From Candidatus Omnitrophota bacterium (GTDB lineage: Bacteria; Omnitrophota; Gorgyraeia; 2-01-FULL-45-10): 64,000 nt of DNA. The position numbers and the translations under genes are program-made. The notes under the pieces were generated by a model, which saw only the letters and a list, made by a program, of their open reading frames with translations, was not told the origin of the DNA and ran no database searches. Position 1 is the stretch's first letter. Each line of letters starts with the position of its first letter. Positions 1 to 64,000 of this stretch are shown piece after piece. The stretch spans positions 7,887 to 71,886 of the forward strand of contig JAUYOL010000011.1 in the NCBI GenBank assembly GCA_030695905.1, in the 5' to 3' direction.

Positions 1-3000
1 TATTATTCTCATCGACATCTTCCAATTCCAATGTTCTCAATATTTTTTCATAAGAGATAGACGCGTCATATCCATATTTACGTAGGAAATCCGGAAATAG
101 GTCTTCTCTATGGTAGTATTTTGCGAACTCGGCGGCAAATTGAAGCCCCCTGAGTTTGTCAAATTCCGTAATCTCGCCCTTTTTCATTTTTGTAAAATAA
201 AGATTTAATTCATATAATGCCATCATACAGAGCGTTGCTTTGGAAGAATCTACATAACCCGCATTTAGTGAAACAATATATACAGCCTTGCCATCCATCG
301 TTTTCGCATCCGAAACGAGACAAGCATCCTGACTATCATTATAAGAAATGCTAAAGCCAATCGGCCTTATTAACTCTTTAACATCCTTTAAATAATCGTT
401 GAACCCAAAGAAATAGGAAACAAGCGATACCGCTTCCCGCGCTTTTTCTGTCCTTATATTTGCCGCATTAATATTCTTTATGACAAAGTCAAAGCTATCG
501 TTATCTTGTAAAGGCACCACATTCTCAGGCAGCACAAACCCGTCTTTGTAGTCTAAGCCATCGATTATCCTCGAATTGGGGAATCTGTACTTAGTGTCTG
601 TTTCTTCTCTTTTAGATGATTTGACTTGCGATGAAACTCTTCTTTCAATATTATCCCAGGGCTCTTCTCTTGTTATACCTTCTATCATGATCGTTAAAGC
701 TTGAATGTTATGTTTGAGTATCGATGCGGTGGTTGTTCCGATAAACTGACTGTGCGGATAACGCAAACGAATTGGACCTGAATAGCACCGCGTGCTATCG
801 CACGACAAGATAGCGATTATTTTAGTTCCAAATTGCAAAATGTTTCCTTGCGGAGCCTTTTCGAGAGCGAGGGCAAGCGATGCTCCCATGCCGGAATGCC
901 CTGAATAAACTATCATATGAATTTGTGGATCACCAATATAGCTAAATACCTCTCCTTTATAATTTTTCGGGTCCCCCGTGGGATCACAATACACGGTGAC
1001 CTTTTTACCATTGAGCTCCCTTCTATATATAACCAACCGCGCTTTTTCCTCCCTTGAATAACCTGCCGCCACGAACATACTATTAAAATAATCCGGCGAA
1101 GTCGGGGCATAGAGCCTTATATTGAGCTCCTGACCCGGGTTCTGCTTTTTATCAAATATCTCTTCGTAGGGTGGGGCGGATTGAGGCGTAAAAATTGATT
1201 CGACACTTTTTACCAAGCCAGGGTTTTTGCCATTTAAAAAGGTATGATCATTTTTATTAATTGTGCTTAACGTAACGGCAAGGCACTGAAGATACATATT
1301 TCTCCTCGAAGGAACTTCTTTGCTCATAATAGAAGTATATATTACGTCACAGATTTCAGCTTTTTTATCAAGATCTACCGCTTTGCTTGAAATAGCAAAC
1401 ATCATTAAATTAAAATCTCTATAATCTATAACTTTTTTCTGTTTAATATCCGCGATTTTTTTGCCAACTATTTCTTGGAATAATAATTTTTTTCCAGCTA
1501 CATTTTTTGCCAGTTCTATTCTTACATGTTCATCATGAATTAATTCGAGTATTCTTTCAAAAAACTTTCCGGATGCCAACTGTGGGTTATTTTGAAATAT
1601 TTGGATTAAGGCTACCGCCGCTTCACAACAAGCCTTTCCATCTTTATCATATATTCCCTGGTTCTCTTGCGTTAAAAGCGATATTGCCTCTTGGGGCCTC
1701 ATATATTTATTCTCTACCCATTTACCAATTAACCCAATAACATAACCCCGGATATAGGAAGAAGGACTTTTAAATCCAACGCCTTCCTTTTGCGTTAGAA
1801 GCTCTATTGCTTTTTCCGGGTTGATTTCTGGCAAAATTTTGGTGGCCTGTTCAACTACATATTCATCTTTATCATATATTCCCTGGCCCTTTTGCGTTAA
1901 AAGCGATATTGCCTTTTCCTGAGTCATATGTTTATTTTCCACCCATTCAACAATTAACCTAATAACCTTGTTTCGAATAACAACAGAAGGGTCTTTCAAG
2001 CCGATATCTTTATATTGCGTTAGAAGCTCTTTTGCTTTTTCAAAATCTATTTCTATCAAAATTTCGATGGTATGTTCGCGAATAAATTCATTTTCATCAA
2101 TCAGGAGTTCCTTTGCTTTTTCCAGGTCGATTCCTAACAAAACTTTGATGGCCAAGCCAGTGACCCTACTAGCACTATCATTTATCCCCTGGTTCTCTTG
2201 TATTAAAAGCGATACTGCCTCTTCCGGCTTCATATATTTTCTCTGTACATATTCACCAATTGAGCTAATAACGCGGATCCTTACTTCATAATCCGGGTCT
2301 TTTATTTTTTCTTTAATCGCATCCAAATTGAATGATGGAGCTATGGCTATCTGGGCAGGCATTGAAGTCGGTGAAACAGCGTACGCCGGCGCAAAGATAT
2401 TAGCGGCCACTCCTATCAAAAAGCACGCAATGCTTATAATAAACAATCTTCTGAAGCCATCCGCGATATTCCTCCAAATCGATACCCAGCTTACACTACC
2501 GCCTGAGATTGCAGCACTGGCCTGCACTGCGGCTGGCGCTTGCGTCGTAGTTTGCGGCCGTATAACCTTCTCCCCTCCGGGTGGGTAAGACGGTACAAAT
2601 ACCTTCCGGTCACCTATGTTAACCGGTTCTCCATTAACGATAAGCGGTTCTGAGTTCTCAAATTGCGATAAGGAAAATATAACGCTAGTTCCGTTCGTGA
2701 ATGAACCGCCATTGATAAGCCCTGTCACCACTTTAATGGCTTCATCAAAAGCATCATTATGGCCTAACACGTTTAGGTATGACGCTATCTGCAATGACGA
2801 CTGTCTTTCACTAATCGTCTTTGTGATAGGATCAACTCCGCCCGAAAGTAGCCTGAAGTATGGACAGTCACCTTCTGATTTTTCCATTTTTGGTAAAATC
2901 TCTATATATGAATAACCTTTTTTCTTGAATATCTCTTTTAAATTATCTTTGTGAAAACCACCGGTAACGAGAATAACCGCGTCGGATCGACCTATCTTCA

Positions 3001-4348
3001 TCTTATGGGTTATATTTTTAATGAACGCGCTATCTCTCTTCAGGGAAAGAGAGTAGAACTTCTCCATATTTTCCCTGTACTTATCAAGGCGCGCCAAGCC
3101 TTCATCTACCTTAAAATCGAATCCGTATAGCGGGCATTTAGCGGATAGAAAAGATATAAAGTTCCGTGCGGCAAAATCATCCTTATGCCCGAGGTAATAG
3201 TCCCAGTCTTCTTTGACAAGGCTTACCGACAAGATATTCTTTGTGATATCAAGCCGCCTGGACAATATATGCAAAGCCTTCTCGTCATCATTAACGAAAC
3301 TGGATTCAAATATCTTTTCTTCAATGGACTTAAGCTGGCGCGAAAATTCCCTCTTATTGATGGACTCAAAGCGGCTTACGTACTCTGAATATCTCATTAA
3401 ATTCGGGGACTCGCTGATATCGAAACCGCAAAGTTTCGCCTTTGCGAATAAATATGAATAAAATTCCTCTTGAGGTATTTCGCCTGCGTGAAACGCAACT
3501 GTTTTTGCCACCATTTCTTCAAGATATTTTTTAGAGAGCCTCTTATTAAGTTTATCTATCAGAACATTGCGCTCTCTTTCAGCTACTTTGAAATCTATAC
3601 TATTTTCATCCTCTATTATTTTGGCAAGTTCAAGGACATCCTTAAATGAAGATATGTCAACATTGCGCATTTTCGCGGTGCTCACGAGGCTGGGCATATA
3701 CTCTTTAACATCGAGCTTGCCTTCGCTATACTGTGAAGCCTTTTCATCCAGGGCCATAAGCTCTTTTGAGTAGATCCTGGATTTAAGATTTGTGATGGCG
3801 TGGTTTAATAGATTAACGCATTTGTCCGCGTCTTCTTTGAAGCCCAGAGAATCCCGGTAGGTTTTTAAATTCTCGATATAATATGCCGGGTCCTCTATGC
3901 CGTACAGGGTTACCGCCTGCGGATTATTTATGGCATAGAACTCCGAGCCATTAACTTCGCCTTCTTTCACAAAATAATCCGCGACATCCTGCCTGATCTT
4001 AGCGTCGGCTATGTTAGTAAAAGGCGTAAGGTCGTAATCACCAGCACCGCCTTCAAGCGCTATTAAGTCTACGCCATATTTATCGCGCATATACGATATG
4101 ATCGAGGCAATGGACTGCTGGGCAGAATAGTTGCAGTGGGCGTCCTGGATGTGTATGATGGTCTTGTCGAGTGTGCCTTTGAAGGTGTAGGCAATTTCGC
4201 CTAAGTTTATAGGGACCTTAATGTCCCCTATATTCATCTTATTATGAGCTAATAGGGATTCAGAAGACAAAGGCCTGCCTATGCCTTGAGCTTCACCTAA
4301 CGGCCCTATTGATTGCAGGATAAAGGTGAAGCATACGGCCAAAGCCAT
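1..4348 (-). CDS. Large exported multidomain protein, 3' end beyond the window (>=1449 aa inside window). Possible Tiki/TraB/GumN-like N-domain, one central TM helix, PBS-lyase HEAT-like tandem repeats, and a caspase-like His/Cys region (SGHSG...LSCDS)
   Basis: I translated the reverse complement by hand. The frame is continuous from ATG at 4348-4346 (alternative in-frame ATG at 4393 gives the classic signal peptide MYMVIPLRRHIICKIMALAVCF...) to position 1 with no stop. It is absent from the ORF track only because no stop lies inside the window. Protein-like composition. A GxxH...E...GxxH pattern (TIIHIQDAH / ALEGG / TGGFHKDNL) is reminiscent of the Tiki/TraB/GumN superfamily. Repeats such as DPDYEVRIRVISSIGEY / DPSVVIRNKVIRLIVEW / SPSSYIRGYVIGLIGKW are PBS-lyase HEAT-like. 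MIVYSGHSGMGAS...IAILSCDS resembles a caspase/CHAT His-Cys dyad. Confidence 0.7.
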   Translation of the reverse strand, partial: MALAVCFTFILQSIGPLGEAQGIGRPLSSESLLAHNKMNIGDIKVPINLGEIAYTFKGTLDKTIIHIQDAHCNYSAQQSIASIISYMRDKYGVDLIALEGGAGDYDLTPFTNIADAKIRQDVADYFVKEGEVNGSEFYAINNPQAVTLYGIEDPAYYIENLKTYRDSLGFKEDADKCVNLLNHAITNLKSRIYSKELMALDEKASQYSEGKLDVKEYMPSLVSTAKMRNVDISSFKDVLELAKIIEDENSIDFKVAERERNVLIDKLNKRLSKKYLEEMVAKTVAFHAGEIPQEEFYSYLFAKAKLCGFDISESPNLMRYSEYVSRFESINKREFSRQLKSIEEKIFESSFVNDDEKALHILSRRLDITKNILSVSLVKEDWDYYLGHKDDFAARNFISFLSAKCPLYGFDFKVDEGLARLDKYRENMEKFYSLSLKRDSAFIKNITHKMKIGRSDAVILVTGGFHKDNLKEIFKKKGYSYIEILPKMEKSEGDCPYFRLLSGGVDPITKTISERQSSLQIASYLNVLGHNDAFDEAIKVVTGLINGGSFTNGTSVIFSLSQFENSEPLIVNGEPVNIGDRKVFVPSYPPGGEKVIRPQTTTQAPAAVQASAAISGGSVSWVSIWRNIADGFRRLFIISIACFLIGVAANIFAPAYAVSPTSMPAQIAIAPSFNLDAIKEKIKDPDYEVRIRVISSIGEYVQRKYMKPEEAVSLLIQENQGINDSASRVTGLAIKVLLGIDLEKAKELLIDENEFIREHTIEILIEIDFEKAKELLTQYKDIGLKDPSVVIRNKVIRLIVEWVENKHMTQEKAISLLTQKGQGIYDKDEYVVEQATKILPEINPEKAIELLTQKEGVGFKSPSSYIRGYVIGLIGKWVENKYMRPQEAISLLTQENQGIYDKDGKACCEAAVALIQIFQNNPQLASGKFFERILELIHDEHVRIELAKNVAGKKLLFQEIVGKKIADIKQKKVIDYRDFNLMMFAISSKAVDLDKKAEICDVIYTSIMSKEVPSRRNMYLQCLAVTLSTINKNDHTFLNGKNPGLVKSVESIFTPQSAPPYEEIFDKKQNPGQELNIRLYAPTSPDYFNSMFVAAGYSREEKARLVIYRRELNGKKVTVYCDPTGDPKNYKGEVFSYIGDPQIHMIVYSGHSGMGASLALALEKAPQGNILQFGTKIIAILSCDSTRCYSGPIRLRYPHSQFIGTTTASILKHNIQALTIMIEGITREEPWDNIERRVSSQVKSSKREETDTKYRFPNSRIIDGLDYKDGFVLPENVVPLQDNDSFDFVIKNINAANIRTEKAREAVSLVSYFFGFNDYLKDVKELIRPIGFSISYNDSQDACLVSDAKTMDGKAVYIVSLNAGYVDSSKATLCMMALYELNLYFTKMKKGEITEFDKLRGLQFAAEFAKYYHREDLFPDFLRKYGYDASISYEKILRTLELEDVDENN
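1480..2300. repeat. About three tandem DNA repeats of roughly 230 bp (e.g. 1643-1742, 1866-1972, 2167-2275) encoding the HEAT-like protein repeats of the large gene
   Basis: Near-identical stretches such as tcatatattccctgg...gcgttaaaagcgatattgcc...ccaattaacccaataac recur three times. Plus-strand shadow ORFs 1507-1740 and 1968-2291 show the same periodicity. Confidence 0.7.
2573..2594. repeat. Degenerate in-frame copy of the palindromic element seen at 50751-50785 and 60629-60659 (ccctccgggtgggtaagacggt), encoding ..YPPGGEKVIRP.. in the large gene
   Basis: 18 of 18 nt (ccgggtgggtaagacggt) are identical to the right arm of the 50751-50785 palindrome. The left arm is decayed. Confidence 0.5.
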
Positions 4349-4449
4349 TATTTTGCAAATTATATGTCGCCTTAATGGTATTACCATATACATATGAGTT
4401 TACACGATAATAATATCAATTCAAGTCGGATTCTCTTACTTTTTTATGC

Positions 4450-4510
4450 CTTAACAAAATGCCCTGCACCAGTCGGCTAACCGTTAAACGATAGCCTCCG
4501 GTACAGGGCA
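4450..4510 (-). terminator. Stem-loop plus U-tract downstream of tRNA-Ala
   Basis: Inverted repeat gccctgcacc (4461-4470) / ggtacagggc (4500-4509), followed on the minus strand by a T-run (plus-strand aacaaaat 4453-4460). There is also an 11-bp inverted repeat catgtaccact (4509-4519) / agtggtacatg (4573-4583) that pairs the tRNA CCA end and trailer with downstream sequence. Confidence 0.4.
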
Positions 4511-4581
4511 TGTACCACTACACATTATGGCCGTGCCATGTACCCGAGCGATGGCTATCTCTAGTTTTCGCGAGTGGTACA

Positions 4582-4655
4582 TGGTGGAGCCTACGGGAGT
4601 CGAACCCGTGACTCAGCGTTGCGAACGCTGCGTAATTCCACTTTACTAAGGCCCC
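4582..4655 (-). tRNA. tRNA-Ala (anticodon CGC)
   Basis: The 74-nt sequence GGGGCCTTAGTAAAGTGGAATTACGCAGCGTTCGCAACGCTGAGTCACGGGTTCGACTCCCGTAGGCTCCACCA folds as a cloverleaf. It has the G3:U70 alanine identity pair, anticodon loop TTCGCAA, T-loop TTCGACT and an encoded CCA. Confidence 0.88.
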
Positions 4656-4667
4656 ATTTTGGGAATA

Positions 4668-4988
4668 CTATACAACAGTCCGGCTTATCCAGTCAAGGTA
4701 ATCCTTGCTGCCGGCAATGATCGGTATCGCTATGATTTCAGGCACCTCATAACTATGCATTTTTTTTACTTCAGTTTCTATTTTTTTAAAATTTGACCGC
4801 CTGGTCTTCATCACGATAAGAACCTCTTTTGCGCTGTCAATCTTGGCCTTCCACCAGAATTTAGATTCTATGCCGGAGACGATATTAGCGCATGCGACGA
4901 GCTTCTTTGCTAATAAACGGTTCACGATCTTACGCGCTTCCTGACGCGACGCGCAGCTTACCGTTATTGAGATAAAACTATTATTCAT
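4668..4988 (-). CDS. cutA: Divalent-cation tolerance protein CutA
   Basis: 106 aa with CutA1 family motifs (CASRQEARKIV..LLAKKLVACANI..., HSYEVPEIIAIPI). Confidence 0.85.
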   Translation of the reverse strand: MNNSFISITVSCASRQEARKIVNRLLAKKLVACANIVSGIESKFWWKAKIDSAKEVLIVMKTRRSNFKKIETEVKKMHSYEVPEIIAIPIIAGSKDYLDWISRTVV

Positions 4989-5049
4989 ATTTTGTAATTT
5001 TATGTTTTGGAATGGGGAATCTGCGGGATTCGATATAAAAAACGTAATA

Positions 5050-5322
5050 TTACGTAAGAGTACCGATCATAGTGCCGACAGCATCCTGGACCAGCGCCCA
5101 GTCCTGCTGATTATGTATGGCGAATTTCTGCTTTCTTTTCCATCCGCCCTCCGGCCTCTTCTGCCACAGGTAGAAACATACCTGTTTTCTTCCGTAGCTT
5201 TCAAGCAGGACTACCGCCGACCACCAGCCGAAACGCTTATTTATCGTCTTATGATCAAGTACCTTTAATGGCGCGACTATCGGTACTTGCTCTTCTTCGC
5301 GTATATTTTTTGGCTCGGGCAT
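5050..5322 (-). CDS. Hypothetical Trp-rich small protein
   Basis: 90-aa ORF co-oriented with its neighbours and with a GGGGG Shine-Dalgarno about 8 nt upstream. No recognisable family. Confidence 0.45.
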   Translation of the reverse strand: MPEPKNIREEEQVPIVAPLKVLDHKTINKRFGWWSAVVLLESYGRKQVCFYLWQKRPEGGWKRKQKFAIHNQQDWALVQDAVGTMIGTLT

Positions 5323-5338
5323 ACCCCTATCCCCCTTT

Positions 5339-5539
5339 CTATCTTCTTAAGGATACCTGATAATCAGAACCTGTCTTCTCTACTACAACATGTCCCTCTC
5401 TGGCGAGCCAGCCTATGCTCATAAGGACTCTGTCTCTTTCGGTGCTGATGCCATTTATTATCTCTTTTAGGGAACTTTTTCCGTGCGTATCAAGGTAGTG
5501 CCATATATCACCTGCCGTAATCCCTATTTCCGTAATCAT
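5339..5539 (-). CDS. Small winged-helix-like protein
   Basis: 66 aa with a wHTH-like pattern (ISTERDRVLMSIGWLAREGHVV). Confidence 0.5.
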   Translation of the reverse strand: MITEIGITAGDIWHYLDTHGKSSLKEIINGISTERDRVLMSIGWLAREGHVVVEKTGSDYQVSLRR

Positions 5540-5554
5540 TTTTGCACCTCCTAA

Positions 5555-5797
5555 TTAGATGGCTTGCTCCCTCTTGTTATAACTGCCGCAAAGAGGGCAG
5601 ATAGAGATATCATCATGTAAGCTGTCTATATACGTATGAAAGCATATGGAACACTTCCAGGCGTTCTCGACATGCTTTTGGTCTGGGGTGACACTCCTAA
5701 GTTTTTTATATCCCAGTATTGCCCATACGGCAAGTATCGCAACTACAGAAAACAGGATATAAATGAATATAAGCGTTCCAATATCTATTCTTATCAT
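5555..5797 (-). CDS. Membrane-anchored zinc-ribbon protein
   Basis: N-terminal TM helix followed by CSICF...CPLCG (CxxC...CxxC). Confidence 0.5.
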   Translation of the reverse strand: MIRIDIGTLIFIYILFSVVAILAVWAILGYKKLRSVTPDQKHVENAWKCSICFHTYIDSLHDDISICPLCGSYNKREQAI

Positions 5798-5833
5798 AAT
5801 ATTACCATATAATATGGGAAATACAAATATTTT

Positions 5834-6235
5834 TTACGGCTCTATTTTATCGCTATCTACCCTGGCAGCGGTCAATGTAATAAATTCTTTATCGCTCTCA
5901 AAAAGCTCCGCGTCAAAGCCCGAAAGGACATATTCGTCGCCCGCGGCACGCTCCCCTACTATGGCTGACCGGGCATCAATAGACATAAGAAATTTTTGCT
6001 CAAGCGCTGTCCGTTCTTGCGTTGATGGGCTCACGTTTAACACACTTCTTTCCAATATCGGCCCCAAAAATGACACATTGGAAAATTTCACGCTTTTATT
6101 AACTTTTGGCACAACGACAACGGTAAACGCCGAAAGCCAAAATAGATGCCACGCCGCGGAAAGTAATATCGCGAGCACAAGAACTTTGCCTTTAAGCAAA
6201 TTTATCCCAAATTTTATTCTTGCCCCTTGCCCCAT
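5834..6235 (-). CDS. Hypothetical membrane-anchored protein immediately downstream of tolQ/tolR-like genes
   Basis: 133-aa ORF with an N-terminal TM. Its start codon lies inside a heptamer repeat. It is not TonB-like (no Pro-rich spacer). Confidence 0.5.
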   Translation of the reverse strand: MGQGARIKFGINLLKGKVLVLAILLSAAWHLFWLSAFTVVVVPKVNKSVKFSNVSFLGPILERSVLNVSPSTQERTALEQKFLMSIDARSAIVGERAAGDEYVLSGFDAELFESDKEFITLTAARVDSDKIEP

Positions 6236-6248
6236 GCCCCTTGCCCCT
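6221..6248. repeat. Four tandem heptamers TGCCCC(T/A), reading (A)GGGGCA x4 on the coding strand, spanning the SD and ATG of gene 5834-6235
   Basis: tgcccct tgcccca tgcccct tgcccct at 6221-6248. The ATG at 6235-6233 sits on the single A-variant unit. Confidence 0.85.
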
Positions 6249-6251
6249 GTT

Positions 6252-6644
6252 CTATTGGTTTGTCGCTATATTTATTTGAGACACGCCTTCTCTGCGGCAT
6301 GCGTCCCATATGCTCACTACGCGGCCCAGTGGCGCGCGCGAATCAGCTTTTATGAGCAGCCCCACTTTTTCCTTTGTAAGGATCTTAAGGCGCGAAACAA
6401 GCTCATCTTCGGAAATTTCCCTGTCTTCGAGATACATCTTGTCGTCTTTTGTTATGGTAACCACGACATTATCCTGCTGCACTACCTCACTTGTTACCGC
6501 TTTTGGAAGGCTCACACTTATTCCCGGCTGGAATATAAAACTTGATGTGAATAGAAAAAACACAAAAAGAAGAAAAAATATATTCACCATAGGAGTAAGA
6601 TCAAGCATGCCTTTTTCCAGCTTCACGCGGCGCTTAAACTTCAT
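6252..6644 (-). CDS. Biopolymer transport protein ExbD/TolR
   Basis: 130 aa with an N-terminal TM and an ExbD/TolR-like periplasmic domain. Confidence 0.8.
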   Translation of the reverse strand: MKFKRRVKLEKGMLDLTPMVNIFFLLFVFFLFTSSFIFQPGISVSLPKAVTSEVVQQDNVVVTITKDDKMYLEDREISEDELVSRLKILTKEKVGLLIKADSRAPLGRVVSIWDACRREGVSQINIATNQ

Positions 6645-7266
6645 ACGTATCCCTTCGCGAAGATAGCAGATTTACCAGATCCGTAGCGCTCCTCTCCATA
6701 TCGTACACAAGGTTATCGGCCTGATTAACGAGATAGTTGTAAGCCACATAAGTCGGTATGGCTACCGCCAGCCCGGCCAACGTCGCGAGGAGCGCTTCCC
6801 ATATACCGCCGGAAAGATCACCTGGATTCACAGGCGTCATCGTAAGCGCCTTGAACTGAATGGCCTGAAATGCCTTTATCATGCCGCTCACGGTTCCCAA
6901 TAATCCTAAAAGCGGAGTGATGTGGGCTATTGTAGCTATTATCGGAAGGTGTTTTTCAAGACGCGGTATTTCAAGCTGCGCCGCTTCATCTATAGCCTCT
7001 TTTATCTCCGGCTTCGACCGGTCATGTTTTAATATGCCTGCCTTTATTATATGCGCTATGGGCCCCGGCGTCTGATTGCACATTTCTATGGCTTCAATAA
7101 TCTTATTGCGCTTAAGGTGCTTCAGTATCTCATCCATAAATTTCTGGGCATCCACCCTTGCCCTGTTGAAACTATATATCCTTTCGATTATTACCCCGAA
7201 AGCTATTATGGATAAGATTATTATCAGATACATCACCGGGCCGCCTTTTTGTATCATATCCCACAT
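6634..7266 (-). CDS. MotA/TolQ/ExbB proton-channel protein
   Basis: 210 aa with 3 TM helices and the TolQ/ExbB signature region (PLLGLLGTVSGMIKAF). Confidence 0.8.
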   Translation of the reverse strand: MWDMIQKGGPVMYLIIILSIIAFGVIIERIYSFNRARVDAQKFMDEILKHLKRNKIIEAIEMCNQTPGPIAHIIKAGILKHDRSKPEIKEAIDEAAQLEIPRLEKHLPIIATIAHITPLLGLLGTVSGMIKAFQAIQFKALTMTPVNPGDLSGGIWEALLATLAGLAVAIPTYVAYNYLVNQADNLVYDMERSATDLVNLLSSRRDTYEV

Positions 7267-7285
7267 ATTTCCTCCTGTAATATTT

Positions 7286-9166
7286 TTACTGTTTCAGTTC
7301 TTTTAGTTTCTTATACATTCTTGCCGCATCGTCCGGCATCTTCCATTTCTCGAAATTCTCTGCGGCATTCAGCAATATCGACGCGCCCTGGTCCAGCGCG
7401 TCAGGACTTAACTCAGAGCCCGGATATTTTTTGGAAAAAACGCTGAAAGAATCCACTGCTTCCATATCTTTATTCATTCTATAATAACACCAGCCGATCT
7501 GATACTGGGACTTTAGTGAAATATCGCCGTTGGCGGCACCCCTGGACAGCGTCTTAAAAATTTCAAGCGCTTCGTCATATTTACCGGTATTGTATAGAAT
7601 ATTTGCCATATAAAATTTATAAGCCGTGTCGTCTTTCCATTTAGGCGATAATTTTACCACCCTGTCAAATTCGGCCATGGCCTGCGCGAAAAGTCCATTT
7701 TTTAAATAAGCGACTCCCAATTTTAGCATAGCTTTATCTTTCAGCGCCGTCTGGGGAAAATTCACCAATAAGCTCTGATAGGCCAATATAGCGAGGTCGT
7801 ATTTTTTTGTGGTTAAAAATATATCGCCGAGACGATATTGGGCATAGTCCGCATATGGGCTGTCGGGATACTCCCTCAAAGAATCATCGAAGGAGTTTGC
7901 CGCATTGTCATAGTCGCCGCCATCGAGGTATATATCGCCTATTTTGCATAAAGCGCTTGAGGTAAATACGGCGCTCTCGAGATTTTTGACCGCTATCTTA
8001 AATTCTGCGAGCGCGTCTTTGGCCTTATTCTCTTTAAGATATATCCAGCCTAACTGGTAATGAAGTTTCCCTGTGTCCGCCGCAGATAAAAATTTATCTA
8101 TGCTTGCTAAGCAAACATCTTCGGCCTGGGCCAACTTACTATTTTCGCATAATATCCTGGCCTTAACATAGCGGCTTTCCGCCGCTACAGCCGTCCTGGG
8201 AAATTTAATATTTATACTATCGCATAATTTCAATGCCTCTTCCGCCATCGACTTCTTTTCGTAGCAGTACGCAAGCCACAACAATGAGTTGCTTGCTATC
8301 AAGGAGCTTGATGATCGGTTCGCGCATATCCCAAATCTTTTAATGCTTTCATCGAAATCTCCAAGACTAAAATAGGCCTGGGCAGTCCTGAATAACGCGA
8401 GATCTGCCCATTTCGCATTGGGTGAAATAGAGATGGCGCGTTTTAAGAATACCAAAGAATCGGCATATTTTTTCTGCTTTAAACTTATATCACCGAGCAG
8501 ATAATAGCTGTCAGCCGTCTTCTCCGATAAAGGATATTTATCAATAAGACTGTTTAAATAGTTTTGGGCGTCTTCAAGCCTTCCCGAGAGGTATTCATTT
8601 TCCCCTATCTTGAATAGCGAGTCTACGGCCACTCTGTCCAGAGGATAAAGCGATACAACATCGCCGAATATGGATGTTGAGTCTTCTAAAAATCCTAATC
8701 TGTAATAAGACCACCCTTTGGAATACAAAGCATATGGCAAATATTTCGACATCGGATATTCATCCAATATCTTCTGATAATATTCAAGAGCCTTTTTATA
8801 ATCACCGCCTCTATAGTATATGTCGCCTATCCAGTACAAAGCGCCGTCTTGCAACGCGATGGCAGAAGGAGAATCCAGGACAATATTAAATTCATAAGAG
8901 GCTCTCCTGAAATTATTCTGATAATAAAAGCAACGCCCCAAAAGAAGCCGCACTTCATATACGCGCGGCGTTTCAGGATATTTATCAAGAAAATCTTCTA
9001 TGTTTTCCTGCGCAAGAGCGTAAAATCCGTCGCTAAACGCTTTCTTGGCGAATATAAATTCCGCCTCTTCCCCACCCTGGGCAAAGCAGAAAGATGAAAC
9101 TAATAAAAACAGCATTATTACCATTAAACCCCGAACGCCGGACACCGGACATCTAACCCCTATCAC
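7286..9166 (-). CDS. Secreted tetratricopeptide-repeat protein
   Basis: 626 aa with a signal-peptide-like N-terminus and many TPR-like 34-aa repeats (W/Y..G..Y..A...F). GTG start overlaps the uvrA stop. Confidence 0.8.
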
Positions 9167-11955
9167 GCTAATGCCTCTTTCAAATACTGTCCCGTATAAG
9201 ATCTTTTATTCGCTACAATATCTTCAGGTGTGCCTTCAGCCACGATTTCGCCGCCTTCATCTCCGCCCTCCGGCCCAAGATCTATTATGTAGTCCGCGGT
9301 CTTTATGACATCCAGATTATGCTCTATAACGAGCACTGTATTGCCCTGTTTTACAAGAGCATGCAGAACATTTAAGAGTTTATCTATATCTGCGAAGTGC
9401 AGTCCTGTCGTAGGTTCATCGAGTATATAGAAAGTCCTTCCGGTAGAAGTTTTTGAAAGCTCTGCCGCGAGTTTTATCCTCTGTGCCTCTCCTCCTGAAA
9501 GAGTCGTTGCCGACTGTCCCAATCTCACATATCCTAAGCCGACATCGTAAAGCGTCTTTAACTTATTCCTTACCGAAGGGATATTCGCGAACAATTCCAA
9601 CGCCTCTTCTATAGACATACCAAGCGCGTCGGCTATGGACCTGCCCTTGTATTTTACATTTAACGTCGCGTCATTAAATCTTTTTCCTTTGCACACTTCG
9701 CATTGTACATATATATCCGGTAAAAAATGCATCTCTATCTTCTTTATGCCGTCACCCATACAGGCCTCACAGCGCCCGCCCTTCACATTAAAACTGAACC
9801 TGCCGGGCTTATAACCGCGTACTTTAGCGTCGGGAATCCTGGAGAATAGATCCCTTATCGGAGAAAAGGCCCCCGTATATGTCGCGGGATTGGAGCGCGG
9901 CGTTCTTCCTATAGGCGACTGGTCTATCACAATGACCTTGTCTATGGAATCGATACCCTCTATCTTTTTATGCGCGCCCGGCTTTTCCTTGGCTCTGTAG
10001 AATTTTTTTGCAAGCGATCTGTATAATATATCGTCCACAAGCGTGCTCTTGCCTGAACCGGACACGCCCGTAATACATACAAACAACCCGAGAGGTATTT
10101 CGACGTCTATATCTTTGAGATTGTGCTCCGTGGCGCCTATTATCTTTAATCTTTTGGCTTTAGCATACGATCTTCTTTTGTCGGGTATCCCTATCTTCAG
10201 CTGCCCTCTCAAATATTGCCCCGTCAGCGATTCTTTTGACTCGAGAACGTCTTCCAAAGTCCCGCTTACCAGCACCCTGCCCCCGTGCTCACCGGCTCCC
10301 GGCCCCAAGTCTATTATGTGATCGGCTTTCCGCATGGTAGCCTCATCATGCTCCACGACTATCAGGGTATTACCAAGATCTCTTAGCGTGATAAGTGTAT
10401 CGAGTAATTTTGAATTATCCTTTTGATGCAGCCCTATACTCGGTTCATCCAAAATATATACCACCCCCACAAGCCCGGAACCTATTTGCGTAGCGAGCCT
10501 TATGCGCTGCGCTTCTCCTCCGGAAAGCGTGAAGCTGCGCCTGTCGAGCGTAAGATAATCTAATCCAACATTTATCATAAATTGTAAACGCGCGGTTATC
10601 TCTTTTAAAACCTGATGAGCTATTATTTTCTGGGTTTCATTCAATTCTAACCCTACCAGAAATTTCTTCAGCTCTTTTATCGACAGATCCGAGACCTCGG
10701 CGATATTTTTATTTTGTATGGTGACCGCGAGACTCTCTTTTTTAAGCCGCATGCCGTTGCATTCGGGACAGGGCTGAACAGACATATATTTATTTATTTC
10801 GGTTTTTATAAATTCGCTTTCGGTCTCACGGAAACGCCGCTCAAGATTAGGTACGACACCTTCGAATGATCCCCATTCTCCACCCGGCTGGCCGAATAAC
10901 ACCAATTTTTTAATATCTTTCGGCAGGTCTTTAAACGGAGTTTCCACATCGAATCCATATTTATGGGCAAGAGAGCGTAAGCGCCTTCTGTAGTATAGAT
11001 AAAGCCCCTTGCCGCCGCGCCTCCAGGCGTCGACCGCGCTTATGACAGGCTTCGACTTGTCCGATATGACAAGTTCTGGATCTATCTCCATCTTATTGCC
11101 GAGGCCGTCACAGACAGGACATGCCCCATACGGAGAATTAAATGAGAATATCCTTGGAGCTATCTCTCCTAAGCTTATACCGCAATCTACACAGGCATAA
11201 AGTCCGCTGAAAAGGATATCCTTCTTTTTGTCGGCCGACTCTACGCTTACAATTGCCAGGTCTTTTCCTACCTCGAGCGCCGTTTCCACGGAATCGGTAA
11301 GGCGTTTACGGATATCGCCTTTTAATACAAGCCGGTCCACTACTATCTCTATTGTATGCGCCCTCTTCTTGTCGAGCGAGATCTTGTCTTCGAGCTCCAT
11401 TACGTCGCCATCGACCCTGACCCTTATAAATCCGTCTTTCTTTGCTTTTTGGAATAAGTCCTTGTGTTCGCCCTTTCTACCTCTTACCAGCGGTGCCAAC
11501 ACAAGCGTCTTTGTGCCCTCGGGTAATTTCAATATATGATCCACTATCTCCTGGGAAGTCTGTCTGGTTATCGGCTTTTTACATTTGGGACAATGCGCGA
11601 CTCCTATGCGGGCATAGAGCAGCCTTAGGTAGTCATATATCTCTGTCTGGGTTCCAACGGTAGAACGAGGATTTGAGCCCGCTGTCCTCTGCTCAATACT
11701 TATTGCCGGGGACAAGCCTTCTATATATTCAACATCCGGCTTTTGGAGCTGCTCGAGGAATTGCCTTGCGTAACTTGACAGGCTCTCAACATATCTGCGC
11801 TGCCCTTCGGCATATATGGTATCGAACGCGAGACTGGATTTGCCGGAGCCCGACAGGCCGGTGATGACGACCAGTTTTTGGCGAGGAATTTCGAGGTCTA
11901 TATTCTTTAGATTGTGCTCTTTCGCGCCTTTTATTACTATGGAATCTTTTATCAT
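9163..11955 (-). CDS. uvrA: Excinuclease ABC subunit A
   Basis: 930 aa with two ABC ATPase modules ([23 protein letters not shown]), LSGGEAQR signatures and zinc-finger Cys clusters. Confidence 0.95.
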
Positions 11956-11993
11956 TATGCCGCCTTATAGGTGATAATATTAACATATATACT

Positions 11994-12040
11994 TAATAAA
12001 AACAAGGGGACGCCTTACGGCGATCCCCTTGTTTTTATTA
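11994..12040 (-). terminator. Rho-independent terminator downstream of gene 12058-12306
   Basis: aacaaggggacgcc-ttac-ggcgatccccttgtt hairpin (one bulge) flanked by an A-run and T-run. Confidence 0.6.
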
Positions 12041-12057
12041 AACTATACTGTATTCTA

Positions 12058-12306
12058 TTACTTCCTGCCTCTAAGCATCTTAGCGCATGATACGTCACCG
12101 GCTTTATCGATGAAATAGAGGTAGCCCTTCTGCTTCTTCACTTCGGGCTTAGCGACAACTTTACCGCCGCCGCCTTTCGACTTTCCTCTTGCCATCTTCG
12201 TCTCGACGACATTGCCCTTCTTATCGACGTAATAGAGATAACCCTTCTTTCTCTTTATGCCTACCTTCGCGACTTTCTGTGCCATTTTTCTTTCACCTCC
12301 CTTCAC
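12058..12306 (-). CDS. Hypothetical Lys-rich small protein with an internal duplication
   Basis: Two copies of the K(K)KGYLY(Y/F)(V/I)DK.G(N/D)V...KM.RG motif. The likely true start is MAQKV at 12285. Confidence 0.5.
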   Translation of the reverse strand: MKGGERKMAQKVAKVGIKRKKGYLYYVDKKGNVVETKMARGKSKGGGGKVVAKPEVKKQKGYLYFIDKAGDVSCAKMLRGRK

Positions 12307-12316
12307 ATATATATTT

Positions 12317-13054
12317 TTATTTAACTTCCTTTATCTGTATATACTCTTTGTTAACACGTCCTATGGTCTTGAATAAGTTCAGCTTCGCGTAAGTACAATC
12401 TTTTTCAATCTTACTTATAAAATCTTTCATCACGCGCCTTTTAGATGTCTGCGCGTTCGGACATCTGCATAGCTGGCTGGGAAATTTTGATTCTTTGGCA
12501 AACTTTTTTATTACATCCTCTCCTACATAGCACAGCGGCCTTATTATCACTATCTTACCTTTAAATAATTCCTGCCTTGGATTCATCGCGGAGAACTCGC
12601 CGTGATAAAACATATTTAAGAGAAGCGTCTCTATTATGTCGTCCTGATGATGACCAAAAGCTATCTTTGTGCAGCCGGTCTTCTCGGCGAGCGTAAAGAG
12701 CGCCTTGCGCCTGTTCCATGAGCACCAAAAACATGAGGTGGCTTTCTTCTTATCTTTAACTTTTATCTTCTCAAAACGATAAGGGATGTCATAGCTTTCG
12801 AATAACTTCTTTAATTCCTGGGTATGCACACATCCCGCGCATCTGAAATCAGTTTCTATGTGCGCCGCAAATAACTTATAATCTACAGGTGCCCACTTTC
12901 GCCTTTCATTCAATAGCTTCAGCATCGATAAGCTGTCTTTACCTCCCGATACGGCCACAAGTATCCTATCTTTGTCTTCTATCAGGTTGTAATCGGCGAT
13001 CGCCCTGCCTATTCTGTTGGATATGTATGCGCCTGTCTTTGTTAAATTTCTCAT
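12317..13054 (-). CDS. ttcA: tRNA 2-thiocytidine biosynthesis protein TtcA (PP-loop ATPase)
   Basis: SGGKDS PP-loop and the CxxC pairs typical of TtcA. Confidence 0.8.
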   Translation of the reverse strand: MRNLTKTGAYISNRIGRAIADYNLIEDKDRILVAVSGGKDSLSMLKLLNERRKWAPVDYKLFAAHIETDFRCAGCVHTQELKKLFESYDIPYRFEKIKVKDKKKATSCFWCSWNRRKALFTLAEKTGCTKIAFGHHQDDIIETLLLNMFYHGEFSAMNPRQELFKGKIVIIRPLCYVGEDVIKKFAKESKFPSQLCRCPNAQTSKRRVMKDFISKIEKDCTYAKLNLFKTIGRVNKEYIQIKEVK

Positions 13055-13057
13055 TAT

Positions 13058-13870
13058 TTAAGTTCCAACCTGCACGCTTTTAGCGACTCCTCCCAGCGTT
13101 GCAATGGCCGAGAGCGCCGCGAGATAACTTGTTTTAGGATTAGATTTCGACGGTACGCTCTCTGTTCTCGTCGAGATTTTCCCAAAATCACCGGTTATCT
13201 CAACTTCATGAACATTTTTTGTATAATCGGGCGATGTCACTATGCGCACGCGCGTCTTATCCGCGCCGATACCGGCAAGGCTCAACACAGCGCATACGTT
13301 AACGTTCTGCGGGAAACCCTTTATCGCTTCATTTGCGTTGCCGTCGAATATTACTGTTTCATTTTTTATATCGGATAGCTTTATATTTTTCTCTCTAAGG
13401 TATGGGGCGCCCTCAAGCCCTTTAACGGGCTTTCGCGTAGTCAGTACGACGGATTCCAATTTTCCCGCCGAAGCGGATTTCAACCCGTCTATGCCGCTTA
13501 AGGCTCCGCTGGGCAAATATACCTTTATACCCGCCTTGGCCGCGCTTACCAATAAACCTTCATTGCCAAGAAGCCCGCCTACGCTCATTATCAATATATC
13601 CTTGCCGTGTTTTATTGTTTTTTTCAATATATCTGCGGAGACCGACGCGCTTGCCGCCTCAACTACGAGATCCGCCTTCTTGATAATTCCGTCGAGTTCA
13701 AGAACAGGAATATTGCCTTTTAGTGATTTTTTTAACGAAGCGGATTTTTTGCCGTCCTTATCACATATTCCTACAAGACTTAAGCTGTTCTTAAGCGCGG
13801 ATTGGCAAGCGAAAGCCAATTCGCTTCCTATTGTTCCGCATCCGACTATCCCAACTTTTATTTTATTCAT
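13058..13870 (-). CDS. nadX: L-aspartate dehydrogenase
   Basis: 270 aa with an N-terminal Rossmann motif GIVGCGTIG and NadX-family layout. Adjacent to nadA. Confidence 0.75.
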   Translation of the reverse strand: MNKIKVGIVGCGTIGSELAFACQSALKNSLSLVGICDKDGKKSASLKKSLKGNIPVLELDGIIKKADLVVEAASASVSADILKKTIKHGKDILIMSVGGLLGNEGLLVSAAKAGIKVYLPSGALSGIDGLKSASAGKLESVVLTTRKPVKGLEGAPYLREKNIKLSDIKNETVIFDGNANEAIKGFPQNVNVCAVLSLAGIGADKTRVRIVTSPDYTKNVHEVEITGDFGKISTRTESVPSKSNPKTSYLAALSAIATLGGVAKSVQVGT

Positions 13871-13897
13871 ATTTTTTATAGTTTAAAGCTTATGGCC

Positions 13898-14875
13898 TTA
13901 ATATCCCGCTATCGCCGCGCCCTTATGTTCTCCGGTAACACGCAACATCCTGTCGAGAGTTTTCAGCGCCTTATCTCTTATTTCATCCGATACTTTAACC
14001 TCGTACACGAGTTTTTCGAGGCTGTGCGCGACCCATCCCAATGTTATAAGTTTCATATTAGCGCAGACGAGATTCTGCGTCGGCAAGTAAAATTTCTTAT
14101 CCGGGTTCTCTTTCTGCAGTTTATACAACATACCGGATTCGGTGGCTATAATAAATTCTTCTGATTTTGATTGCCTGACATACTTGAACATCCCGCCCGT
14201 AGAGCATATATGGTCAGATAATGCCAGGACTTCGGGATTACATTCGGGATGAGCGATAACCTCCGCCGCGGGATGCTCCTTCTTTGTTCTTATTACATCT
14301 TCCTCCTGGAGTCTCATATGCGTCGGGCAGAAGCCTTCCCATAATATTATATCTTTTTCCGGAACCTGGCTCTGGACGTAGCGGCCGAGATTTTTGTCCG
14401 GAACAAATATTATCTGTTTCTCTTTAAGCGATTTAACAACTTCTACCGCGTTACTTGACGTGCAGGCAATATCGCTTTCGGCTTTTACTTCAGCACTTGT
14501 ATTAACATAACAAACTACGGCCGCATCCGGATATTGTTTTCTCTTCGCGCGCAATTTTTCCGGGGTTATCATATCGGCGAGAGGACATCCCGCTTCTAGG
14601 ACCGGTATCAGGACCTTCTTGCCCGGATTCAATATAGCCGCGCTTTCCGCCATAAAATGCACACCGCAAAAGACTATCACTTCCGCGTCGGTCCTTACCG
14701 CCGCCTGGGCAAGCGCCAGCGAATCACCGCTTATATCGGCTATCTCCTGGATCTCATCGCGCTGATAGTTGTGGGCTATTATGACGGCGTTCCTATCCTT
14801 CTTCAGCTTCGCTATCTTCTCTTTGAGGTCCTGGTTATACTTTATGTCGTCGTGATCCTGATATTGTGTGGGCAT
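13898..14875 (-). CDS. nadA: Quinolinate synthase
   Basis: 325 aa with NadA motifs (IIAHNYQ, FCGVHFMAE, conserved Cys). Confidence 0.9.
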   Translation of the reverse strand: MPTQYQDHDDIKYNQDLKEKIAKLKKDRNAVIIAHNYQRDEIQEIADISGDSLALAQAAVRTDAEVIVFCGVHFMAESAAILNPGKKVLIPVLEAGCPLADMITPEKLRAKRKQYPDAAVVCYVNTSAEVKAESDIACTSSNAVEVVKSLKEKQIIFVPDKNLGRYVQSQVPEKDIILWEGFCPTHMRLQEEDVIRTKKEHPAAEVIAHPECNPEVLALSDHICSTGGMFKYVRQSKSEEFIIATESGMLYKLQKENPDKKFYLPTQNLVCANMKLITLGWVAHSLEKLVYEVKVSDEIRDKALKTLDRMLRVTGEHKGAAIAGY

Positions 14876-15724
14876 CTATTTTACCGTTATTATAGCGTTA
14901 TCTATCAGCCTTGTCTGTCCGAAAAAGACGGCAAGAGCTACCATTATCTCGCCTGAAATTACTTTTAAATCCTTAAGCTCTTTAGTATCAACGGCTTTTA
15001 TATAATCTATCTTCGCGGCCGATTTTTGCGTTATCATATCTTCGATAACCCTGATGATCTTTTTTGGATCTCTCTCGCCCTGCTTTACAAGGTTCTCGAC
15101 CTGTTTAAGTGATTGGTGCAGCACTATAGCGTCCTTTCTCTCCGTAACGGATAGATACATATTCCTTGAACTCATCGCGAGGCCGTCTTTTTCTCTTACT
15201 ATAGGCATTATCTTAACGTCTACACCCATATTGAGATCCGAAGCCATCTTCTTTATCATCAGCGCCTGCTGCATATCTTTCTGGCCGAAATAAGCGACAT
15301 CCGGCCTGACTATGTTAAATAATTTTGTGACAACGGTCGCTACGCCTTTAAAATGTCCCGGCCTTGACTCGCCGCATAGAGTGTCGGTCAATTTCTCTAC
15401 GGTAACATAGGTGGCATAACCTTCGGGATACATATCTTTTAATGAGGGGTAAAATATTACATCTACACCCGCGTCTCGGGCCAACCCTTCATCATGCCTT
15501 AAGTCTCTCGGATATTTTTCAAAATCTTCTTTTGGGCCAAACTGCATGGGGTTTATGAATATACTCATCACAACTACATCGGTATGTTTTTTAGCGGCTT
15601 TTACAAGGCTGGTGTGGCCTTCGTGAAGATATCCCATGGTGGGGACAAAACCGATAGACTTGCCTTCTTTCTTCATCATCTTCACGAATGTGGACATTCG
15701 CGAAATATTTTCTATAGTCTTCAT
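14876..15724 (-). CDS. panC: Pantoate--beta-alanine ligase
   Basis: FVPTMGYLHEGH HIGH-like motif, 282 aa. Confidence 0.9.
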   Translation of the reverse strand: MKTIENISRMSTFVKMMKKEGKSIGFVPTMGYLHEGHTSLVKAAKKHTDVVVMSIFINPMQFGPKEDFEKYPRDLRHDEGLARDAGVDVIFYPSLKDMYPEGYATYVTVEKLTDTLCGESRPGHFKGVATVVTKLFNIVRPDVAYFGQKDMQQALMIKKMASDLNMGVDVKIMPIVREKDGLAMSSRNMYLSVTERKDAIVLHQSLKQVENLVKQGERDPKKIIRVIEDMITQKSAAKIDYIKAVDTKELKDLKVISGEIMVALAVFFGQTRLIDNAIITVK

Positions 15725-15725
15725 T

Positions 15726-16130
15726 CTAAGCTTTACCTAATTCTCTTAATCCCCTCAAAACAAACTCACGCTCTTTTATCCGAGGATGTGGTACCGTGAG
15801 CCCCTCTTCGCTGATATTTTCATCGCCGTAATAGAGAATATCCAGATCTATCGTGCGTGGCGTATTCTTAGCTATCCTTTTGCGGCCCAACTTTTCTTCT
15901 ATGCTATTTAACACTCTTAATAAAGGCCTTGCCCCAAGAATTGTATCTACCTCTATCACGCCGTTTAAAAATTTACCCTGCGGGATATCGCTGACAGGGG
16001 CAGTCTCATATATCGTCGAGCTTCTTAATACTCTTATCGATTCATTATCCTTTAACGCTTCAATGGCTTTTGTAATGTATTTAAGCCTATCGCCAAGATT
16101 TGAGCCAACCGCTATGTAGCATTTAACCAT
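15726..16130 (-). CDS. folK: 6-hydroxymethyl-7,8-dihydropterin pyrophosphokinase
   Basis: 134 aa with HPPK motifs (IAVGSNLGD, RTIDLDIL, PHPR). Confidence 0.85.
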   Translation of the reverse strand: MVKCYIAVGSNLGDRLKYITKAIEALKDNESIRVLRSSTIYETAPVSDIPQGKFLNGVIEVDTILGARPLLRVLNSIEEKLGRKRIAKNTPRTIDLDILYYGDENISEEGLTVPHPRIKEREFVLRGLRELGKA

Positions 16131-17296
16131 TAAATAAGTTTTTTCTTTATGCGATCTACCGCTTCCCTGATGCGCTTCTTATCGACAGTTACCGCGAATC
16201 TGACATATCCTTCGCCATGATCGCCGAAACCATTTCCGGGCGTCGCTATAATATCGCAATTTTCTAAAAGAGCTTTCGCGAAAGTGGCCGATGTATAACG
16301 CGGCGGAACTTTCGTCCATACATAGAATGTTGCCTTGGGCTTCTCTACTTTAAGCCCTATGGAGTTAAGGCCTTCGACGAGAATATCGCGCCTGTCCTGA
16401 TATATCTTTACCGCTCTCTTTATGTGCTTATCGTAATTATCTAAAGCCGCGGCTCCCGCGCGCTGTATAGCGGAGAATATTCCGGAATCGATGTTCGACT
16501 TCACTTTAGCGAGGCCTTCTATGATTTGGGCGTTACCGCACGCGAAACCTATGCGCCAGCCTGTCATATTAAATGTCTTGGAAAGTGAATGGAACTCCAC
16601 CGCGACATCTTTGGCGCCGTCTATCTCAAATATGCTTGGGGCCCTATAGCCATCAAATGTCATTTCCGAATACGCTGCGTCGCAGCATATTATAATGTTG
16701 TGCTTTGCGGCAAATTCTACAACGTCTTTTAAGAAACTTTTATCGCATACAGCCGATGTGGGATTATTCGGGTAATTTATAAAGATCATCTTTACTTTAT
16801 GCAGCTGGTGATGATTTATCGCTCTTAAGTCAGGAAGAAACTTATTCTTTTCTAATAGCGGCATATATATAACTTCGCCGCCGGCAAATATCGTCCCTGA
16901 CCTATACGGAGGGTAACATGGATCCGGTACCAATACGGCGTCGCCGGGATTGATAAAGGCAAGCGGTATATGAGCGATACCTTCTTTCGAGCCTATAAGA
17001 GGATAGACTTCCTTATCGGCGTCCATGGTTATGCCGAATCTTTTCTTCAGCCACTTCGCCGCGGAATTTCTGAATTCAGGTATGCCCTGGTCGAGCGAGT
17101 ATCTATGCGTCGAGGGATCGCGCACAGCCTTATTGAGCGCGTTTATAACAAATTTTGGCGTGGGAATATCCGGATCCCCTACACCCAAATCGATAATATC
17201 ACGCCCTTCTTCACGAGCCTTCTTCTTCGCCTTGTCTATCTCTACAAATAGATACGGCGGCAGCCTCTTCAACCTATCCGACTTCTCAAAATTCAC
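16130..17296 (-). CDS. dapL: LL-diaminopimelate aminotransferase (class I aminotransferase)
   Basis: KRLPPYLFVEID N-terminus, PLP-lysine region SLSKTFNMTGWR. Sits in the DAP pathway context next to dapB/dapA/dapF. Confidence 0.75.
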   Translation of the reverse strand: MNFEKSDRLKRLPPYLFVEIDKAKKKAREEGRDIIDLGVGDPDIPTPKFVINALNKAVRDPSTHRYSLDQGIPEFRNSAAKWLKKRFGITMDADKEVYPLIGSKEGIAHIPLAFINPGDAVLVPDPCYPPYRSGTIFAGGEVIYMPLLEKNKFLPDLRAINHHQLHKVKMIFINYPNNPTSAVCDKSFLKDVVEFAAKHNIIICCDAAYSEMTFDGYRAPSIFEIDGAKDVAVEFHSLSKTFNMTGWRIGFACGNAQIIEGLAKVKSNIDSGIFSAIQRAGAAALDNYDKHIKRAVKIYQDRRDILVEGLNSIGLKVEKPKATFYVWTKVPPRYTSATFAKALLENCDIIATPGNGFGDHGEGYVRFAVTVDKKRIREAVDRIKKKLI

Positions 17297-17307
17297 TCTT
17301 CGCTCCT

Positions 17308-17985
17308 TTATAAAGCCAATACGTCCTTCATTGCGAATAGGCCGTTCTTTTTACCGGCAACGAATTTCGCGGCCTGAAGCGCGCCCTTAGCGAATATATC
17401 GCGTGTCTTCGCGCTATGCGTTATCTCTATCAGATCCACATCACTTTCGAATGTTATAGTATGTTCGCCGACTATCTCGCCTTCGCGTATGGAACTGATA
17501 GCTACGTCGCTATCTTTTCCTTTTATGCCTTTTACTATTCTCTCTATCTCTTTCGCAGTCCCGCTGGGCGCGTCCTTCTTTTCAGCATGGTGCGCCTCAA
17601 GAATACTTATCTCATACTCACTGCTTAATATCTTAGACGCGTCTTCGACAAGTTTAAATAAAAGATTCACGCCGACCGACATATTGGGAGATAACACAAC
17701 CGGAATATTGGCGGACGCTTCCCCTATCTTATTCTTTTCTTCTTCCGATAATCCCGTAGTACCTATTACAATAGCTTTTTTGTTTTTTTCACATATCGCA
17801 AGGTGCTTCATCGTCGCCTTCGGCGCGGTAAAATCTATCAGACAGTCGCATCCGGCTATCGCCTCTTCCGCGTTCCCATCGACATCAAATTGGCCTGCCA
17901 CATTTAATTCAGGGTCTTCCTTCGCCAGGTCGATTATCCTCGACCCCATCTTTCCATTTGAACCGCTTACACAGATTTTAACCAT
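17308..17985 (-). CDS. dapB: 4-hydroxy-tetrahydrodipicolinate reductase
   Basis: 225 aa with an N-terminal GxxGxMG NAD(P) motif and a DapB C-terminal domain. Confidence 0.9.
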   Translation of the reverse strand: MVKICVSGSNGKMGSRIIDLAKEDPELNVAGQFDVDGNAEEAIAGCDCLIDFTAPKATMKHLAICEKNKKAIVIGTTGLSEEEKNKIGEASANIPVVLSPNMSVGVNLLFKLVEDASKILSSEYEISILEAHHAEKKDAPSGTAKEIERIVKGIKGKDSDVAISSIREGEIVGEHTITFESDVDLIEITHSAKTRDIFAKGALQAAKFVAGKKNGLFAMKDVLAL

Positions 17986-18000
17986 TACAAAAACTCCTTC

Positions 18001-18873
18001 CTATATTAACTTGTAATCCTTAAGGGCCTTTACAAGCTTCTCTTTATTCTCCGGGAGCATTTCACACAAAGGCAGCCTCATTGCCGGATCGATCATCTTC
18101 ATAAGCCCCATCGCTGTTTTTACCGGGATCGGGTTTGTTTCGATAAACATGGCCTTTACGAGATTCAGCGTCTTGTAATGCAATTGCTCGGCCTTTTTAA
18201 TGTCGCCTTTTTCAAAAGCGGCGCACATATCAGCGATATCACGCGGTATAATATTCGCGACGACAGATATGATACCTACCCCACCTATCGATAAGACCGG
18301 CAGCGTCAACGCGTCATCACCCGATATGAGCAGGAAATTTTTCGGACATATGTTTCTTATCCTGGCCATCTGCTCTAAGGACCCACTCGCTTCTTTTACG
18401 CCTATTATATTCTTTATTTCGGCAAGTTTAGCGAAAGTTTCCGGTTCGATATTTACACCGGTCCTCGAGGCGATGTTGTAGAGTATTATCGGTATATCTA
18501 CCGCCTCGGCTATCGTCTTAAAATGAAGATATAGCCCTTTCTGCGTCGGACGATTATAATATGGGCTGACTTGCAGCGACGCTTGCGCGCCGGCCTTCTT
18601 GGCGTGCTTAGTAAGAGCTATCGCTTCGTCCGTTGAGTTTGAGCCGGTTCCCGCGATAACCGGTATCCTGCCCTTTACAAACTGTATCGTCAGCTCTATA
18701 ACTTTGTCATGTTCGTCGTACGAAAGCGTCGCGGATTCACCGGTAGTGCCGCAAGGAACAAGGGCGCTGGTGCCGTTCTTTATATGAAACTCTACCAGCT
18801 CTTTCAGCGCTTTCTCGTCTACAGATCCATTCTTAAAAGGTGTAACTAACGCGACCATCGAGCCTTTAAACAT
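18001..18873 (-). CDS. dapA: 4-hydroxy-tetrahydrodipicolinate synthase
   Basis: 290 aa with VALVTPF...GTTGE motifs. Confidence 0.9.
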   Translation of the reverse strand: MFKGSMVALVTPFKNGSVDEKALKELVEFHIKNGTSALVPCGTTGESATLSYDEHDKVIELTIQFVKGRIPVIAGTGSNSTDEAIALTKHAKKAGAQASLQVSPYYNRPTQKGLYLHFKTIAEAVDIPIILYNIASRTGVNIEPETFAKLAEIKNIIGVKEASGSLEQMARIRNICPKNFLLISGDDALTLPVLSIGGVGIISVVANIIPRDIADMCAAFEKGDIKKAEQLHYKTLNLVKAMFIETNPIPVKTAMGLMKMIDPAMRLPLCEMLPENKEKLVKALKDYKLI

Positions 18874-19678
18874 TTTCTATATCCCCCTCATATACGAGTT
18901 TTGCCTTGCCTTCTAAATATACATTCTTAAAACTTCCTTCAACCACATCAAAATAGACTTTCAGCGTCTCCTTGCTTTTTGTTTCGACAGTTACCGGAGA
19001 GAAGAGATGCTCAGATTCCGCAGCTATTATAGCGCTGGCCACCGCACCGGTGCCGCAGGCAAGCGTCTCATCCTCAACGCCTCTTTCATAGGTCCTTACA
19101 GAAATTTTACTATTAGGCTGATCGACTATTTTTACAAAATCGACATTTGCGCCCTCTGGAGAAAAATCAGCATGGTACCTCATTTTAGAGCCAAGTTCTT
19201 TAACGCCTATATTCTCGATATCTTCAACGAAATGAATAACATGAGGAACGCCCGTATTTGTAAAATTAACTTTATACGGGCACTCATTTATCATAAGGCA
19301 CAGGTTCCAGTGAATATCTTTAGGCTCTGTAAGCTTAACTTTTATCTCCTGGCCTTTTACGCCGGCATCCAATACACCCGCCAAGGTCTCGATCTTCATA
19401 TTATCGGATGCGATCTTTTTCATGCTTGCATAAAGAGCGATGCAGCGCGAGCCGTTACCGCACATCTCGGCTTCGCTGCCGTCAGGATTGAATATGCGCA
19501 TCTTAAAATCAGCCTTGTCGGACTTTTCTAAAAGCAGGACTCCGTCGGCCCCGACTCCGTATTTCCTGTCGCATAGCTCTTTGGCGGTTTTTGAAAAACC
19601 GCTACCTAATTGACCATTGCGATTGTCTATAATGATAAAATCGTTTCCTGTAGCGACTGCCTTTGTAAATTTAATCAT
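18866..19678 (-). CDS. dapF: Diaminopimelate epimerase
   Basis: FTKAVATGNDFIIID and two catalytic Cys regions (CGNGSRC, CGTGAVA). Confidence 0.9.
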   Translation of the reverse strand: MIKFTKAVATGNDFIIIDNRNGQLGSGFSKTAKELCDRKYGVGADGVLLLEKSDKADFKMRIFNPDGSEAEMCGNGSRCIALYASMKKIASDNMKIETLAGVLDAGVKGQEIKVKLTEPKDIHWNLCLMINECPYKVNFTNTGVPHVIHFVEDIENIGVKELGSKMRYHADFSPEGANVDFVKIVDQPNSKISVRTYERGVEDETLACGTGAVASAIIAAESEHLFSPVTVETKSKETLKVYFDVVEGSFKNVYLEGKAKLVYEGDIENV

Positions 19679-20931
19679 CTCAAAACCTTTGGTATGACTT
19701 CGCCGCGGACCAGGTCCCTGTATGCCTCCTGCTTCCTAACAACATAAATCTTGCCTTCTATAACCATCACTTCTGCCGCACGAGGACGTGAGTTATAGTT
19801 GCTGGACATAGTAAAACCGTAAGCTCCGGCGCCCATCACCGCCAATAAGTCGCCCTTATGCATTTGAGGCAAGAATCTATCCTTGCCGAGAAAATCCCCG
19901 GATTCGCATATCGGTCCGACCACATCCACCTTTTCGCTCGTATCGGCGCTGTCAATAGCAACCTTCACAGGCACTATCTTATGATACGCGGTGTATAAGC
20001 TCGGCCTTATGAGGTCGCTCATACCGCTATCTACGATTACAAACTTATTATGCGGAGTCTCTTTTGTGTATAAAACCTTCGTAACAAGTATTCCGCTGTT
20101 CCCGGAAATAAACCGGCCGGGTTCAAGCACTATCTTAAGCCCGGAACTTTTCAGCATCGGCAGGACTTTCTGCGCAAAGCTCTTTGCGGTCTGCGGGTTC
20201 TCTATCGAATACATGATACCCAGGCCGCCGCCTATATTGAAATAGTCCACCTTTATGCGGGACCTCTTCAAAAACTCCAACACCTTCTTTATAGCGTCAA
20301 CAAACGGTTCGCCGTCCAATATCTGCGAACCTATATGTATGTGAACGCCCCTGATATTGAGATTAGGATATTCTTTGTGCGAATTAAATATATTCCGTAC
20401 GGTACCGAAATCAAGGCCGAACTTTGTATCGCCCTTGCCGGTAACTATATGCGCGTGCGTTTTGGCCGTAACATCCGGATTTATCCTTAAGGCTATATTA
20501 ACCTTTTTCTTTAACTCCCCAGCCACAGACTGGATCTGATCAAGCTCTTCTTTGGACTCCACATTAAATAACAGGATTCCAAATTTAATCGCGTCGGCTA
20601 TCTCGTCACGCCTCTTACCCACTCCGGCGTAAACTATGTTTTTCGCCGCGGCGCGGGCAAGACGCGCTCTATACAGCTCTCCGCCGGAGACGATATCGAG
20701 CCCCGCGCCGTTCTTTACGAGGGCGCGCAGTACCGCGATATTTGAATTACTCTTCACAGAGAAACATATAAGCGGCTTTACAGAACTAAAGGCGGATTCA
20801 AGTTTCCTAAAATGGTCTATCAGTGTCTGATAGCTGTATAGGTAGAATGGCGTAGGGATCTTCTTAGCGATATCGGCAACCGCCACATCCTCGCAATAAA
20901 GCTCGTTATCCTTAAATGTAAATTCGTGCAT
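19675..20931 (-). CDS. lysA: Diaminopimelate decarboxylase
   Basis: 418-aa PLP fold-III decarboxylase (FSVKSN, HIGSQ, EPGR). Confidence 0.9.
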   Translation of the reverse strand: MHEFTFKDNELYCEDVAVADIAKKIPTPFYLYSYQTLIDHFRKLESAFSSVKPLICFSVKSNSNIAVLRALVKNGAGLDIVSGGELYRARLARAAAKNIVYAGVGKRRDEIADAIKFGILLFNVESKEELDQIQSVAGELKKKVNIALRINPDVTAKTHAHIVTGKGDTKFGLDFGTVRNIFNSHKEYPNLNIRGVHIHIGSQILDGEPFVDAIKKVLEFLKRSRIKVDYFNIGGGLGIMYSIENPQTAKSFAQKVLPMLKSSGLKIVLEPGRFISGNSGILVTKVLYTKETPHNKFVIVDSGMSDLIRPSLYTAYHKIVPVKVAIDSADTSEKVDVVGPICESGDFLGKDRFLPQMHKGDLLAVMGAGAYGFTMSSNYNSRPRAAEVMVIEGKIYVVRKQEAYRDLVRGEVIPKVLR

Positions 20932-20934
20932 AAA

Positions 20935-22278
20935 TTACCTTTTTATCGACTTCTTTGATTTTACCGAGACGACCGGATTAAATAATTTAACGATCTCTTT
21001 TTTAATAAACTTATCTGAAAATCTGCTTAATTCGTGCTGAGTCATCGTCTTTATCTCGATAGAATTGTCTATCGAATATTTTACAAGTTCCCCCACTACC
21101 GTGTGAGCTGTTTTGAACGCGACACCTTTATTCACGAGATAATATACTATATCTGTCGCATATAAAGACTCGTCGTCCAACTGCGATTCTATCTTATCTT
21201 TATTAAACTTGAGCGTATTTACAAGCCCTCTTAAAACTTTTAGCTCTTTTATGAGCGTTTCAAATGAATCAAAAAGAGGCTCCTTGTCGAGCTGCATATC
21301 TCTATTATAAGATAGCGGCAGGCCTTTGATGACAGCCAAGAAACCTATGCGATTGCCATATAATCTACCGGCACTTCCTCTTATAAGCTCAAGAGCGTCC
21401 GCATTCTTCTTCTGTGGCATCAGGGAACTTCCTGTGCAGAACGCTTCGTCTATATCGACAAAATCGAACTCTTTAGTCGACCATATTATAAGATCTTCGG
21501 CAAATCTGGATAGATGCGTCGCTATAATGGCCGTAACGTTTAAAGCCTCCGCCACAAAACTTCTGTCGCTTACAGTGTATACTGAATTTTTCGTCGGCTC
21601 TAATTTCAGCCCTGCTAAACCTATGCCAAGCTTTTTGGCATATTTATCTATAGAAACGTTGTAATGCTTAGCCTCTATCGGTGTTCCGGCAACTGCGCCC
21701 GAGCCCATAGTTAGCTTTATATCTGAAGAGGCGATCTTCACTTTATCAAGGCCGGCTTCAAGCATCATAATATAAGCACCAATATAGTCTTTTAGGTATA
21801 TGGGTTGAGCGTGTTGCATATGCGTAAAGCCCGGAATTATAACATCGTTATTGGCCTTAGCTAAAGATTTTAACGCGTCTATAACGCCTGCGCATAACAT
21901 AACGACTTGGGCCAGCTTGTCTTTGCAATATACTTTTGTGGCAAATACAACCTGGTCGTTTCTCGACCGGGCAGTGTGCAGCTTAAGAGCAAGGTCGCCA
22001 ATCTGCTCTGAAAGCATATCCTGTATCTGGCTGTGTACATCCTCATAGGATAGGTCCGGTGAAAATTTACCATTGCCTATCTTCAAAAGGGCCGCCTGGA
22101 GCCTCGACGCTTCCTGCGGCTTCAGATATCCGGCCTTACCCAGAACTTCAACATGGACCATAGAGCCCAAGATATCGTATTTCGCCAGCTTATAGTCATA
22201 CTGTATGGATTTGGTGAATTCTTCCACTGACTGGTCCGTCGGTTTTGAGAATCTTCCACCCCATAATTTTTTAGCCAT
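20935..22278 (-). CDS. argH: Argininosuccinate lyase
   Basis: LWGGRFS N-terminus and the GSSLMPQKKN fumarate-lyase signature. Confidence 0.95.
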   Translation of the reverse strand: MAKKLWGGRFSKPTDQSVEEFTKSIQYDYKLAKYDILGSMVHVEVLGKAGYLKPQEASRLQAALLKIGNGKFSPDLSYEDVHSQIQDMLSEQIGDLALKLHTARSRNDQVVFATKVYCKDKLAQVVMLCAGVIDALKSLAKANNDVIIPGFTHMQHAQPIYLKDYIGAYIMMLEAGLDKVKIASSDIKLTMGSGAVAGTPIEAKHYNVSIDKYAKKLGIGLAGLKLEPTKNSVYTVSDRSFVAEALNVTAIIATHLSRFAEDLIIWSTKEFDFVDIDEAFCTGSSLMPQKKNADALELIRGSAGRLYGNRIGFLAVIKGLPLSYNRDMQLDKEPLFDSFETLIKELKVLRGLVNTLKFNKDKIESQLDDESLYATDIVYYLVNKGVAFKTAHTVVGELVKYSIDNSIEIKTMTQHELSRFSDKFIKKEIVKLFNPVVSVKSKKSIKR

Positions 22279-23459
22279 TATTTGCCTCTTCCTTTGTATG
22301 GCAATCCCCAGAGCTCGATAAAGCCTTTGGCAAGAGATTGATCGAACTTATCGCCCTCCTCATAAGTGGCAAGCTCCTTCTTGTATAAAGAGTCGGGAGA
22401 TTTTCTGCCCACTACCGAGCAGTTGCCTTTATGAAGTTTGAGTCTTACTGTGCCATTGACATATTTTTGAGTGTCATCCACAAATTTATCAAGCGCCTCT
22501 CTCAAAGGCGAATACCAGAGCCCGTAATAAACAAGCTCTGAATACTTTAAGGATACGATATCCTTAAAGTGCATAAGCTCTCTATCGAGCACAAGACTTT
22601 CGAGAGCTTTGTGCGCGGTATATAAAACCCATCCCGCCGGAGCCTCATATATCTCTCTGGACTTTATCCCGACGAGCCTATTTTCGATCATATCGCTTCT
22701 GCCGACGCCGGCATCGCCCGCGATCTTTCCCAGTTTTATGATAAGGCTCACGCCGTCCATAGTTTTGCCATCAAGCTTTACGGGAATGCCTTTTTTAAAC
22801 TCCACCCCTACATAACAAGGCTGCGCCTTTGCCTTATCTACTCCTTTCGTAAGACAATAGATATCTTCGTCAGGCTCGTAATAAGGATCTTCCAGCTTCC
22901 CACTTTCAATCGATATTCCCCAAAGATTAACATCAATCGAGTAAGGCTTCTTTTTTGTTGTGTCGATGGGGATATTATGATTCTTCGCATATTCTATCTC
23001 TTCGCTTCTTGTCTTTAATTCCCATTCTCTTACAGGCGCTATTATCTTCAATTTAGGATCGAGCGCCATCGTAGTAACTTCAAATCTTACCTGGTCATTA
23101 CCTTTTCCTGTGCATCCGTGCGCTACATATTGCGCGCCTTCCTTCTGGGCCGTCTCGACCAGGCCCTTCGCTATAACCGGCCTTGAAAGCGCCGTTGCCA
23201 GCAGGTACGAACCTTCGTATATAGCGTTTGCCTTCAACGCTTTAAACACAAAATCGTCAACAAATTCACTCTTAAGATCACCAACAATAGCTTTTATAGC
23301 GCCGGTCTTTAAGGCTCTGGCCTTATAAGTCTGAAAATCAGACCCTTGCCCAACGTCAGCCATATAAGCGATAACTTCATAGCCCTTATTTTTTAGCCAT
23401 GTTATGGCAACCGATGTATCAAGCCCGCCTGAATACGCTAATACTACTTTTTTGCCCAT
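22278..23459 (-). CDS. argG: Argininosuccinate synthase
   Basis: AYSGGLDTS PP-loop, 393 aa. Confidence 0.95.
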   Translation of the reverse strand: MGKKVVLAYSGGLDTSVAITWLKNKGYEVIAYMADVGQGSDFQTYKARALKTGAIKAIVGDLKSEFVDDFVFKALKANAIYEGSYLLATALSRPVIAKGLVETAQKEGAQYVAHGCTGKGNDQVRFEVTTMALDPKLKIIAPVREWELKTRSEEIEYAKNHNIPIDTTKKKPYSIDVNLWGISIESGKLEDPYYEPDEDIYCLTKGVDKAKAQPCYVGVEFKKGIPVKLDGKTMDGVSLIIKLGKIAGDAGVGRSDMIENRLVGIKSREIYEAPAGWVLYTAHKALESLVLDRELMHFKDIVSLKYSELVYYGLWYSPLREALDKFVDDTQKYVNGTVRLKLHKGNCSVVGRKSPDSLYKKELATYEEGDKFDQSLAKGFIELWGLPYKGRGK

Positions 23460-23472
23460 AAAAGTTCTCCCG

Positions 23473-24396
23473 TTATCCTAATAGTTTCAAAAGAATCGCC
23501 TTTTGTATATGCATTCTGTTCTCCGCTTGATCATAGACTACGGAATTCTTTGAGTCTATCACGGAATCTGTTATCTCGTCGCCTCTATGCGCTGGCAGAC
23601 AATGCATTACCAGGCAATTTTTATTAGTCAGTTTCATTATGCCGTCGTTAATCTGAAATCCCTCAAAATCTTTCATTCTCTTATCGGCTTCTTTCTCCTG
23701 GCCCATGCTTACCCATACATCCGTATAGACTATATCGGCCCCCTTGGCCGCAACTTTCGGGTCGTGCGTAAATTCTATCGTAGACTGTGATTCTAAAGCG
23801 CACTTTTTAGCCGTATCGACCGCTTTCTTTAACGGCTCATAACCTTTCGGAGTCGCTATCTTAATATTAAGCCCTACCTTGGCCGCGGCGCACATAAGAG
23901 AATTTAATACATTATTGGCATCCCCTATATAGGACAGGGTTATGCCTTTGAATGTGCCGAATTTCTCTTTTATGGTGAATATATCGCTAAGCGCCTGGCA
24001 AGGATGCGCGAAGTCGCTTAAACCATTCACTACGGGTACGGTGGCATATTTAGCCAGGTCCTCGGCGTCCTCATGTTTATATGTTCTCGCTACAAGGCCA
24101 TCGAGATATCTTGATAAGACTTTGGCGACATCTTTGACCGATTCCCTTCCGCCCATACCTATCTCCGAAGGGCCAAGATATATTGCGTATCCTCCCAGCT
24201 GCACCATGCCTATCTCGAAAGAAACCCTCGTTCTATTCGACGGTTTCTGAAATATAAGCCCTATCGATTTGCCTTTAAGCGCATCGGCATATTTGGCCTT
24301 ATATTTTTTTAAGGCCTTGCCGGTATCCAGTATATCAATAATCTCTTCAACCGAAAGGTCAGTTACCGATAACAGGTTCTTCTTCATTTCGATCAC
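23473..24396 (-). CDS. argF: Ornithine carbamoyltransferase
   Basis: STRTR carbamoyl-phosphate motif and HCLP ornithine motif. Confidence 0.9.
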   Translation of the reverse strand: MIEMKKNLLSVTDLSVEEIIDILDTGKALKKYKAKYADALKGKSIGLIFQKPSNRTRVSFEIGMVQLGGYAIYLGPSEIGMGGRESVKDVAKVLSRYLDGLVARTYKHEDAEDLAKYATVPVVNGLSDFAHPCQALSDIFTIKEKFGTFKGITLSYIGDANNVLNSLMCAAAKVGLNIKIATPKGYEPLKKAVDTAKKCALESQSTIEFTHDPKVAAKGADIVYTDVWVSMGQEKEADKRMKDFEGFQINDGIMKLTNKNCLVMHCLPAHRGDEITDSVIDSKNSVVYDQAENRMHIQKAILLKLLG

Positions 24397-24403
24397 CTTT
24401 TTT

Positions 24404-25588
24404 CTACAATTTTGCCAGGACTTTATCTAATATAGAAACCGCTTTATCGATCTCCTTCGCGCTAACTGTCATAGGCGGCATTATCCTCAATACCGTATCC
24501 TGCGTGCAATTTAACAGAAGACCCGCTTCGAGACACTTCTGATAAATATCCTCGCCTTTAATATTTAACTCCACGCCTATAACTAACCCCACCGATCTAA
24601 TCTGGCTTATAAAATGATACTTCTTCTTCAGGGCCTTAAGCTTCTTTACCAGGTAGGCGCCCATCTTATTCGTATTTTGCAATAACTTCTCTTTTTTTAT
24701 CGCCTCAAATACCGCAAGTGCCGCCGCGCAAACAATGGGTGAGCCGCCGAATGTAGACGCATGCGTCCCCGGAGTGAGCACACTAGCGAACTTCCCTCTC
24801 GCCACGCAAGCTCCTATAGGCACTCCGCCGCCTAAAGACTTCGCGAGAGTCATAATGTCAGGCTCGATACCATACTGCTGATAGCAGAAGAATTTGCCGG
24901 TCCTGCCCATGCCTGTCTGAACTTCGTCGAGTATCATTACGATATCTTTTTCATCGCAGAGCTTTCTGACTGCCTGCATATATTCTTTGCTGGCTATATT
25001 TATACCGCCCTCACATTGTATAGGTTCAAACATCACGGCGATAGTCTTTTCGTTTATCGCTTCTTTCAATGCTTCTATATCATTAAAAGGAATATGGATA
25101 AAGCCTTTTATAAGCGGCTCGAATCCCTTTTTAACCTTATCCTGGCCCGTAGCCGATATCATCCCAAGAGTTCTCCCGTGGAAAGACTTCGTCATCGTGA
25201 TGATCTGGTACCTGCCATTGTCGTGGCCATACTTTCTCGCAAGCTTTACAGCGCCCTCGTTCGCTTCCGCGCCGGAATTCGCGAAAAATACCTTACCCGA
25301 AAAAGACTCTTCTATTATTCTCTTTGCCAAAAGTCCCTGCAGTTGTGAATAATAATTATTCGACACATGCATCAGTTTTTTAGCCTGTTTTGCCACCGCA
25401 TTCGAAACCATCGGATGGCAATGTCCTATGCCCGATACCGCCCATCCCGGAAAAAAATCCAGGTATTCCCTGCCATCTATATCCCAAACCTTGCTACCCT
25501 TTGCCTTCTCAAGGCAAAATGGCACCCTTTTATAAGTGCACATGACGTACTTATCGTACATCTCTACCACCTTATCAGTCTTATTCAT
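24404..25588 (-). CDS. argD: Acetylornithine aminotransferase
   Basis: Class III aminotransferase (DEVQTGMGRTG, PLP Lys in TLAKSLGGG). Confidence 0.85.
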   Translation of the reverse strand: MNKTDKVVEMYDKYVMCTYKRVPFCLEKAKGSKVWDIDGREYLDFFPGWAVSGIGHCHPMVSNAVAKQAKKLMHVSNNYYSQLQGLLAKRIIEESFSGKVFFANSGAEANEGAVKLARKYGHDNGRYQIITMTKSFHGRTLGMISATGQDKVKKGFEPLIKGFIHIPFNDIEALKEAINEKTIAVMFEPIQCEGGINIASKEYMQAVRKLCDEKDIVMILDEVQTGMGRTGKFFCYQQYGIEPDIMTLAKSLGGGVPIGACVARGKFASVLTPGTHASTFGGSPIVCAAALAVFEAIKKEKLLQNTNKMGAYLVKKLKALKKKYHFISQIRSVGLVIGVELNIKGEDIYQKCLEAGLLLNCTQDTVLRIMPPMTVSAKEIDKAVSILDKVLAKL

Positions 25589-25662
25589 CTGTTTCTTTCG
25601 TCCTTCACTATTTCTTAGGCTTCTTCTTCTGGCAACCGCATGTACCGCACATAAAAATTCTC

Positions 25663-26517
25663 CTATTTTACGATCTGAGTACCGATACCTTTATCGGTAA
25701 ACATCTCTAATAAAAGAGCATGCGGAATACTGGCGTCGAGTATATGAGCCTTCTTTACTCCGCCCTTAATGGCATTTACACATGATGCCACCTTTGGAAT
25801 CATGCCGCCATATATGATATTCTTCTTCATCAAACTGTTAATCTCTTTCACAGTAAGCGTATTATATAACGTTCTTGGGTCGTCCTTGTCTTTCATGACG
25901 CCCCGCACATTTGTCAAAAGTACAAATTTCTCAGCTTTTAAAGCAACTGCTATCTCGCTGGCCACATCATCGGCATTCACGTTATACAAATTTCTATCCC
26001 GTCCGGTTCCCAGAGGATATATGACGGGTATTATATTGTCTTCTATCAGCTGCTTAACTACAGTGGTATCGACCGAAGTAACTTCTCCTACAAAACCAAG
26101 ATCGATTTGGGATTTGAGTTTCTTCACTTTAATAAGGTCATTCTCCCGCCCGCTCAAACCAAAAGCTTTAGTACCAAGGCCTTTGAGCGTATTTACAATC
26201 TGCTTATTTATAGTATGCAGCGCCTTATCGATAATGTATATCGACTCCTTATCGGTAACACGTCTGCCGCATATAAATTTCGGCTCTATGCCCGCCTTCT
26301 TCATAAACTTCGATATAAGAGGACCTCCGCCGTGCACAAGTATCGGCCTCATACCGGCGTAGTTCATGAATACGATATCCTCGAGCACCGACGGATCGAT
26401 ACCCTTCTCGTCCACGGCGGCACCGCCATACTTGATCACGACGACTTTCTCAAAGAAATTTTTTATATAAGGAAGCGCCTCAATCAATACTTCGCTCTTT
26501 TTAATTGCCTCTTTCAT
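25663..26517 (-). CDS. argB: Acetylglutamate kinase
   Basis: VIKYGG amino-acid-kinase motif, 284 aa. Confidence 0.9.
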   Translation of the reverse strand: MKEAIKKSEVLIEALPYIKNFFEKVVVIKYGGAAVDEKGIDPSVLEDIVFMNYAGMRPILVHGGGPLISKFMKKAGIEPKFICGRRVTDKESIYIIDKALHTINKQIVNTLKGLGTKAFGLSGRENDLIKVKKLKSQIDLGFVGEVTSVDTTVVKQLIEDNIIPVIYPLGTGRDRNLYNVNADDVASEIAVALKAEKFVLLTNVRGVMKDKDDPRTLYNTLTVKEINSLMKKNIIYGGMIPKVASCVNAIKGGVKKAHILDASIPHALLLEMFTDKGIGTQIVK

Positions 26518-26537
26518 ATGTATTTCACCTATTTCAT

Positions 26538-26577
26538 CGCCCCGGTGACATGTGGTTTACTCCGCCACACCGGGGCG
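26538..26577 (-). other. GC-rich stem-loop in the argJ-argB intergenic spacer (10-bp perfect stem CGCCCCGGTG/CACCGGGGCG, 20-nt loop), no U-tract
   Basis: Inverted repeat read directly from sequence. It is followed on the mRNA by the argB SD AGGTGA and ATG. Confidence 0.55.
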
Positions 26578-26583
26578 GTGTAT

Positions 26584-27804
26584 TTATGTGCTATACTCCG
26601 AGTTTATGACTACGTATTCTTTGGAAAAGTCGCAGGTCCATGCCGTCGCGCCTGCTTTGCCGCTTTTCAGATCTACCGTTATATAAACCTTCTTCTTCTG
26701 AAATATCTTTTGCGCTTTTGCCCTATCGAAATTCTTTATACTCTGGCCGTTTAAAAGCGCTTTCATATTTCCAAGATATACATCAGCTTTATCCGGATCA
26801 AAATCTACTCCGCCGGCGCCGGCCGCCGCCACCACCCTGCCCCAGTTAGGATCCTCTCCGCATACAGCGCATTTTAACAGGTTCGATGTGGATATTTTTC
26901 TCGCTATCTTTCGCGCGTCATCCACGCTCTTCGCTCCCACAACCCGTATCTCAATAAATTTTGTAGCCCCTTCTCCGTCCACGGCAAGCAACTTAGCAAG
27001 TTCTTTGCATAAATATTTCAGAGCCGTGGTAAATTTATCATAGTCTTTGCCGTTAGACTTTATACATCTATTCTTCGCAAGGCCGTTAGCCAGTATAAAG
27101 CATGAATCGTTCGTGCTCATGTCCCCGTCAACGGATACCATATTAAATGAATCGGCTATTGCCTCATCAAGGCTTCGGGCCAGCATCTTTTTAGTTATCA
27201 AAGCGTCGGTAGAAATAAATGATAGCATCGTAGCGTGCATTTGTGTCTTCATATCGGGATACAGCATACCGACACCTTTACACGCGCCGCCTATAGTAAC
27301 TGTAGCCGAACCCAGCTTTACCCTGACGGCCAATTCTTTTTTAACCGTGTCCGTCGTCATTATCGCCTGAGCGAATATGCTTCCATTTGCCGCGGATAAG
27401 CATGCGACAAGCTCGGGCACGGCGGACTCTATCTTTTCTATCGGCAGATAGTGGCCTATGATGCCTGTTGACGCGACTAAAACCTCTTTATCCCCCAGCA
27501 GCAGCCCCTCACCTACGAGCTTGGCCATGTTGGCCGCGTCCTTATCTCCAATTTTACCGTTAGCGCAGTTGGCGTTCCCGCTATTTACAACCACCGCCTG
27601 ATGCGTCTTATTGCCCAAATATTTCTTGCTTACCTTTACCGGAGACGCCTGAAATCTATTTTTAGTAAAACTCGCCGCGGCGAAAGCGGGCACTTCGGAA
27701 TATAGAAGCCCAAAGTCAAGCCGCCCCGACTTCTTTATGCCGGCTTTTACACCGCTTGCCAAGAAACCTTTCGGCGCCGTTACCCCGCCTTTGATAATAT
27801 TCAT
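26584..27804 (-). CDS. argJ: Bifunctional glutamate N-acetyltransferase/amino-acid acetyltransferase
   Basis: 406 aa of the ArgJ family, with the autoproteolysis site region ATML. Confidence 0.9.
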   Translation of the reverse strand: MNIIKGGVTAPKGFLASGVKAGIKKSGRLDFGLLYSEVPAFAAASFTKNRFQASPVKVSKKYLGNKTHQAVVVNSGNANCANGKIGDKDAANMAKLVGEGLLLGDKEVLVASTGIIGHYLPIEKIESAVPELVACLSAANGSIFAQAIMTTDTVKKELAVRVKLGSATVTIGGACKGVGMLYPDMKTQMHATMLSFISTDALITKKMLARSLDEAIADSFNMVSVDGDMSTNDSCFILANGLAKNRCIKSNGKDYDKFTTALKYLCKELAKLLAVDGEGATKFIEIRVVGAKSVDDARKIARKISTSNLLKCAVCGEDPNWGRVVAAAGAGGVDFDPDKADVYLGNMKALLNGQSIKNFDRAKAQKIFQKKKVYITVDLKSGKAGATAWTCDFSKEYVVINSEYST

Positions 27805-27807
27805 CTA

Positions 27808-28821
27808 TTAAACAAGCCCTTCCGTCTCGTCGAATCCGGCTATTATATTCATATTCTGTACTGCCTGGCCCGCCGCGCCCTTTTTAAGATTATCTATGCA
27901 CGCGACGGCTATCAGCATATCACCGGTAACCTTCAAGCCTATATCGCAGTAATTCGAACCGACTATGTCTCTTATCTGCGGCAGCTTCCCTTCATCATAT
28001 ACCCTTACAAAAGGCTTGCCGCTGTAAAACTTCTTGTAAATATCTATCGCACTTTCCGTGTCGAGCTTCTTCGTCAGCTTCATATATATAGTAGAGAGTA
28101 TGCCTCTATTCATAGGTATAAGATGGGGTGTAAATACAACCTCCATCTTTTTGCCTCCGATTTCCGACAGTATCTTGTTTATCTCGGGCTTATGCTGGTG
28201 GTCATTGACCTTGTATGCCTTAAGATTCTCATTTACCTCACTGAATGATAGCGCGAGATCGGGCTTTCTGCCCGCGCCGGTAACTCCGCTTTTTGAATCT
28301 ATTATGACAGAACCGTCGTCTATCGCTTTCTCCTTGACCATTGGCGAAATACCTAAAATAGCGCTGGTGGGATAACATCCCGGATTCGCTATTAACTTGG
28401 CCTTCTTTATCTTCTCCGAATAGATTTCCGGTAAACCGTATACCGCAACAGGCAGATTAGCCTTATCGCTATGATCTGTGCCATACCAGGTTTTATATAC
28501 ATCGGCGTCAAGCCTATAGTCGGCGCTTAAATCTATGACTATCTTGCCCGCCTTCAGGAACACGGGCGCTATCTGCATCGAAATTTTATGAGGAAGCGCC
28601 AGAAATACCAGATCAATATTTTTAGCCATCTTTTCGGCATCCGGCTTATGACACACAAGATCACATCTTCCTTTGAATGCCGGAAATATCGAAGATATGG
28701 GCTCTTCCTTATCAATAACGGCGGACAGTTCCGTTATCTTCACGCCCTTGTGATTGATCAAAATTTTTATGACTTCTTCGCCGGCGTAACCTGTCGCGCC
28801 GACAACTCCAACCTTTAACAT
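27808..28821 (-). CDS. argC: N-acetyl-gamma-glutamyl-phosphate reductase
   Basis: VGVVGATGYAGEE N-terminus and catalytic Cys (PGCYPT). The track start at 28851 is TTG. The ATG at 28821 has a perfect SD (AAAGGAGAGGG) and is preferred. Confidence 0.9.
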   Translation of the reverse strand: MLKVGVVGATGYAGEEVIKILINHKGVKITELSAVIDKEEPISSIFPAFKGRCDLVCHKPDAEKMAKNIDLVFLALPHKISMQIAPVFLKAGKIVIDLSADYRLDADVYKTWYGTDHSDKANLPVAVYGLPEIYSEKIKKAKLIANPGCYPTSAILGISPMVKEKAIDDGSVIIDSKSGVTGAGRKPDLALSFSEVNENLKAYKVNDHQHKPEINKILSEIGGKKMEVVFTPHLIPMNRGILSTIYMKLTKKLDTESAIDIYKKFYSGKPFVRVYDEGKLPQIRDIVGSNYCDIGLKVTGDMLIAVACIDNLKKGAAGQAVQNMNIIAGFDETEGLV

Positions 28822-28964
28822 ATCCCTCTCCTTTTCTGCTTCGCCCTTCAACTTGTAGTATCCAGTTGGGCTTCGCAGGAATTTCTTGTAAGGCCCTACG
28901 AAGCCATACCTGAATTCTCAATATTTGAACGGCGAAGTAGGCCCTTCCGTCGAGTAAAGTATTT

Positions 28965-28993
28965 ATATTAAATTAAAAAACCTATCCTGTCAA
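28965..28993 (-). promoter_or_regulatory. Sigma70-like promoter TTGACA-N17-TAATAT upstream of argC, embedded in the rpsI terminator hairpin
   Basis: On the minus strand: ATATTTTAGTTGACA ggataggttttttaatt TAATAT. The same 15-mer ATATTTTAGTTGACA also forms the -35 region of the rplM promoter at 29955-29983. Confidence 0.45.
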
Positions 28994-29028
28994 CTAAAAT
29001 ATCGTCGGAAGTTGACAAGATAGGTTTT
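28971..29028 (-). terminator. Rho-independent terminator after rpsI (18-19-bp stem, 14-nt loop, T-run)
   Basis: aaaacctatcctgtcaact / agttgacaagataggtttt inverted repeat with one mismatch. The minus-strand T-run corresponds to plus-strand aattaaaaaa. Confidence 0.65.
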
Positions 29029-29050
29029 AAATTGTCGTCGAGGTTTTTAA

Positions 29051-29446
29051 TTACCTCTTAGTATATTGGAATCTCCTTCTTGCTCGCTTACGGCCATACT
29101 TTTTGCGCTCCCTGGCGCGCGCGTCGCGCGTAAGGAACTTGGCCTTTTTGAGGGTAGACTTTAAGCTCTCCTGTATTTTAACAAGAGCTCTTGCTATGCC
29201 TAATTTCATCGCACCGGCCTGCCCGCTGGCCCCGCCGCCTGCCACCATCGCAAATATGTCGTATTGGTCCGGTAATTTAACCAGTTCGAGCGGCTGCATA
29301 ATAATAAGGCGATGACTTTCCCTGATGAAATAGTCATTGAACGGCCTTTTATTTACCGTCATCTTTCCGCTTCCTGGAATCATGCGGACACGCGCGGTAG
29401 CCTCTTTGCGTCTTCCGGTTGCAAAATATTGGACTTTCTCTGTCAT
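29051..29446 (-). CDS. rpsI: 30S ribosomal protein S9
   Basis: GRRKEATARV motif and a basic C-terminus ending ...YTKR. Confidence 0.9.
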   Translation of the reverse strand: MTEKVQYFATGRRKEATARVRMIPGSGKMTVNKRPFNDYFIRESHRLIIMQPLELVKLPDQYDIFAMVAGGGASGQAGAMKLGIARALVKIQESLKSTLKKAKFLTRDARARERKKYGRKRARRRFQYTKR

Positions 29447-29469
29447 TATCTTATATACTCCTTAGTGCT

Positions 29470-29898
29470 TTACACAGCCAGCGGCTTTGGCATCTGAGCC
29501 TTATGCGGATGGTTCTCATCTGCATATACCCTAAGCTTTTTCAGCAACTTAGCCCCAAGCTTACTTTTGGGAAGCATCCCCTTAACCGCGTGCCTTATAA
29601 CGTAGTCCGGATGCTTCTTCATCTTAGTAGCGAGATTTTCCTTATGCAAACCGCCTGGATAGGCAGAATATCTCAGATACATCTTATCTTCGATCTTATT
29701 ACCCGTAACTTTGATCTTGCTCGCGTTTATTACGATAACCTCATCGCCCGTATCCTGGTGAGGTGAATATATAACTTTGTTTTTACCTATCAATACAGCG
29801 GCTATCTTGGACGCAAGCCTGCCCAGCACCTTGTCTTTTGCGTCGACAATGTACCAAGCTTTTTGTATATCCTTTGTTTTCGCTATATAAGTCGTCAT
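29470..29898 (-). CDS. rplM: 50S ribosomal protein L13
   Basis: 142 aa with WYIVDA..GRLAS motif. Confidence 0.95.
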   Translation of the reverse strand: MTTYIAKTKDIQKAWYIVDAKDKVLGRLASKIAAVLIGKNKVIYSPHQDTGDEVIVINASKIKVTGNKIEDKMYLRYSAYPGGLHKENLATKMKKHPDYVIRHAVKGMLPKSKLGAKLLKKLRVYADENHPHKAQMPKPLAV

Positions 29899-29954
29899 AA
29901 CCCCTTCTTTGTCCTTATTAAATAGAACCGCCTCTTATTATTCAAGAGGCGGTA

Positions 29955-29983
29955 AATGATACCATACACACTATGCATTGTCA
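29955..29983 (-). promoter_or_regulatory. Sigma70-like promoter TTGACA-N17-TATCAT for rplM-rpsI
   Basis: Minus strand ATATTTTAGTTGACA atgcatagtgtgtatgg TATCAT, about 55 nt upstream of the rplM ATG. Confidence 0.5.
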
Positions 29984-29997
29984 ACTAAAATATATAA

Positions 29998-30615
29998 TTA
30001 AAGAACGCCCCGCTGACTTAAGTCTTCTTTCAGCTTATCGGCACCCTCGTATCTTATGGACTCTATGCCAAAATCGCTGGCCTCTCTTATCAGATCCTCG
30101 CGGTCATCTATATATATAACCTGCGACTTATCACCGCCTGCCTTACTTACGGCGTCCTCAAATATCTTCTTTTCGGGCTTCATAGCGCCCACGGCAAAAG
30201 ACAGGATAACCTCGTCAAATATCTTTATTATATCAAATTTTTTCTCTATATACTCAAAATGCAGCCTATTAACATTGGAAAGCAAAAACAATTTATATTT
30301 TGACTTCAACTGCCTTGCCAGATTGCAAGACTCTTTATCCTCCCAGAATATATCGTTCCATATCGAAACAAAGTCATTAAATGGTATCTTTATATTAAGA
30401 AACTCTGTTACGCGTGAATAAAATACCTTCGGCGATATAAGGCCTTTTTCAAAGTCCCTCGTGATTTCTGAGTCAAAAAAAAGACTGCGAACCTTTTCGG
30501 AATCTAAATGAAAAAGACTCGCTATCTTCTTTGCCGATATCCTGTGGTCAAACCTGATTAAGGTATTACCTAAGTCAAATATTATTACTTTGACAGATTT
30601 GTTCCGTGATAACAC
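29998..30615 (-). CDS. HAD-superfamily hydrolase (subfamily IA-like)
   Basis: IIFDLGNTL motif I (DxG), with later motifs SN...K and DD. Confidence 0.7.
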   Translation of the reverse strand: MLSRNKSVKVIIFDLGNTLIRFDHRISAKKIASLFHLDSEKVRSLFFDSEITRDFEKGLISPKVFYSRVTEFLNIKIPFNDFVSIWNDIFWEDKESCNLARQLKSKYKLFLLSNVNRLHFEYIEKKFDIIKIFDEVILSFAVGAMKPEKKIFEDAVSKAGGDKSQVIYIDDREDLIREASDFGIESIRYEGADKLKEDLSQRGVL

Positions 30616-30830
30616 TTCATTGCCTTTGGATTACAAAACGACTTGCCATGAGACGCAAATTTTACACTGCTCTCAACGGCGGTGGCCATAAGGCTCAACG
30701 CTATAATAGCTATGCCGAGAGTATAACCAAGCGTCTTTAATAACCCTTCTTGCTTTTGGGCAAGTACACAGAGGACATAACCGATACCGAGCGACATAAA
30801 CAACATGAACGCGCCCTTCATTAAATACAT
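30585..30830 (-). CDS. Small two-TM membrane protein
   Basis: 81-aa ORF filling the gap between the HAD gene and truA. Two hydrophobic helices. Confidence 0.45.
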   Translation of the reverse strand: MYLMKGAFMLFMSLGIGYVLCVLAQKQEGLLKTLGYTLGIAIIALSLMATAVESSVKFASHGKSFCNPKAMKCYHGTNLSK

Positions 30831-30862
30831 CTTCCCCCTCCTTCCCTGCCCTTAGGCAGGCT

Positions 30863-31597
30863 TTAGTACTCCACCTTCATCAAACAGAGCCCTTTTGCCG
30901 GCGCTGTCGGCCCTACAAGAGCCCTGGTCTTCGTCTTTAAAATTTCATTCACTATGGATTCGGATAACTTTCCGCGGCCTATCTCCAATAGTGTTCCGGA
31001 GATTGTCCTGACCATGTTGTACAAGAACCCGTCGGCACATACATCAATATATACCAAATCGCCGCATCTTTCAACTTTAATATTCTTTATCGTACGGATA
31101 GTATTTTTCTCTTTTGACCCGGAGGCTTGAAACGCCTTAAAATCGTGCCTGCCCACAAGCGTTGCCGCCGATCTTCTCATGCGGCTTATATTCAGCGGAT
31201 AGGAAAACCTCGCGACAAAATGTCTTATAAATGGGTCTACAAAATGTGAGGTCGTTACGGTATAACGGTAGTGCTTCGACTTTGCGCATCTCTGGGCGTC
31301 AAATCCCGAAGATACCTGTTCTATGGAGTTCACTAATATATCGTCGGGCAAAGCGCTATTCAGCGCCGCCTTGATTTTATTTATAGGAAGTTTTGAATTT
31401 GTCCGAAAATTAGCCACCTGATACCTGGCATGCACGCCGGAATCGGTCCTGCCGGAGCCTCTTAATTTCACGGTGTGTCCCATTATTTTTTTGAGGAGAG
31501 ATTCCAGGACCTGCTGGATGGACTTTGCGTTCTTTTGAAACTGCCAGCCGGCGTAACGCGTGCCGTCATAACTTATGCTAAGCCTTACATTACGCAC
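30863..31597 (-). CDS. truA: tRNA pseudouridine(38-40) synthase
   Basis: SYDGTRYAGWQ and the RTDSGVHA catalytic Asp motif. Confidence 0.9.
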   Translation of the reverse strand: MRNVRLSISYDGTRYAGWQFQKNAKSIQQVLESLLKKIMGHTVKLRGSGRTDSGVHARYQVANFRTNSKLPINKIKAALNSALPDDILVNSIEQVSSGFDAQRCAKSKHYRYTVTTSHFVDPFIRHFVARFSYPLNISRMRRSAATLVGRHDFKAFQASGSKEKNTIRTIKNIKVERCGDLVYIDVCADGFLYNMVRTISGTLLEIGRGKLSESIVNEILKTKTRALVGPTAPAKGLCLMKVEY

Positions 31598-32435
31598 TTA
31601 CAACTTCGTGTTCTATTGTATTCATCCCGCTGTCTTTTCCGCTGTACATAACGCTGCCTACTTTTTTCATCATCTCTTCTACGGAGGACGGAGCTTTTAA
31701 GAATGTCACGGTGCCAAATGTAAAAGTTACCGGCCACTCATTCTTCTCCATCGTATTTAAAAGGACGTTGCGGATCCTGCTTAAAACTACCTGCGCGGCC
31801 TCGGCCCCCGTCTCCGGAAGCAATATTGCAAACTCATCCCCCCCGAACCTGGAGATAAGATCTATTTTGCGCAAATTTTTCCCTATTGTATCCACGACAC
31901 AGCGCAAAAGCTTGTCTCCTGTGTGGTGGCCAAAACGATAGTTTATCACTTTAAGGCTGTCTATATCTACATACGCTACCGTAAATGGATGCTTATATCT
32001 GCCAAGGCGCTCTATCTCCATGAAGGCAATATCATAAAAAGCTTTTCTATTCATAGCGCCTGTTAACGCGTCTGTCCTCGAGAGCTCTTCATTTATGCCC
32101 AAAGCGTCTTTAAGTATGCACAATAGATAAACCACGAGAAAGAAGAATACAAGCTCCATGGACATATTCAGGTAAGATATGGACGCGTGAGAAGAGTACA
32201 TCCTGTCATTTATACTTTCCACGACCCAAATTAAAGCACATATTACCGCCGCTATAACGCCGAGTCTTCTGGTAGTGAACCATACAAAAAAATGCACTGG
32301 GATAAGATAGAATACCAAAAAAGACAGGTTGTCACCCGTGATGCGATCGGCAAGGCCGGCGGCGGCTACAATTATCAGGCCTATCGCTACGAGTAGCGGC
32401 CTCGGCTGCTTACGTAATAAGTCATATAAAGTCAT
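31590..32435 (-). CDS. Membrane-bound diguanylate cyclase (GGDEF domain)
   Basis: N-terminal TM helices followed by RFGGDEF. Confidence 0.8.
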   Translation of the reverse strand: MTLYDLLRKQPRPLLVAIGLIIVAAAGLADRITGDNLSFLVFYLIPVHFFVWFTTRRLGVIAAVICALIWVVESINDRMYSSHASISYLNMSMELVFFFLVVYLLCILKDALGINEELSRTDALTGAMNRKAFYDIAFMEIERLGRYKHPFTVAYVDIDSLKVINYRFGHHTGDKLLRCVVDTIGKNLRKIDLISRFGGDEFAILLPETGAEAAQVVLSRIRNVLLNTMEKNEWPVTFTFGTVTFLKAPSSVEEMMKKVGSVMYSGKDSGMNTIEHEVVSA

Positions 32436-32505
32436 TTTGCGCTCGCCTCCCTATTTGTATATTTAAGTTAATTTTATCCGACTTTTATCCCTTTTGCAAG
32501 GTAAT

Positions 32506-32534
32506 TTGAATTATATTGATATGTAGTGTATAAT
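32506..32534 (+). promoter_or_regulatory. Sigma70-like promoter TTGAAT-N17-TATAAT; the -10 ends only 8 nt before the ATG, so the transcript is probably leaderless
   Basis: ttgaat tatattgatatgtagtg tataat ctaatctt ATG. There is no SD. Confidence 0.5.
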
Positions 32535-32542
32535 CTAATCTT

Positions 32543-32908
32543 ATGAGATACGCGATCTTACCGATAATTGCTTTAATGATTGGCGCGGGAATACTGTATG
32601 CGCAGGATGATGGCGACAGTGGCGTTGAACCGGGCATCATGCAAACACAAACCGGAAGCTTGACCGTGGGAGCCGGCCTGACCCAGAAACAGGTTGGAAA
32701 TTTTTCCGTAGTCTCCGCCGAAGACGCGGACGTAACAACCGACGGGAAAACTGTATATATGGAAGATATTTATGAGTATGTCGGCAGAAAATTTAAAGCA
32801 GTTGAAGCACGCCTGAAAAAAATAGAAACCGGACAGGAAGATATTAAAAACAGACTTAAGAAGCTTGAGGATAGCCTCACTAAAGATAAAGCCGCATCAC
32901 TCAGATAA
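32543..32908 (+). CDS. Small secreted protein with a C-terminal coiled coil (the only plus-strand gene)
   Basis: Signal peptide MRYAILPIIALMIGAGILYA-QD, followed by a heptad-rich C-terminus. Confidence 0.55.
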   Translation: MRYAILPIIALMIGAGILYAQDDGDSGVEPGIMQTQTGSLTVGAGLTQKQVGNFSVVSAEDADVTTDGKTVYMEDIYEYVGRKFKAVEARLKKIETGQEDIKNRLKKLEDSLTKDKAASLR

Positions 32909-32923
32909 CTGCTGCAGCGAACC

Positions 32924-33250
32924 TCACAGCTTTATCCTGTCCTGCCTGCTGACGATCAGGCCGAATACGATCCAGCTTATTATGATTATGGATACGCTTA
33001 CCGCGATACAATTCAATATGACTATACCTCTATCCAATTTTATCGTCTCTTTTTTTAGCACATCCATTATGTAGTTGTTTTCAGAATCCTTTAGAATCTG
33101 TCCGGATTTAACCTGCTCTACCATGATCGCTTTTATCTTATTTTCAAGCGAACCCATCTTTCTGTATAAAGGCAGGCCTATAACAATATAGTTGAACACT
33201 ATTACCGCTAAAAGCGTTACTCCTACCCAGACTCTTGCCTTTTTAAGCAT
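32924..33250 (-). CDS. Hypothetical two-TM membrane protein
   Basis: 108-aa ORF with hydrophobic N- and C-terminal helices. Confidence 0.5.
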   Translation of the reverse strand: MLKKARVWVGVTLLAVIVFNYIVIGLPLYRKMGSLENKIKAIMVEQVKSGQILKDSENNYIMDVLKKETIKLDRGIVILNCIAVSVSIIIISWIVFGLIVSRQDRIKL

Positions 33251-33770
33251 TTTTCTCCTTAGCGGACTCTGCTATGCTAACTATCTTGTCCACAACCTGA
33301 TTCACTGTGAAAATGCCTGTATCGATACAATGATCGGCCTTCGCGTAAAACGGTGCGCGCTTAGCGAGTAAGCTGCGTATCTTCTGTTTCGGGTCTTCCA
33401 CATTAAGCAATGGCCTGTGTTTATATTTTTTCGTTCTCGCCATTATAGTCTCTTCGTCCGCCATCAAACATATAGTGACACCGCTCGCTTTCATATTGGC
33501 CCAATTCTCATCCCTCAATACCGCCCCGCCTCCGGCATCTATGATAGCATTATCAGTAGCACAGGCTTCGCTTAATACCTCGCTTTCGACATTCCTGAAA
33601 TAATCTTCTCCCTTTTTGGTAAAGATCTCGTTTATCGTCGCCTTTTCCCTCTTTTCGATCATGTCATCTATAGAGATGTAATTCATGCCAAGCCGGTGCG
33701 ACAGCTTAATCGCTATGGTAGTCTTACCGCTTCCCATAAATCCAACGAGAATAATATTTTTCTTGATCAT
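33243..33770 (-). CDS. aroK: Shikimate kinase
   Basis: ILVGFMGSGKTT P-loop. The start was moved to MIKKNIIL at 33770 (ATG 5 nt after the aroC stop). The track ORF is extended upstream in an Arg-rich frame. Confidence 0.85.
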   Translation of the reverse strand: MIKKNIILVGFMGSGKTTIAIKLSHRLGMNYISIDDMIEKREKATINEIFTKKGEDYFRNVESEVLSEACATDNAIIDAGGGAVLRDENWANMKASGVTICLMADEETIMARTKKYKHRPLLNVEDPKQKIRSLLAKRAPFYAKADHCIDTGIFTVNQVVDKIVSIAESAKEKNA

Positions 33771-33775
33771 TAATA

Positions 33776-34900
33776 TTAGAACTTCCTTATTTGCGCCAAA
33801 TATCCGCTGTAATTTCTCTTCATCTCGGTAATGGAATCCCCGCCGAATTTCTCTATAAATGAGTTTGCGATCTCTATAGCCGATACGGCCTCGCCGATTA
33901 CTGCGGCCGCGGGAACGGCGCACACATCGGATCTTTCCACGGTGGCCTTAACTTTCTTCTTCGTCCTGATATTTATGGTAGATAGCGGCCTTATAAGCGT
34001 GGATATAGGCTTCATGGCCGCCTTTATAATTATATCTTCGCCTGTCGTCATGCCGCCCTCTATTCCTCCGGCATTATTGGTCTTTCTGTAGAATCCGTCC
34101 TTTTTGGCATGGAATATTTCATCGTGGACTCCCGAACCTTTTGCCGCGGCGGCTTCGAAACCCATGCCGAAACTTACTCCCTTTATCGCCTGAATGGACA
34201 TTATCGCTCTCGCGAGATTCGCGTCTATCTTCCTGTCCCATTGAACATAGCTGCCCAGCCCCGGCACAACACCGTGTATAACGACTTCAAACACTCCGCC
34301 CAATGTATCGCCCGCTCTTGCCGCTTTGTCTATCTGCTCGCACATAAGTGACGACGCGTGCGGATCGGCGCACATTACCGGAGACTTGCCTGATATTGAA
34401 ACTATCTTTTCGACAGTCAGGCCCTTTGCCCTGGACTGCGCCGCGCCTATGGCAACAACATGGCTTGCTATTTTTACGCCGAATTGCGCCAAGAATATCT
34501 TCGATACCGCTCCCGCTGCGACTCTGGCCACTGTTTCTCTGGCGCTGGCTCTTTCAAGGACGCTGCGGATATCATCGAGATTATATTTCAGCACTCCGGT
34601 TAAGTCCGCATGTCCGGGACGCGGTTCATAAACTTTTGGAAGCCTGTCGATAGACTGATCTATGTTCTTTACGAGAAGTGATATGGGGCTGCCTATCGTC
34701 TTGCCGGCTCTTAACCCCGAAAGGATCTCTACCTTGTCTGTCTCTATCTGCATACGCTTGCCGCGGCCGTATCCGAGCATGCGTTTTGCCAGCTCATCAT
34801 CCACTATTGTCTTGTCGATATACACCCCCGCAGGCATACCGTCAATGATAGTAAGCATGCATCTTCCGTGCGATTCACCGCCTGTCAAGTATCGAAGCAT
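33776..34900 (-). CDS. aroC: Chorismate synthase
   Basis: LTGGESHG N-terminus, 374 aa. Confidence 0.95.
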   Translation of the reverse strand: MLRYLTGGESHGRCMLTIIDGMPAGVYIDKTIVDDELAKRMLGYGRGKRMQIETDKVEILSGLRAGKTIGSPISLLVKNIDQSIDRLPKVYEPRPGHADLTGVLKYNLDDIRSVLERASARETVARVAAGAVSKIFLAQFGVKIASHVVAIGAAQSRAKGLTVEKIVSISGKSPVMCADPHASSLMCEQIDKAARAGDTLGGVFEVVIHGVVPGLGSYVQWDRKIDANLARAIMSIQAIKGVSFGMGFEAAAAKGSGVHDEIFHAKKDGFYRKTNNAGGIEGGMTTGEDIIIKAAMKPISTLIRPLSTINIRTKKKVKATVERSDVCAVPAAAVIGEAVSAIEIANSFIEKFGGDSITEMKRNYSGYLAQIRKF

Positions 34901-34910
34901 ATGGCCCTCC

Positions 34911-35687
34911 TTAAAAAGTTCCCTGAAATAGAAATTTTAAAACTTTTTCTCCGAAAAAAATAGAAGATACGGCCGCCATAGATAGATACGGCCCGTAGGG
35001 AATTATATCCTTACCTTCTCTTATCTTCAATATTATGCCCACCACAGAGCCGAATATCGGCGCTGTAAAAAAAGTCAATATCGTCAGCTTCCACCCTATA
35101 AAAGATCCTATCATCGCAAGCAGTTTAACATCTCCTCCGCCCATCGCCTCTTTTTTAAAAGCAAACTCGCCCAACATGCCCATCGCATAGATCATCATGC
35201 CGCCTGCCATTGCCCCCAAAAATGAATTTAAGACTCCACCCAGCCTTGTAGGTTCGTTCAATACCGACGGAAACGCTGCCGATAGAGCCAACCCGACTAT
35301 GAGGCCGCCCACGGATATCTCATCGGGTATCTCTTGTATCTCAAAATCCACAAATGTAGCTATTACCAGGCCACAGACCATGATAATGTACGCGAAAAAT
35401 TTCGCGCTGATACCGAAAGATACGAAAAGCGCCAAAAACGCCAGCGCGGTAATGACCTCTACTATAAAATACCTGAAAGAAATTTTTGCCTTACAGCATC
35501 TTGCTTTACCACCCAGAAATATGTAGGCCAGTATAGGTATGTTGTCAAACCAGCGTATCTTAGCCGCGCAATTAGGGCAATGCGATCCCGGAATGATCAC
35601 GGAGCGCCCTTTTGGAAGGCGGTATATGCACACGTTCAAGAAACTGCCCACTATCGCGCCAAAAATAAATACAAAGGCCTTATCCAT
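34911..35687 (-). CDS. pilD: Prepilin leader peptidase (A24 family)
   Basis: N-terminal CxxC...CxxC zinc motif (HCPNC...CCKAK) and polytopic membrane domains with catalytic Asp. Confidence 0.85.
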   Translation of the reverse strand: MDKAFVFIFGAIVGSFLNVCIYRLPKGRSVIIPGSHCPNCAAKIRWFDNIPILAYIFLGGKARCCKAKISFRYFIVEVITALAFLALFVSFGISAKFFAYIIMVCGLVIATFVDFEIQEIPDEISVGGLIVGLALSAAFPSVLNEPTRLGGVLNSFLGAMAGGMMIYAMGMLGEFAFKKEAMGGGDVKLLAMIGSFIGWKLTILTFFTAPIFGSVVGIILKIREGKDIIPYGPYLSMAAVSSIFFGEKVLKFLFQGTF

Positions 35688-36534
35688 TATTCTCCATCGC
35701 TTCCTGCAAAGCTTTTCTCATCACCTCGACAGGCGCTTTCTTGCCTGTCCATAACTCAAATGCTATAGCGCCCTGATATAATAGCATCCCTAATCCAGTC
35801 GTAGCCTTCAGATTCTTTTTCAATGCCTCCCCAACAAGCTTGGTAACAGGCCTATTATAAACTAAATCATAGATGTATAAGTCTGGGTGTAAAAAATTCG
35901 AATCTATAGGAGACGGATCGTCGTCCTTCATCCCTATAGGAGTGGCCTGGACGAATAGGTCCGCATTCTCAAGATCTTTTTCAAAATCGCCTCTTTTCAT
36001 CACTTCAAGCTTACGCCAGCTATAATATTTTTCGAAATGCTTCTTAAGCTCGCCCGTCATATAGTTGTCTATGTCGGTAATATATATCTTCTTAGGCTTT
36101 TCTCCCAGATACATCACCACCGCCCTGGCCGCGCCTCCGGCGCCAAGCACAAATACGGTCTTATCTTCCGGCTTAAATTTAAGGTCCTCTATCAGTGATT
36201 TGTAAAAACCCGGTCCGTCGGTATTAAAACCGTGCAATTTTTTCGCGTCTACTTTAATAGTATTTACCGCGCCCAGCCTTGAGGCGTGCTCATCCAGAAT
36301 ACCGTTTTTTTCGATGTACCCTTTAGCCTTTACCTTATGGGGAATAGTTACATTTACGCCGGATATGCCATTTTTGGACAGGTCTTTTAGGAATGCTTCC
36401 AAGTCTTCGGGGAGAATATCGAATAATTTATATTCGGCATCGATCTTAAGCGCCTTGAACGCGGCATTATGCATGGCGGGAGAAAGAGAATGCCCAACCG
36501 GATGACCGATAAGCCCGTAAGTGAGTTTTGCCAT
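35680..36534 (-). CDS. aroE: Shikimate dehydrogenase
   Basis: YGLIGHPVGHSLSP motif and GAGGAARA NADP site. Confidence 0.9.
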   Translation of the reverse strand: MAKLTYGLIGHPVGHSLSPAMHNAAFKALKIDAEYKLFDILPEDLEAFLKDLSKNGISGVNVTIPHKVKAKGYIEKNGILDEHASRLGAVNTIKVDAKKLHGFNTDGPGFYKSLIEDLKFKPEDKTVFVLGAGGAARAVVMYLGEKPKKIYITDIDNYMTGELKKHFEKYYSWRKLEVMKRGDFEKDLENADLFVQATPIGMKDDDPSPIDSNFLHPDLYIYDLVYNRPVTKLVGEALKKNLKATTGLGMLLYQGAIAFELWTGKKAPVEVMRKALQEAMENNG

Positions 36535-38045
36535 TATTTTTTATGTAGAAGCTTATTTACGGCGTTGATATACGCCTTTATACTTGCCTCTATGATATCG
36601 GTAGACGCGCCTCTGCCGGAGACAACAGCGCTTTTTGATCCTATCTTGACCGATACTTCACCAAGAGCGTCTTTGCCGCTCGTGACAGACTTTATCTGAT
36701 AATCAAGAAGCTTTCCGCCTATCTTGATCACTTTATCGATGGCCTTATAACAGGCATCGACCGGACCGTCGCCACTGGATGAGCTTTCAAAGGCCTTGCC
36801 CTTATATTTAATCTCTATCGTCGCGGATGGCTTTATGCTGTCACCCGAGGTAATATGGAAATGCTCTAACCTTAACGCTTCGGGTATCTTTGATATCTCT
36901 TCATCTACTATAGTTTCAAGGTCTTCGTCAAATATCTCTTTCTTCTTATCGGCCAGTTCCTTAAAACGGTTAAAAGCCTTTTCAACCTGATCTTCTTTTA
37001 AGGTAAACCCAAGACTCAACAGCCTCGCTTTAAATGCGTGCCTGCCGGAATGTTTCCCTAAGACGAGTTTTGTTTCGGTGACACCTACATCCTCTGGCTT
37101 CATTATTTCGTAGGTTATCCTCTCCTTAAGCACTCCATCCTGATGTATTCCGGATTCATGCGCGAAGGCATTGGCGCCTACTATAGCTTTGTTTGGTTGT
37201 ACCGGCATGCCGGTCAGCTTCGATACGAGGCGGCTCGTCTTGAATATCTCTTTTGTGTTTATACCGGTGCTTATATTTTTGAATATATCATTACGAGTTC
37301 TTATCGTCATAACTATCTCTTCCAAAGACGCGTTACCCGCGCGCTCACCCAGCCCATTTATCGTGCATTCTACCTGCCTCGCGCCATTGAGCACCGCGGC
37401 TAAAGAGTTCGCTACGCCAAGACCAAGGTCGTTGTGGCAATGCACACTTATTACGGCCTTGTCGATATTCGGTACGTTCTCTTTTATGCCTTTTATTATG
37501 CTGGCAAATTCGAATGGCGTGGAGTACCCAACTGTATCGGGAATGTTTACAGTTTTGGCGCCGGCATTTATAACAGCCTCGACTACCTTATATAGGAAGT
37601 CTCTATCGGTGCGCGAAGCGTCCTCGGGTGAAAATTCAATGTCGTTACACTTATTTCTGGCATATTTTACAGCAGCCGCCGCAAGGCGCAGTATCTCGTC
37701 TTCCGCCTTCTTGAGCTTATATTTCATATGTATCTTTGAAGTCGCGAGAAATACATGAATGCGCGGATGAGATGAATATTTTACCGCGTTATAAGACGCA
37801 TCTATATCTTTTTCTATGGCGCGCGCCAGGCCGCAGACAACAGGGCCCTTCACTTCTTTAGCTACACGCTTTACTGATTCGAAGTCTCCGGGGCTGGAAA
37901 TAGGAAAGCCTGCCTCAATTACATCGACGCCGAGAACAGCGAGCTGTCTCGCTATCTCGATCTTCTCGTTGATATTCAGGCTGGCGCCCGGACACTGCTC
38001 CCCATCGCGCAGCGTCGTATCAAATATTATTATTTTTTCATCCAT
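36534..38045 (-). CDS. leuA: 2-isopropylmalate synthase / citramalate synthase family
   Basis: [17 protein letters not shown], and a LeuA dimerisation/regulatory C-domain. Sits in the ilv context. Confidence 0.8.
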
Positions 38046-39022
38046 GGCATCATTTTGCGAAGATCCTGACCGACCTTTTCTATCTTGTGCTCATCGCCCT
38101 TCTTTAAAAGCGCTGTCCAATTAGGCCTGCCAGTCTCATTCTCATTTATCCATTCGCGGGCAAATTTGCCGCTTGTGATCTCTTTAAGAATCTTCTTCAT
38201 CTCTTTGCGCGTTCTCTCGGTAATGATTCTCGGTCCGCGCGTAATATCGCCGTAACAAGCTGTGTTCGAAACTCCGCGCCTCATTCCGCTTACGCCTCTT
38301 TCCTGGATAAGGTCTGTGATAAGTTTCAGTTCATGCAATACTTCAAAATACGCTATCTCCGGCTGGTATCCGGCGTCGACAAGTGTATCAAAGCCGGCCA
38401 TGATAAGTTCACTCACTCCGCCGCAAAGAACGGCCTGTTCGCCGAATAGATCCGTCTCGGTCTCTTCGTTAAATGTAGTCTCGATGACTCCGGCCTTTGT
38501 CCCGCCGATGCCTTTAGCGTATGCAAGCGCTACCTTCAGCGCGTTGCCGGTGGCGTCTTGATGAATAGCGACCAGGCACGGCACGCCTTTGCCTTCTTCA
38601 TACATCTTTCTTACTAAAGCGCCCGGCCCTTTAGGGGCTATCATAACGACGTCTATCTTTTTTGAGGGCTTTATCTGTTTAAACCTTATATTGAAACCAT
38701 GCGAAAATATCAATACCTTGCCTTTTGTCATATTCTCGGCGATCTGTTCCTTGTAAACCTTTGCCTGTACGTGATCTTCTGTCAATATCTGGATGAGATC
38801 CGCCGCCGCAGAAGCCTCTTTAGCGGATACGGGATTAAAACCATCGGCTTTCGCTTGCTCGTAATTTTTTGTTCCGGGCAGCTCGCTTACTATTACCTCA
38901 AGCCCCGAATCTCTTAAGTTAAGGCTCTGTCCACGGCCCTGGATACCATATCCTATTACGGCTATCTTTTTCCCCTTCAGAATATTCAGATCAGCATCGT
39001 TGTCATAATAAATCTTTGCCAT
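38030..39022 (-). CDS. ilvC: Ketol-acid reductoisomerase
   Basis: [15 protein letters not shown] motif, 330 aa. Confidence 0.95.
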
Positions 39023-39038
39023 TGCTTCCTCCTTTTAT

Positions 39039-39557
39039 TTACTCATTTACTTCCGGCTTACCCGAAAGCCCGCTCAAACCTTTTTCGGTCGTATCCATAG
39101 CTATCCTGCCCGTCCGGACAACCTCTATTATCCCAAACGGCTTCAGCAGCGCCAATAAACCCTTTATTTTTGTTGAATCACCCGTCGCTTCTATGCTTAC
39201 AGATTTTGAACCTGCGTTAACTATCCTCGCGTCAACAGATTCTACCACTTCGAGTATCTGACTTCTGGTCTTGGGGCTTACCGACACTTTTATCAGCATA
39301 AGTTCCCTGTCCACGAATTCGCCCTCTTTGAAGTCGACTACCTTTATTACATCTATAAGCTTATTCAGCTGCTTTTTTATCTGCTCAAGCGTCTTGTCAT
39401 CGCCCTCAGACACTATGGTCATCCTTGAAATACTCGGATCTTCCGTCTCTCCGACCGCCAGAGAGTTTATATTAAATCCGCGCGCGCTAAACAAGCCCGC
39501 TACGCGCGCCAGGACTCCGAACTTATTCTCAACCAACACTGAAATAGTATGCTTCAT
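39039..39557 (-). CDS. ilvN: Acetolactate synthase small subunit
   Basis: ACT domain ([26 protein letters not shown]). Confidence 0.9.
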
Positions 39558-41230
39558 GCTAAACCACCGTCTATCATCTTATTTATGGCTTCGCCTGCCG
39601 GCACCATAGGAAAAACATTCTCTTCCTGTTCGACGCGAAAATCAATAAAGACTACATTGTCCGTCTTTAATGCTTTCTCGATCGCCGATTTGACTTCGCT
39701 TTTTTTGGTAACACGTATGCCGACAGCGCCGTAGCTTTCGGCGAGTTTTACAAAATCAGGGCACGTCCCGCAAAGGGTCGTATATGAATATCTTTTTTTA
39801 TAGAATAACTCCTGCCACTGCCTGACCATTCCAAGATAGCAATTATTCAATATCGCGACCTTAACCGGCACTTTGTTTATAACCGCTGTCGCGAGTTCCT
39901 GTATATTCATCTGTATAGACCCATCACCCGCTATATCAAAAACGGGCATTTCGGGCCTTCCTATCTTCGCGCCTATAGCGGCCGGAAAACCATACCCCAT
40001 AGTACCCAGTCCGCCGGAAGAGAGTATTGTCCTGGGCAGTAAAAATTTGTAGAACTGGGCGGCCCACATCTGATGCTGCCCGACTTCGGTCGCGATTATC
40101 GCTTTGCCCTTGGTAATTTCATATATCTGCTCTACAACATACTGCGGACGTAACTTATCGTCATTTTTATACTTGAGCGGAAAATTCTTCTTCCATCCGT
40201 CTATTTGCTTAAGCCAATCTTTCGTATCCGGCTTTTTAACTATTTTGTTGAGCTGTTTCAAAACTTCTTTGGCGTCTCCGACTACGGGTATATCGACATC
40301 GACGGTCTTTGAAACACTCGCCGGATCTATGTCTATATGCACTATCTTCGCATGAGGCGCAAACGCGTCTATCTTTCCGGTGACCCTGTCGTCAAACCTG
40401 GCTCCGATGGCAACAATAAGGTCCGATTCCATTATCGCGTGGTTAGCGTAAGCCGTGCCATGCATGCCGGGCATCCCCAATGAAAGTTTGTGGTCCTGCG
40501 GGAACGCGCCCAATCCCAAAAGTGTCATCGTTACCGGTATCTCATTTTTAATAGCGAGAGATCTCACTTCTTCGGACGCGTCCGAAGACATCGCGCCGCC
40601 GCCCACATATAGCACCGGCCTCTTTGAATCGGCGATAGCCTTCGCCATCTTCTTTATCTGCCCCGGATGGCCTTTGTATGTAGGATTATATCCGCGTATA
40701 TCGACCTTATCAGGATAGACAAACTCCGTCTCCTGCATCTGTATATCACTGGGTATATCAACGAGCACCGGACCTGGCCTGCCGGTAGAAGCGATATGAA
40801 ATGCCTCTTTTATGGTCCTGGCAAGATCCTTAACATCTTCGACCAGATAATTGTGTTTGGTTATAGGCCTCGTTATACCGGTGATGTCGGCTTCCTGAAA
40901 CGCGTCATTGCCTATAAGAAAGCTTTTGACCTGCCCTGTCAACGCCACCATAGGGATAGAGTCCATATATGCGGTGGCGATTCCCGTAACAAGGTTGGTC
41001 GCGCCCGGGCCCGACGTCGCGAGGCATACGCCAACCCTGCCGGTAGCTCGCGCGTAACCATCGGCGGCATGCGCTGCCGCCTGCTCATGCCGTGTCAGGA
41101 TAAATTTAATCGGCGCGTCGTATAGTTGGTCGAATATCGGCAATACCTGTCCGCCGGGGTAGCCGAATAATACCTCGACGCCCTCTTTCTTCAAACACTC
41201 TATTAATATTTTTGCGCCTGTAAGTTTCAT
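39554..41230 (-). CDS. ilvB: Acetolactate synthase large subunit
   Basis: ThDP enzyme with GDG...N TPP motif, 558 aa. Confidence 0.9.
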
Positions 41231-41233
41231 TTT

Positions 41234-42889
41234 TTAAACCTTAAGTATTGCGCCTTCTGACGCGGACGAAACGAATTTAGCGTATCGCGCCAGGTATCCT
41301 TCTTTCTCTTTAATCTCCGGAGCATGCCATTTAGCCATGCGCGATTTTATCTCGGATTCGCTCAATTTTAGCTCCAATTTTCTTTTTGGAATATCTATAA
41401 CTATCTCATCGCCGTCCTGCACGATAGCGATAATCCCTCCTATTTGAGCTTCGGGTGAAATATGGCCGATGCACGGCCCCTGTGTTCCGCCCGAAAATCT
41501 TCCGTCGGTAATCAATGCCACATCATCCGCTAAACCCATCCCGACTATAGCGGCAGTCGGAGATAGCATCTCTCTCATGCCGGGGCCGCCCTTGGGCCCT
41601 TCATAGCGTATGACTATACAATCGCCTTTTTTGATCTTACCGGCCATGATAGCCTGCATACACGTCTCTTCAGATTCAAAGACCCGCGCCTTACCTGTAA
41701 AATTCATCATCTTCGCCGACACCGCGGTCTGTTTTACAACTGCTCCTTCCGGGGCTAAGTTGCCTTTTAAGACGGCTATACCGCCTTCGGCGTGATATGG
41801 GTTCTTTATATCGCGTATCACATTCTCATCCAGAACCTGGGCATCATTAGCTATCTGGCTAATCTGTTTACCACTGCAAGTCATAACATCATTGAGGACA
41901 TTCTTCATCCTCTTCATAATAGCGGGTATCCCACCGGCATATTCCAAATCTTCCATGAAATGCTCTCCGCCGGGTAGAATGTTTGTGATATGCGGTGTGG
42001 TGCGTGAAATCTTATCGAATTCGTCTATGTTAAGGCTTATATCGAATTCGCGCGCTATTGCCAATAGATGTAAAACTGTATTTGTTGACCCGCCAAGCGC
42101 CATATCGATCTTTATCGCGTTCTCAAACGCCTCTTTTCTCATTATGGTCCGCGGCAAAATATTGCGCCTGACTAAATTAACTATCTTCTCGCCGGACTCC
42201 TGCGCTATCCTGTCTTTTTTAGCGGAGACGGCCATAGCCGTAGCGCAACCCGGAACGCTCATGCCCAGCGCCTCGGTTATACATGACATCGAATTCGCGG
42301 TATACAACCCCTGGCACGCGCCCGCCCCTGGGCACGCGCACATCTCAAGATTACACATCTCTTCCTGTGAAATATCGCCTTTTTTGAACTTGCCTACCGC
42401 TTCAAAAGTATCTTTAACGAGCGATAGTCGCCTGCCCCTGTAATTTCCGCTCATCATAGGCCCCGCGGTAACAACAATAGATGGAATATTCAAACGGCCC
42501 ACACCCATAAGCATACCGGGAGTGATCTTATCGCAATTGGTCAGACAAACGAGCCCGTCAAAAGAGTGCGCTTTGCAGATAGTCTCGACCATGTCCGCTA
42601 TGAGCTCTCGCGAAGCAAGGGAGTATTTCATGCCTCCGTGGCCCATCGCGATACCATCGCAGATTCCCGGAATACCGAAGAAGAAAGGAACGCCGCCTGC
42701 CGCGCATATTCCGCGCTCAATAAACCTCTCTAACCTGTCCATGTGTATGTGGCCGGGGATAATATCTGTCTTTGACGTAGCAACCGCTATAAACGGCTTA
42801 GCCATGTCATCTTTGGATATACCCGTGGCGTATAAAAGGCTTCTTGCTCCCGCCCTCTCAATACCCTTTTTTATCTTATCGCTCTTCAT
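41234..42889 (-). CDS. ilvD: Dihydroxy-acid dehydratase
   Basis: 551 aa with CDKITP Fe-S Cys motif and SGGT. Confidence 0.95.
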
Positions 42890-42916
42890 GTATGTTCTCC
42901 TCGTATAAGCATAAAA

Positions 42917-42945
42917 TTATATACTATATCTTTATGGGGTGTCAA
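42917..42945 (-). promoter_or_regulatory. Sigma70-like promoter TTGACA-N16-TATATAAT upstream of ilvD
   Basis: Minus strand ...catTTGACAccccataaagatatagTATATAATtttatgcttatacGAGGAGaacatacATG. Confidence 0.5.
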
Positions 42946-42970
42946 ATGAATTAAATGTAAGAAAATGGCT

Positions 42971-44137
42971 TTATTCCGAGTAGATACGCGGGACGCGATT
43001 TGATATGCCGCAGATAAAATCATAGGCTATTGTGCCGGCAAGACGGGCCAATTGTTCTATGCGTATTTCGTGCCTGCCCTGTTTCCCTATTAAAACCACT
43101 TCGTCACCTACCTTAACGCCTCTTACATGGCCCACATCTATCATGGTCTGGTCCATGGTAACCTTGCCCACAACAGGCGCAAATTGTCCGCGGACAAGGA
43201 CTTGGGCTTTATTTGAAACTCCCCTATTATAGCCATCGGCATAGCCTATAGGCACAGTGGCCACCTTTGTGGGCCTCTGGCTGATGAATGTCCTGCCATA
43301 ACTTATTGAGCGTCCGGGAGGTATATCTTTTATAAACACAATTTTTGTCTTTAAAGACATGGCCGGCTTTAATTTAATGAGTTTTGGGAATGTGTGCTTA
43401 GGATACATGCCGTATATGATAAGGCCCGGGCGGACAAGATTAAGGTGTGATCTTTTAAAATCGACTGTAGCGATAGAGTTGGCCGCGTGCTTTAAAGGTA
43501 TCTTTATCCAGCTCTTCTCTATCGAGGCCAGCAGCCTTTCGAAGGACTCTATCTGGTAACTTGTAAAAAATTCGTCGCGGCCGGCGCTCGAAAAATGCGT
43601 GTAAATCCCTTCCATCGCTACGGTCTTTTCAGCCGCTATCTCTTTTACGAATGCAAGCGCGTCTTCATGCCATATACCGATACGGCCCATGCCCGTATCT
43701 ACCTTTATGTGCACTTTGATCTTTGGGTCGCCAGGCTCTTCCTGTTTTGCCAGTCTCTTTATTTCATTAAATATTTCGTCATTGCAAAGAGTTATAGCTA
43801 TATCGCGGTATTTGGCTATCTTTACTTCCTCGGGCAATATAGAGCCCAATATCAATATGGGCGTCTTTATACCATGGTCTCTAATGCGCACCGCCTCATC
43901 CGTAGTGGCAACGCCCAAATAATTAACGCCTATATTCTCAAGCACCCTGGCAATCTCCACGGTGCCATGCCCATAGGCGTTTGCTTTTACCACGGCCATT
44001 AACATTACATCTTTGCCGACAAGGCGTTTTACCTGCGTATAGTTATGCTCTATGGCGCCTAAGTCTACATCGGCCCATGTGGGACGATAACGCGCCCTGG
44101 TAACTCCGTTTCTTGTTTTTACGGGAATTGCGTTCAT
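42971..44137 (-). CDS. alr: Alanine racemase
   Basis: VVKANAYGHG PLP-Lys motif. The start was set to the ATG at 44137 that forms an ATGA overlap with the tsaB stop. The track start at 44155 is 6 codons upstream. Confidence 0.85.
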   Translation of the reverse strand: MNAIPVKTRNGVTRARYRPTWADVDLGAIEHNYTQVKRLVGKDVMLMAVVKANAYGHGTVEIARVLENIGVNYLGVATTDEAVRIRDHGIKTPILILGSILPEEVKIAKYRDIAITLCNDEIFNEIKRLAKQEEPGDPKIKVHIKVDTGMGRIGIWHEDALAFVKEIAAEKTVAMEGIYTHFSSAGRDEFFTSYQIESFERLLASIEKSWIKIPLKHAANSIATVDFKRSHLNLVRPGLIIYGMYPKHTFPKLIKLKPAMSLKTKIVFIKDIPPGRSISYGRTFISQRPTKVATVPIGYADGYNRGVSNKAQVLVRGQFAPVVGKVTMDQTMIDVGHVRGVKVGDEVVLIGKQGRHEIRIEQLARLAGTIAYDFICGISNRVPRIYSE

Positions 44138-44814
44138 CGGCCGGTCACATCGCATTCTTTAGAATATATATACATAGGCTCAAGGTCCTGTGCCTTAATA
44201 AATTTTTTCTTCTTAAAATCTTCTGCCGCCAAACGCGCCACAATTTCCGCTTTCGGATGATAATCTTTGAGAACCTTACCTCCCCTCCCGGAGGGGAAAT
44301 GGTTTTCCCCTCCGGGAGGGGAAATGGCGTCACCTAAAAACAAAACTTTATCATATTTTTCCAATTTTCTCAATAGATCATCGAGCGGCAAAAGCAGATA
44401 TTTTGATAATCTCTTTATTATAGACCCGTCCGATCTATACAGGCAGGCATAAACTTTATTTTTTCGCGCGTCCAACACGGGGCATATTATGCCTTTAAAC
44501 TTCCTGGCGTTCATAGCTATAACATCGAGCGTTGGCACGGCTATTACAGGTTTATTTAAAGCAAAGGCAAGCCCTTTCACAACTGTAACTCCTATGCGCA
44601 ATCCCGTAAACGAACCCGGGCCTACGCTTATCGCGAAACAATCTATCTCTTTTATTCTGATCTTCGCTTTTTTTAAGAGCTTATCTATCGTAGGCACCAG
44701 TAAAATGGAGTGCCTCATATCGGCCTTCTTATGAAATTTCGCTATCACCTTATCGGCCTTAAGCACCGCCAGGCTTAAATAATCCGTGGATGTATCTATA
44801 GCAAGTATTATCAT
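44134..44814 (-). CDS. tsaB: tRNA threonylcarbamoyladenosine biosynthesis protein TsaB
   Basis: YeaZ-like N-terminus MIILAIDTSTDYLSLAV...GPGSFTGLRIG. Confidence 0.85.
   Translation of the reverse strand: MIILAIDTSTDYLSLAVLKADKVIAKFHKKADMRHSILLVPTIDKLLKKAKIRIKEIDCFAISVGPGSFTGLRIGVTVVKGLAFALNKPVIAVPTLDVIAMNARKFKGIICPVLDARKNKVYACLYRSDGSIIKRLSKYLLLPLDDLLRKLEKYDKVLFLGDAISPPGGENHFPSGRGGKVLKDYHPKAEIVARLAAEDFKKKKFIKAQDLEPMYIYSKECDVTGR
44281..44328. repeat. Two tandem copies (~24-25 bp) of a GC-rich palindrome CCCCTCC(C/G)GGAGGGG-AAATGG, inserted in-frame in tsaB (encodes ISPPGGENHFPSGRGG)
   Basis: tcccctcccggaggggaaatggtt ttcccctccgggaggggaaatggc read directly. The GC content is far above that of the surrounding coding sequence. 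Confidence 0.75.
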
Positions 44815-45224
44815 AATATCTCTATCTTCCGCTTCTCTTCTCCGGCCACGGAGAATCTCACTTCAGTATATTTTTTTGGCAAAAGCTGCCGTATCTTATC
44901 AGCCCATTCTATAACGGTCACGCCGTCGCTATAAAAATATTCTTCGTAGTTCATCGCGTCAAATGAAGAATAGTGGTCAAGCCGGTATAGGTCGAAGTGA
45001 TACAAGGGCATCTTTCCTTTATACTCTTTTATAATAACAAATGTGGGGCTATTCACATAACGGGCGTTCTTCACGCCAAGGCCTTGAGCTATGCCTTTTG
45101 TAAAGACGGTCTTGCCGGATCCTAAATCTCCCACTAATGCCACGACCGAGCCTTTCTTAAGCTTTGCTCCTAATTTTTCGCCAAGCGCGATCGTCTGGCC
45201 TATACTTTTGGATATTATCTTCAA
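44811..45224 (-). CDS. tsaE: tRNA threonylcarbamoyladenosine biosynthesis protein TsaE
   Basis: VALVGDLGSGKT P-loop, 137 aa. Confidence 0.85.
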   Translation of the reverse strand: MKIISKSIGQTIALGEKLGAKLKKGSVVALVGDLGSGKTVFTKGIAQGLGVKNARYVNSPTFVIIKEYKGKMPLYHFDLYRLDHYSSFDAMNYEEYFYSDGVTVIEWADKIRQLLPKKYTEVRFSVAGEEKRKIEIL

Positions 45225-46132
45225 AAGTGCGTATATCCTTTTACTTTTATGCCTTCCTCTTTGCCCTTCTCCCTGATAATTTTATATCCGTACTTTTTAT
45301 CCGTTATCTCGCCTATCAATGAGATGCGCGTTCCCGCCTTCGAGAAATTACGCCGCAGCAGTTTTTCCGCTTCTTTCGCGCCCATCGTAAATAACAATTC
45401 ATAATCCTCACCGTCGTATAGCGCGTTCTTTAAACTCACCGCGTCTCTGGAGAGGGGTATACTCTCTTCATATATGCACGAGCCCACGCGGCTTGCTTTC
45501 ATTATCCTGTAAAGATCCAGAGCAAGACCGTCGGACACATCTATCATTGAATTCACCTTAAAATTATTCACTATGTCTTGAGATTCCCGGACACGGGGCA
45601 TAAAATTAAGGTGCTTTCCTCTTATTGAGCCGCCAAACGAGCCCGTTACCAATATAAGATCGCCCGGTTTTGCGCCGCTGCGCAAGGCCAGGTTTTTCTT
45701 CTTAGCCTGCCCTATCAAAGAAACGTCGATAACTATTTTTTTGGATTCGGACATATCGCCGCCGACTATATTTACGCCGAATCCATCTGCCGCGGCCTTG
45801 AGGCCCTTGCATATACCGTCCGCTATTGACACATCGAGTCCGGAGTGTATTCCAAGAGAGACCACGGCGTGTTTTGGCACGCCGCCCATGGCGGCAATGT
45901 CGCTGATATTGCGCGCGAGCGCCTTCCATCCTATCTGAAAAGGCGTTGCCTTAGTTAACTTAAAATGCACATCCTCAATTGTCATGTCACAGGTAAAGAG
46001 AAGATAATTATTCTTGTCCCATTTTAAAACAGCCGTATCGTCCCCGCTGCCCTTTACAACAGAGTTGTCGAGACGAAAATTCTTCGCCAGGCGCTTTATT
46101 AGTTCTATTTCACCGATATTTTTGATCCGCAT
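45221..46132 (-). CDS. thiL: Thiamine-monophosphate kinase
   Basis: AIR-synthase-related fold (GDDTAVL, GGDMS). Confidence 0.85.
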   Translation of the reverse strand: MRIKNIGEIELIKRLAKNFRLDNSVVKGSGDDTAVLKWDKNNYLLFTCDMTIEDVHFKLTKATPFQIGWKALARNISDIAAMGGVPKHAVVSLGIHSGLDVSIADGICKGLKAAADGFGVNIVGGDMSESKKIVIDVSLIGQAKKKNLALRSGAKPGDLILVTGSFGGSIRGKHLNFMPRVRESQDIVNNFKVNSMIDVSDGLALDLYRIMKASRVGSCIYEESIPLSRDAVSLKNALYDGEDYELLFTMGAKEAEKLLRRNFSKAGTRISLIGEITDKKYGYKIIREKGKEEGIKVKGYTHF

Positions 46133-47133
46133 CTTTTAAATATTCCTTTTTCGGTTATTATGGCTGTTATCAATTTGGCCGGTGTAACATCAAAGGCCGG
46201 GTTATAGACTTTAACATTGCGCGGCGCCATCATCTTGCCGACTACGCCCCTTACTTCATTGCCGTCTCGCTCTTCTATGGGAATCTCCTTGCCTGTCTTC
46301 AGCCTAAAATCAAAAGTCGATATGGGTGCCACGACATAGAAAGGGATCTTGTGATAACCGGCTGATACAGCAAGGCTGTATGTGCCTATCTTATTTGCCG
46401 CGTCGCCGTTTGCGGCTATGCGGTCCGCCCCGACGAATATCATATCTATCTTGCCCTTCTCCATAAGGCTCGCCGCCATGTTGTCACAGATCAATGTCGT
46501 ATCTATGCCTTCACGCATCAATTCCCATGTGGTAAGACGCGCTCCCTGTAACAATGGCCTGGTCTCATCTACATACGCTTTTATATTCTTGCCCTGTTTA
46601 TTCGCCTTAAAGAGCACTCCCAAAGCTGTCCCATAATCCGCCGTGGCGAGCCCTCCCGCATTGCAATGCGTGAGTATTCTCGAGCCCTTCTTTACAAGGC
46701 TCGCGCCATGGCGTGCCATGCGCCGGCAGGCTGACTTATCTTCATCGATAATTTTAAGCGCCTCTTTCAATAATATATTCTTTATCTGCGGAATGGTATT
46801 TTTTCTGTGCTCATAAGCGGCCTTTTCCATCCTCTCAAGCGCCCAAAATAGATTTACCGCTGTCGGACGCGAGGAGCCCAAATACAAAACGTGTCTTCTC
46901 ATCTCTTTAAAAAATGCGTTAAAATTTCCCGCCCCGGAATCTTTAATTCCGATAATCACGCCTAATGCCCCCGCTATGCCGATTGCCGGAGCCCCGCGGA
47001 TCTCCAGGCGCTTTATCGCGCGCCAGAGCCTGCGGACATCATCTGTCGAAACAACTTTAAACTTATGCGGCAATAGCGTCTGGTCTATAAATCTGATTTT
47101 ACCGTTCTTAAATGTAATCGTCTCTACCGGCAT
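46105..47133 (-). CDS. mtnA: Methylthioribose-1-phosphate isomerase (eIF-2B-like family)
   Basis: RGAPAIGIAGALG motif, 342 aa. Confidence 0.8.
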   Translation of the reverse strand: MPVETITFKNGKIRFIDQTLLPHKFKVVSTDDVRRLWRAIKRLEIRGAPAIGIAGALGVIIGIKDSGAGNFNAFFKEMRRHVLYLGSSRPTAVNLFWALERMEKAAYEHRKNTIPQIKNILLKEALKIIDEDKSACRRMARHGASLVKKGSRILTHCNAGGLATADYGTALGVLFKANKQGKNIKAYVDETRPLLQGARLTTWELMREGIDTTLICDNMAASLMEKGKIDMIFVGADRIAANGDAANKIGTYSLAVSAGYHKIPFYVVAPISTFDFRLKTGKEIPIEERDGNEVRGVVGKMMAPRNVKVYNPAFDVTPAKLITAIITEKGIFKRCGSKISVK

Positions 47134-47143
47134 CCTTCCTCCC

Positions 47144-48253
47144 CTATCCCCAGATCATCTTTGTCAAAATATTCCGCTTAATAGATATAGCCTTATACGG
47201 ACATACCTCGTGACAACACAGGCATCTGATACACTTTTTATAATCGATTTCGCAATGGCCTTCTTCTATGGTTATACAGTCAGCGGGGCAAGTAACTTTA
47301 CACAGATTGCACCTTCTGCATATGTCTTTATCTATGTATGGCTTGAATCTTACAAGCGACGCCAACGCGTTCAGTACGCTCTTGGGCAATATCTTCAATG
47401 GCGTTGTCTGCGGCAGTTTAAAATCTTTAGTTATAAAATCGTTGATATCGTCGCCGACAAGTTCTATGCGCGAAAGATCGGCTTCTCCAAGCTCCATTTT
47501 ATAAACTTCCTTTGTAACGAGCACATCTAAAGATTTTAACCCTATTGTCTTCGCGATACAGGCATCTATGGCCACCGCGTCCGTTCCCGCCATCACAAGG
47601 TTCATCTTCCTGGGCGTGCCGGCGGAGGGGCCATCCCCCTCCATGGCCAGTATTCCATCCAAAACTGTGAGACCGGGCCTGGCCACTGAATACACTTTTG
47701 CCATTATCTTAGAGAAGTCCTCTTCTTTCGGCGCGCGCGAATGGCATTGGGCCTTATACAGCCCGACAACAGCCCCAAACATATTCTTTACCGCCGCGGT
47801 TATTACCGTAATGCTGTGCGTTTTGAATTTCGGTATCGATATAATAAAATCCGCGTCCAAAACATGCTGCGATAATGGTATCCCGTTAACTGATCTTGAT
47901 AATGTAAATTTTTTTATCTCGATCCCTTCCTGATCCGCGACACTCTTGATGCCGGAAGTCTCCAATATCTCATCTATATTATGGCCATAACCTCCCGGCG
48001 CGTCGCCTAAAGATACTATACCGCCCGCGCCCTTAACGAGCCGGGCAACCGCTCTCACAACTTCCGGATGCGTCGTAACCGCGTCTTCGGGCACATGCGG
48101 CGAAAGAAGGTTTGGTTTCAATAATACCTTCATGCCGGGCTTTATGAAGGCTTCTATGCCGCCTACAAGGCCTATCGCCCGCTGTACCGCGTCACGTACA
48201 TTGTTAGTATCGTAACTTTCGCATCGAGATATCGCTACTTTTACCATTCTCAA
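47144..48253 (-). CDS. DUF362-domain protein with C-terminal 2x[4Fe-4S] ferredoxin motifs
   Basis: CRRCNLCKVTCP and CIRCLCCHEVCP cluster motifs at the C-terminus. The N-terminal region is DUF362-like. Confidence 0.7.
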   Translation of the reverse strand: MRMVKVAISRCESYDTNNVRDAVQRAIGLVGGIEAFIKPGMKVLLKPNLLSPHVPEDAVTTHPEVVRAVARLVKGAGGIVSLGDAPGGYGHNIDEILETSGIKSVADQEGIEIKKFTLSRSVNGIPLSQHVLDADFIISIPKFKTHSITVITAAVKNMFGAVVGLYKAQCHSRAPKEEDFSKIMAKVYSVARPGLTVLDGILAMEGDGPSAGTPRKMNLVMAGTDAVAIDACIAKTIGLKSLDVLVTKEVYKMELGEADLSRIELVGDDINDFITKDFKLPQTTPLKILPKSVLNALASLVRFKPYIDKDICRRCNLCKVTCPADCITIEEGHCEIDYKKCIRCLCCHEVCPYKAISIKRNILTKMIWG

Positions 48254-49290
48254 ACTACTCCGGCCTGTTTTATCAGAAAAACCAGAAATACCATACTCAG
48301 GTTATGAGTTATATGCACCGTCATAGAAGATACCAGTGTACCTGTTTTTTCATATAGGAACGCCAACAAGATGCCCAGCGCCATTATGGGCAGAAATCCC
48401 ACTACATGCGAGTGTAGTGTAGCGAATATAGCCGCCGTTATCACCACAGACCATAGTACGCCTGTATATTTTTTTAAGGCATTGTACATGAAGCCCCTGA
48501 AGAATAGCTCTTCTACTATGGGTCCGAGTACAGCCGCGAAAAAACTCGAATACGTAAGGAATGCCACATCTTTTTCTTTTAAAAACATCTCTACCACAGG
48601 CTGTCTTTCGGGCACATATTTTGTTATGCTGATTATTATCGCGGTGACGGCCAATATTACCGCTAAAACCGGCAATAGCGCAATATATCCGACTATACCA
48701 TAAAACACATTTTTAAAAAAATTCTTGACCGAAAGCCCTAACGCCTCTAAATTCTCCTTATATTGAACGATAGAAAGATTTATTATAAAGACTACGGCCA
48801 ATATATCAAGGATCGTCGTATTGATTATCATCCTGATGTTATCCGATTTCAATATGGGAAAAATTCTTGCCCAGAACGCTTCCGCTATGATTAATATATA
48901 GCCGAAAAATAAAAAAAGAATGATAACCTTGCAAAGATCCCATATCGTCCATTTCGCGGCGGGCGGGCTTAAACTGCGTATGTCAAACTTTTTACTCAAT
49001 AACGACGAGAAGATGATAAAATCCAAAGACGTACCGAGCATCAGCATGGCCAGTATCAGCATCGTTGCCATGCCGAACAAAAGCATAAGCGGCCCATTCT
49101 TGCGCAGGGATTCTTCTATATCCGGCCTGCGGGCAAAAAGATCCTGGCTTAACTCCTGCCCGGCCTTAGCCTTTTTAACCTTCTCCGCCTTTTCGGGGCT
49201 TAAGAACATGATAGCGTTAAATAAAAGAACAAACACCAGTATAAGCAGATAGAGGCGCTCTTTATTGACAAAGTTTAATACTTTATTCAT
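48250..49290 (-). CDS. CPBP (CAAX/Abi-type) intramembrane metalloprotease
   Basis: Polytopic membrane protein with EELFFRG and the later FxxxH motifs. Confidence 0.75.
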   Translation of the reverse strand: MNKVLNFVNKERLYLLILVFVLLFNAIMFLSPEKAEKVKKAKAGQELSQDLFARRPDIEESLRKNGPLMLLFGMATMLILAMLMLGTSLDFIIFSSLLSKKFDIRSLSPPAAKWTIWDLCKVIILFLFFGYILIIAEAFWARIFPILKSDNIRMIINTTILDILAVVFIINLSIVQYKENLEALGLSVKNFFKNVFYGIVGYIALLPVLAVILAVTAIIISITKYVPERQPVVEMFLKEKDVAFLTYSSFFAAVLGPIVEELFFRGFMYNALKKYTGVLWSVVITAAIFATLHSHVVGFLPIMALGILLAFLYEKTGTLVSSMTVHITHNLSMVFLVFLIKQAGVV

Positions 49291-50657
49291 CCGGTCACGC
49301 CGTATGTTCTCATTCTAAAAGACGCTCCAAGCGCCTGGGCAGCGGCCTGGCACCCTTTTATATCCACTTCCGGCAGACTAAGGCATGTGATTTCTGTCTC
49401 GATCTTATTTTCCACACAATCTTTGATAAACTTTACCACCGCCTTGTATGTCTTTTCGCCAAATTCAGGTTTACAGATTTTATTGTATAATTTTTCATTA
49501 TCCGTGTTTAAGCTTATCGATACCCTGTCTATCAATCCCGCGAGTTCTTTCGCTATCGGCCTGCCGTTTATAAGGTCGCCGTGGCCGTTTGTGACAAGCC
49601 TTATAACAGCGCCTTTGGCCTTTAAATCATCCGCAACTGCTTTAACAATATCGAGCCTTGCCGTAGGTTCTCCATAGCCACAAAATACTATCTCCTTGTA
49701 CTTTTTCGGATCAGACCCTACCGCTTTCAGCACCTCTGTCAATGTCGGTTCTCTATCCAGTTTAAGATTATGGCCTTTGACAAACGCCGTCTGGGCCCTT
49801 ACGCAGAAATAACAGTTGTTTGTGCATCTGTTGGTAATGTTAAGATACAGGGAATCTCTTATTTCATACGCTATCTTGGAATATTCCTCATCGATCCCTA
49901 AAGAAAATAAGCCGTTGGCATTATGTGTGGTAATTCTCGCTATATCATCCTTTGTAAGTCCGGTTATTTTAGACCATTCATCGACTAAATAAGTAAGATA
50001 AGACGGTTCATTGCGTTTACCCCTCAGGCCTTCGGGTGATAAAAATGGCGCGTCCGTCTCCAATAAAATTTTTTCCGTCGGAACTGTCCTTGCCGACTCT
50101 CTTAGAGCCTGGGCTTTCTTGAAAGTGAGATTGCAGGTGAATGAAATATATAGCCCCATATCAAGACACGCTTTCAAAAGCTCACCGCTTCCGGAGAAAC
50201 AGTGGATGACGCCTCTTATCTTGGGACCGTATTCTTTCAGAATGCTTATGGTATCGTCGTCCGCTTCCCGTGAGTGGATTATAAGAGGCAGCTTTACCTC
50301 CTGCGCGAGCTGAATGAATCTTTTGAATATTACTTTCTGGGTTTCTTTGGATGAAAGGTTTCTGTAATAATCAAGGCCCACCTCTCCAATGGCAACCACC
50401 TTCTTATTTTTAGCCAGAGCCTTTATATCATCCACTACTTTGTCGGTAACTTTACTTGCGTCATGCGGATGTACTCCGACGGAAGCGTAGACAATATCAT
50501 ATTTGTCCGCAAGCTCCACGCACCGGCGGCTTCCCTCTATGGAGCTGCCTACATTAATGATTCGCGCAACTGCGGCCTTAACGGCCCTATCCAAAACGGC
50601 CCCCCGATCCGCGTCAAAATCCTTAAAATCGAGGTGGCAATGTGTGTCTATTAGCAT
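49287..50657 (-). CDS. TatD-family metal-dependent hydrolase fused to a C-terminal radical SAM domain
   Basis: N-terminus LIDTHCHLD...GEVGLDY...HCFSG (TatD). C-terminal half has NITNRCTNNCYFC (CxxxCxxC) plus GYGEP. Confidence 0.75.
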   Translation of the reverse strand: MLIDTHCHLDFKDFDADRGAVLDRAVKAAVARIINVGSSIEGSRRCVELADKYDIVYASVGVHPHDASKVTDKVVDDIKALAKNKKVVAIGEVGLDYYRNLSSKETQKVIFKRFIQLAQEVKLPLIIHSREADDDTISILKEYGPKIRGVIHCFSGSGELLKACLDMGLYISFTCNLTFKKAQALRESARTVPTEKILLETDAPFLSPEGLRGKRNEPSYLTYLVDEWSKITGLTKDDIARITTHNANGLFSLGIDEEYSKIAYEIRDSLYLNITNRCTNNCYFCVRAQTAFVKGHNLKLDREPTLTEVLKAVGSDPKKYKEIVFCGYGEPTARLDIVKAVADDLKAKGAVIRLVTNGHGDLINGRPIAKELAGLIDRVSISLNTDNEKLYNKICKPEFGEKTYKAVVKFIKDCVENKIETEITCLSLPEVDIKGCQAAAQALGASFRMRTYGVTG

Positions 50658-50702
50658 GTGGTTATCTCTTGTATTGTTTTGTTATAATATCATAAAGGGT
50701 GG

Positions 50703-50738
50703 GCAAAAACAAGTAGGGCACCTTTAAAGGTGCCCTAC
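50703..50738 (-). terminator. Rho-independent terminator of the giant gene (13-bp stem GTAGGGCACCTTT/AAAGGTGCCCTAC plus T-run)
   Basis: Perfect palindrome 50713-50738, followed on the minus strand by TTGTTTTTG. Confidence 0.75.
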
Positions 50739-50750
50739 ATTATGTATCCA

Positions 50751-50785
50751 TAACCGTCTTACCCACCGGGTGGGTAAGACGGTTA
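50751..50785. repeat. 35-bp palindromic element taaccgtcttacccacc-g-ggtgggtaagacggtta, 10 nt downstream of the giant-gene stop
   Basis: Read directly. A second copy at 60629-60659 differs by compensatory substitutions, and related copies sit in tsaB and in gene 1. Confidence 0.7.
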
Positions 50786-50794
50786 ATTTGTACG

Positions 50795-53700
50795 TTACGC
50801 CGAGATAAGGGTTGCGGCGACTTTCTCGTAATCAGGCTTGTCATAAGCTTGAGCGGGCCTGTAAGCAAGAATACCGCGTATAAGCTTACCTATCTCATTC
50901 TTGGCGATAGCCATGATGTAATCGTCAATCGCTATCTTTTCAGCAAATGTAAAGTGCGATTTTAAGTAGAAACTCAACAACCTGTATACAGACGAACTTA
51001 CGTCTATCTTTTCATCTACTGCGCGCATAAGTAACATTACAACATATGTATCCTGCTGGAATTGCTTCCTGTAGGGGTCTTTAGCACCCTTTGCGGTCAA
51101 TAGCTCATTCCTGTTAGCTATCATAAACCGTATGCCGGCATCTTTAAGTGCCTGATAATGCCTTTCTTCAAACCTTCCATCCGGCAGCTCATTCGGAAGC
51201 AGAACTATTGTTCTGTCCTTTACAGCGTCCGGATTAGCAAGGACACTGTGAATAAATTCATCTGCATCGCGTCCGCTTACACTATCGAGATTAAACCTGT
51301 CGCCATAATTTATCTGAGCTTCTTTTAGCTCGCCGTTTGCAAAGAATTCAGAAGTAACAAGCAGTGTGAAGCGGGTATCGGCTTGAACCGGGATCTGAAC
51401 GCCCGCCTCGTTGGCAAGTTGAATTGCGGCGTTGATCTCAATTTCAGCTGACCTATTCATTTCCGCTACTGTAAGCCTATCGGGTACATGACGCAATGAC
51501 ACAGACTGTGGCCGTTCATCTGCTGTCGTTGTTGCTGACTGCGTAAGCACGGGCTCCACGGCAAGTTTAATAGTTTCCGATCTTTTGCCAAGCACGACAG
51601 GTTGTTTATTAAAAGGAAGGATCGACTCAACAAGCGCTTTTGTATTGCTCGCGCCCAACTTATCGAATATGGTTGCAAATTCTTCATATAATGCTTTGTC
51701 AACAGCGGCACGTACATGAGGTGGTAAATTCCAAAGCATATCCTTGAATGGCGCCGGAAGTTCCTTCGCGGCATCCTTTAATGTCCCTTTTAGCCCCTTA
51801 GGCATAAAATCACCCATTATTTCGGTAATGATCTCTGCGCGGGACTTCCCGGATTGAACGGCAGCAAGTTCTCTATACATGGTGGTTTTCTTTCCATCAT
51901 CTTTAGCGGCCGCTATAGCAAGATCCGCATTCCCAAAGGCCAGATTCCACATAGGCCTGAATTTTTTGGAAAAATTTTCATCCCTTGCCATCAAAGCCTC
52001 AAGCCATTTCGCCATAGCTTCGCCGACTTCCGGCATCATATCGGCAACTATACCGAGCTCTATCTTCTGGTATTCGGTGGCAAGATGCACTTCTCCCACA
52101 TCGCCTTGTTTCATCTTACCAAAATCTTCCTTTTCAAGAGTAGAAGCGCCGTGCTGAACAAACACAGGAATACCGATTCTTTCCCAGTATCTAACATGGC
52201 GCCGATAGATACCAAAGTCTATTTCTCCACCTACGCCATGCATGGTACCTGTCTGAAGGCTTATCTTGCTTGGCCCGACCAGGCCCTCGGCTTCGGCCAT
52301 TGCCAGAATGGTCTTTGCCAGCGTAACCGATCCCAACACAGTGCTTGGGTTATTCTTATGCTTCGGGTTATCTATGTGGCGCTCTTCTATGCCTATTGAG
52401 ACAGGCATTGTCAGTCCTAACTCTTCCTCCAATGCCCTGATATAACGAATAAAACGCATTGTGATCAAAATGCTTGGCCGGTGCATATTCTTGTATAGTC
52501 TTTCTAAATGCTCTTGATGCACTGGAGTTAAAGATTTAATGTCGCCCATCTCTATCTCGTCCACCAGGCGTCGCCAGAGGGACTTTCTGCCATTGTCATC
52601 AAGCCCGTAAAGGAGATAGACGTTCTGATCCAAATATTCACGCACAAAAGCATTCTCAAGTTGTGTAATCTTGTTCAGGGTCCCCTCGTCAACCAATGTG
52701 GAAGGATCAAGATCGATATTGTATACACCCGCCAGCATGGATTTACGAATAAGCTCTTCTATAGCTTTTAATTCTTTTTCTCTCTCATCACCGCCTTTAT
52801 CATATTTCTCCTTGTTTACCTGATAATGGTCGCCCTGGGCAAAGATGAGGCCTTCATAACCCTGCTTAATGGCCGCCGCAATACTGACAGCAGTGAACTC
52901 AGCCATATCCTGCGCCGAGTAGCGCATCTCTGAGCGGGCTAATTCCAATAACAGAACGCCGACATTCTTGTCTTTGGCAGCGCGAAATAACTGCTGGTAT
53001 TGATGGTAAACATCGGTCCTTCCGTTAACAGCGGGGACTGTTATTTTACCCCACTTCCCGTCTTTTTTGGCGGCATAGAAATCATTGATCGAGGCGAGCT
53101 TCAGATTGAAACTGATCGCCGCTTCGCGCAATATTCTTTGAGCGGCAGCTTTCACGTCCGGATTCTCGCTGAAGGCCGATTCAAACGCCAGATAATCAAC
53201 TGTCTGGGAGTGGAATTTAGCCGCATCGAGAATAATCACCGAGTCCGCCGTCACTTTCAGGCTATCTCCAATATTACGCAGGAGTTCAAAAATATCCCTG
53301 GCTCTCGTCGCTGTTGTCACTGCAGGTACCACTGCCGCCATAAACGCGGATTGCGCTGTGGATTTAGTATTTTCATACGCCAACGGGACATCAGAATATT
53401 TTATTGTAGAAGCATCGGAATCCAGCACCAAAAGATTCTCAGGAGCAGGATGATTCCGGAAGAGTTCATATGCCTGCGAATTGGTTATTTTCGTGTTCAC
53501 AAGAGAAACTACTCTAAGACTTGGAAGGCCGTATAATGGTGCCAGATCAGCGACATCGGTATCATTAAGGTCTAACGAAAACACGCTGCGCTCTGGATAA
53601 CTAAGCAAGCGATCCGCGGGAAGCTCATTACCGCGAACAAACTGCTGCAATACTCTAAGCTGTTCGTCAAAACTGGGCGCGGCCGATATGTTTATCTCGG

Positions 53701-56700
53701 GCAGTTTATTGAGCGACTCGCCGAGGATATTCTTCCTTATTCCGGTCATGCCTTTTTCTACGGTCAGTGCCATATGGATCAGATCGATAATCCTCCTGCC
53801 GAATATGAGGTTGCCGTCCTTGTCAGGCCTGGCTCCTTCGACAAGAGCCTTGAATGCCTCTCCATATTTTTCATCCCGGCTGAGTTTTACAAGCAGCGCA
53901 TCATCGGCCTTTATTGCCAAATTTCCCGCCACAACCATATTAAGCATTTTGCGTGTGATATATATGTTGTGCGCTGTTCCAACTAACTCTGTTAACGAAA
54001 CCGGACCCTTTGACGAAGGGAACAGGGCCACCGCACCGGCCGTTCTATTCTTAACATATCTATAGGATTCTGTCGTTAACAAGGTCTTGGGCGAGTCTAA
54101 TGAATCTATTATCTCATCGGCATCAGGCCTGGCAATTACACAGACATTGGGCCTTCTCATATTAAAAGCTGATTCCGATTGAGAATTTATCGCATCTATT
54201 GCTGCATTAATATCATAACCGCTGGGTCTTTTAACCTTTTCGGAAGGCAAAAGGTCTCTAAGGTTTTCTTTCGGCCCAATAACGCCCAGGACGTTCTTTC
54301 CGCAAAGTTCAGCTTCTGTAAAAATACCGCTATCTTTCAAATCCACTTTACCCATTGCTTCCGATACAGGCCTTGCCCTCATGGTCCTTTGTATATCCAC
54401 AACGGTCCTTGAGCCTTTATCGGCGGCAATACACACACCGCCGTCCGAAATGACTCTTTTTCTTTTGGCTTCTTCTGTAATCAACGGAACGGCTGTAGCA
54501 ATAGCCAGTTCTCCCGTGATAATGTCAATACTATCCTTATTAGGCGCCCTTGACCTTCCGCTGTATCCGGTATCTTCCAGAAAAAGATTTTTATCTCTTT
54601 CTAAGCCTAATTCAACAGCAAGCGCCTCAGCCACAAAGTCTGCTATGCCAAGCTCGGCAAGCAGAGGGTTACCATTGACATCTGTTTTTACATTGGCAAA
54701 CTTTGCCGCCAAAAATTTGTTTCTTTTGAGGATTTTTTGTAGTAGTTGATCCTTTGCCGATACTCTGAACCCCTCCGACACAAATACGGCACTAGCGCCA
54801 TACTCATTCATTCTCGATCTAACCGCTTCGGCTATATCATATAAAGAAACGATAACGCTACCATTAGGACTTACTGACCATTCTGGAACCGCCGCAACGC
54901 TGATAGGCGACTCTAAAGCCCCTGAAACGGTCAAATAGCCCATATCGCGGCCCATCATCTGGAACACGACACATTTCCAGCTGCCGGGCTCGGGTGATGC
55001 GCGCCGTGAAAATTCGTTTGCATTCTGCCCTGCGCTGTCTGCGCCCATCGGGTATACCATCGTATCACCGTCTATCGTCTTGGGAAGGACTAGCACCATC
55101 ATGTCATCTACCTTTGATTCTTTAAATTTCTTAGCTATCTTTGCTGCCTCGCCCATATGGTCATTCCCGCCGACAAAAACCACTGTCTTGCAATAACCCT
55201 GTAAATTCGCCATTGCCTGAAGCGTTAACTCTTCGTTCAGCTTGACCCTCGACGTGCCTTGCGCGGCGCCGGGCTTGTTAAGCAGCTCATCCGCCATTTT
55301 TTGATCCACCCATACACGGTTTTCCGCAAATTCCCCGGATGACTTCACCAGCGTATCCAGGCCGAACCTTTGGATTTCAAGCGTCATGCCAAATCGGGCA
55401 AGAGCCTTTGCCAGTAACGCGAAATAATTATTTACACCCGGCGCTTCTCCGCCGCTTATCATTATTATCACGCGTTTTTCCGGAGGAACTTCACTCGGCT
55501 TGAGCCACGTCTTTACTCTTGTCATCGCAGCTACAGGCTGGTCAACCGTAGGCACAATCACAGGCTTTAATATGTCTTCGATATTATCCTGCTTGCTCCG
55601 AACGGCCTTGACATGCTCTTTAATGAATTGCAGTGAAGCTGCATAATCTTTTTTAAACGCTTCGACCCCGTCTTCCTGCAACTTTGTAGTAATTGCATTT
55701 ATGTCTATATCACATTTGGACAAGGTATACATTACCTCTTGTGCCTGAACCGCTGTCATGTCATTTCTCGGCTCGGCTTCTACGCTGGTAGCCATTATCG
55801 AGGCATGCAATGTATCTTTCGGCATAGTATTAACTGTATTTTGCAAAGGGAGATTTGAAACATACATAAGCGGTGAAAATCTGGCACCATCAGCATAAGC
55901 TTCGTTTGATTTTATCTCCGTAGAAGCCCACAGAAGTCTTTGGGGCGCGGCGCCCATATTCAGAAGCTGTTCCCATAGTCGATGTCGATATAAAAATACG
56001 TTATTAGAAACATCGGATGCAAGCACCGTGTTAGCTATAGCGGCTTTTCCTATAAGGCTCTCCAAAATTGTTATGTTAGCCGCTGTCTCTTTAGGGTTAT
56101 CCGTTCTTGCTTTTTCCTTTGCGATTGCCTTCCTTATCTGCTCATCAGCCGCATCCGGCTTACAGTTCACCCTGCTCACGAAGAAACTCGCAACGGACTG
56201 TATGTCATAGATAGGTTTACGATCGGTAACTCTCCGCTCCAAGCCTCTCATATACGCCCTTGCGACATCTTCATAATTGGAAACCCCGAAAAGAAGAGTT
56301 ACATTGACATTGATTCCATTGTAGGTAAGTTCCTCTACTGCCTTTACGCCCTCGGGAGTAGCGGGAACCTTCACCATGACGTTTGGCATTCCAATCGCGT
56401 TAACTAATCGCATAGCCTCATTAACAGTATTCTGTACATCATACGCATATTTCGGGTTTACTTCTATCGATATATATCCGTCAAGATGCTTTGTCTTATT
56501 AAAGACGGGAAACCATTCCACAGCCATCTGTTTCATATACAATATACATACATAATCGTATATCTGTTCGGGCGTCCAGCCTTCGGCTATACCATGCTGT
56601 ATTTCTTTGTCGAACATACCTGCTTTTATGGCATTGTTAATTATCGTAAGATTTGTGGTTTGACCGGTGACGCCTTTTTTCTTAAAAAACCTGATCTCTT

Positions 56701-59700
56701 CAGGCGTAAACGCGCCATCCGCCCATACGCTCTGTCCTTTTTTACGTAGCAAGGAAATACCTTTACCGGCAAGGAGCCTGGCTGTCTTTACGATACCATC
56801 CTTATCAAAACCGTGTTTTTTATACAGCTCCGCGGGCGTTCCCGATTCGCCGTATTTGTCTATACCAAGGTTTCTGACAAATTGCGGTTTTGCGTTCCGA
56901 CGGGCGAGGATATTATCTATCTTATCTCCGAGTAGTCCCGGCAATGCGTCTATCACGCTTATAATATTTCTGCCACGCTCAATGAGTTTTTCAAAATCCC
57001 TCTTGTTAGCTTCATCAGCCGTTATGGATTTGAGCTGTGTTACATTCACAACCTCTACTGAAAGGCCGTATTTTTCTGAAAGATCCTTGGCCGCATTTAT
57101 CGCTTCAGCTGTTACTACACCGGATGAAACTATTACAATGTCACGGCTTTGGCTCTTTTTTCTATTTTTCCCGGACTCGGTATCAAATATCTTATAGAAA
57201 CCGCGCCTTGCGCCTTCCTGCCAACCTTCGGGTTTATTTTGTATAACCGGAGTATCAAGCCTCGCCGGCCTTATGTAATGTATGCCGCCTTTCTTCTTTG
57301 CAACGTCATATATACCTCTAAACAATACCCTCTGTTCTTCTGCGTCAGCACCTTCATAAGTTTGAACCCCCGGAAGCGCACCAAGAACACCAAGCGAATG
57401 CGCATCCTGGTGAGTTCTGCCATCCGGCCCGGTCGCTAAACCACCGTGCGTTCCAACGATTATTATCGGAAGGTTTGCATTTAATATGGCGTTAAGCTGG
57501 TCGACCATCCTCGTAGTAAATATGCTAAATGTGCCAATAACCGGAATCTTGCCGCACGCAGCAAGGCCTGCGGCAAATGAAACCATATGTGCCTCGCGTA
57601 TACCAACCGGTATATATCTGCCTAAAAGATTATCAGCTGAAAATGTCCCGAATAACTTCGCAAAACCGTCAAATTTATTAGAACCCATCAAGTCTGCCGA
57701 CATTGCAACCACATCAATATTATCCGCGCCGATAAGTGTGAGTTCGTGGCCTGTGGCAGTGCGAGTAGCAACATTTTTGCCCTCAGGATAACCTTTCTCT
57801 AATTCCTGTATAGCTTTTTGAACTGTTGCGCTATTTGTTATCTGACGAAGCGCCTCTCTTCTCGCCCCTACACGCGCTTTATTTTCTTTTTCTATACGCG
57901 CCTTCGTGTCGGCACCTAATGATATTTTCCTGATTAGATCTTCTACAAAAGCCTTTACAGCTTCCCTATGATTTTCGGGAGTGTACCTGCCATTGCTTAA
58001 AACGGCTAAATCCGCGTCTATAATAGCGAGCGCTTCTTTAACTTCGGCTTCTTTAGGCGCTTCACCGTGTTTTGCCATTCCCGGCAGGCCCGCACCTTTC
58101 GTAGTTTTCATTATAACTATAGCCGGCTTACCGTTACCAAGACTTTTCTTTGCTTCCTGAGTAGCTCTCATTACATCTTCTATGTCTTCGCCATTTGCCC
58201 TGACTACATTCCATCCTCTTGCTTCCCAGAGCTTAATTTGGCCTTCGTAGTCAACATCAACATCAGTAACTTTGTTATCTATCTGATATCCATTCCAGTC
58301 AAGAAACGCTACTATCTTAAGCCCCTTTGCCGCCGCTTCTCTATACGTTTCATCTTGCTTCTGTTTTAAAATAGCTCCTGCATGCCTTCCGGCCTCATCT
58401 ACCTGGCCTTCTTCGGTTTCACCATCACCAATTATGCAGTATGTTATATAGTCCTTGTCGTCCATTACTGCTGCAGTCGCCATAGCTACCGCGGCGGAAA
58501 AAGCTACTCCTAAAGGGCCTCCTGAAAACTCAACACCGATCGTCTTCGCCATGTCCGGATGGCCCTGTAAGTCTGATCCGAGCTTTCTCAATGTTTCAAG
58601 GAATTCTTCCACATCCTCGGTCTTCAATTTGCCCTGTTTCTTAAGATCCGCTATACGTTTTGCAAAATACTGTGCGCGCGCCAATGCCGCATATAGGCCG
58701 GGCGCAGCATGGCCTTTTGAAAGGACAAACCTGTCCCTATATTCCCAGTTCGGATCACTTGGATCGTATCTCATGATCCTTTCACCATTAGCATTCGTTC
58801 CAAAATATAGCGCAACGACCGCTTTTAACATAGAAAGCGAACCACCCGGATGGCCTGAACCGGCCTTGTAGATCATACTTACTACATCGCGCTCGAGTAT
58901 CCTTGTTAAAAATTTCAGATCCTGTATTAATCCGGGGCTATTTAGGCGAACACCTGCCGCGAATAAGCACTCGGATATCGCGGCTTCATCCAATAAATTT
59001 AAATCCTTTAATTTCGCCAACACGCCTTCTTCGGTAATGTCATTACGCACACGGTCAACGAGTATTTTCAACACTTTTGTTTGCTCTTCACGCGTTAATT
59101 TGGCAACAGCCGGTATTTCAATTAGCCTTTTCCATACATCTTTTGCCCTGTCATCACTTATCCCGATATCCGGCATATTTTCGTTCATTACTGCGGCTGC
59201 CGCAACAGGAGCTTCGAAATCAGTATCCGTCCTGTACTTTCTGCTGTCGGGACCAACAGAAATATCACCGTACGGCGCCATTGCTTGTGTAATTCGATAG
59301 GCAAGGGTAGCAAATTCATTGTAGGTGAGCTCGCCTACTATGCGCTTTCCGCTCTCCATGTGAGTAAAATTCAAAGTTTTCTTCCCTTGCCAACTATCCC
59401 CACCCTGGCCATCCCTCCTCAGCGTCCTCCACTGCCTATATTTATCCCAATCGCCTTCAAATGCCTCCTTTACGACAGCCAGATGGAAGCTTCTTTCTAA
59501 GTGCTCATGCGCCAATAATTGATCTTTTACGGTTGTAAATCCCCCCATGCCATATAACCACACACTTGTCTCTGTTGTACCCGTTTTGTCTTTATGCCAG
59601 GGGGCAACGGCATATATCCACCCACTTTCAACACCAAAGTGCGCGGCTTGTGAGGACAGCTGTCTTAGAAAATCGCTATACCCGTAGTGCAATTCGGGTC

Positions 59701-60445
59701 CGACATTTGCTCTACCCAGCAAGCCTGAAAAAAGTTCTTGTTCAGATAAACCGGTTACTTCAATAAGCTTCTCAAAGATAGCCAAAAAATTCCCGGCGGA
59801 TTTTTTATTATCTGCAACAAACCAATTAATCTTATTAGACTTGTCCACTACGAGGAATTTCTCGAATGCCTTTGGGTTTTTTCCGACCTCGTAAAATAAC
59901 GCGTCAAGCATCGCGTTAAGAACCCTGTGATCCGCGCAATCCATAGGGCCGGCATCTCTAACAGCTGCGGCTGTCGGAACTTCCCGCGATTTCGCCGAAG
60001 GCGTATTGTCTTTCGGGTATACGCTCAAGGTTTGTTTGGCAGGATCGTATTCTATAACATACCTTACATTATTTATGACCGCTTTCAGCGTTATAACACC
60101 ATTGAGCCCTGCTTCGGCTTCATGGCGGAATATTCTACCGTTACGTATATTGTCAATTGCTCTAACAACTTCGGGGGATACGCCCTTTAGCTCTTTCAAT
60201 GTTTGAGGAGTTATCGGCTGCTTCGCCTTTCTCATCGCCGCAAATAATTCCATGATAAGTATCGATATGCCGCGCGTGCCCTGGATGTCTTTGCCCAACA
60301 TATCGTCACTTTTTATGAGCGTAGCGAGTGTGTCAGAATTCCTCGCGCCTAATAACTCCTGCGCGAACCCTGTATCAAAAAGAAATGTATTGCAAATGAA
60401 TGCTATCAACACCACCAAAGAAGCTACACGATTTACTCTACTCAT
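50795..60445 (-). CDS. Giant secreted multi-enzyme fusion protein (~3216 aa). Signal peptide, N-terminal unknown region, split-type transketolase (TPP, Pyr and C domains), long-form transaldolase, phosphofructokinase (PKTIDGD type), unknown/LRR-like region, class II fructose/tagatose-bisphosphate aldolase, C-terminal unknown ~350 aa
   Basis: Single uninterrupted ORF. Start is ATG 60445 (SD AGGAGG 7 nt upstream); the track uses GTG 60451. Tkt motifs: GSGHPGGSLSM..ALYF, DRFVLSKGHAAPGLYA, LQGHPD, GDGETEEG, GIREAHM, GPDGRTHQ. Tal motifs: VWADGAF, GQTTNLTI, MVKVPATPEG..NVNVTLLFG, LWASTE..VNTMP. Pfk motifs: ISGGEAPGVN, VGGNDHMG, LPKTIDGD, MGR. Fba motifs: AQGDHYQ, GTMHGV, FVQHGAS. Approximate nt spans: Tkt 59060-56850, Tal 56780-55530, Pfk 55480-54300, Fba 53100-51870. 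Confidence 0.9.
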   Translation of the reverse strand: MSRVNRVASLVVLIAFICNTFLFDTGFAQELLGARNSDTLATLIKSDDMLGKDIQGTRGISILIMELFAAMRKAKQPITPQTLKELKGVSPEVVRAIDNIRNGRIFRHEAEAGLNGVITLKAVINNVRYVIEYDPAKQTLSVYPKDNTPSAKSREVPTAAAVRDAGPMDCADHRVLNAMLDALFYEVGKNPKAFEKFLVVDKSNKINWFVADNKKSAGNFLAIFEKLIEVTGLSEQELFSGLLGRANVGPELHYGYSDFLRQLSSQAAHFGVESGWIYAVAPWHKDKTGTTETSVWLYGMGGFTTVKDQLLAHEHLERSFHLAVVKEAFEGDWDKYRQWRTLRRDGQGGDSWQGKKTLNFTHMESGKRIVGELTYNEFATLAYRITQAMAPYGDISVGPDSRKYRTDTDFEAPVAAAAVMNENMPDIGISDDRAKDVWKRLIEIPAVAKLTREEQTKVLKILVDRVRNDITEEGVLAKLKDLNLLDEAAISECLFAAGVRLNSPGLIQDLKFLTRILERDVVSMIYKAGSGHPGGSLSMLKAVVALYFGTNANGERIMRYDPSDPNWEYRDRFVLSKGHAAPGLYAALARAQYFAKRIADLKKQGKLKTEDVEEFLETLRKLGSDLQGHPDMAKTIGVEFSGGPLGVAFSAAVAMATAAVMDDKDYITYCIIGDGETEEGQVDEAGRHAGAILKQKQDETYREAAAKGLKIVAFLDWNGYQIDNKVTDVDVDYEGQIKLWEARGWNVVRANGEDIEDVMRATQEAKKSLGNGKPAIVIMKTTKGAGLPGMAKHGEAPKEAEVKEALAIIDADLAVLSNGRYTPENHREAVKAFVEDLIRKISLGADTKARIEKENKARVGARREALRQITNSATVQKAIQELEKGYPEGKNVATRTATGHELTLIGADNIDVVAMSADLMGSNKFDGFAKLFGTFSADNLLGRYIPVGIREAHMVSFAAGLAACGKIPVIGTFSIFTTRMVDQLNAILNANLPIIIVGTHGGLATGPDGRTHQDAHSLGVLGALPGVQTYEGADAEEQRVLFRGIYDVAKKKGGIHYIRPARLDTPVIQNKPEGWQEGARRGFYKIFDTESGKNRKKSQSRDIVIVSSGVVTAEAINAAKDLSEKYGLSVEVVNVTQLKSITADEANKRDFEKLIERGRNIISVIDALPGLLGDKIDNILARRNAKPQFVRNLGIDKYGESGTPAELYKKHGFDKDGIVKTARLLAGKGISLLRKKGQSVWADGAFTPEEIRFFKKKGVTGQTTNLTIINNAIKAGMFDKEIQHGIAEGWTPEQIYDYVCILYMKQMAVEWFPVFNKTKHLDGYISIEVNPKYAYDVQNTVNEAMRLVNAIGMPNVMVKVPATPEGVKAVEELTYNGINVNVTLLFGVSNYEDVARAYMRGLERRVTDRKPIYDIQSVASFFVSRVNCKPDAADEQIRKAIAKEKARTDNPKETAANITILESLIGKAAIANTVLASDVSNNVFLYRHRLWEQLLNMGAAPQRLLWASTEIKSNEAYADGARFSPLMYVSNLPLQNTVNTMPKDTLHASIMATSVEAEPRNDMTAVQAQEVMYTLSKCDIDINAITTKLQEDGVEAFKKDYAASLQFIKEHVKAVRSKQDNIEDILKPVIVPTVDQPVAAMTRVKTWLKPSEVPPEKRVIIMISGGEAPGVNNYFALLAKALARFGMTLEIQRFGLDTLVKSSGEFAENRVWVDQKMADELLNKPGAAQGTSRVKLNEELTLQAMANLQGYCKTVVFVGGNDHMGEAAKIAKKFKESKVDDMMVLVLPKTIDGDTMVYPMGADSAGQNANEFSRRASPEPGSWKCVVFQMMGRDMGYLTVSGALESPISVAAVPEWSVSPNGSVIVSLYDIAEAVRSRMNEYGASAVFVSEGFRVSAKDQLLQKILKRNKFLAAKFANVKTDVNGNPLLAELGIADFVAEALAVELGLERDKNLFLEDTGYSGRSRAPNKDSIDIITGELAIATAVPLITEEAKRKRVISDGGVCIAADKGSRTVVDIQRTMRARPVSEAMGKVDLKDSGIFTEAELCGKNVLGVIGPKENLRDLLPSEKVKRPSGYDINAAIDAINSQSESAFNMRRPNVCVIARPDADEIIDSLDSPKTLLTTESYRYVKNRTAGAVALFPSSKGPVSLTELVGTAHNIYITRKMLNMVVAGNLAIKADDALLVKLSRDEKYGEAFKALVEGARPDKDGNLIFGRRIIDLIHMALTVEKGMTGIRKNILGESLNKLPEINISAAPSFDEQLRVLQQFVRGNELPADRLLSYPERSVFSLDLNDTDVADLAPLYGLPSLRVVSLVNTKITNSQAYELFRNHPAPENLLVLDSDASTIKYSDVPLAYENTKSTAQSAFMAAVVPAVTTATRARDIFELLRNIGDSLKVTADSVIILDAAKFHSQTVDYLAFESAFSENPDVKAAAQRILREAAISFNLKLASINDFYAAKKDGKWGKITVPAVNGRTDVYHQYQQLFRAAKDKNVGVLLLELARSEMRYSAQDMAEFTAVSIAAAIKQGYEGLIFAQGDHYQVNKEKYDKGGDEREKELKAIEELIRKSMLAGVYNIDLDPSTLVDEGTLNKITQLENAFVREYLDQNVYLLYGLDDNGRKSLWRRLVDEIEMGDIKSLTPVHQEHLERLYKNMHRPSILITMRFIRYIRALEEELGLTMPVSIGIEERHIDNPKHKNNPSTVLGSVTLAKTILAMAEAEGLVGPSKISLQTGTMHGVGGEIDFGIYRRHVRYWERIGIPVFVQHGASTLEKEDFGKMKQGDVGEVHLATEYQKIELGIVADMMPEVGEAMAKWLEALMARDENFSKKFRPMWNLAFGNADLAIAAAKDDGKKTTMYRELAAVQSGKSRAEIITEIMGDFMPKGLKGTLKDAAKELPAPFKDMLWNLPPHVRAAVDKALYEEFATIFDKLGASNTKALVESILPFNKQPVVLGKRSETIKLAVEPVLTQSATTTADERPQSVSLRHVPDRLTVAEMNRSAEIEINAAIQLANEAGVQIPVQADTRFTLLVTSEFFANGELKEAQINYGDRFNLDSVSGRDADEFIHSVLANPDAVKDRTIVLLPNELPDGRFEERHYQALKDAGIRFMIANRNELLTAKGAKDPYRKQFQQDTYVVMLLMRAVDEKIDVSSSVYRLLSFYLKSHFTFAEKIAIDDYIMAIAKNEIGKLIRGILAYRPAQAYDKPDYEKVAATLISA

Positions 60446-60500
60446 TGCCACTCCTCCTGTTTATGTTTCATGACGAACTTTTTAATCTTTTTTACTTTCC

Positions 60501-60530
60501 AAAAAAAACGCCTGGCAAAACTTTGCCAAG
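60501..60530 (-). promoter_or_regulatory. Terminator-like hairpin plus U8 inside the ~120-nt 5' leader of the giant gene (possible attenuator)
   Basis: Minus strand CUUGGCAAAGUUUUGCCAGG CG UUUUUUUU, located between the predicted TSS and the SD. Confidence 0.35.
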
Positions 60531-60571
60531 CATTTAAAATTTGTTCCGGACTTTTTTAAAAACTTGTTATT

Positions 60572-60599
60572 AGTTTATCACGCGAAAAATGTTTGTCAA
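60572..60599 (-). promoter_or_regulatory. Sigma70-like promoter TTGACA-N16-TAAACT (TGn extended -10) for the giant gene
   Basis: Minus strand ccTTGACAaacatttttcgcgTGaTAAACTaat, about 150 nt upstream of the ATG. Confidence 0.45.
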
Positions 60600-60628
60600 G
60601 GAAAAATAGCTAACTTTTTGAAACCTTT

Positions 60629-60659
60629 ACCGTTTTACCCACCCGGTGGGTAAAACGGT
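60629..60659. repeat. 31-bp palindromic element accgttttacccacc-c-ggtgggtaaaacggt, abutting the metG stop codon. Second copy of the 50751-50785 element
   Basis: Perfect inverted repeat. It differs from the first copy by a paired c/t and g/a change that preserves the stem. Confidence 0.7.
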
Positions 60660-62209
60660 TAGGTTTCGATGCGGGGAAATAGTGGCGCGGACTTTTTAAC
60701 TTGGGCGCCTGCTTTAAGTAAACCCCATGATTTCACGTCGGAGAATTTTACCTTTGACGGGTCGTCTTCCATGCCCAATTGGACCATTATATTCTTCGAT
60801 GTGGACGGCATGAATGGATAGACGGATATAGAAACTATTCTCAATGCTTCAAGAAGGCTGTAAATCAGTATTGCCAGTTCGTCTGCCTTCCTTTCCTTTG
60901 CCAGCGCCCACGGCTTCGCGTCCTCGATAAGTTTATTGGCCTTATTAACAACTTCCCATATCTTTGTAAGCGCTCCCACGAAATCTAATTGCGGTATAGT
61001 CTTTTCTAAATCACCCGCCAGGCCGGAAGCTTTATCCTGCAAATCTTTTACTATTCCCGCCTCGAGCCTGTCCCCTGAGACAGCCGGAACTTTTCCCTCA
61101 AAATATTTTTCCACCATAGTAAGCGTCCGGTTAAGTAAGTTGCCCAGATCGTTGGCAAGGTCGCTATTGTACCTTGATATTAACGCCTCTTCATTAAAAG
61201 CTCCGTCCAAACCAAATGGGACTTCGCGCAGCAAAAAATATCTATAGGTATCTATCCCATATCTTTTTATCAGGTCAAGCGGGTCGACAACATTGCCCTT
61301 TGACTTCGACATCTTTTCGCCTTTTATGACCCACCACCCGTGCGCGAATATCGTCTTCGGAGGCGTCAATCCGAGCGCATGAAGCATTATGGGCCAATAC
61401 ACGGCGTGATGGCGCAATATATCCTTACCTATAACATGGAAATCCGCCGGCCAATATTTTTTAAGCTTTGCCTGATCATCGGGATAGCCTATGCCTGAAA
61501 TATAATTTATCAGCGCGTCAAACCATACATAAGTGACAAAATTTTTATCGAACGGCACTTCTATGCCCCATGACATGCGGCTCTTGGAGCGCGATATGCA
61601 TAGGTCCAAAAGAGGTTCTTTCAAAAACCCCAGCACTTCATTGCGCCTAAAGTCGGGCTTTATGAAATCCGGATTTGATTTTATATAATCTATGAGCCAA
61701 TCTTGATATTCGGAGATCTTAAAGAAATAATTTTCTTCGTCCAGCTTCTCCAAATGCCGCTTGCAGTCGGGGCATAACCCGTCATCGGCCTGGGCCTCGG
61801 ACCAGAATGTCTCGCACGGCGTGCAAAACCACCCTTTATACACCTTCTTATATATCTTGCCGTCTTTGTGTAATTTTTCCAACACGGCCTGGACCGCCTT
61901 AATGTGAACGCTATCCGTGGTCCTTATGAAATAATCATACTTTATGCCGAGCGAGTCCCACAGGCTCCTAAAGACAGGCACTATCTCGTCTACAAATTTC
62001 TTCTCCTCGCCTTTTTTAAATCCGCGCGCAAGCGTAGCCTTCTCTATCTTCTCGCCATGTTCATCGGTGCCGGTCATGAAGAATACATCATCACCGCGCA
62101 GCCTTAAGAATCTCGCCACCGTATCACAGGCTATCTGGGTATACGAGTGGCCTATATGAGGTTTTGAGTTTACGTAATATAGTGGGGTAGTTATATAGAA
62201 TTTGTTCAT
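60659..62209 (-). CDS. metG: Methionyl-tRNA synthetase
   Basis: HIGH motif (PHIGHSYT), KMSKS, and CPDC zinc knuckle. 516 aa. Confidence 0.95.
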   Translation of the reverse strand: MNKFYITTPLYYVNSKPHIGHSYTQIACDTVARFLRLRGDDVFFMTGTDEHGEKIEKATLARGFKKGEEKKFVDEIVPVFRSLWDSLGIKYDYFIRTTDSVHIKAVQAVLEKLHKDGKIYKKVYKGWFCTPCETFWSEAQADDGLCPDCKRHLEKLDEENYFFKISEYQDWLIDYIKSNPDFIKPDFRRNEVLGFLKEPLLDLCISRSKSRMSWGIEVPFDKNFVTYVWFDALINYISGIGYPDDQAKLKKYWPADFHVIGKDILRHHAVYWPIMLHALGLTPPKTIFAHGWWVIKGEKMSKSKGNVVDPLDLIKRYGIDTYRYFLLREVPFGLDGAFNEEALISRYNSDLANDLGNLLNRTLTMVEKYFEGKVPAVSGDRLEAGIVKDLQDKASGLAGDLEKTIPQLDFVGALTKIWEVVNKANKLIEDAKPWALAKERKADELAILIYSLLEALRIVSISVYPFMPSTSKNIMVQLGMEDDPSKVKFSDVKSWGLLKAGAQVKKSAPLFPRIET

Positions 62210-62212
62210 GGC

Positions 62213-62995
62213 CTATTTATATGGGATTTCCAGGAGGCTGCCGTCTTCAAGTTCAACGGTTGCCGAGCGCTTTATCGCGTTTATGCCGATTACTTTGCCG
62301 TTACCCTTCTCCGTTTTTATGATATCTCCCTGGTTCGGCGCGCCCTTCATGAGCTCTTTATAAGTTTTATGCTCATAGCTTAAACAACACATGAGACGTC
62401 CGCATAGGCCCGATATCTTTGTGGGGTTTAACGGAAGATTTTGCTCTTTTGCCATCTTTATCGTAACCGGCTCGAAATCCTTTAAGAATGTCGCGCAGCA
62501 CAGGACCCGTCCGCACGGACCGAAGCCGCCCAGCATCTTGGCTTCATCGCGCACGCCTATCTGCTTTAACTCTATCCTCGTCTTGAAGACGTTGGCGAGA
62601 TCCTTGACCAGATCCCTAAAGTCTATCCTGCCTTCCGCGGTAAAATAGAACATTATCTTCGACCGGTCAAATGTAAATTCCGCGTCTATGAGCTTCATGG
62701 CTAAGTGGCGCTCATGTATCTTTTTATTACAGGCGTCCATTACCTCCCTTACCTTCTTCTTATTCTTGTCTATCTGGTGCATGTCCCACGGATTGGCTTT
62801 CCTGATGACTTTTCTTAAGGGCTGCTCCACGTCGGAATCGAGGATTACTTCGTTCTCCGATATCACCTGTCCATAGTCCTGCCCCCTGTCAGACTCCACA
62901 ATTACATAATCGCCGGTTTTAAATTTCATGCCGCCGGTGGAGTAATATGATATCTTGCCCGCTTCCCTTAGCCTTACCTGTATTACTTCGTACAT
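62213..62995 (-). CDS. PSP1-domain protein (RicT/YaaT-like)
   Basis: GPCGRVLCC...CGRLMCC Cys motifs of the PSP1 C-terminal domain. Conserved neighbourhood with holB. Confidence 0.8.
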   Translation of the reverse strand: MYEVIQVRLREAGKISYYSTGGMKFKTGDYVIVESDRGQDYGQVISENEVILDSDVEQPLRKVIRKANPWDMHQIDKNKKKVREVMDACNKKIHERHLAMKLIDAEFTFDRSKIMFYFTAEGRIDFRDLVKDLANVFKTRIELKQIGVRDEAKMLGGFGPCGRVLCCATFLKDFEPVTIKMAKEQNLPLNPTKISGLCGRLMCCLSYEHKTYKELMKGAPNQGDIIKTEKGNGKVIGINAIKRSATVELEDGSLLEIPYK

Positions 62996-63961
62996 TTAAA
63001 CCTCACAAATCTTAACACCCAGAACGCTCATCGCAAGTTTAGCGTTAGCATTCTGGTCCAAATATGATATCGTTGAAATAACGCTGCCTATAACATCTTC
63101 CAAATATTCAAAGCTCAAACGCTTTGCCTCGTTAGAGATTATATCCTTTTTGTCGATATTTACAAGCATAGAGTTATCTACGCCTGCTTTGGCGCTTGCT
63201 ATATCCTTAAACCACGCAAGCAGTATATCAAGATACAATACGAGCTTTTCTTTGGGCACGTCATCAAAAGAAAGCTGATTCAATGACCTTTTGGAGACGC
63301 TATCTATTAGAGAGGACCTTTTTGCGAATACGTCTTCATCGTTATATTTAACCGCTTCCCCCAGCCTGCCGCAGGACAAACGTGAAAGTACATGCGCGCT
63401 CTTTTCATCCAAAGAATATTGCCCGATAAGAAGCTCCTTGATCTGATCCGGCTTTAACGGATAAAATCTTACAACCTGCGAACGCGATACTATAGTATGA
63501 AATAGGGCCTTCAGATTGTCTGTTATCAGTATCAATATAGAGTCTGTCGGGGGCTCTTCCAGTGTTTTTAATAAAGCGTTTGCCGCCTCATGTTTCATAT
63601 CCTGGGCCTGGTCTATAATATAAACTTTCTTCTTCGCTTCAAAGGGCCTAAGGTATATATCTTTTATCAATTTTCGTATATCGTCTATCTTTATCGTGCC
63701 GCGGTCTTTTTCCGCCTTCAATATAGAAACATCCGGATGGGACAAATTATCTATCTTCTTGCATGAAGGGCATTTGTCGCAAGGTTCGTATGATACAGCG
63801 TTTTGGCATACAATGGCTTTGGCGAAATTGACAGCTGTAAGCGCTTTGCCGATACCGCCGGGGCCGCAGAATATATAGGCATGCGATAATTTGTTATTTT
63901 TAAGCGAAGTCTTTAAAAAAGAGACAGCGCTATCCTGCCCTTTAATATCGGCGAAGGACAT
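62996..63961 (-). CDS. holB: DNA polymerase III subunit delta'
   Basis: HAYIFCGPGGIGK AAA+ motif and CxxC zinc module (CDKCPSC). Confidence 0.85.
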   Translation of the reverse strand: MSFADIKGQDSAVSFLKTSLKNNKLSHAYIFCGPGGIGKALTAVNFAKAIVCQNAVSYEPCDKCPSCKKIDNLSHPDVSILKAEKDRGTIKIDDIRKLIKDIYLRPFEAKKKVYIIDQAQDMKHEAANALLKTLEEPPTDSILILITDNLKALFHTIVSRSQVVRFYPLKPDQIKELLIGQYSLDEKSAHVLSRLSCGRLGEAVKYNDEDVFAKRSSLIDSVSKRSLNQLSFDDVPKEKLVLYLDILLAWFKDIASAKAGVDNSMLVNIDKKDIISNEAKRLSFEYLEDVIGSVISTISYLDQNANAKLAMSVLGVKICEV

Positions 63962-64000
63962 TATCGACCTCTCTTCTTACCAAAGACTGGACTTTGGGTA

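Follow-up and report, generated by a model that had tools for sequence, protein, structure and literature searches.

An Omnitrophota envelope protein with a predicted TIKI/Ere-like head and a predicted clan-CD domain

Positions 1-4393 on the minus strand of the window (the whole 64,000-nucleotide stretch of DNA that was analysed) cover at most the 5' four-fifths of a real Omnitrophota chromosomal gene for a modular envelope protein. Omnitrophota are widespread, uncultured, host-dependent or predatory nanobacteria, and their large surface proteins are thought to mediate cell-cell interaction. Major features of the gene are summarized in Table 1. Taken as a whole, the protein is probably best explained as an exported, membrane-tethered protein with two extracytoplasmic hydrolytic centres. 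The gene and its domain architecture alone can be stated with high confidence; catalytic competence of both centres is somewhat favoured, and the location of both outside the cytoplasm is proposed tentatively.

In the proposed mechanism, the Sec system would export the protein and one or more hydrophobic segments would hold it at the cytoplasmic membrane, leaving two hydrolytic centres exposed outside the cytoplasm. In the first, the N-terminal head, a water molecule activated by His and Glu would carry out ester or peptide hydrolysis. The second would be a Cys/His endopeptidase to which the helical repeats present substrate, as in separase and TPR-CHAT. The two centres would probably attack proteins or envelope polymers: those of a host or prey cell or, in maturation, surface proteins of the cell itself. 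We infer that the protein functions as an extracytoplasmic, membrane-tethered hydrolase or protease, and it may serve as an effector.

Table 1. Features of the gene in the window. Residues are numbered from the start at 4348, as in the preliminary description; the numbering of the 575-aa head construct is higher by 15.
Feature	Position	Strand	Remarks
CDS	1..4393	-	Runs off the window at its 3' end; 1,464 codons or more from ATG 4393
Alternative CDS starts	4387 and 4348 (the latter the start in the preliminary description)	-	4387 is an in-frame ATG
Predicted Sec-type signal peptide or signal anchor, MYMVIPLRRHIICKIMALAVCFTFILQSIGPLGEAQG	4283..4393	-	Likely cut after AQG
Conserved head, predicted TIKI/erythromycin-esterase/ChaN-superfamily alpha/beta core	2798..4222	-	Residues 43-517; common to all 120 homologs listed
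D69-A-H71, then C72, all invariant	4136..4144	-	Alignment columns D84, A85, H86, C87
Glu99 (LALEGG), invariant, 28 residues past His71	4052..4054	-	Alignment
All-helical insertion, about 300 aa	2990..3889	-	Residues 154-453; AF2 secondary structure
G463-G-F-H466 (TGGFH..N), invariant, second catalytic-type His	2951..2962	-	Alignment
Weakly hydrophobic segment, AAVQASAAISGGSVSWVSIW	2474..2533	-	Residues 606-625; Kyte-Doolittle mean about 1.1
Strong hydrophobic helix, LFIISIACFLIGVAANIFA	2390..2446	-	Residues 635-653; Kyte-Doolittle mean 2.51 over 19 residues
HEAT-like repeats	1640..2302	-	Residues 683-903; two 75-aa units and a partial unit; 225-nt direct DNA repeats
Further helical-repeat region	1199..1627	-	Residues 908-1050; directly N-terminal to the peptidase-like domain
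Predicted clan-CD fold domain (caspase/CHAT/separase/gingipain) and C-terminal subdomain	17..1129	-	Residues 1074-1444
His1151, putative catalytic His, motif hhhY-S-G-H-S-G..G	896..898	-	H in 73/73 aligned domains; strand end
Cys1183, putative nucleophile, motif K-hhhhh-S-C-x-G/S	800..802	-	C in 73/73 aligned domains; strand end

Reading frame and export signal

Translation of the minus strand over window positions 1-4348 yields a single frame of 1,449 codons without a stop, as the preliminary description had reported, whereas the other five frames hold 52-139 stops and no ORF longer than 107 aa. That description had also called the gene unannotated. The gene is indeed absent from the ORF list, but its absence is a display artefact, since the list omits ORFs that run off the window edge. 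The start proposed earlier, at 4348, is not favoured. It has two in-frame ATGs further upstream, at 4393 and 4387, with a stop immediately before them, and a basic n-region precedes the hydrophobic helix in the homologs and in two close relatives. The true start is therefore probably 13-15 codons further upstream (4387 or 4393), which would give a normal signal peptide. No paralogs of the gene were found inside the window.

Read from either upstream start, the N-terminus shows a basic n-region, then a 16-20-aa hydrophobic core, with small residues in positions -3 and -1, and the AF2 model places a helix at residues 6-29. A comparable N-terminus occurs in 106 of the 120 homologs listed, and the close relatives L032 and L002 carry AXA sites (...DAYA↓A and ...DAHA↓I). 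The n-h-c layout, the A-Q-G cleavage-type site and the sites of these two relatives agree with the signal peptide predicted before, although the hydrophobic core could also be a signal anchor.

The head and its protein family

The family of the head is large: at least 488 loci were confirmed in species-representative genomes, 3-4 per genome among the top 80, and all named homologs are from Omnitrophota. The query is 35-51% identical to the 120 homologs listed over residues ~1-520, and it has the N-terminal signal and the ~520-aa head with IHIQDAHCNY, LEGG and TGGFH..N by which the family is recognized; the conserved pattern reads IHIQ-D-A-H-C-N ... L-E-G-G ... T-G-G-F-H. Family members are 800-2,500 aa long. 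The head marks out an Omnitrophota-restricted, multi-copy family that is new here and seemingly undescribed.

The AF2 model of the head is confident and has a central parallel beta sheet with flanking helices, that is, an alpha/beta core. Its conserved residues match the 2His/2Glu-type set: an acid-x-His after strand 1, a Glu after strand 2 and a His after a late strand, with Asp in place of the first Glu. In construct numbering these are D84-A-H86, E114 and H481 (D69, H71, E99 and H466 in Table 1), and they do not vary among the 38 sequences in the alignment, whose identity to the query is 34-45%. The corresponding residues of known enzymes are E3900, H3902, E3930 and H4030 in RRSP and H85 and E113 in Bcr135 (PMC6254334). 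D69-x-H71 of the head thus parallels E3900-x-H3902 of RRSP, E99 parallels E3930 and H466 parallels H4030; in Bcr135, His85 and E113 are the counterparts of H71 and E99. The His-to-Glu spacing is 28 residues in all three proteins (H3902/E3930 in RRSP, H85/E113 in Bcr135), and H466 also has a counterpart in H289 of EreC. The helical insertion sits between the Glu strand and the second-His strand, placed like the lid domain of Ere enzymes. Tiki, PrgY/TraB and ChaN are extracytoplasmic, to which the position of the head behind its predicted signal peptide may be likened.

The head differs from TIKI/Ere/ChaN/TraB members in several respects. Where those have GxxH, its first motif reads QDAHCN and includes an invariant Cys, and its insertion is ~300 aa long. 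Of the GxxH..E..GxxH pattern described previously, the second element is thus a literal GxxH, but the first is QDAHC. In addition, the head is multi-copy and occurs in Omnitrophota alone, and in every case it opens, as N-terminal module, a long multi-domain protein of the kind with a tail in common, unlike its TIKI/Ere relatives. Within the TIKI/Ere/ChaN/TraB/RRSP-PMT/HopBA1 superfamily it also stands apart in being undetected by the Pfam and NCBIfam models of the member families, even without the insertion. Pfam searches of the whole protein at E <= 1 returned no TraB_PrgY_gumN (PF01963), Erythro_esteras or Cofac_haem_bdg match, and six mini-heads with the helical insertion deleted had no match at E <= 10. 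NCBIfam had no match to the catalytic domains in the whole protein, phmmer and profile searches of PDB sequences came back empty, and hhalign put the match between the head-core profile and E. coli YbaP at a probability of 2%. Foldseek with the head model found nothing significant; owing to the helical insertion, coiled-coil and helical matches dominate. The Tiki/TraB/GumN assignment made earlier is consequently upheld by the predicted fold and the invariant residues but not by Pfam, NCBIfam, PDB-profile or hhalign searches, and the model supports placing the head in the TIKI/Ere/ChaN superfamily at fold level, not in Pfam TraB_PrgY_gumN.

Behind the head, members vary. The signal peptide, head and tail are constant and the middle differs, comprising enzymes, repeats and TM helices; homolog middles include radical SAM, PPDK_N, methyltransferase, glycosyltransferase and kinase domains, and in many members the head is followed by enzyme domains that depend on cofactors and are normally cytoplasmic. 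L032, a positional ortholog (orf90, CutA, tRNA-Ala, head), keeps the head, but its post-head sequence is unrelated to that of the query. The tail is a C-terminal stretch of ~25 aa (..L+I+P[VI]D/N...W..AQ.A.L.S[LV]-COOH) present in 69 of the 120 head proteins listed, always at the C-terminal end. It was never seen at internal positions of head proteins, nor in head-less His/Cys proteins.

A constant head that co-occurs with a tail suggests a generic role, and one alternative is that the head is not an enzyme. It would then be a shared export, anchoring, folding or ligand-binding module, perhaps docking the tail, and the Cys/His domain would be the sole catalytic part. This reading fits the constant ends and variable middles of the family as well as the non-catalytic members of the TIKI fold, among them ChaN, which binds haem according to the title of its database entry, and the PMT C2 domain, PMT being without the catalytic motif (PMC6254334). 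We nevertheless consider it unlikely, as an invariant match to the 2His/2Glu set, at canonical spacing across 38 sequences of 34-45% identity to the query, is what a maintained active site typically shows. Nor would catalysis exclude a generic role, since the head could, for example, process its own protein. The existence of non-catalytic superfamily members (ChaN, PMT) counts against the proposed hydrolytic function, as does the fact that no sequence profile recognises either catalytic domain.

Helical repeats, clan-CD domain and membrane topology

The middle of the query contains about 2.7 HEAT-like repeats, whose full units (residues 754-828 and 829-903) are 59% identical in amino acids and 74% in nucleotides. 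Pfam HEAT_2 matches residues 677-751 with E 5.4e-7 and 30.2 bits against a cut-off of 27.7 bits, and HEAT_PBS, the PBS-lyase subtype, was not reported by Pfam in the whole protein at E <= 1. The roughly three 77-aa PBS-lyase HEAT-like repeats of the preliminary description therefore remain HEAT-like and, with their 225-nt period, visible as direct repeats in the DNA (find_repeats and TRF), but the period is 75 aa, two units are full and one partial, and the PBS-lyase subtype was not recovered.

The C-terminal domain also gives a confident AF2 model, and its predicted structure resembles those of CHAT, separase and gingipain, with the caspase-haemoglobinase fold. The SGHSG and LSCDS motifs pointed out before are both present, at residues 1149-1153 and 1181-1185. 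Cys1183 lies 32 residues past His1151 at the end of the next parallel strand, and model strands 246-249 and 278-281 stop just before the two residues. The domain thus shares with clan CD a His and then a Cys at the ends of consecutive parallel strands, and the spacing is close to that of His211/Cys244 in gingipain R. Helical repeats (HEAT/TPR/ARM-like) lie directly N-terminal to it, as in separase and TPR-CHAT (Csx29). It differs from separase, TPR-CHAT/Csx29, SAVED-CHAT, DdvA and gingipains in having a C-terminal subdomain of its own, with conserved N1362, Y1365, E1380 and R1400, and in lacking a Pfam peptidase match. Unlike separase, CHAT and gingipain, it is either an internal module of large Omnitrophota proteins or a stand-alone protein of 480-750 aa, rich in Ala, Pro and Arg.

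Pfam Peptidase_C14, CHAT (PF12770), C13, C25, C50, C11 and C80 had no match in the query or in 53 relatives, none of which was named by NCBIfam. A word-indexed homolog search with the C-region found nothing and a profile only three proteins; the relatives were gathered by exhaustive scan. The caspase/CHAT-like dyad proposed earlier hence stands on the predicted fold and the invariant His and Cys, but not on Pfam or NCBIfam profiles, and the model supports a clan-CD domain at fold level rather than a member of Pfam Peptidase_C14 or CHAT. With profile support found for neither the TraB-like nor the caspase-like assignment, both are kept at the level of superfamily or fold.

The helical-repeat and His/Cys cassette also occurs in other large Omnitrophota proteins without the head, and HEAT followed by the His/Cys domain recurs in P0121, P0122 and P0123. 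The head is present in two of the 76 His/Cys-domain proteins, P0134 and P0174. P0134, the one head-bearing relative of 6,545 aa, shows that the head can open very long proteins.

Between the head and the HEAT repeats lies the TM helix at residues 635-653, which was predicted before and is confirmed by its Kyte-Doolittle mean of 2.5. It is flanked by GFRR before and APAYA↓VSP after, and in sequence resembles an internal signal peptide. The weaker segment 606-625 may form the first leg of a TM hairpin with it, and two TM-like segments are found at the corresponding position in 11 of the 120 homologs listed. A hairpin topology leans on this weak segment (mean about 1.1).

With a cleaved signal, a single TM helix and GFRR on its N-terminal side, the HEAT repeats and the peptidase would instead be cytoplasmic. 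The protein could then be a type-I transmembrane signalling or regulatory protease, in which a periplasmic head serves as sensor or processing domain, helix 635-653 spans the membrane, and a cytoplasmic HEAT and CHAT/separase-like protease is activated via the head, as in CHAT-domain membrane regulators. A single segment is clearly above the TM threshold, and the normally cytoplasmic, cofactor-dependent enzymes behind the head in many members would fit such a topology. It is nonetheless improbable: the arginines of GFRR would be on the would-be periplasmic side, contrary to the positive-inside rule; 62 of the 120 family members listed have no TM after the head, so that head and remainder are usually on the same side of the membrane; defence-system models (PADLOC) gave no match; and HEAT repeats of the giant Omnitrophota proteins known as Archaeovorins are reported only in regions predicted to be extracellular (West-Roberts et al., 10.1101/2023.11.21.568195; 10.64898/2026.06.07.730766).

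Less probable still is a self-processing polyprotein, in which the clan-CD domain, the head or both cut in cis after export and free or activate modules, as in MARTX and large clostridial toxins. MARTX toxins, like the query as predicted, have in one polypeptide both a TIKI-fold domain (there the effector RRSP) and a cysteine protease domain of clan CD, and the modular, shuffled architecture would suit this reading. It would also accord with the proposal that peptidase domains perhaps cut giant Omnitrophota proteins into smaller polypeptides (West-Roberts et al., 10.1101/2023.11.21.568195; 10.64898/2026.06.07.730766). However, with the head in only two of the 76 His/Cys-domain proteins, most head proteins are without a clan-CD domain, so processing by that domain is no general feature of the family, and no motif for a cleavage site emerged. 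The tail was considered as such a site, but no internal copy of it was found.

Related systems and genomic setting

Archaeovorins mostly have a predicted signal peptide and/or TM helices, and their N-terminal regions are said to generally lack identifiable domains (West-Roberts et al., 10.1101/2023.11.21.568195; 10.64898/2026.06.07.730766). The exported, membrane-tethered protein proposed here comes from the same phylum and likewise has a predicted signal peptide and/or TM helices, HEAT_2 as a scaffold, predicted peptidase content and shuffled modules, and their repertoire of radical SAM, PPDK_N, methyltransferases, glycosyltransferases and kinases is that of the head homologs' middles. It differs in size: both the visible part of the query (at least 1,464 aa) and the family members (800-2,500 aa) fall well short of the giant sizes in print. 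Neither paper speaks of a TIKI-like head, a conserved tail or a CHAT-like domain (10.1101/2023.11.21.568195; 10.64898/2026.06.07.730766). For one family at least, with hundreds of loci and proteins of 800-2,500 aa, N-terminal regions generally called domain-less in print can now be identified: a predicted divergent TIKI/Ere-fold module with its catalytic-type residue set intact, paired with a conserved tail. Also identified is an unnamed domain family, predicted to be clan-CD (CHAT/separase-like), whose His/Cys pair is invariant; Pfam and NCBIfam cover neither module.

The family resembles MARTX and polymorphic toxins in combining a constant part with interchangeable enzymatic modules, but it has both ends constant and the middle variable. 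Unlike in MARTX, there are no RTX repeats, type I secretion signal or immunity gene here, and the TIKI-fold domain is the constant part rather than a cargo module. Head and tail could conceivably be the constant ends of a phylum-wide, multi-copy head-cargo-tail system that exports, and possibly delivers into host or prey, interchangeable cargo: normally cytoplasmic, cofactor-dependent enzymes (radical SAM, kinases, PEP-utilising enzymes, methyltransferases) as well as proteases. The shared enzyme for processing or docking would be the head, through its recognition of the tail, and exchange of cargo would take place in situ at conserved loci. We regard this extension as quite unlikely. Should the head be a common processing or docking module, it would help to catalogue the phylum's envelope and effector repertoire, specify residues for mutation and open a testable way to study the puzzling presence of cytoplasmic-type enzymes behind signal peptides.

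That the gene is a chimeric assembly or a decaying pseudogene still open by chance is very improbable: GC drops from about 45% to 38-42% across it, an independent Logan assembly of the same population (contig SRR13727529, found via an exact CutA protein match) ends inside the tRNA just upstream, and no other locus reproduces the whole architecture, but the frame is free of stops, each conserved module can be aligned over its full length to homologs, keeps its invariant residues and gives a confident model, and P0134 and P0174 likewise join both modules. An exact 48-nt pattern for extension past the window edge had no match in genome or metagenome contigs, and the C-region protein found no relative in metagenome contigs.

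The chromosomal neighbours are CutA, ExbB/ExbD, a TPR protein and UvrA, with tRNA-Ala just upstream of the gene. No conserved partner gene was found beside head genes; recurring Etf/acyl-CoA-dehydrogenase neighbours reflect the synteny of one paralog. A general association of the family with tRNAs was rejected, a tRNA being within reach at only 5 of 60 loci, and so was a tRNA-flanked island or recent insertion. L032 has the same tRNA-Ala followed by the head gene, and because it keeps this order, the adjacency of tRNA-Ala and head is ancestral synteny.

The reading frame and its surroundings

Translation of the minus strand of window positions 1-4348 gives 1,449 codons with no stop, whereas each of the other five frames contains 52-139 stops and their longest ORF is 107 aa. 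The continuous frame of at least 1,449 codons claimed in the preliminary description is therefore real. It continues past the window start, so that the protein is C-terminally truncated, and it is missing from the ORF list because that list leaves out ORFs touching the window end. The start codon proposed at 4348 fared less well. Upstream of it are 17 further open codons with in-frame ATGs at 4393 and 4387, and since a short basic stretch precedes the hydrophobic N-terminal helix in homologs and close relatives, the sequence most likely starts at one of these two. Residues are nevertheless numbered here from the start at 4348.

The surrounding window is gene-dense and chromosomal, with nearly all genes on the minus strand. 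Upstream of the studied gene lie tRNA-Ala(CGC), a CutA-like gene, small ORFs, ExbD/ExbB-like genes, a TPR protein and UvrA. Downstream of the tRNA the GC content drops from about 45% to 38-42%, and an independent Logan assembly (SRR13727529 contig, L001) terminates within the tRNA gene. Elsewhere in the window, a 3,218-aa ORF contains neither the head nor the His/Cys domain described below; its transketolase part comprises N, pyrimidine-binding and C domains, and its first ~500 aa and last ~1,300 aa have no assigned domain.

Features of the studied gene and its surroundings (window coordinates)
Feature	Position	Strand	Remarks
Studied gene	1-4348	-	3' end cut by window edge; start more likely at 4393 or 4387
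His/Cys domain	17-1129	-	His1151, Cys1183
Direct DNA repeats	1639-2088	-	period 225 nt, 74-76% identity
Partial third repeat copy	2176-2272	-
Tat-like/AXA segment	2390-2460	-	residues 630-660
Head	2798-4222	-	residues 43-517
tRNA-Ala(CGC), complete	4582-4655	-	between CutA-like gene and studied gene
90-aa ORF	5050-5322	-	no Pfam family; 86% identical to L032 1-195
3,218-aa ORF	50795-60451	-	transketolase, transaldolase and phosphofructokinase in one polypeptide

The N-terminal head and its family

The 120 listed homologs (E 1e-101 to 1e-168; 800-2,500 aa long) align to query residues ~1-520 only, a module we call the head. Their Pfam domains beyond the head differ widely: radical SAM, PPDK_N/PEP-utilisers, protein kinase, methyltransferases, GT2, SpoIIE, metallophosphatase and GNAT. 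All homologs with an organism name come from Candidatus Omnitrophota/Omnitrophica MAGs; some genome records with head loci are labelled 'uncultured Planctomycetia' and are probably mislabelled MAGs. Scanning a single genome for each species confirmed at least 488 head-encoding loci. Among the best 80 of these, several genomes have 3-4 head copies and the complete 1.43-Mb chromosome CP070780.1 has three. No recurrent partner gene was found next to head loci. In 9 genomes (flanks of L004-L081), one head paralog is preceded at a distance of about 500 nt by a co-oriented, syntenic cluster of genes for acyl-CoA dehydrogenase, EtfB and EtfA (ferredoxin-fused).

Regardless of length or middle, most complete members share a C-terminal tail of ~25 aa with the pattern ...L+I+P[VI]D/N, then a helix W..h.-W..AQ.A.L.S[LV]-COOH (for example ..LRIRPVDWKSIDEWKKAQDAILQAV-COOH and variants). 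A tail HMM is positive in 69 of the 120 head proteins, always C-terminally and never internally; in P0061 the match stops 12 residues short of the stop codon. About 25 more bear diverged tails recognizable by eye, and most others are truncated by contig ends. The HMM has no match among the His/Cys-domain proteins that lack a head. Five such head-less proteins (P0124, P0127, P0128, P0131 and P0180), related to the region encoded by window positions 17-1651, end in a different shared motif, ..GFTPVIIxIQPMxDLxxFLGL.., so that large Omnitrophota proteins may include another head/tail class.

The sequence that follows the head in the studied protein was found in none of the best 80 of the at least 488 loci. 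At the positional ortholog locus L032, the gene order is that of the window: the 90-aa ORF, CutA (57% identical), tRNA-Ala(CGC) and a head gene (52%), whose post-head sequence is unrelated. The order of tRNA and head gene thus represents conserved synteny, and at this single locus the head is retained while the downstream cargo is different. The identity of the 90-aa ORF is far above that of the adjacent CutA or head. This head-cargo-tail organisation appears undescribed so far. Giant Omnitrophota proteins have been described as having HEAT scaffolds, peptidases and signal-peptide/TM topologies, with N-terminal regions generally lacking identifiable domains (10.1101/2023.11.21.568195; 10.64898/2026.06.07.730766); our literature search found no connection of Omnitrophota with TIKI, Ere, TraB or CHAT.

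The head has no match in Pfam, NCBIfam or PDB sequence searches. An alignment with 37 shorter members reveals the invariant motifs IHIQ-D-A-H-C-N-Y..AQ, L-E-G-G and T-G-G-F-H..N. The AlphaFold2 model built from the family alignment is confident (pLDDT 84.8, pTM 0.77) and consists of an N-terminal helix, a small alpha/beta core whose strands finish at the three invariant motifs, and an insertion of about 300 aa made up entirely of helices. A Glu lies exactly 28 residues past the His of D-A-H, as in RRSP and Bcr135 (PMC6254334), and a second invariant His follows a late strand. Foldseek returned no significant match (EreC ranked 4, Bcr135 6), because the helical insertion draws coiled-coil matches. 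The model and motifs support the head as a new, divergent family of the TIKI/Ere/ChaN fold with its catalytic-type residue set preserved. The earlier Tiki/TraB/GumN-like assignment thus stands for fold and conserved residues. Membership in Pfam TraB_PrgY_gumN is not detectable: deleting the insertion yields no Pfam TIKI-family match, and hhalign with E. coli YbaP, which does belong to the TraB family, reaches a probability of 2%.

Helical repeats and the C-terminal His/Cys domain

The predicted TM helix is present as one strongly hydrophobic segment at residues 635-653 (KD 2.5), just preceded by a weakly hydrophobic one at 606-625 (KD about 1.1). The stretch GFRR-LFIISIACFLIGVAANIF-APAYA, followed by VSP, combines a Tat-like RRxF with an AXA site. 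The strong helix resembles an internal signal peptide; it may have been left over when a head gene became fused to a HEAT-peptidase gene whose product was exported on its own. Residues 677-751 score above the cut-off of Pfam HEAT_2, and the direct DNA repeats encode two 75-aa units (754-828 and 829-903; 59% identical) plus a partial one, so that the HEAT-like repeats described earlier hold, with a period of 75 rather than 77 aa and two full copies rather than about three. A model predicts a further helical-repeat region at 908-1050.

A word-indexed search with the C-terminal region found no homolog; an exhaustive HMMER scan against 1.84 billion representatives gave 76 matches, 16 of them below 1e-30. 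The best span all 550 residues and form part of other large proteins, 1,000-6,545 aa long (the three with source names are all Omnitrophota), and the weaker ones are stand-alone, Ala/Pro/Arg-rich proteins of 480-750 aa. Only P0134 (6,545 aa) and P0174 among these relatives combine head and His/Cys domain. His1151, within hhhY-S-G-H-S-G..G, and Cys1183, within K-hhhhh-x-C-x-G/S, lie 32 residues apart and are invariant in 73/73 aligned domains; N1362, Y1365, E1380 and R1400 are likewise conserved. The domain has a clan-CD caspase fold with a putative dyad in canonical order and placement. The caspase/CHAT-like reading is upheld by fold and invariant pair and not by profiles: Pfam and NCBIfam peptidase models match none of 53 relatives. 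PADLOC defence models gave no match. Helical repeats immediately N-terminal to the domain recur in the closest relatives, paralleling separase and TPR-CHAT. Both catalytic-type domains are new families inside known superfamilies; the initial observation is confirmed and its interpretation backed at fold and motif level.

Topology and possible function

The signal peptides of L032 and L002 show classic AXA sites, and a comparable N-terminus occurs in 106/120 members; from these relatives, the protein would be exported via Sec. If the strong helix forms a hairpin with the weak segment 606-625, the whole protein would lie outside, which fits two TM-like segments at the same position in 11/120 relatives and the extracellular location that West-Roberts et al. 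predict for HEAT repeats in giant Omnitrophota proteins. A cleaved signal peptide and a single TM would instead make HEAT repeats and peptidase cytoplasmic, an arrangement for which the arginines flanking the helix lie on the wrong side. With modest confidence, we lean towards an extracytoplasmic location. The head would then act outside the cytoplasm as a hydrolase with water activated by His-Glu, the mechanism proposed for Ere and TIKI enzymes (PMC6254334), and the C-terminal domain would be a Cys/His endopeptidase supplied with substrate by the helical-repeat scaffold. Possible roles are the maturation of surface proteins made by the same cell and attack on a host or prey envelope, each fitting proposals for the phylum.

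A TM is absent after the head in 62/120 family members. In P0008, P0010, P0023, P0026, P0033, P0084 and others, radical SAM, PEP-utilising, kinase or metallophosphatase domains sit behind an N-terminus resembling a signal peptide, and no TM is predicted between head and enzyme; such a predicted location would be unusual for cofactor-dependent enzymes. Either these members are delivered into another cell, or their N-terminal helix is no true export signal.

Follow-up and report, generated by a model that had tools for sequence, protein, structure and literature searches.

The window, by which we mean the whole 64-kb stretch of DNA that was analysed, contains on its minus strand an open reading frame of 226 codons (44134..44814). 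We assigned it on the basis of the reading frame and its translation, Pfam and PDB matches and the gene neighbourhood. The product matched Pfam PF00814 at 9.4e-31 and its top PDB matches were the YeaZ/TsaB chains 3r6m, 4y0w and 4wq4. The PF00814 domain, the synteny of tsaE and tsaB and the likeness to solved TsaB/YeaZ proteins all identify the gene as tsaB (yeaZ). The tsaE gene (44811..45224) lies immediately upstream and overlaps tsaB, and alr (42971..44155) overlaps it as well. The genes form the operon thiL-tsaE-tsaB-alr, in which neighbouring genes overlap and no intergenic space is left.

Inside tsaB, at 44281-44327, we found two near-palindromes of 21-22 nt with the pattern TCCCCTCC[C/G]GGAGGGGAAATGG. 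The complete segment reads TCCCCTCCCGGAGGGGAAATGG-T-TTTCCCCTCCGGGAGGGGAAATGG. Its core, CCCCTCCNGGAGGGG, was matched exactly at 44282-44296 and at 44307-44321, while shuffled sequences are expected to give 0.09 matches. Palindromic units in this gene, with this translation, had been reported by the first-pass annotation of the window, and both points were confirmed. The first REP-like unit (44281..44302, TCCCCTCC-C-GGAGGGGAAATGG) is an imperfect palindrome with C at its centre on the plus strand. The second (44304..44327, TTTCCCCTCC-G-GGAGGGGAAATGG) is an imperfect palindrome centred on G and is inverted with respect to the first. The palindromic half-lengths were 8-10, with an unpaired centre base, in the units delimited as 44281-44297 and 44304-44324. 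Compared over 22 nt (44281-44302 and 44306-44327), the units were 95% identical. Since each unit is itself a near-perfect palindrome, both a direct and an inverted repeat can be seen in the pair. The units differ at the centre base alone (C or G), and this renders the inverted reading perfect.

The same annotation had described the units as a tandem duplication of about 24 bp in one frame. This was ruled out by the spacing, which is 25 nt. As this spacing is not divisible by 3, unit 1 (ISPPGGE) and unit 2 (FPSGRGG) are translated in frames that differ. The element is best described as an inverted doublet that folds into a perfect hairpin of 19 bp closed by a loop of 4 nt (44281..44322); its arms, 44281-44299 and 44304-44322, are complementary at 19 of 19 positions and enclose the loop at 44300-44303. 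The symmetry axis of the hairpin falls on a codon boundary, and therefore each codon of the 3' arm is the reverse complement of a codon of the 5' arm (E/F, G/P, G/S, P/G, P/R, S/G). The doublet belongs to the translated sequence of an intact reading frame, which reads ...LGDAISPPGGENHFPSGRGGKVLKD... at this place, and its sequence was identical in an independent Logan assembly.

We folded the doublet as RNA (mRNA strand) and as a DNA strand and obtained -49.8 kcal/mol (z = -6.5) and -25.7 kcal/mol (z = -5.4), respectively. No other hairpin within coding sequence of the 64-kb window had a stem of 13 bp or more. An Rfam search with the hairpin returned only spurious matches to miRNA precursors, far below the gathering scores. 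Scanning of its mRNA strand for terminators and promoters gave nothing meaningful; there was no U-tract, and for that reason a terminator reading was rejected. A CRISPR-like reading was rejected too, as there was no array.

To place the segment in the protein, we aligned the TsaB sequence with its 120 best matches, which were 60-77% identical to the query. The 120 orthologues aligned well except in the stretch between FLGD and WHPKAE, the length of which varied from 2 to 87 residues. Approximately 23 of the 120 were 213 aa long and did not contain the doublet segment; the local sequence in these proteins was GDTEENNFKKDWHP, with the pattern GDT(E/K)ENNFKKD-WHP. Compared with them, TsaB of the window has 13 residues more in this stretch. 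In the AlphaFold2 model (mean pLDDT 79.6), exactly residues 164-179 (ISPPGGENHFPSGRGG; codons 44278..44325, minus strand) were modelled with pLDDT below 50 and without secondary structure, as a disordered loop between the strands 157-161 and 180-182. The segment is absent from the 213-aa orthologues and disordered in the model, and therefore it is extra sequence in a disordered and evidently permissive loop of TsaB.

We further analysed the DNA of tsaB orthologues, taken from NCBI, ENA, JGI and Logan assemblies. Searching of a genome collection gave 18 Omnitrophota loci, and the source genome of the window was not among them. At least eight other Omnitrophota tsaB genes (L148, L149, L150, L154, L155, L156, L157 and L018) contained a hairpin whose axis and codon phase were those of the window copy, and the 25-nt unit spacing recurred in L148, L149, L150, L154, L155 and L157. 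The stems measured 17 to 23 bp and the arms differed in sequence (TTTCCACCCCCGGGGTGGAAA; TTTCCAGGCCGGGGCTGGAAA; ATTCCGGGGCCGGGGCCCGGAAT; ATCCCACCGGCGCGGTGGGAT). In four of the genes the total length of 22 aa and the axis were constant, and the stems varied over that same range. The reading frame was open in every copy sampled. The first-pass annotation had proposed that an alignment of orthologues would reveal an insertion. The segment is indeed extra relative to the 213-aa proteins, but it is not a private recent insertion, given the at least eight relatives that carry one. An equivalent conserved peptide in the orthologues had been named as the observation that would speak against an insertion; an equivalent segment exists, whereas its peptide is not conserved, since ISPPGGENHFPSGRGG, ISTPGVETGFHPGGGS, ISRPGLEINFQPRPVC and IPGPGPGINSGPRPRN occupy the equivalent TsaB position.

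The arms of these hairpins have changed together. In an ungapped alignment of eight tsaB hairpin sequences, which we used for the covariation test, 92.6% of cells paired and 13 of 22 pairs had changed on both sides; the observed values were reached in none of 500 shuffles. When the partners were slid by one column, pairing dropped to 55-58%. G-U pairs were almost absent, with only one inside the hairpin core. The inverted relation between the units fitted better than the direct relation in seven of the eight sequences, and the CC(S)GG in the middle of every arm was invariant. According to back-translation, a perfect inverted repeat of 16 nt or more on the shared axis is compatible with 13 of the 120 TsaB protein sequences. 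The feature conserved among tsaB hairpins is thus Watson-Crick symmetry together with CC(S)GG at the arm centre, and not the peptide. Nucleotide identity among the hairpin-bearing genes was 66-80% for the genes and 33-85% for the inserts. Similarity of the inserts did not track that of the genes: L149 and L154 had values of 0.72 for the gene and 0.85 for the insert, and L150 and L157 had 0.80 and 0.53, respectively. When both arms were removed from the insert of L149, the remnant was GDA-EINF-DKD, which resembles the 213-aa form, GDM-ENNNF-DKD. This remnant hints at symmetric growth in situ rather than insertion of a block. The covariation of the arms could equally reflect selection on RNA structure or on DNA structure.

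Other sequences were also found in this loop of TsaB. They included an unrelated 20-bp hairpin (L153), nested hairpins (L004 and L016) and three copies of a 14-nt tandem repeat (L152), and several further insert families were present besides these. Insert types and hairpin-free forms were intermingled on a rough neighbour-joining tree of the 120 TsaB proteins, which was poorly resolved, does not allow gains and losses to be counted and was used for this observation only. A metagenome search with a 60-sequence TsaB alignment and with generic peptide patterns (GPGSFTGLR) yielded distant TsaB proteins only, of 31-46% identity.

Within the window, the motif TTNCCNNCCSGGNNGGNAA with at most one mismatch occurred at five sites, compared with 0.07 expected. 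Three of the sites are coding, two in tsaB and one in a giant reading frame, and two are intergenic, so the family with both coding and intergenic copies that had been proposed for this DNA does exist. The arm sequence was common only to the two tsaB units. The third coding site (motif at 2570-2588) belongs to a partial hybrid unit at 2570..2594 on the minus strand. It lies in-frame in a reading frame of more than 1466 aa (window positions 2..4399) and reads VPSYPPGGEKV, in agreement with the YPPGGEK peptide noted earlier. This copy matched the arm 50762-50783 at 21 of 22 positions and, judged by eye, tsaB unit 1 at approximately 18 of 21.

The two intergenic palindromes, which had likewise been pointed out, proved to be real and are located at 50751-50786 and 60626-60661. 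The one at 50751..50786 is a 35-nt palindrome, TAACCGTCTTACCCACC-G-GGTGGGTAAGACGGTTA, directly 3' of the giant reading frame 50795..60451; it shares the core TTNCCNNCC-S-GGNNGGNAA, and its outer tag is CGTC-like. The palindrome at 60626..60661 is of this type too and has the other centre base, C; it lies upstream of the giant reading frame and overlaps the stop codon of metG (60659..62209). These intergenic relatives carry CCGTC/CCGTT. We detected no second copy of the exact tsaB unit in the 64-kb window or in approximately 15 kb around each related tsaB. In a blastn comparison of all tsaB inserts with all fetched DNA, the only matches outside tsaB were units flanking a transposase-like gene of L012, described below, and a 14-nt match in L005. 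Scans of viral contigs with the tsaB unit and with the intergenic palindrome gave 0 matches each, and no RAYT gene was found within the 64-kb window. A protein search with six-frame translations of the doublet scored no match, TsaB itself included, and so has no power to show absence of the element from other proteins.

The transposase-like gene was found in another Omnitrophota metagenome-assembled genome, L012. Its reading frame 3012..3659 matched Pfam Y1_Tnp with 30.7 bits (cut-off 23), the best NCBIfam model was REP-associated tyrosine transposase, with 67.8 bits against a cut-off of 80, and the best PDB match was TnpArep of E. coli, 4ER8. From these matches the product looks like a RAYT. 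The gene is flanked by three units TTCCCGsCCsGGsCGGGAA: TTCCCGGCCGGGGCGGGAA lies on one side, and on the opposite side there are two copies in inverted form, each followed by AATGG. The reverse complement of the flanking unit, CCATTTCCCGGCCGGGGCGGGAAC, matched unit 1 of the L149 tsaB at 22 of 24 positions, the CCAT flank included (E = 0.017). The tsaB gene of L012 itself does not carry the doublet, and the link to a RAYT rests on this other genome and on the 22/24 match.

Palindromes of this kind are enriched in Omnitrophota DNA. In 371 kb we counted 23 palindromes consisting of an arm, CC(S)GG and a second arm, compared with 2.15 in shuffled sequences, an approximately ten-fold enrichment; the exact motif was absent from about 130 fetched loci from outside Omnitrophota. 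A second family, a perfect 26-nt palindrome GTAG-N6-YTTAAR-N6-CTAC, was represented by 14 copies in the sampled loci, including 50713-50738 of the window. Its inner arms were variable and always complementary. In L149, L150 and L152 this palindrome is in-frame in a tatD-domain gene and accounts for 9-14 residues of the product, which 14 orthologues lack. REP-type palindromes are found in-frame in tatD also, and palindromic repeats thus do colonise coding sequence in-frame in the Omnitrophota lineage.

Among known systems we compared the doublet with REPINs, the REP doublets mobilised by RAYTs (Bertels & Rainey 2011; PMC3116915, PMC3337134). A REPIN consists of two short imperfect palindromes which are inverted and form one hairpin, and its orientation is set by a non-palindromic centre (PMC3337134). 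According to PMC3116915, the two sides of REPIN hairpins often show compensatory changes. The tsaB doublet likewise has short units, of about 20 nt, that are imperfect palindromes and are inverted to form one long hairpin; the orientation is given by the centre, which is C/G in tsaB and AA/TT in Pseudomonas fluorescens SBW25; and tsaB hairpins show compensatory changes. Units of related architecture flank the RAYT-like gene of a different genome, L012. It differs from REPINs in size (about 46 nt with a 4-nt spacer, compared with 89 bp for the SBW25 element), in being intragenic and translated and in having no RAYT in the window. The GTAG/CGTC end tag of REPs is missing, as the tsaB units start with CCAT-TTCC, and the location inside the tsaB reading frame is not the extragenic one typical of REPs.

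Intragenic GTAG/CGTC REPs, both single and as dimers, were described to add 20-30 aa in-frame in Opitutus terrae, Rickettsia conorii and other species (Di Nocera et al. 2013; PMC3733652), and recB of Xanthomonas campestris and of X. oryzae carries REPs at about the same site (PMC3733652). Like the doublet, those elements lie wholly inside a reading frame, in-frame, in housekeeping proteins. Unlike them, the tsaB type is centred on CC(S)GG, untagged and found in the phylum Omnitrophota, and its site could be followed through at least nine diverged genes, with quantified compensatory evolution and several unrelated inserts. In-frame intragenic REP dimers are thus already documented, and the present case adds to them a set of coding hairpins in orthologous genes for which the compensatory evolution could be quantified. 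Our search of the literature on palindromic repeats in Omnitrophota found nothing relevant.

The first-pass annotation had likened the element to the Rickettsia palindromic elements (RPEs). RPEs are 105-146 bp long, carry terminal inverted repeats and are specific to Rickettsia (Ogata et al. 2000; reviewed in PMC2229807). The likeness holds for behaviour, in so far as RPEs are presented there as selfish palindromic repeats which occur both between genes and in-frame in conserved genes and are neutral or slightly deleterious, and the window family also has intergenic and in-frame copies (two intergenic and three coding). It does not extend to membership of the RPE family, as the doublet measures about 46 nt and its host belongs to Omnitrophota; its architecture and its nearest relatives, the RAYT-flanking units of L012, are of REP/REPIN type. 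The doublet is also too short for a MITE (70-300 bp, with terminal inverted repeats and a target-site duplication), and no direct duplication flanks it, the flanks being TTACC and AATGG. The coding palindromes of Nematomorpha mitochondria resemble it in being perfect inverted repeats in translated genes, with both arms coding. Their perfection was attributed to arm-to-arm conversion or template switching, and their gains and losses are dynamic (PMC6649704). Unlike the tsaB hairpin, which is short and lies in an unconstrained loop, they are mitochondrial, reach 284 bp and occupy conserved regions under amino-acid selection. The byp elements of Magnusiomyces mitochondria (cited in PMC6649704) are also GC-rich palindromic insertions within coding sequence, but they are skipped by translational bypassing and need not preserve the frame. 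The frame is open in all tsaB copies sampled, which is consistent with ordinary translation.

Taken together, these results suggest that the segment is probably a selfish palindrome doublet of the REP/REPIN type, which is tolerated and translated in a permissive TsaB loop, the one place in a gene-dense operon that is free of constraint, and whose pairing is held perfect on the DNA. Two imperfect palindromes, each of about 21 nt, inverted and 4 nt apart, would have settled in-frame in a surface loop that is disordered in the TsaB model. They would be selfish or neutral DNA of the REP family, originally mobilised by a RAYT. Their survival may be due to an operon of overlapping genes and to a loop that tolerates almost any peptide. 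The complementarity of the arms would be maintained on the DNA and not through selection on the peptide, and this might proceed by two routes: either by hairpin-templated correction (template switching or gene conversion between the arms) during vertical descent, or by repeated replacement with the current REP variant of the genome. The 16 residues added to TsaB probably have no specific function in the protein.

Several other explanations were considered. The palindrome might be a product of template switching during replication (quasi-palindrome correction) that arose and expanded at its present site, a neutral loop, without any connection to REP or RAYT. The hairpins are perfect while their arms diverge, the axis and the total length of 22 aa are constant in four genes in which the stems vary, GAAA-NNNN-TTTC at the apex is similar to the ENNNF seen where the hairpin is lacking, and such a mechanism was already proposed for perfect coding inverted repeats (PMC6649704). 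However, growth in place does not account for the palindromic nature of each arm with its invariant CC(S)GG centre, for the same architecture between genes, in a giant reading frame and beside the RAYT-like gene, or for the mismatch of insert and gene similarity in the pairs L149-L154 and L150-L157; we consider it unlikely. We regard as a little more doubtful still the idea that the hairpin is a selected cis-acting structure of the thiL-tsaE-tsaB-alr transcript or of its DNA, kept irrespective of sequence, for which an RNase III processing or decay site, a pause site of the ribosome or of RNA polymerase, or a landing site of a protein would be candidate roles. The strong covariation on a fixed axis in eight genes would fit such a role, and so would the hairpins of unrelated sequence at the same site (the 20-bp stem of L153, and L004 and L016). 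A perfect duplex of 19-22 bp is roughly the smallest substrate of RNase III. Against this, approximately 23 of the 120 close orthologues have no hairpin and many others carry inserts that are not hairpins. Moreover, G-U pairs, which RNA tolerates, are almost lacking, the mRNA strand has no U-tract and no Rfam family scored above threshold. Many intergenic sites of the clade that are unrelated to this one also hold equally perfect palindromes with variable arms, and perfect pairing is therefore not specific to tsaB.

A function of the Pro/Gly-rich peptide ISPPGGENHFPSGRGG in TsaB, with the palindrome as an incidental property, would agree with the intact reading frame and with retention of the segment in several lineages. 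The peptide is not conserved, it is modelled as disordered and it is absent from many orthologues; the lack of conservation largely refutes a function at the protein level, which we rejected as very improbable. Palindromes can also result from assembly errors, and an artefact or a chimera was considered for this reason. The identical sequence in the independent Logan assembly, and homologous hairpins in NCBI, ENA, JGI and Logan assemblies from different samples, all of them frame-preserving, speak against it. Since independent assemblies agree, we rejected this explanation and hold it to be next to impossible.

If the element is a REP/REPIN-type doublet, in-frame colonisation by REPs extends to the uncultivated phylum Omnitrophota. 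It would be a natural example of selfish palindromic DNA within an essential and compact operon, which is translated and evolves under a constraint of DNA symmetry and not of protein. The at least nine orthologous hairpins offer a test bed in which arm-to-arm conversion, re-insertion and selection could be compared as causes of the perfection of REP doublets. A broader proposal, which we put forward tentatively and think has a rather low chance of being right, is that Omnitrophota may have a general DNA-level mechanism which keeps short palindromes perfectly self-complementary while their sequence drifts, with the tsaB loop as a long-lived 'safe harbour'. If this were true, self-correcting hairpins would persist in an essential gene while the species lineages diverge, and bacteria would thus have an equivalent of the self-maintaining coding palindromes known from Nematomorpha mitochondria. 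In a variant of this proposal, the hairpin may have been co-opted as a processing or pausing signal inside the operon, which would explain the unrelated hairpins at one site. For annotators, variation in length and sequence between FLGD and WHPKAE of TsaB in this clade should be taken as repeat-derived and not as functional divergence. A predicted tryptic peptide of TsaB encoded in the window is VLFLGDAISPPGGENHFPSGR.

We identified a family of perfect palindromes of 26 nt, GTAG-N6-YTTAAR-N6-CTAC, which looks like the classical GTAG-tagged REP (short palindromic repeat). The sequence of the inner arms varies, while their complementarity is kept in every copy. Fourteen copies were found in approximately 371 kb from 11 Omnitrophota genomes. 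One lies in the window (50713-50738), and others were located in loci from other genomes, each numbered in its own coordinates (L005 9532 and 11924, L007 5088, L012 8532, L014 4462, L016 2430, L149 3535, L150 4008, L152 4279, 9546 and 10697, and L153 11431).

In three genomes the GTAG palindrome is inserted in frame in a tatD-domain / radical-SAM gene (regions L149 3459-3608, L150 3941-4081 and L152 4212-4346). The peptide added is SRAPLRVPYDGEQ, SGRAHLSVPYHSEQ or SGRAHLSVPYNS, placed between GVHPH... and VVAIGEVGLD. Fourteen orthologues, among them that of the window (49287..50657), do not carry the insert.

Candidate transposase genes were also detected. In the Omnitrophota MAG locus L012, REP units (2993-3011, 3702-3720 and 3797-3815) are present on both sides of a RAYT-like (REP-associated tyrosine transposase) gene of the Y1 type (3012..3659, minus strand). 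A second homologue, 36% identical, was found in L019 (11943-12266).

In the window, two CGTC-type palindromes of 35 nt (50751-50786 and 60626-60661) flank an ORF of 3218 aa (50795..60451) with transketolase, XFP, transaldolase and phosphofructokinase domains. Their centre bases, the unpaired C or G that sets orientation, are opposite, i.e. the two are inverted. The ORF is situated between metG and the tatD-radical-SAM gene; in L148-L150 the corresponding position holds no gene.

Further inserts were observed in the variable TsaB loop between FLGD and WHPKAE. In L016 (3472-3765) the hairpins are nested: the outer stem, TTTTTGCGGG...CCCGCAAAAA, is of the type of the L004 loop hairpin (5616-5696), and its loop encloses a further hairpin of approximately 100 nt. 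A second, unrelated insert (DWPAFAFNKQ...) follows, and the loop inserts give this TsaB 87 extra residues in total. The L152 loop (10469-10573) is a tandem repeat of 3 x 14 nt, GACCGGGTCGGTGG, encoding VGGTGSVGPGRWE. L153 carries a distinct hairpin, (TT)CAGGGTTCC(G/A)CTC-catcgaaa-GAGCGGAACCCTG, in two copies within 11.5 kb (5667-5704 and 10134-10167), one of them in the 229 nt that separate tsaB from alr. Two different tsaB operons were present in a single MAG, GCA_041643015.1 (L148 and L151), which suggests that it is a mixed bin. The loop inserts of its two products, P0002 and P0073, differ.

A palindrome TAAAGsG-CCSGG-CsCTTTA was noted within the ketol-acid reductoisomerase gene of two genomes, apparently at the same gene position (window 38615-38633; L151 14072-14090); conservation of the coding sequence is the probable explanation, rather than a repeat element. 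At 1639-2290 of the window, a 225-nt repeat is present in three diverged tandem copies (74-85% identical), which fall within the ORF of >1466 aa at the window start and correspond to a repeated protein module.

Follow-up and report, generated by a model that had tools for sequence, protein, structure and literature searches.

The closest described systems are the REP, BIME and REPIN elements of Enterobacteria and Pseudomonas, which are mobilised by RAYT and, like the two palindromes described here (A and B), are about 35 nt long, form hairpins and are repeated within one genome. The likeness extends to a stable stem-loop of short size (about 20-40 nt), lineage-specific presence or absence at orthologous sites and a location in the 3' UTR between the stop codon and the real terminator, all of which are found in A and B. 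REPs within 15 nt of a stop codon reportedly reduce expression of the upstream gene, and by position (15 nt or less from the stop codon) A and B match this class, said to have been described by Liang, Rudd and Deutscher in 2015 in Mol Cell 58:431. Classical REPs are imperfect palindromes, whereas A is perfect and B is perfect in its core. REPs also have a conserved flanking tetranucleotide (GTAG-like), which A, B and a decayed copy (C) lack, and they are rarely found inside coding sequences, whereas related copies do lie inside genes here. REPs occur in many, mostly extragenic copies per genome and typically flank a cognate RAYT gene; two intact copies were identified in the 64 kb analysed here, and no RAYT gene was found among the ORFs of this stretch, which represents about 5% or less of the genome. 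Finally, REPs are known from Enterobacteria and Pseudomonas, whereas the host of A and B belongs to the phylum Omnitrophota.

Rickettsia palindromic elements (RPEs) are palindromic repeats located in frame within protein-coding genes, where they add a short peptide in permissive loops (PMC10969869). Copy C and an insert in tsaB are similar as in-frame peptides; however, RPEs measure about 100-150 bp and form defined families with conserved peptides, whereas the elements here are of 35 nt. Some MITEs favour 3' UTRs, for example QMITE2 of Coxiella (PMC10969869). They resemble A and B in being non-autonomous and hairpin-forming and in this preference, and the TA...TA termini of A and B fit a TA target, but MITEs comprise 50-500 bp with internal sequence between the inverted repeats and A and B consist of arms only. 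No unambiguous target-site duplication was identified at A or B, the terminal TA...TA being indistinguishable from the palindrome itself. The MITE was rejected as a candidate on length (35 nt), lack of internal sequence and this ambiguous duplication. Intrinsic terminators and the pneumococcal SPRITE share with A and B a GC-rich stable hairpin at the gene 3' end, and the ends of IS200/IS605 (PATEs), attC sites and Xer/pdif modules are sites, hairpin-forming or palindromic, at either side of a cargo gene.

Palindromes A and B and the signals around them

The DNA comes from a Candidatus Omnitrophota MAG, and the whole stretch analysed, of 64 kb, is referred to as the window. Both palindromes exist where an earlier note on this DNA had put them, at either side of a giant ORF of 3218 aa (50795..60451, minus strand; stop codon 50795-50797) with a signal-peptide-like N-terminus, transketolase, transaldolase and phosphofructokinase domains and about 1300 aa without a family match. 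Palindrome A (50751..50785, minus strand) is an intact, perfect 35-nt element of 17+1+17 (TAACCGTCTTACCCACC-G-GGTGGGTAAGACGGTTA), located 9 nt past the giant-ORF stop codon (10 nt in the earlier note) and 12 nt ahead of the canonical terminator hairpin. Palindrome B (60627..60661, minus strand) is also intact, with a perfect core of 15+1+15 (60629-60659), a single T/T mismatch as a 35-mer (60628/60660) and a stem lengthened by flanking bases to 60620-60667. It had been described as abutting the stop of metG (60659..62209, minus strand; 516 aa), and it is indeed close, but its outer arm actually contains the stop codon TAA (60659-60661, minus strand), the last codon and stop of metG lying within the B hairpin.

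The two copies are identical at 32 of 35 positions, best in the orientation A+ to B-, and are mutually inverted judging by the unpaired central base, which differs between them (G in A, C in B, on the + strand). One change is mirrored between the arms, A having C50758 opposite G50778 and B having T60634 opposite A60654. To describe compensatory changes as the sole difference is slightly too strong, given the centre and the terminal mismatch of B. RNA folding gave for A a hairpin of 16 bp with a 3-nt loop (-26 to -27 kcal/mol) and for the A/B hairpins (35 nt, 16-bp stem) energies from -22 to -27 kcal/mol, with z-scores of the palindromes from -5.4 to -7.6. The core had no match in 100 trials of dinucleotide shuffling, and the shuffles never reached the eight arm matches observed; together with the strong folding z-scores, this rules out a chance origin. 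An assembly artefact might be suspected in a MAG, but a long contig surrounds the elements, their placement with respect to stop codons and terminators makes sense, and reading frames stay open through the coding copies; chance resemblance or artefact thus has next to no probability. Among known RNA families (Rfam 15) the window gave a tRNA only; at the sites of A and B, generic hairpins matched below threshold only, with 16-29 bits where the cut-offs are 40-140. No fixed motif next to the stem is common to A, B and C.

Each palindrome sits between a stop codon and a separate canonical hairpin with a T-run. The one past A is the giant-gene intrinsic terminator (50704..50738, minus strand), a hairpin GTAGGGCACC-TTTAAA-GGTGCCCTAC followed by TTGTTTTTG. 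The one downstream of B (60498..60535, minus strand; AAATGCTTGGCAAAGTTTTGCCAGGCGTTT TTTTTGG) is either the metG terminator or an attenuator in the giant-gene leader. The terminator scan called both (50738-50713 and 60535-60506) and neither A nor B. Intrinsic terminators need a U-run, whereas none is found 3' of the palindromes, A being followed on the minus strand by UGGAUACAU and B by AAAGGUUUCAAAAAG. A Rho-independent terminator was rejected as the identity of A and B for these reasons, and the terminator reading put forward earlier is not supported. The other gene ends of the window have hairpins with T-runs of unique sequence, in contrast to A and B, whose sequence is common to several sites. 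The motif, present in 2 of some 15 intergenic gaps, is not a general feature of gene ends in the window; according to the earlier note, ubiquity there would have made it a generic terminator. The best sigma-70-like promoter of the giant gene (60572..60599, minus strand; TTGACA-16-TAAACT, TG-extended) lies about 28 nt downstream of B, with its -35 at 60599-60594 and the start codon about 175 nt from B; the 150 nt given previously between B and the promoter was imprecise.

The locus in related genomes

The comparison of metG and TatD-rSAM synteny that the earlier note proposed found the two genes abutting or overlapping in six relatives lacking the giant gene (L011/L012, L015, L016/L017 and the P0010 contigs). 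At the same metG/tatD spot L013/L014 contain a different giant gene, and L018 contains an ORF that runs off the contig end. The promoter (-35 and -10) and the N-terminal signal-peptide motif are common to the window, L013 and L018, and the leader hairpin (60498..60535 in the window), the 3' terminator, kept in position, and the tatD promoter are common to the window and L013. Neither palindrome is present in L013, though its flanks are homologous at both sites; B is missing at the homologous position of L018, a contig that lacks the 3' end corresponding to the A site. From stop to terminator the spacer of the window measures 56 nt, 36 nt more than the 20 nt of L013, and the right junction of B (...AAAACG followed by GTAAAGGTTTC) is built on pre-existing sequence. 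Since the homologous leader and 3' terminator of L013 come without palindromes, the 3' UTRs were there before A and B entered them, and by sequence comparison the two palindromes are shown to be secondary insertions, later than the giant-gene locus. To assume that L013 and L018 lost them would be less parsimonious than a gain in the window lineage. In 69 kb of syntenic DNA of the relatives no tight palindrome was found (arms >13 nt at >=80% complementarity).

These data also bear on whether the giant gene was imported by a mobile unit with A and B as its ends or recombination sites, be they IS200/IS605-type subterminal hairpins, integron attC-like sites or Xer/dif-like sites. Two similar, mutually inverted hairpins around a gene missing from most relatives would suit such a unit. 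However, the leader and promoter are inside the bracket, the terminator and tatD promoter outside, and both sets are common to palindrome-free L013 with its different giant ORF, so that the bracket is not the insertion unit, unlike the arrangement of PATEs, attC and Xer/pdif modules. The geometry does not fit either, the 1-nt centre differing from the 6-8 bp Xer spacer and the 35 nt of perfect pairing from the 57-141 nt of attC with extrahelical bases. Among the window ORFs there is no transposase, RAYT, Y1_Tnp or integrase and no other recombinase, and the GC content of the giant gene equals that of its flanks, giving no hint of recent arrival. Import by such a unit is very improbable, and the earlier suggestion of a footprint of the arrival of the giant gene finds no support in L013, where a giant gene and the homologous signals occur with neither palindrome. 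Two candidates of this type were rejected individually: the Xer/dif-type site (IMEX, pdif), with 11-bp arms and a 6-8 bp centre against 17-nt arms and a 1-nt centre, and the integron attC, against an element of 35 nt, perfectly paired, with no integrase in the window. Sites of the attC type have R''/R' cores (RYYYAAC / GTTRRRY), and of the four arm ends only that of B on the + strand, GTTAGGT, agrees with GTTRRRY.

A different proposal sees in A and B cis-elements specific to this locus, under selection for insulating the giant-gene transcription unit. A big gene would have been wedged where metG and tatD overlapped, and transcription running on from metG towards the giant-gene promoter, and from the giant gene towards tatD, would end or pause at the hairpins, unless their role is to set mRNA 3'-end stability. 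The high stability of both hairpins and the location of B about 28 nt from the -35 are consistent with it, and the intact copies bracket exactly the single accessory gene of a conserved syntenic block. By arithmetic, chance bracketing of any single gene has a probability of a few percent, and two elements dropped randomly in the window gaps flank one same gene about 1-4% of the time, which leaves room for a locus-specific role. Nevertheless, L013 does without palindromes while having the same architecture, promoter and terminators, a canonical terminator already exists 3' of each palindrome, neither of which has a U-run, and related copies occur in unrelated coding regions, unexpected for such a device. 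Insulation is rather unlikely.

Related copies within the window

A covariance model built from A and B (scoring 62 and 60.5 bits, respectively) recovers a unit in tsaB, copy C and nothing else convincing. Copy C (2563..2596, minus strand; 15.6 bits, E=0.07) is a decayed copy located in frame inside a second large ORF (2..4399, minus strand), also giant, that runs off the window. The arm ACCGTYTTACCCACC has its third exact match there, at 2580-2594, and over the 64 kb the arm 15-mer was found at A, B and C only, even with 3 mismatches allowed. In copy C the arm GGTGGGTAAGACGGTA is exact, the opposite arm is degraded and folding is lost (z=0). As read from the sequence, an intact element in this frame would bring TAA stops, both of which are changed in C, and the resulting in-frame peptide is VPSYPPGGEKVI. 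The alignment with homologues of this second giant ORF ends before copy C. All three A-type copies seen adjoin or lie in giant genes. Inverted DNA uptake sequences (10-12-mers, about 1 per kb) were rejected as a candidate, the arm 15-mer being confined to three sites in 64 kb.

The tsaB element (44273..44328, minus strand; 17.6 bits, E=0.018) is a double palindrome of 2 x TTTCCCCTCC-S-GGAGGGGAAA/AGG, similar to a REPIN (REP doublet) and located in frame inside the gene. Its architecture is that of A and B, with outer AACC/GGTT, inner CCCNCC-S-GGNGGG and double-sided changes, three of which distinguish the tsaB unit from the A/B type, and the doublet can be folded as a single 22-bp hairpin (-47.5 to -48.5 kcal/mol). 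The variable loop of tsaB has 21 aa (63 nt) where the TsaB of L011 has 15 aa (45 nt), the frame remaining open, and the insert peptide is ISPPGGENHFPSGRGGK. A PPGGE motif is present in tsaB and in a giant protein. The generalised core CCCNCCSGGNGGG (CCCNCC-S-GGNGGG) occurs 5 times in 64 kb versus 0.0 in shuffles. The window contains two intact extragenic copies, one decayed intragenic copy and one related intragenic doublet, a family and not a pair; the REP-like repeated hairpin family suggested in the earlier note gains support from the last two.

The coding copies also weigh on the idea that A and B are operators, bound as duplex DNA by a dimeric protein with a regulatory or organising role at the giant-gene locus. 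The perfect two-fold symmetry and the near-identical sequences at either side of one gene are in its favour, but 17-bp arms around a 1-bp centre far exceed typical operator half-sites, A lies past a stop codon and distant from any promoter, and no regulator gene is adjacent among the window ORFs. Neither the mirrored C/T and G/A change, if a protein reads two independent half-sites, nor the decayed and variant copies within coding sequences would be expected, and operators are a quite improbable explanation.

Exact-core scans that did not include the source genome gave two matches in 185,579 species genomes and eight in JGI metagenomes, all of them unrelated, and the scan of viral contigs gave none. 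Judging from these scans, the palindrome family is lineage-specific.

Origin and possible effects of the hairpins

A and B look like later-landed repeat copies, rather than scars of the arrival of the giant gene or ordinary terminators. The preferred reading, with a probability of roughly 60%, is that both are copies from a REP-like family of dispersed palindromes of about 35 nt, specific to the lineage and transcribed as stable 3'-UTR hairpins. The elements arrived independently, once the giant-gene locus already stood, in the two short non-coding spacers made by the giant gene inside a tightly packed housekeeping operon. B inserted into the final metG codons, thereby becoming the source of the metG stop codon, and A inserted ahead of the giant-gene terminator, past the stop. 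Further copies are kept in frame in permissive coding sequence, C in a linker of the second giant ORF and the related doublet in the variable loop of tsaB. The spread may have depended on a hairpin-recognising enzyme acting in trans (RAYT or an IS200-IS605-type Y1 transposase) or on recombination.

Both elements are probably transcribed in the metG and giant-gene mRNAs, where they would fold as 16-bp hairpins 0-9 nt past the stop codon and before the true terminators. By analogy with enterobacterial REPs they would most likely shield the mRNA against 3'-to-5' exonucleases, and they may damp termination and expression of the upstream gene, since the hairpins fall within the ribosome footprint of the stop codon. 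Alternatively, A and B may be tolerated selfish DNA. The hairpin geometry is apparently maintained, as indicated by the mirrored change between A and B and the three double-sided changes with respect to the tsaB unit. The structural selection that the earlier note deduced is plausible but was over-read, with one mirrored change and three more only if the tsaB unit is homologous, because such changes also arise free of selection through arm-to-arm templating or copying of a hairpin intermediate.

Going beyond the dispersed REP-like family, a more tentative and doubtful proposal is that an ultra-small, hairpin-only mobile element (35 nt, without internal sequence) is actively colonising this Omnitrophota genome. 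Mobilised by a hairpin-recognising enzyme, it would enter 3' UTRs at stop codons as well as coding sequences, where TAA-less variants would survive as in-frame peptide inserts. If this is true, an essential gene, metG, had its native stop replaced by a mobile hairpin, the family would give the phylum Omnitrophota its first REP/RPE-like system, and the hairpin element might be tied to the plasticity of the giant genes.

Two palindromes beside the giant gene and their relatives in the window

The locus comprises three minus-strand genes in the order metG (60659..62209), the giant ORF (50795..60451), which encodes 3218 aa with transketolase, transaldolase and PFK domains, and a TatD-radical-SAM fusion gene (tatD, 49287..50657). 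Two proteins of a Candidatus Omnitrophota MAG, encoded on a contig of 89,056 bp, correspond to this locus: MDP3790848.1 shows 100% identity to MetG, and MDP3790847.1, annotated as a transaldolase family protein, matches the giant protein. The earlier note placed one palindrome on each side of the giant gene, and both positions were confirmed. Palindrome A (50751-50785) is the perfect TAACCGTCTTACCCACC-G-GGTGGGTAAGACGGTTA, located 9 nt past the giant-ORF stop. The core of palindrome B (60629-60659) is perfect, and a single T/T mismatch appears when the palindrome is taken as a 35-mer (60627-60661); the metG stop codon is contained in its outer arm. The best pairing of the two copies is A on the plus strand with B on the minus strand (32/35), so they are inverted relative to each other, and no comparable matches were obtained in shuffled sequence. 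RNA folding gives 16-bp hairpins with 3-nt loops (-22 to -27 kcal/mol), reaching -31 to -34 kcal/mol in B when an outer stem from flanking bases is included. The mirrored change reported between the copies was identified as C50758/G50778 in A and T60634/A60654 in B. The claim that they differ only by compensatory changes holds for this pair of positions but not for the unpaired centre (G vs C on the plus strand) nor for the T/T mismatch of B.

A window search identified a third exact occurrence of the arm at 2580-2594, part of the decayed copy C (2563-2596), where one arm is exact and the other degraded. This copy is housed in the second large ORF (2-4399, minus strand, >1466 aa, running off the window) and is read in frame as VPSYPPGGEKVI. 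An intact element in that frame would have a TAA at each end; as read from the sequence, the two are changed in C, and RNA folding indicates that the hairpin is lost. The ORF shares its N-terminal domain with the homologues P0123 and P0124 (50-53% identity), and also contains a low-complexity linker with a TM-like segment, HEAT-like repeats and a C-terminal region without family match. In the homologue comparison made for an insertion test, both alignments end about 60 residues ahead of copy C. The 8-mer GTACAAAT / ATTTGTAC adjoins both palindrome A (50786-50793) and copy C (2594-2601). Its orientation relative to the arm is opposite at the two sites, and therefore it was discarded as an extension of the element; it may be coincidental or reflect a weak target preference.

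The other related site is a double palindrome in the essential gene tsaB (44134-44814), a tandem pair TTTCCCCTCC-S-GGAGGGG... at 44273-44328 on the minus strand. This 56-nt segment can be folded as one 22-bp perfect hairpin (-48 kcal/mol) and encodes ISPPGGENHFPSGRGGK in a loop where the orthologue of a relative (L011) has 15 unrelated residues, with 18 nt less. The tsaB unit has the architecture of A and B, with outer AACC/GGTT and inner CCCNCC-S-GGNGGG, and three double-sided changes. With a covariance model built from A and B alone, the only other notable matches were the tsaB unit (E=0.018) and copy C (E=0.07). Exactly five occurrences of the generalised core CCCNCCSGGNGGG were counted in the window, all at the A, B, C and tsaB sites, against 0.0 in shuffles. 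The palindromes are thus more than a pair, and form a repeated family specific to this lineage.

In Rfam nothing above threshold was found for the window palindromes and no family matched. A restriction site at the apex (CCSGG) was dropped because the window shows no avoidance of this motif (96 observed vs 69 expected). Readings as attC, dif, IS200/IS605-end or DUS were rejected on geometry and on the comparison with L013, a relative's locus.

The metG|tatD junction in relatives and the insertion of the palindromes

The synteny of metG and tatD in relatives, suggested as a check by the earlier note, was compared: relatives whose MetG is 79-83% identical retain the gene order, and most have no gene at all between the two. 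In the L011/L012, L015, L016/L017 and P0010 contigs the giant gene is absent, metG abutting or overlapping tatD. The TatD-DNase/radical-SAM fusion (window 49287-50657, minus strand; L011 11563-12927) is conserved across these Omnitrophota, and most relatives have it in translational coupling with metG, the two genes overlapping by 4-7 nt or lying 2-10 nt apart.

The exceptions are L013/L014 and L018. The former contain a different giant gene at this spot (L013 11763-18218; 2151 aa, with ATP-grasp_5, Succ_CoA_lig and AlaDh_PNT), and in the latter (11719-11909) an ORF begins there and runs off the contig. The promoter AAAAAGTTAGCT...TTGAC...TAAACT/TATAAT and an N-terminal signal peptide followed by an NSDxLAPPL-like motif are common to the window, L013 and L018; a leader hairpin with T-run, a downstream terminator hairpin and the tatD promoter are also common to the window and L013. 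The giant-gene locus is therefore older than the divergence of these lineages. The GC content of the giant gene equals that of its flanks. No full-length homologue of its product was found among 5.8 billion proteins, where only the protein itself and one match covering 5% of it were recovered. The junction is a hotspot for different giant multi-enzyme genes in different lineages, with a conserved promoter and signal peptide ahead.

The palindromes are not part of this shared inheritance. L013 lacks both, and L018 lacks B, its 3' end being outside the contig. Between stop codon and terminator L013 has a spacer of 20 nt and the window one of 56 nt; the extra 36 nt come close to the length of one 35-nt element. 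The left junction of B is GAAACC|TAACCG; since metG of L018 ends in ...GAGACCACATAG, palindrome B replaced the last codon and native stop of metG. At its right junction, ...AAAACG|GTAAAGGTTTC, the sequence GTAAAGGTTTC is already present in L013, which accounts for the terminal mismatch of B. These comparisons argue strongly for A and B as secondary insertions. The proposal that they are footprints of the arrival of the giant gene is contradicted by L013, which has the homologous locus and neither palindrome. A mobile unit formed by the bracketed giant gene was also ruled out, since the bracket encloses the shared leader but leaves the shared terminator outside. On this comparison the palindromes are no evidence of how the giant gene arrived.

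Gene ends, hairpins and possible function

Neither palindrome is followed by a U-run. Canonical hairpins with T-runs were identified further on, at 50738-50713, 12 nt downstream of A, and at 60535-60506 (within the hairpin plus T-run at 60498-60535, minus strand), about 90 nt downstream of B. Around 15 intergenic gaps of at least 30 nt exist in the window, and those other than the A and B sites have unique-sequence hairpins with T-runs or nothing; the motif is therefore not ubiquitous at gene ends, the finding by which the earlier note would have taken it for a generic terminator. Its alternative of a REP-like terminator family loses the word terminator, and A and B do not appear to be the terminators of this genome. 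The hairpin at 60498-60535 sits downstream of the predicted giant-gene promoter (60599-60572) and ahead of the start codon (60451); L013 has it too (about 11700-11735), but there the loop differs. One possibility is a leader transcription attenuator; the alternative is that it is the actual terminator of metG and that the true promoter is located elsewhere. Another stable hairpin lacking a T-run, CGCCCCGGUG...CACCGGGGCG (26518-26583, minus strand), lies between the ArgJ and amino-acid-kinase genes, and its sequence is unrelated to the family.

A and B sit, on the coordinates, 0-9 nt past stop codons and upstream of what appear to be the true terminators, and they would be transcribed as 3'-UTR hairpins. 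They may behave like enterobacterial-type REP sequences, which they resemble as stable hairpins near stop codons and upstream of a terminator. REP hairpins shield upstream mRNA from 3' exonucleases, and those no more than about 15 nt from a stop codon reportedly can impede termination and lower expression. Structural selection on the hairpin, proposed earlier, agrees with the fact that the hairpin is maintained across one mirrored change between A and B, a number that rises to four with the tsaB unit included. However, mirrored substitutions may also arise without selection, arm-to-arm template switching (quasipalindrome correction) and copying through a single-strand hairpin intermediate being possible routes, so that a single event is no proof of selection. 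The in-frame copies, C and tsaB, would parallel the Rickettsia palindromic elements (PMC10969869).

No transposase is encoded in the 64-kb window, the rest of which comprises housekeeping biosynthesis genes. If two elements were dropped at random into the gaps of the window, weighted by gap length, simple arithmetic gives about 1-2% for flanking the giant gene and about 2.5-4% for flanking some single gene. With so low a chance a locus-specific role is conceivable, for instance the insulation of a gene that was wedged into a formerly overlapping operon. It is also possible that the spacers made by the giant gene are the sole non-coding stretches of any size within a long series of overlapping essential genes and that insertions can survive there, a neutral explanation which fits the location of copy C in the variable linker of another giant ORF and that of the tsaB unit in a loop.

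Distribution outside the window and significance

Scans with the exact core TTACCCACCNGGTGGGTAA gave two matches in species-representative genomes and eight in JGI metagenomes, collections without the source MAG; all were unrelated and none of them had the ACGGT outer arms. Two contigs of metagenome Ga0164295 (L003 14-32 and L004 129-147) share the 19-nt apical palindrome TTACCCACC-S-GGTGGGTAA but differ from A and B in their outer arms. They are mutually homologous, ORF-poor, non-coding repeats of eukaryote-like appearance, and were judged unrelated. Viral contigs contained no core match, and their 63 single half-site matches were rejected as being below a rough chance estimate and never palindromic. 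Tight palindromes with arms above 13 nt and a complementarity of at least 80% were absent from 69 kb of syntenic DNA from relatives.

The best-supported reading, drawn from one 64-kb window, is that A and B represent a sequence family that is new but belongs to a known kind, the short dispersed REP-like palindrome. The uncultured phylum Omnitrophota consists of ultra-small bacteria, possibly predatory, which are noted for their giant genes, and two preprints on these genes that were searched make no mention of short dispersed palindromic repeats. If abundant in the full genome, the family would be the first dispersed palindromic repeat described in Omnitrophota and a marker for recent genome rearrangement in the phylum. 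The position of A and B, 0-9 nt past stop codons and even supplying the stop of metG, allows hairpin control of termination and of mRNA decay to be tested outside Proteobacteria.

What the first reader, a model, noticed from the sequence alone, without database searches (positions are those of the whole stretch)
50795..60445. One 9.65-kb gene encodes a signal-peptide-bearing polyenzyme fusing transketolase, transaldolase, phosphofructokinase and class II FBP aldolase
Four complete, apparently catalytically intact enzyme modules lie in one 3,2xx-aa polypeptide, in the order Tkt, Tal, Pfk, Fba. The transketolase keeps its TPP and His residues (GHPG, KGH, QGHPD, GDGxxxEG, GIREAHM, DGRTHQ). The transaldolase is the long form with the Schiff-base Lys in MVKVP. 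The phosphofructokinase has GGEAPG, PKTIDGD and MGR. The aldolase keeps its zinc His ligands (GDH, MHG, QHGAS). Together these four activities interconvert C3-C7 sugar phosphates, covering the non-oxidative pentose-phosphate exchange and the PFK/FBA sedoheptulose-bisphosphate bypass. About 1,300 residues fall outside these modules (N-terminal ~460 aa, an inter-domain LRR-like segment, and the C-terminal ~350 aa). The protein starts with a canonical Sec signal peptide (MSRVNRVASLVVLIAFICNTFLFDTGFA-QE), which is hard to square with cytoplasmic sugar-phosphate chemistry. It could be an exported or host-delivered metabolic effector, a membrane-tethered metabolon, or a scaffold built from enzyme folds. 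To my knowledge a Tkt-Tal-Pfk-Fba fusion of this kind has not been described.
Basis: partly seen in the sequence, partly recalled or inferred. Interest (0 to 1): 0.95.

Follow-up and report, generated by a model that had tools for sequence, protein, structure and literature searches.

The report
Leader-bearing four-enzyme sugar-phosphate fusion, Omnitrophota
A real 3,216-residue Omnitrophota protein fuses transketolase, transaldolase, a pyrophosphate-type phosphofructokinase and a divergent class II aldolase between a secretion-type leader and a conserved tail, and it belongs to a large, apparently undescribed family that carries swappable central-metabolism enzymes, so where these enzymes work is an open question.

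Summary
The ORF is real: window 50795-60445, minus strand, 3,216 aa, with an AGGAGG ribosome-binding site and terminator-like hairpins on both sides. A second assembly pipeline gives 100% identical DNA.

Module status:
- Transketolase, transaldolase and PFK pass Pfam cut-offs and keep their catalytic residues.
- The PFK has the pyrophosphate-type signature (GGxD, PKTIDxD).
- The fourth module misses the Pfam class II aldolase cut-off. Profile alignment, fold search and stand-alone relatives place it in the class II aldolase superfamily with the zinc histidines intact. Its exact reaction is unproven.

The larger result is that the 'non-enzyme' ends are a conserved frame. This frame is a Sec-type leader, an N-terminal domain, and a ~215-aa C-terminal domain ending in -LISA. 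It is shared by many Candidatus Omnitrophota proteins whose middles hold other enzymes (PGK, GAPDH, TIM, FBPase, PGM and others). A related genome has a different 4,059-aa enzyme set at the same locus. The Tkt-Tal and PFK-aldolase pairs also occur as cassettes in other members.

Glycolytic domains in leader/TM-bearing Omnitrophota giant proteins have already been published, so this is a new variant of a known kind. The topology signals say the protein is exported, but the enzyme chemistry fits the cytoplasm. That conflict is unresolved.

The parts
50795..60445 (-). Complete coding sequence, 3,216 aa plus stop
   Evidence: Identical protein P0001 in NCBI/Logan. 100% identical DNA over 19,864 nt in the Logan assembly of SRR13727529.
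60453..60458 (-). Shine-Dalgarno AGGAGG, 7 nt before the ATG
   Evidence: Upstream sequence printed.
60506..60535 (-). Terminator-like hairpin (13-bp stem plus T run) between metG and the gene. A promoter-like TTGACA/TAAACT lies at 60599-60572.
   Evidence: The stretch is also conserved in the syntenic locus L003.
60362..60445 (-). N-terminal leader, residues 1-28: n-region with 2 Arg, a 17-residue hydrophobic core, then GFA|QE
   Evidence: The same tripartite leader is found in about 35 family members, followed by a net negative flank.
59186..60361 (-). Conserved N-terminal frame domain. The core is residues 29-149, with a partly conserved extension to about 420.
   Evidence: blastp 1-149 matches P0028 (42%) and P0002 (37%). 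Family alignment. No Pfam, NCBIfam or PDB-sequence match.
58994..59176 (-). Small helical 'pre-module' element, residues 424-484, in front of Tkt. The same element sits in front of the GPI module of P0002.
   Evidence: phmmer E 3.7e-8.
56771..58924 (-). Transketolase module, residues 508-1225
   Evidence: Pfam and NCBIfam. PDB hits to E 2e-46. All mapped E. coli TktA catalytic and TPP residues are conserved.
55592..56755 (-). Transaldolase module (long form), residues 1231-1618
   Evidence: Pfam 181 bits. PDB 3r5e E 3e-38 with MVKVPAT aligned to MIKIPAT. Residue map.
53696..55510 (-). Phosphofructokinase unit of about 600 aa, residues 1646-2250: a PFK core with PPi-type motifs plus a family-specific extension
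   Evidence: Pfam 79 bits. Best PDB hit is the B. burgdorferi PPi-PFK 1kzh. Motifs GGNDH, PKTIDGD and MGR. 48% identical over 605 aa to P0005 and 44% to P0007.
53324..53671 (-). Leucine-rich-repeat spacer, residues 2259-2374
   Evidence: LRR_4 E 7e-4, below cut-off. Homologous to the LRR region of P0002, which has 4 LRR_4 stretches.
51545..53323 (-). Divergent long class II aldolase-superfamily module, residues 2375-2967. It has a ~140-aa helical insertion and a helical C-terminal extension.
50798..51445 (-). Conserved C-terminal frame domain, residues 3001-3216: a flavodoxin-like alpha/beta part plus helices, ending ...YEKVAATLISA
50713..50738 (-). Terminator-like GC-rich hairpin 57 nt after the stop codon

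Best explanation
What it is (high confidence). It is a genuine single gene of a Candidatus Omnitrophota bacterium. It belongs to a large modular protein family with a fixed frame and variable cassettes of central-carbon enzymes. The frame is a Sec-type leader, an N-terminal domain and a ~215-aa C-terminal domain ending in -LISA. This member combines a Tkt-Tal cassette with a PFK-aldolase cassette.

How it most likely works (inferred).
- The leader sends the polypeptide through the Sec pathway. Everything after residue ~28 ends up on the far side of the cytoplasmic membrane, either tethered by an uncleaved leader or released after cleavage before the conserved Gln.
- There the four modules form a reversible sugar-phosphate 'scrambler' that needs no nucleotides. 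Transketolase uses bound TPP/Mg. Transaldolase needs no cofactor. The PPi-type PFK needs only PPi/Pi. The class II aldolase uses Zn.
- Together they interconvert C3-C7 sugar phosphates by both the transaldolase route and the sedoheptulose-bisphosphate route.
- I propose that they convert sugar phosphates from prey or host into forms the cell can take up or use.
- The frame domains would serve anchoring, assembly or regulation.

Shown: gene integrity, module identities, conserved catalytic residues, the family and its cassettes, and the leader features. Inferred: export, catalytic activity, substrates and physiological role.
For: Gene and modules.

PPi-type PFK: best PDB hit is 1kzh, with shared GGxD and PKTIDxD. 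The signature is described in PMC12203962. The PFK/aldolase sedoheptulose-bisphosphate route is documented in PMC7029132.

Aldolase module:
- hhalign to E. coli GatY/FbaA gives E 2e-4 and aligns VPAxN, DH, IDxS, GTxHG, xHGAS and xxxxATE.
- Foldseek hits UxaE, T4Ease, GatZ and class II FBAs at E 6e-8 to 1e-3.
- DH, HG, QHGAST and HLAT are invariant in 23 relatives.
- The stand-alone relative P0062 passes PF01116 with 50.6 bits.
- Elsewhere the module is fused with TIM, GAPDH, PFK and FBPases.

Family:
- 829 library hits at E<=1e-3, and 57 of the best 150 carry the C-terminal domain at their very end.
- 33 members share the leader, N-domain and C-domain, with varied enzyme cargo.
- A 399-aa member has the frame only.
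- All named members are Ca. Omnitrophota.

Cassettes: P0028 is frame + Tkt-Tal, matching in one HSP over giant residues 509-1614. P0007 has PFK directly followed by the aldolase module.

Same locus, different cargo: L003.

Export signals:
- The n-region carries +2 to +4 charge, the hydrophobic core is 15-17 aa, and the next 30 residues are net negative in about 35 members.
- There is no other hydrophobic segment.
- An LRR spacer is present.
- Published topology predictions for Omnitrophota long proteins agree.
Against: - Sugar phosphates and PPi are cytoplasmic metabolites, and no source outside the cytoplasm has been shown.
- Other members of the same frame family carry domains that need ATP, NAD or cytoplasmic partners: PGK, GAPDH, a ROK kinase, 2-hydroxyacid dehydrogenases, a sigma-54-type AAA+ domain, a receiver domain and GlnD.
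- P0003 lies directly after a leaderless (cytoplasmic) GH94 phosphorylase in a sugar-utilisation locus.
- No stand-alone tkt, tal, pfk or fba is present in the 64-kb window. If the fusion is the genome's only copy, it would have to serve cytoplasmic metabolism.
- No signal-peptide predictor could be run.
- The small-x-small cleavage motif is not conserved in all members.
- The PFK has Asn in place of the first Asp of GGDD, and the aldolase has His/Glu where FBAs have Asn/Lys in KxN. Activities may therefore differ from the textbook ones.
Confidence: 0.45

Rival explanations
1. Cytoplasmic or cytoplasm-facing metabolon. The N-terminal helix only tethers the protein to the inner face of the membrane, or is not inserted at all. 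The four enzymes then act as the cell's own non-oxidative pentose-phosphate / upper-glycolysis block, with substrate proximity as the benefit.
For: - The cargo across the family is typical cytoplasmic chemistry: PGK, GAPDH, ROK, a sigma-54 AAA+ domain, REC and GlnD.
- P0003 sits next to a leaderless GH94 phosphorylase.
- There are no stand-alone copies in the window.
- Published reconstructions count Embden-Meyerhof glycolysis as present in Omnitrophota from KO hits (PMC10066038). In the 2026 preprint pfkA is found only at relaxed thresholds, which fits divergent fused PFKs like this one.
Against: - A single N-terminal helix with a positively charged N-tail and an acidic C-flank predicts N-in/C-out, meaning the bulk is exported.
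- No second hydrophobic segment exists that could bring the chain back.
- LRR segments in bacteria are mostly extracytoplasmic (my own knowledge).
Confidence: 0.35
2. Polyprotein precursor. The chain is made as one piece and then cut at module boundaries into separate enzymes. This could apply with either localisation.
For: - P0002, the counterpart at the same locus, has the motif GEKSYPAG six times, and the copies fall between cassettes.
- Other members have their own repeated boundary motifs: KEGRGLP in P0069, SASSPV in P0029 and ARDGGK in P0033.
- West-Roberts et al. propose post-translational cleavage for Omnitrophota giant proteins.
Against: - The protein in this window has no repeated boundary motif. 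Only weak PVAA-like similarities were seen.
- No protease domain was found in it.
- The neighbouring Rce1-like protease is part of a conserved housekeeping gene order and is not specifically linked to it.
Confidence: 0.15
3. Non-catalytic scaffold or adhesin built from enzyme folds, or an assembly chimera of separate genes.
For: - The modules score below NCBIfam equivalog cut-offs.
- The PFK and aldolase carry unusual substitutions.
- The Tal-PFK junction (residues ~1614-1645) was not seen in any other protein.
Against: - Catalytic and cofactor residues are conserved in all modules, and the variant motifs are conserved among relatives. GGNDH occurs in three proteins, and the zinc ligands are invariant in 23.
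- Two assembly pipelines give 100% identical DNA.
- Composition is uniform and the frame is uninterrupted.
- The flanks match the syntenic locus, whose gene has the same N-terminus.
- The Tkt-Tal and PFK-aldolase junctions recur in independent MAGs.
Confidence: 0.05

Closest known systems
Omnitrophota long 'multi-enzyme metabolic cluster' proteins / Archaeovorins (West-Roberts et al. 2023, 10.1101/2023.11.21.568195; 2026 preprint 10.64898/2026.06.07.730766)
   Same: It comes from the same phylum. Many distinct central-carbon enzyme domains sit in one polypeptide: TPI, GPI, FBPase, PGM, FBP aldolase and hexokinase are reported there. A signal peptide and/or TM helices predict that the enzymes lie outside the cytoplasm, and those authors raise the same localisation puzzle.
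   Different: - Those studies cover proteins of >=10,000 or >=30,000 aa with many TM helices, whereas this one has 3,216 aa and a single leader.
- Transketolase and transaldolase are not mentioned in either paper; pfkA appears only as a KO hit in the 2026 preprint's metabolic survey.
- In what I read of them, the conserved N- and C-terminal frame, the cassette pairs and the exchange at a fixed locus are not described.
- No protease or dockerin domains are present here.
Sedoheptulose-1,7-bisphosphate route of the pentose-phosphate pathway (PPi-PFK + FBP aldolase; Koendjbiharie et al., PMC7029132)
   Same: A PPi-type PFK and a class II aldolase are combined with transketolase, which is the enzyme set of that route.
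   Different: In that route the enzymes are separate and cytoplasmic, and transaldolase is absent. Here transaldolase is present as well, and all the enzymes are fused behind a leader. Activity on sedoheptulose phosphates has not been tested.
Class II aldolase superfamily: GatY/FbaA aldolases and the UxaE / tagatose-4-epimerase / GatZ branch
   Same: TIM-barrel fold. The motifs VPAxN, DH, HG and HGxS(G/T) are present with three zinc histidines.
   Different: - The module is about 590 aa, with a 140-aa helical insertion and a long C-terminal extension.
- It scores below the PF01116 gathering score.
- The KxN motif is replaced by ExH.
- The nearest solved folds are C4-epimerases, not aldolases.
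Known bifunctional fusions of central-carbon enzymes (e.g. transaldolase/phosphoglucose isomerase NF007080, PGK/TIM NF010569)
   Same: Neighbouring pathway enzymes are fused in one chain.
   Different: Those fusions have two domains, are cytoplasmic, and have no leader or frame domains. Here four enzymes are fused within a shared frame.

Membership tests
Transketolase (PF00456/PF02779/PF02780) | Three domains above Pfam gathering scores | tested here: met
   120.5, 91.4 and 42.2 bits against cut-offs of 22, 27 and 25.9.
Transketolase (PF00456/PF02779/PF02780) | TPP/metal motif GDG...N, cofactor-activating Glu, catalytic and substrate His/Arg/Asp (E. coli H26, H66, H100, D155, N185, H261, R358, S385, E411, H461, D469, H473) | tested here: met
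   All are conserved in the MAFFT map to E. coli TktA. R520 aligns one column off, next to an Arg.
Transketolase (PF00456/PF02779/PF02780) | NCBIfam equivalog cut-off | tested here: not met
   338.5 bits against a cut-off of 488 for NF004559. The module is divergent and has insertions.
Transaldolase (PF00923, long form) | Pfam gathering score plus the Schiff-base Lys and the D/N/E/N/T/S/F/R active-site set | tested here: met
   181 bits. K1359 lies in MVKVP, and N1265, E1328, N1381, T1383, S1420, F1422, R1425 and D1243 are present. The NCBIfam subfamily cut-off is not reached (288 against 367).
Phosphofructokinase, PPi-dependent type (PF00365) | Pfam gathering score; catalytic TIDxD aspartates; MGR | tested here: met
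   79 bits against a cut-off of 30.9. PKTIDGD and MMGR are present.
Phosphofructokinase, PPi-dependent type (PF00365) | Donor signature GGDD and PKTIDXD (PMC12203962) | tested here: inconclusive
   The discriminating Asp (4th position) and the Lys are present. The motif reads GGND, however, so the first Asp is Asn. This variant is conserved in P0005 and P0007.
Class II fructose-bisphosphate aldolase (PF01116) | Pfam gathering score | tested here: not met
   16.2 to 21.2 bits against 25.5, covering only profile positions 167-241. phmmer against the PDB finds no aldolase.
Class II fructose-bisphosphate aldolase (PF01116) | Three zinc histidines, the Asp before the first His, and the phosphate-binding HGxS loop | tested here: met
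   hhalign to GatY aligns GDH to DH83, GTMHG to H180 and VQHGAS to H208. These positions are invariant in 23 relatives.
Class II fructose-bisphosphate aldolase (PF01116) | TIM-barrel fold closest to class II aldolases | tested here: inconclusive
   The AF2 model has pLDDT 66. Class II FBAs are hit (7ncc, 3n9s, 3ohi, 1gyn, 3ekz), but the top hits are UxaE, T4Ease and GatZ.
Class II fructose-bisphosphate aldolase (PF01116) | FBP (or SBP) cleavage activity | not testable with these tools
   Only context supports it. The module is fused elsewhere to PFK, TIM, GAPDH, FBPase and GlpX.
Omnitrophota giant multi-enzyme proteins (Archaeovorins; >=10-30 kaa catalogues) | Length >=10,000 aa (2026 catalogue) or >=30,000 aa (Archaeovorins) | tested here: not met
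   3,216 aa.
Omnitrophota giant multi-enzyme proteins (Archaeovorins; >=10-30 kaa catalogues) | Omnitrophota origin; several distinct metabolic Pfams in one chain; signal peptide and/or TM | tested here: met
Leader + N-domain + C-domain 'frame' family (unnamed; defined here) | N-terminal leader and N-domain core homologous to other members | tested here: met
   Residues 1-149 are 42% identical to P0028, 37% to P0002 and 34% to P0034.
Leader + N-domain + C-domain 'frame' family (unnamed; defined here) | ~215-aa C-terminal domain at the extreme C-terminus ending in -L(I/M)(S/A)A | tested here: met
   Residues 3001-3216 are 40-75% identical to the C-termini of 57 of the best 150 library hits.

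The most novel reading that the evidence does not exclude
Omnitrophota run part of their central sugar-phosphate metabolism outside the cytoplasm, either in the periplasm or cell coat or inside attached prey. A phylum-wide family of Sec-exported carrier proteins would do this. The conserved N- and C-terminal domains would act as sorting or assembly modules, and the enzyme cassettes (including ATP- and NAD-dependent ones) would be shuffled between paralogues and even at a fixed chromosomal locus.
Probability: 0.3. Interest if true: 0.9.

Novelty: new variant of a known kind. Interest (0 to 1): 0.62.

Why it matters
- If the leader is functional, transketolase, transaldolase, PFK, aldolase and, in paralogues, PGK, GAPDH, TIM and sugar kinases are placed beyond the cytoplasmic membrane. 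Periplasmic or prey-directed sugar-phosphate metabolism of that kind would be unprecedented for bacteria. It would also bear on how these ultra-small predators or symbionts feed.
- If the leader is not functional, published metabolic reconstructions of Omnitrophota still need a note. Some of their glycolysis and pentose-phosphate calls may rest on membrane-targeted fusion proteins.
- Either way, the family gives a compact system that can be expressed. At 3 kaa or less, down to a 399-aa frame-only member, it is far more tractable than the 30-150 kaa giants. It can be used to test the localisation puzzle raised in the giant-gene papers.
- It is also a natural example of enzyme-cassette shuffling within a fixed protein frame.

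Tried and rejected
- **N-terminus homology search.** The search for homologous proteins with residues 1-505 returned nothing, not even the parent protein, so the negative result is uninformative.
- **Whole-protein searches.** The word-index search gave only 2 hits. The genome-contig scan gave only two weak Atribacterota PFK matches, so there is no close relative among the GTDB representatives and the rest of this genome could not be inspected.
- **Aldolase segment against PDB.** phmmer gave only chance-level hits: encapsulin-type VLP E 0.08 and transthyretin E 0.3. I rejected these.
- **Leader alternatives.** Lipoprotein and Tat readings were rejected. The Cys in FICN has no lipobox context and is not conserved, and there is no consistent twin-arginine motif.
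- **Repeated processing motif in this protein.** None was found, unlike in P0002.
- **Sigma-54 module of P0065.** I searched for Walker A and GAFTGA motifs and found none, so that AAA+ module may be degenerate.
- **Stand-alone copies.** There is no other tkt, tal, pfk or fba in the window.
- **Rfam.** Only a tRNA was found in the window.
- **P0005.** Its lack of a leader is explained by truncation at a contig edge.
Full report

Yes. The ORF listing gives a single ORF at 50795..60451 on the minus strand. Its translation has no internal stop. An AGGAGG lies 7 nt before the ATG at 60445, so the product has 3,216 aa.

G+C content is even across the gene, 0.45-0.47. Terminator-like hairpins lie on both sides, at 60535-60506 and 50738-50713, so the gene looks like its own transcription unit.

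The exact protein is in NCBI as 'MAG: transaldolase family protein [Candidatus Omnitrophota bacterium]' on an 89-kb contig. A Logan assembly of run SRR13727529 carries DNA that is 100% identical over 19,864 nt.

**2. The enzyme modules**

Pfam finds Transketolase_N, Transket_pyr, Transketolase_C, TAL_FSA and PFK, in that order and all above gathering score. NCBIfam agrees, although every module scores below the equivalog cut-offs, so they are divergent.

I fetched E. coli TktA, TalB, PfkA, FbaA, GatY and GatZ as numbered references and mapped the catalytic residues.

- **Transketolase.** H26, H66, H100, D155, N185, H261, R358, S385, E411, H461, D469 and H473 are all conserved.
- **Transaldolase.** The Schiff-base Lys (K1359 in MVKVP) is present, together with the N, E, N, T, S, F and R set. 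This agrees with the alignment to the C. glutamicum enzyme 3r5e.
- **PFK.**
  - GGEAPG, PKTIDGD, MGR and the SEG Glu are present.
  - The best solved relative is the B. burgdorferi PPi-dependent PFK.
  - The protein has Asp at the fourth position of GGxD and Lys in PKTIDxD. Both are the published signatures of PPi-dependent enzymes (PMC12203962).
  - One oddity is Asn in place of the first Asp (GGND). P0005 and P0007 share it, so it looks like a selected variant rather than decay.
  - The PFK unit is about 600 aa long. It includes an extension also found in P0005 and P0007 and matched by P0052, P0056 and P0079.

**3. The fourth module**

Taken alone, this module fails the membership test for PF01116. 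It scores 16-21 bits against a cut-off of 25.5, and phmmer against the PDB finds no aldolase. Four further lines of evidence place it in the class II aldolase superfamily.

- **Profile alignment.** hhalign of a four-sequence profile against E. coli GatY/FbaA gives E 2e-4. It aligns all the hallmark motifs: VPAVNGR with VPAFNIH, GDH with DH83, NIDLDPS with MIDASH, GTMHG with GTAHG (H180), VQHGAS with VLHGAS (H208), and EVHLATE with KINVATE.
- **Fold search.** An AF2 model of moderate quality (pLDDT 66) has an alternating beta/alpha pattern. Foldseek hits tagatose 4-epimerase, UxaE and GatZ first (E 6e-8 to 4e-6), then class II FBP aldolases 7ncc, 3n9s, 3ohi, 1gyn and 3ekz.
- **Relatives.** The exhaustive library search finds stand-alone relatives of 450-475 aa. 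P0062 ('aldolase [Planctomycetota]') passes PF01116 with 50.6 bits. DH, HG, QHGAST and HLAT are invariant across 23 relatives.
- **Fusion partners.** In other proteins the same module is fused to PFK, TIM, GAPDH, class 1 FBPase and GlpX.

My conclusion is that this is a zinc-dependent class II aldolase-type module, most likely a ketose-bisphosphate aldolase. An epimerase activity cannot be excluded.

**4. What the 'non-enzyme' parts are**

This is where the finding changes character.

The phmmer search of residues 2017-3216 against 1.84 billion representatives returned 829 hits at E<=1e-3. Of the best 150, 57 match only residues ~3001-3216, and always at their own extreme C-terminus.

I aligned 33 such proteins, which range from 606 to 3,784 aa. 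They share two conserved ends:

- a C-terminal domain of about 215 aa that ends ...Y(D/E)K(V/I)AATLISA;
- an N-terminal leader and domain: M(K/R)..N(K/R)(I/V)(I/V)S..VLV.FLFNT...DLAFGQ...DKLAAPS..DD..GI.HKD.GRIK.AL...

Their middles differ. The domains found include transaldolase, transketolase, PGK, 2-hydroxyacid dehydrogenase, aldose epimerase, NAD-epimerase, PGAM-type phosphatase, HAD, PGM, NagB-like, ROK kinase, PIG-L, class II aldolase and a sigma-54-type AAA+ domain.

A 399-aa member (L023) has the frame and nothing else. All members that carry a source name are Candidatus Omnitrophota.

**5. Cassettes and locus**

- P0028 (1,436 aa; its 90%-identity cluster has six members, including records from Candidatus Omnitrophota MAGs) is frame + Tkt + Tal. 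It aligns to residues 509-1614 of this protein in a single HSP.
- P0007 has the PFK unit directly followed by the aldolase module.
- The protein in this window therefore equals a Tkt-Tal cassette, a PFK-aldolase cassette and an LRR spacer, set inside the frame. Only the Tal-PFK junction is unique to it.
- In a related genome (L003) the same gene order, metG > X > TatD-radical-SAM > Rce1-like > DUF362, holds a 4,059-aa protein, P0002. Its leader is nearly identical, but its cargo is glutamate dehydrogenase, a NagB-like module, PFK, the aldolase-like module, LRR and GPI.
- The flanking genes are 60-70% identical between the two loci. The frame and the locus are stable while the cargo is exchanged.

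**6. Localisation: the unresolved core**

*Evidence for export.*

- In about 35 members the leader has a +2 to +4 n-region and a hydrophobic core of 15-17 residues.
- It often has small-x-small before a conserved Gln, followed by an acidic flank.
- No other hydrophobic segment exists in the family. In this protein the only other 19-mer above the threshold lies inside the transketolase fold.
- By the positive-inside rule, the whole enzyme part should be translocated.
- The LRR spacer and the published topology predictions for Omnitrophota long proteins point the same way.
- The four modules of this particular protein need no diffusible nucleotide. They use bound TPP, no cofactor, PPi/Pi and Zn. 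That makes function outside the cytoplasm conceivable.

*Evidence against export.*

- The substrates are cytoplasmic metabolites.
- Paralogues carry PGK, GAPDH, a ROK kinase, an AAA+ domain and receiver domains.
- P0003 follows a leaderless GH94 phosphorylase.
- No stand-alone copies are in the window.

I put export at about 0.45 and a cytoplasmic or cytoplasm-facing metabolon at about 0.35. Polyprotein processing is possible under either reading. It is suggested by the GEKSYPAG repeats of P0002 and similar motifs elsewhere, but this protein has no such motif.

**7. Comparison with what is known**

West-Roberts et al. (10.1101/2023.11.21.568195) report TPI, GPI, FBPase, PGM and FBP-aldolase domains in Omnitrophota giant proteins. 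They predict them to be extracellular and flag the same doubt.

A 2026 preprint (10.64898/2026.06.07.730766) defines 'multi-enzyme metabolic clusters' among proteins of >=10 kaa, 94% of which have a signal peptide or TM helices.

The general phenomenon is therefore known. The following were not found in those texts or in my literature searches:

- transketolase or transaldolase inside such proteins (PFK appears only as a pfkA KO hit in the 2026 preprint's metabolic survey);
- the conserved frame;
- the cassette pairs;
- the exchange of cargo at a fixed locus;
- the small frame-only members.

The PFK + aldolase + transketolase set matches the sedoheptulose-bisphosphate route (PMC7029132), but here transaldolase is present as well.

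**8. Verdict**

It is a new variant of a known kind. Interest is moderate to high, because it offers a small and testable entry point to the question of where Omnitrophota place their fused central-metabolism enzymes.

Noticed in passing
L003 541-12720 (protein P0002); also P0069, P0029, P0033, P0018: P0002 carries the motif GEKSYPAG six times (residues 1121, 1271, 1598, 1916, 2776, 2964), and the copies fall between enzyme cassettes. Other family members have their own repeated boundary motifs (KEGRGLP x3, SASSPV x4-6, ARDGGK x3). These may be processing sites or scars of cassette insertion. The protein in this window has none.
   Followed up: partly
C-termini of window 50798-50830 (-), P0002, P0003, P0004, P0005: At least three different C-terminal domain types all end in a small non-polar pair: ...TLISA, ...FAIAA, ...FAQAA, ...VYIAA, ...FDVAA. 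These resemble the tails recognised by ClpXP (ssrA-like) or tail-specific proteases. I have no explanation.
   Followed up: no
L023 1131-2327 (+): A complete 399-aa gene encodes only the leader, the N-domain core and the C-terminal domain, with no enzyme cargo and no Pfam or NCBIfam match. It may be the ancestral 'empty frame' and would be a convenient experimental handle.
   Followed up: partly
window 49287-50657 (-); L003 12844-14226: The gene directly downstream is a single 456-aa fusion of a TatD-type hydrolase and a radical SAM domain. It is followed by an Rce1-like (CPBP) intramembrane protease and a DUF362/4Fe-4S protein. This order is conserved in the related locus L003.
   Followed up: no
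window 60476-60599 (-): Between metG and the gene, a promoter-like site with a TG extension (60599-60572) is followed by a 13-bp-stem hairpin with a T run (60535-60506). The gene's ribosome-binding site comes only after that. It could be the metG terminator or a leader/attenuator. The stretch is conserved in L003.
   Followed up: no
window 1-64000: Almost every long ORF is on the minus strand and GC skew is negative throughout, so the window lies on one replichore with strong co-orientation. tRNA-Ala(CGC) at 4582-4655 (-) is the only RNA family hit. No ORF of >=150 aa lies in 1-5762.
   Followed up: partly
L004 1-2666 (+) and 7449-9827 (+): Next to P0003 (GlpX FBPase + aldolase-like module in the frame) lies another protein of >2,356 aa with a PGM/PMM domain and a different C-terminus (...EQALRSL). 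The locus also holds a leaderless GH94 phosphorylase, a sugar-binding lipoprotein and a glycoamylase. Long enzyme fusions therefore sit inside ordinary sugar-utilisation loci.
   Followed up: no
window 58994-59176 (-) and L003 9484-9666: A ~60-aa helical element (residues 424-484) precedes the transketolase module here and the GPI module in P0002 (34% identity, phmmer E 3.7e-8). It may be a reusable linker or docking element of the cassettes.
   Followed up: partly
P0065 residues 2331-2582: A frame-family member with a typical leader contains a sigma-54-interaction-type AAA+ domain (51.7 bits) with its lid domain. It lacks recognisable Walker A and GAFTGA motifs. This is hard to reconcile with an extracytoplasmic location if the domain is functional.
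   Followed up: partly
tool behaviour: The word-index protein search with residues 1-505 did not return even the parent protein that contains them. Negative results from that tool for low-complexity or rare segments should not be read as absence.
   Followed up: no
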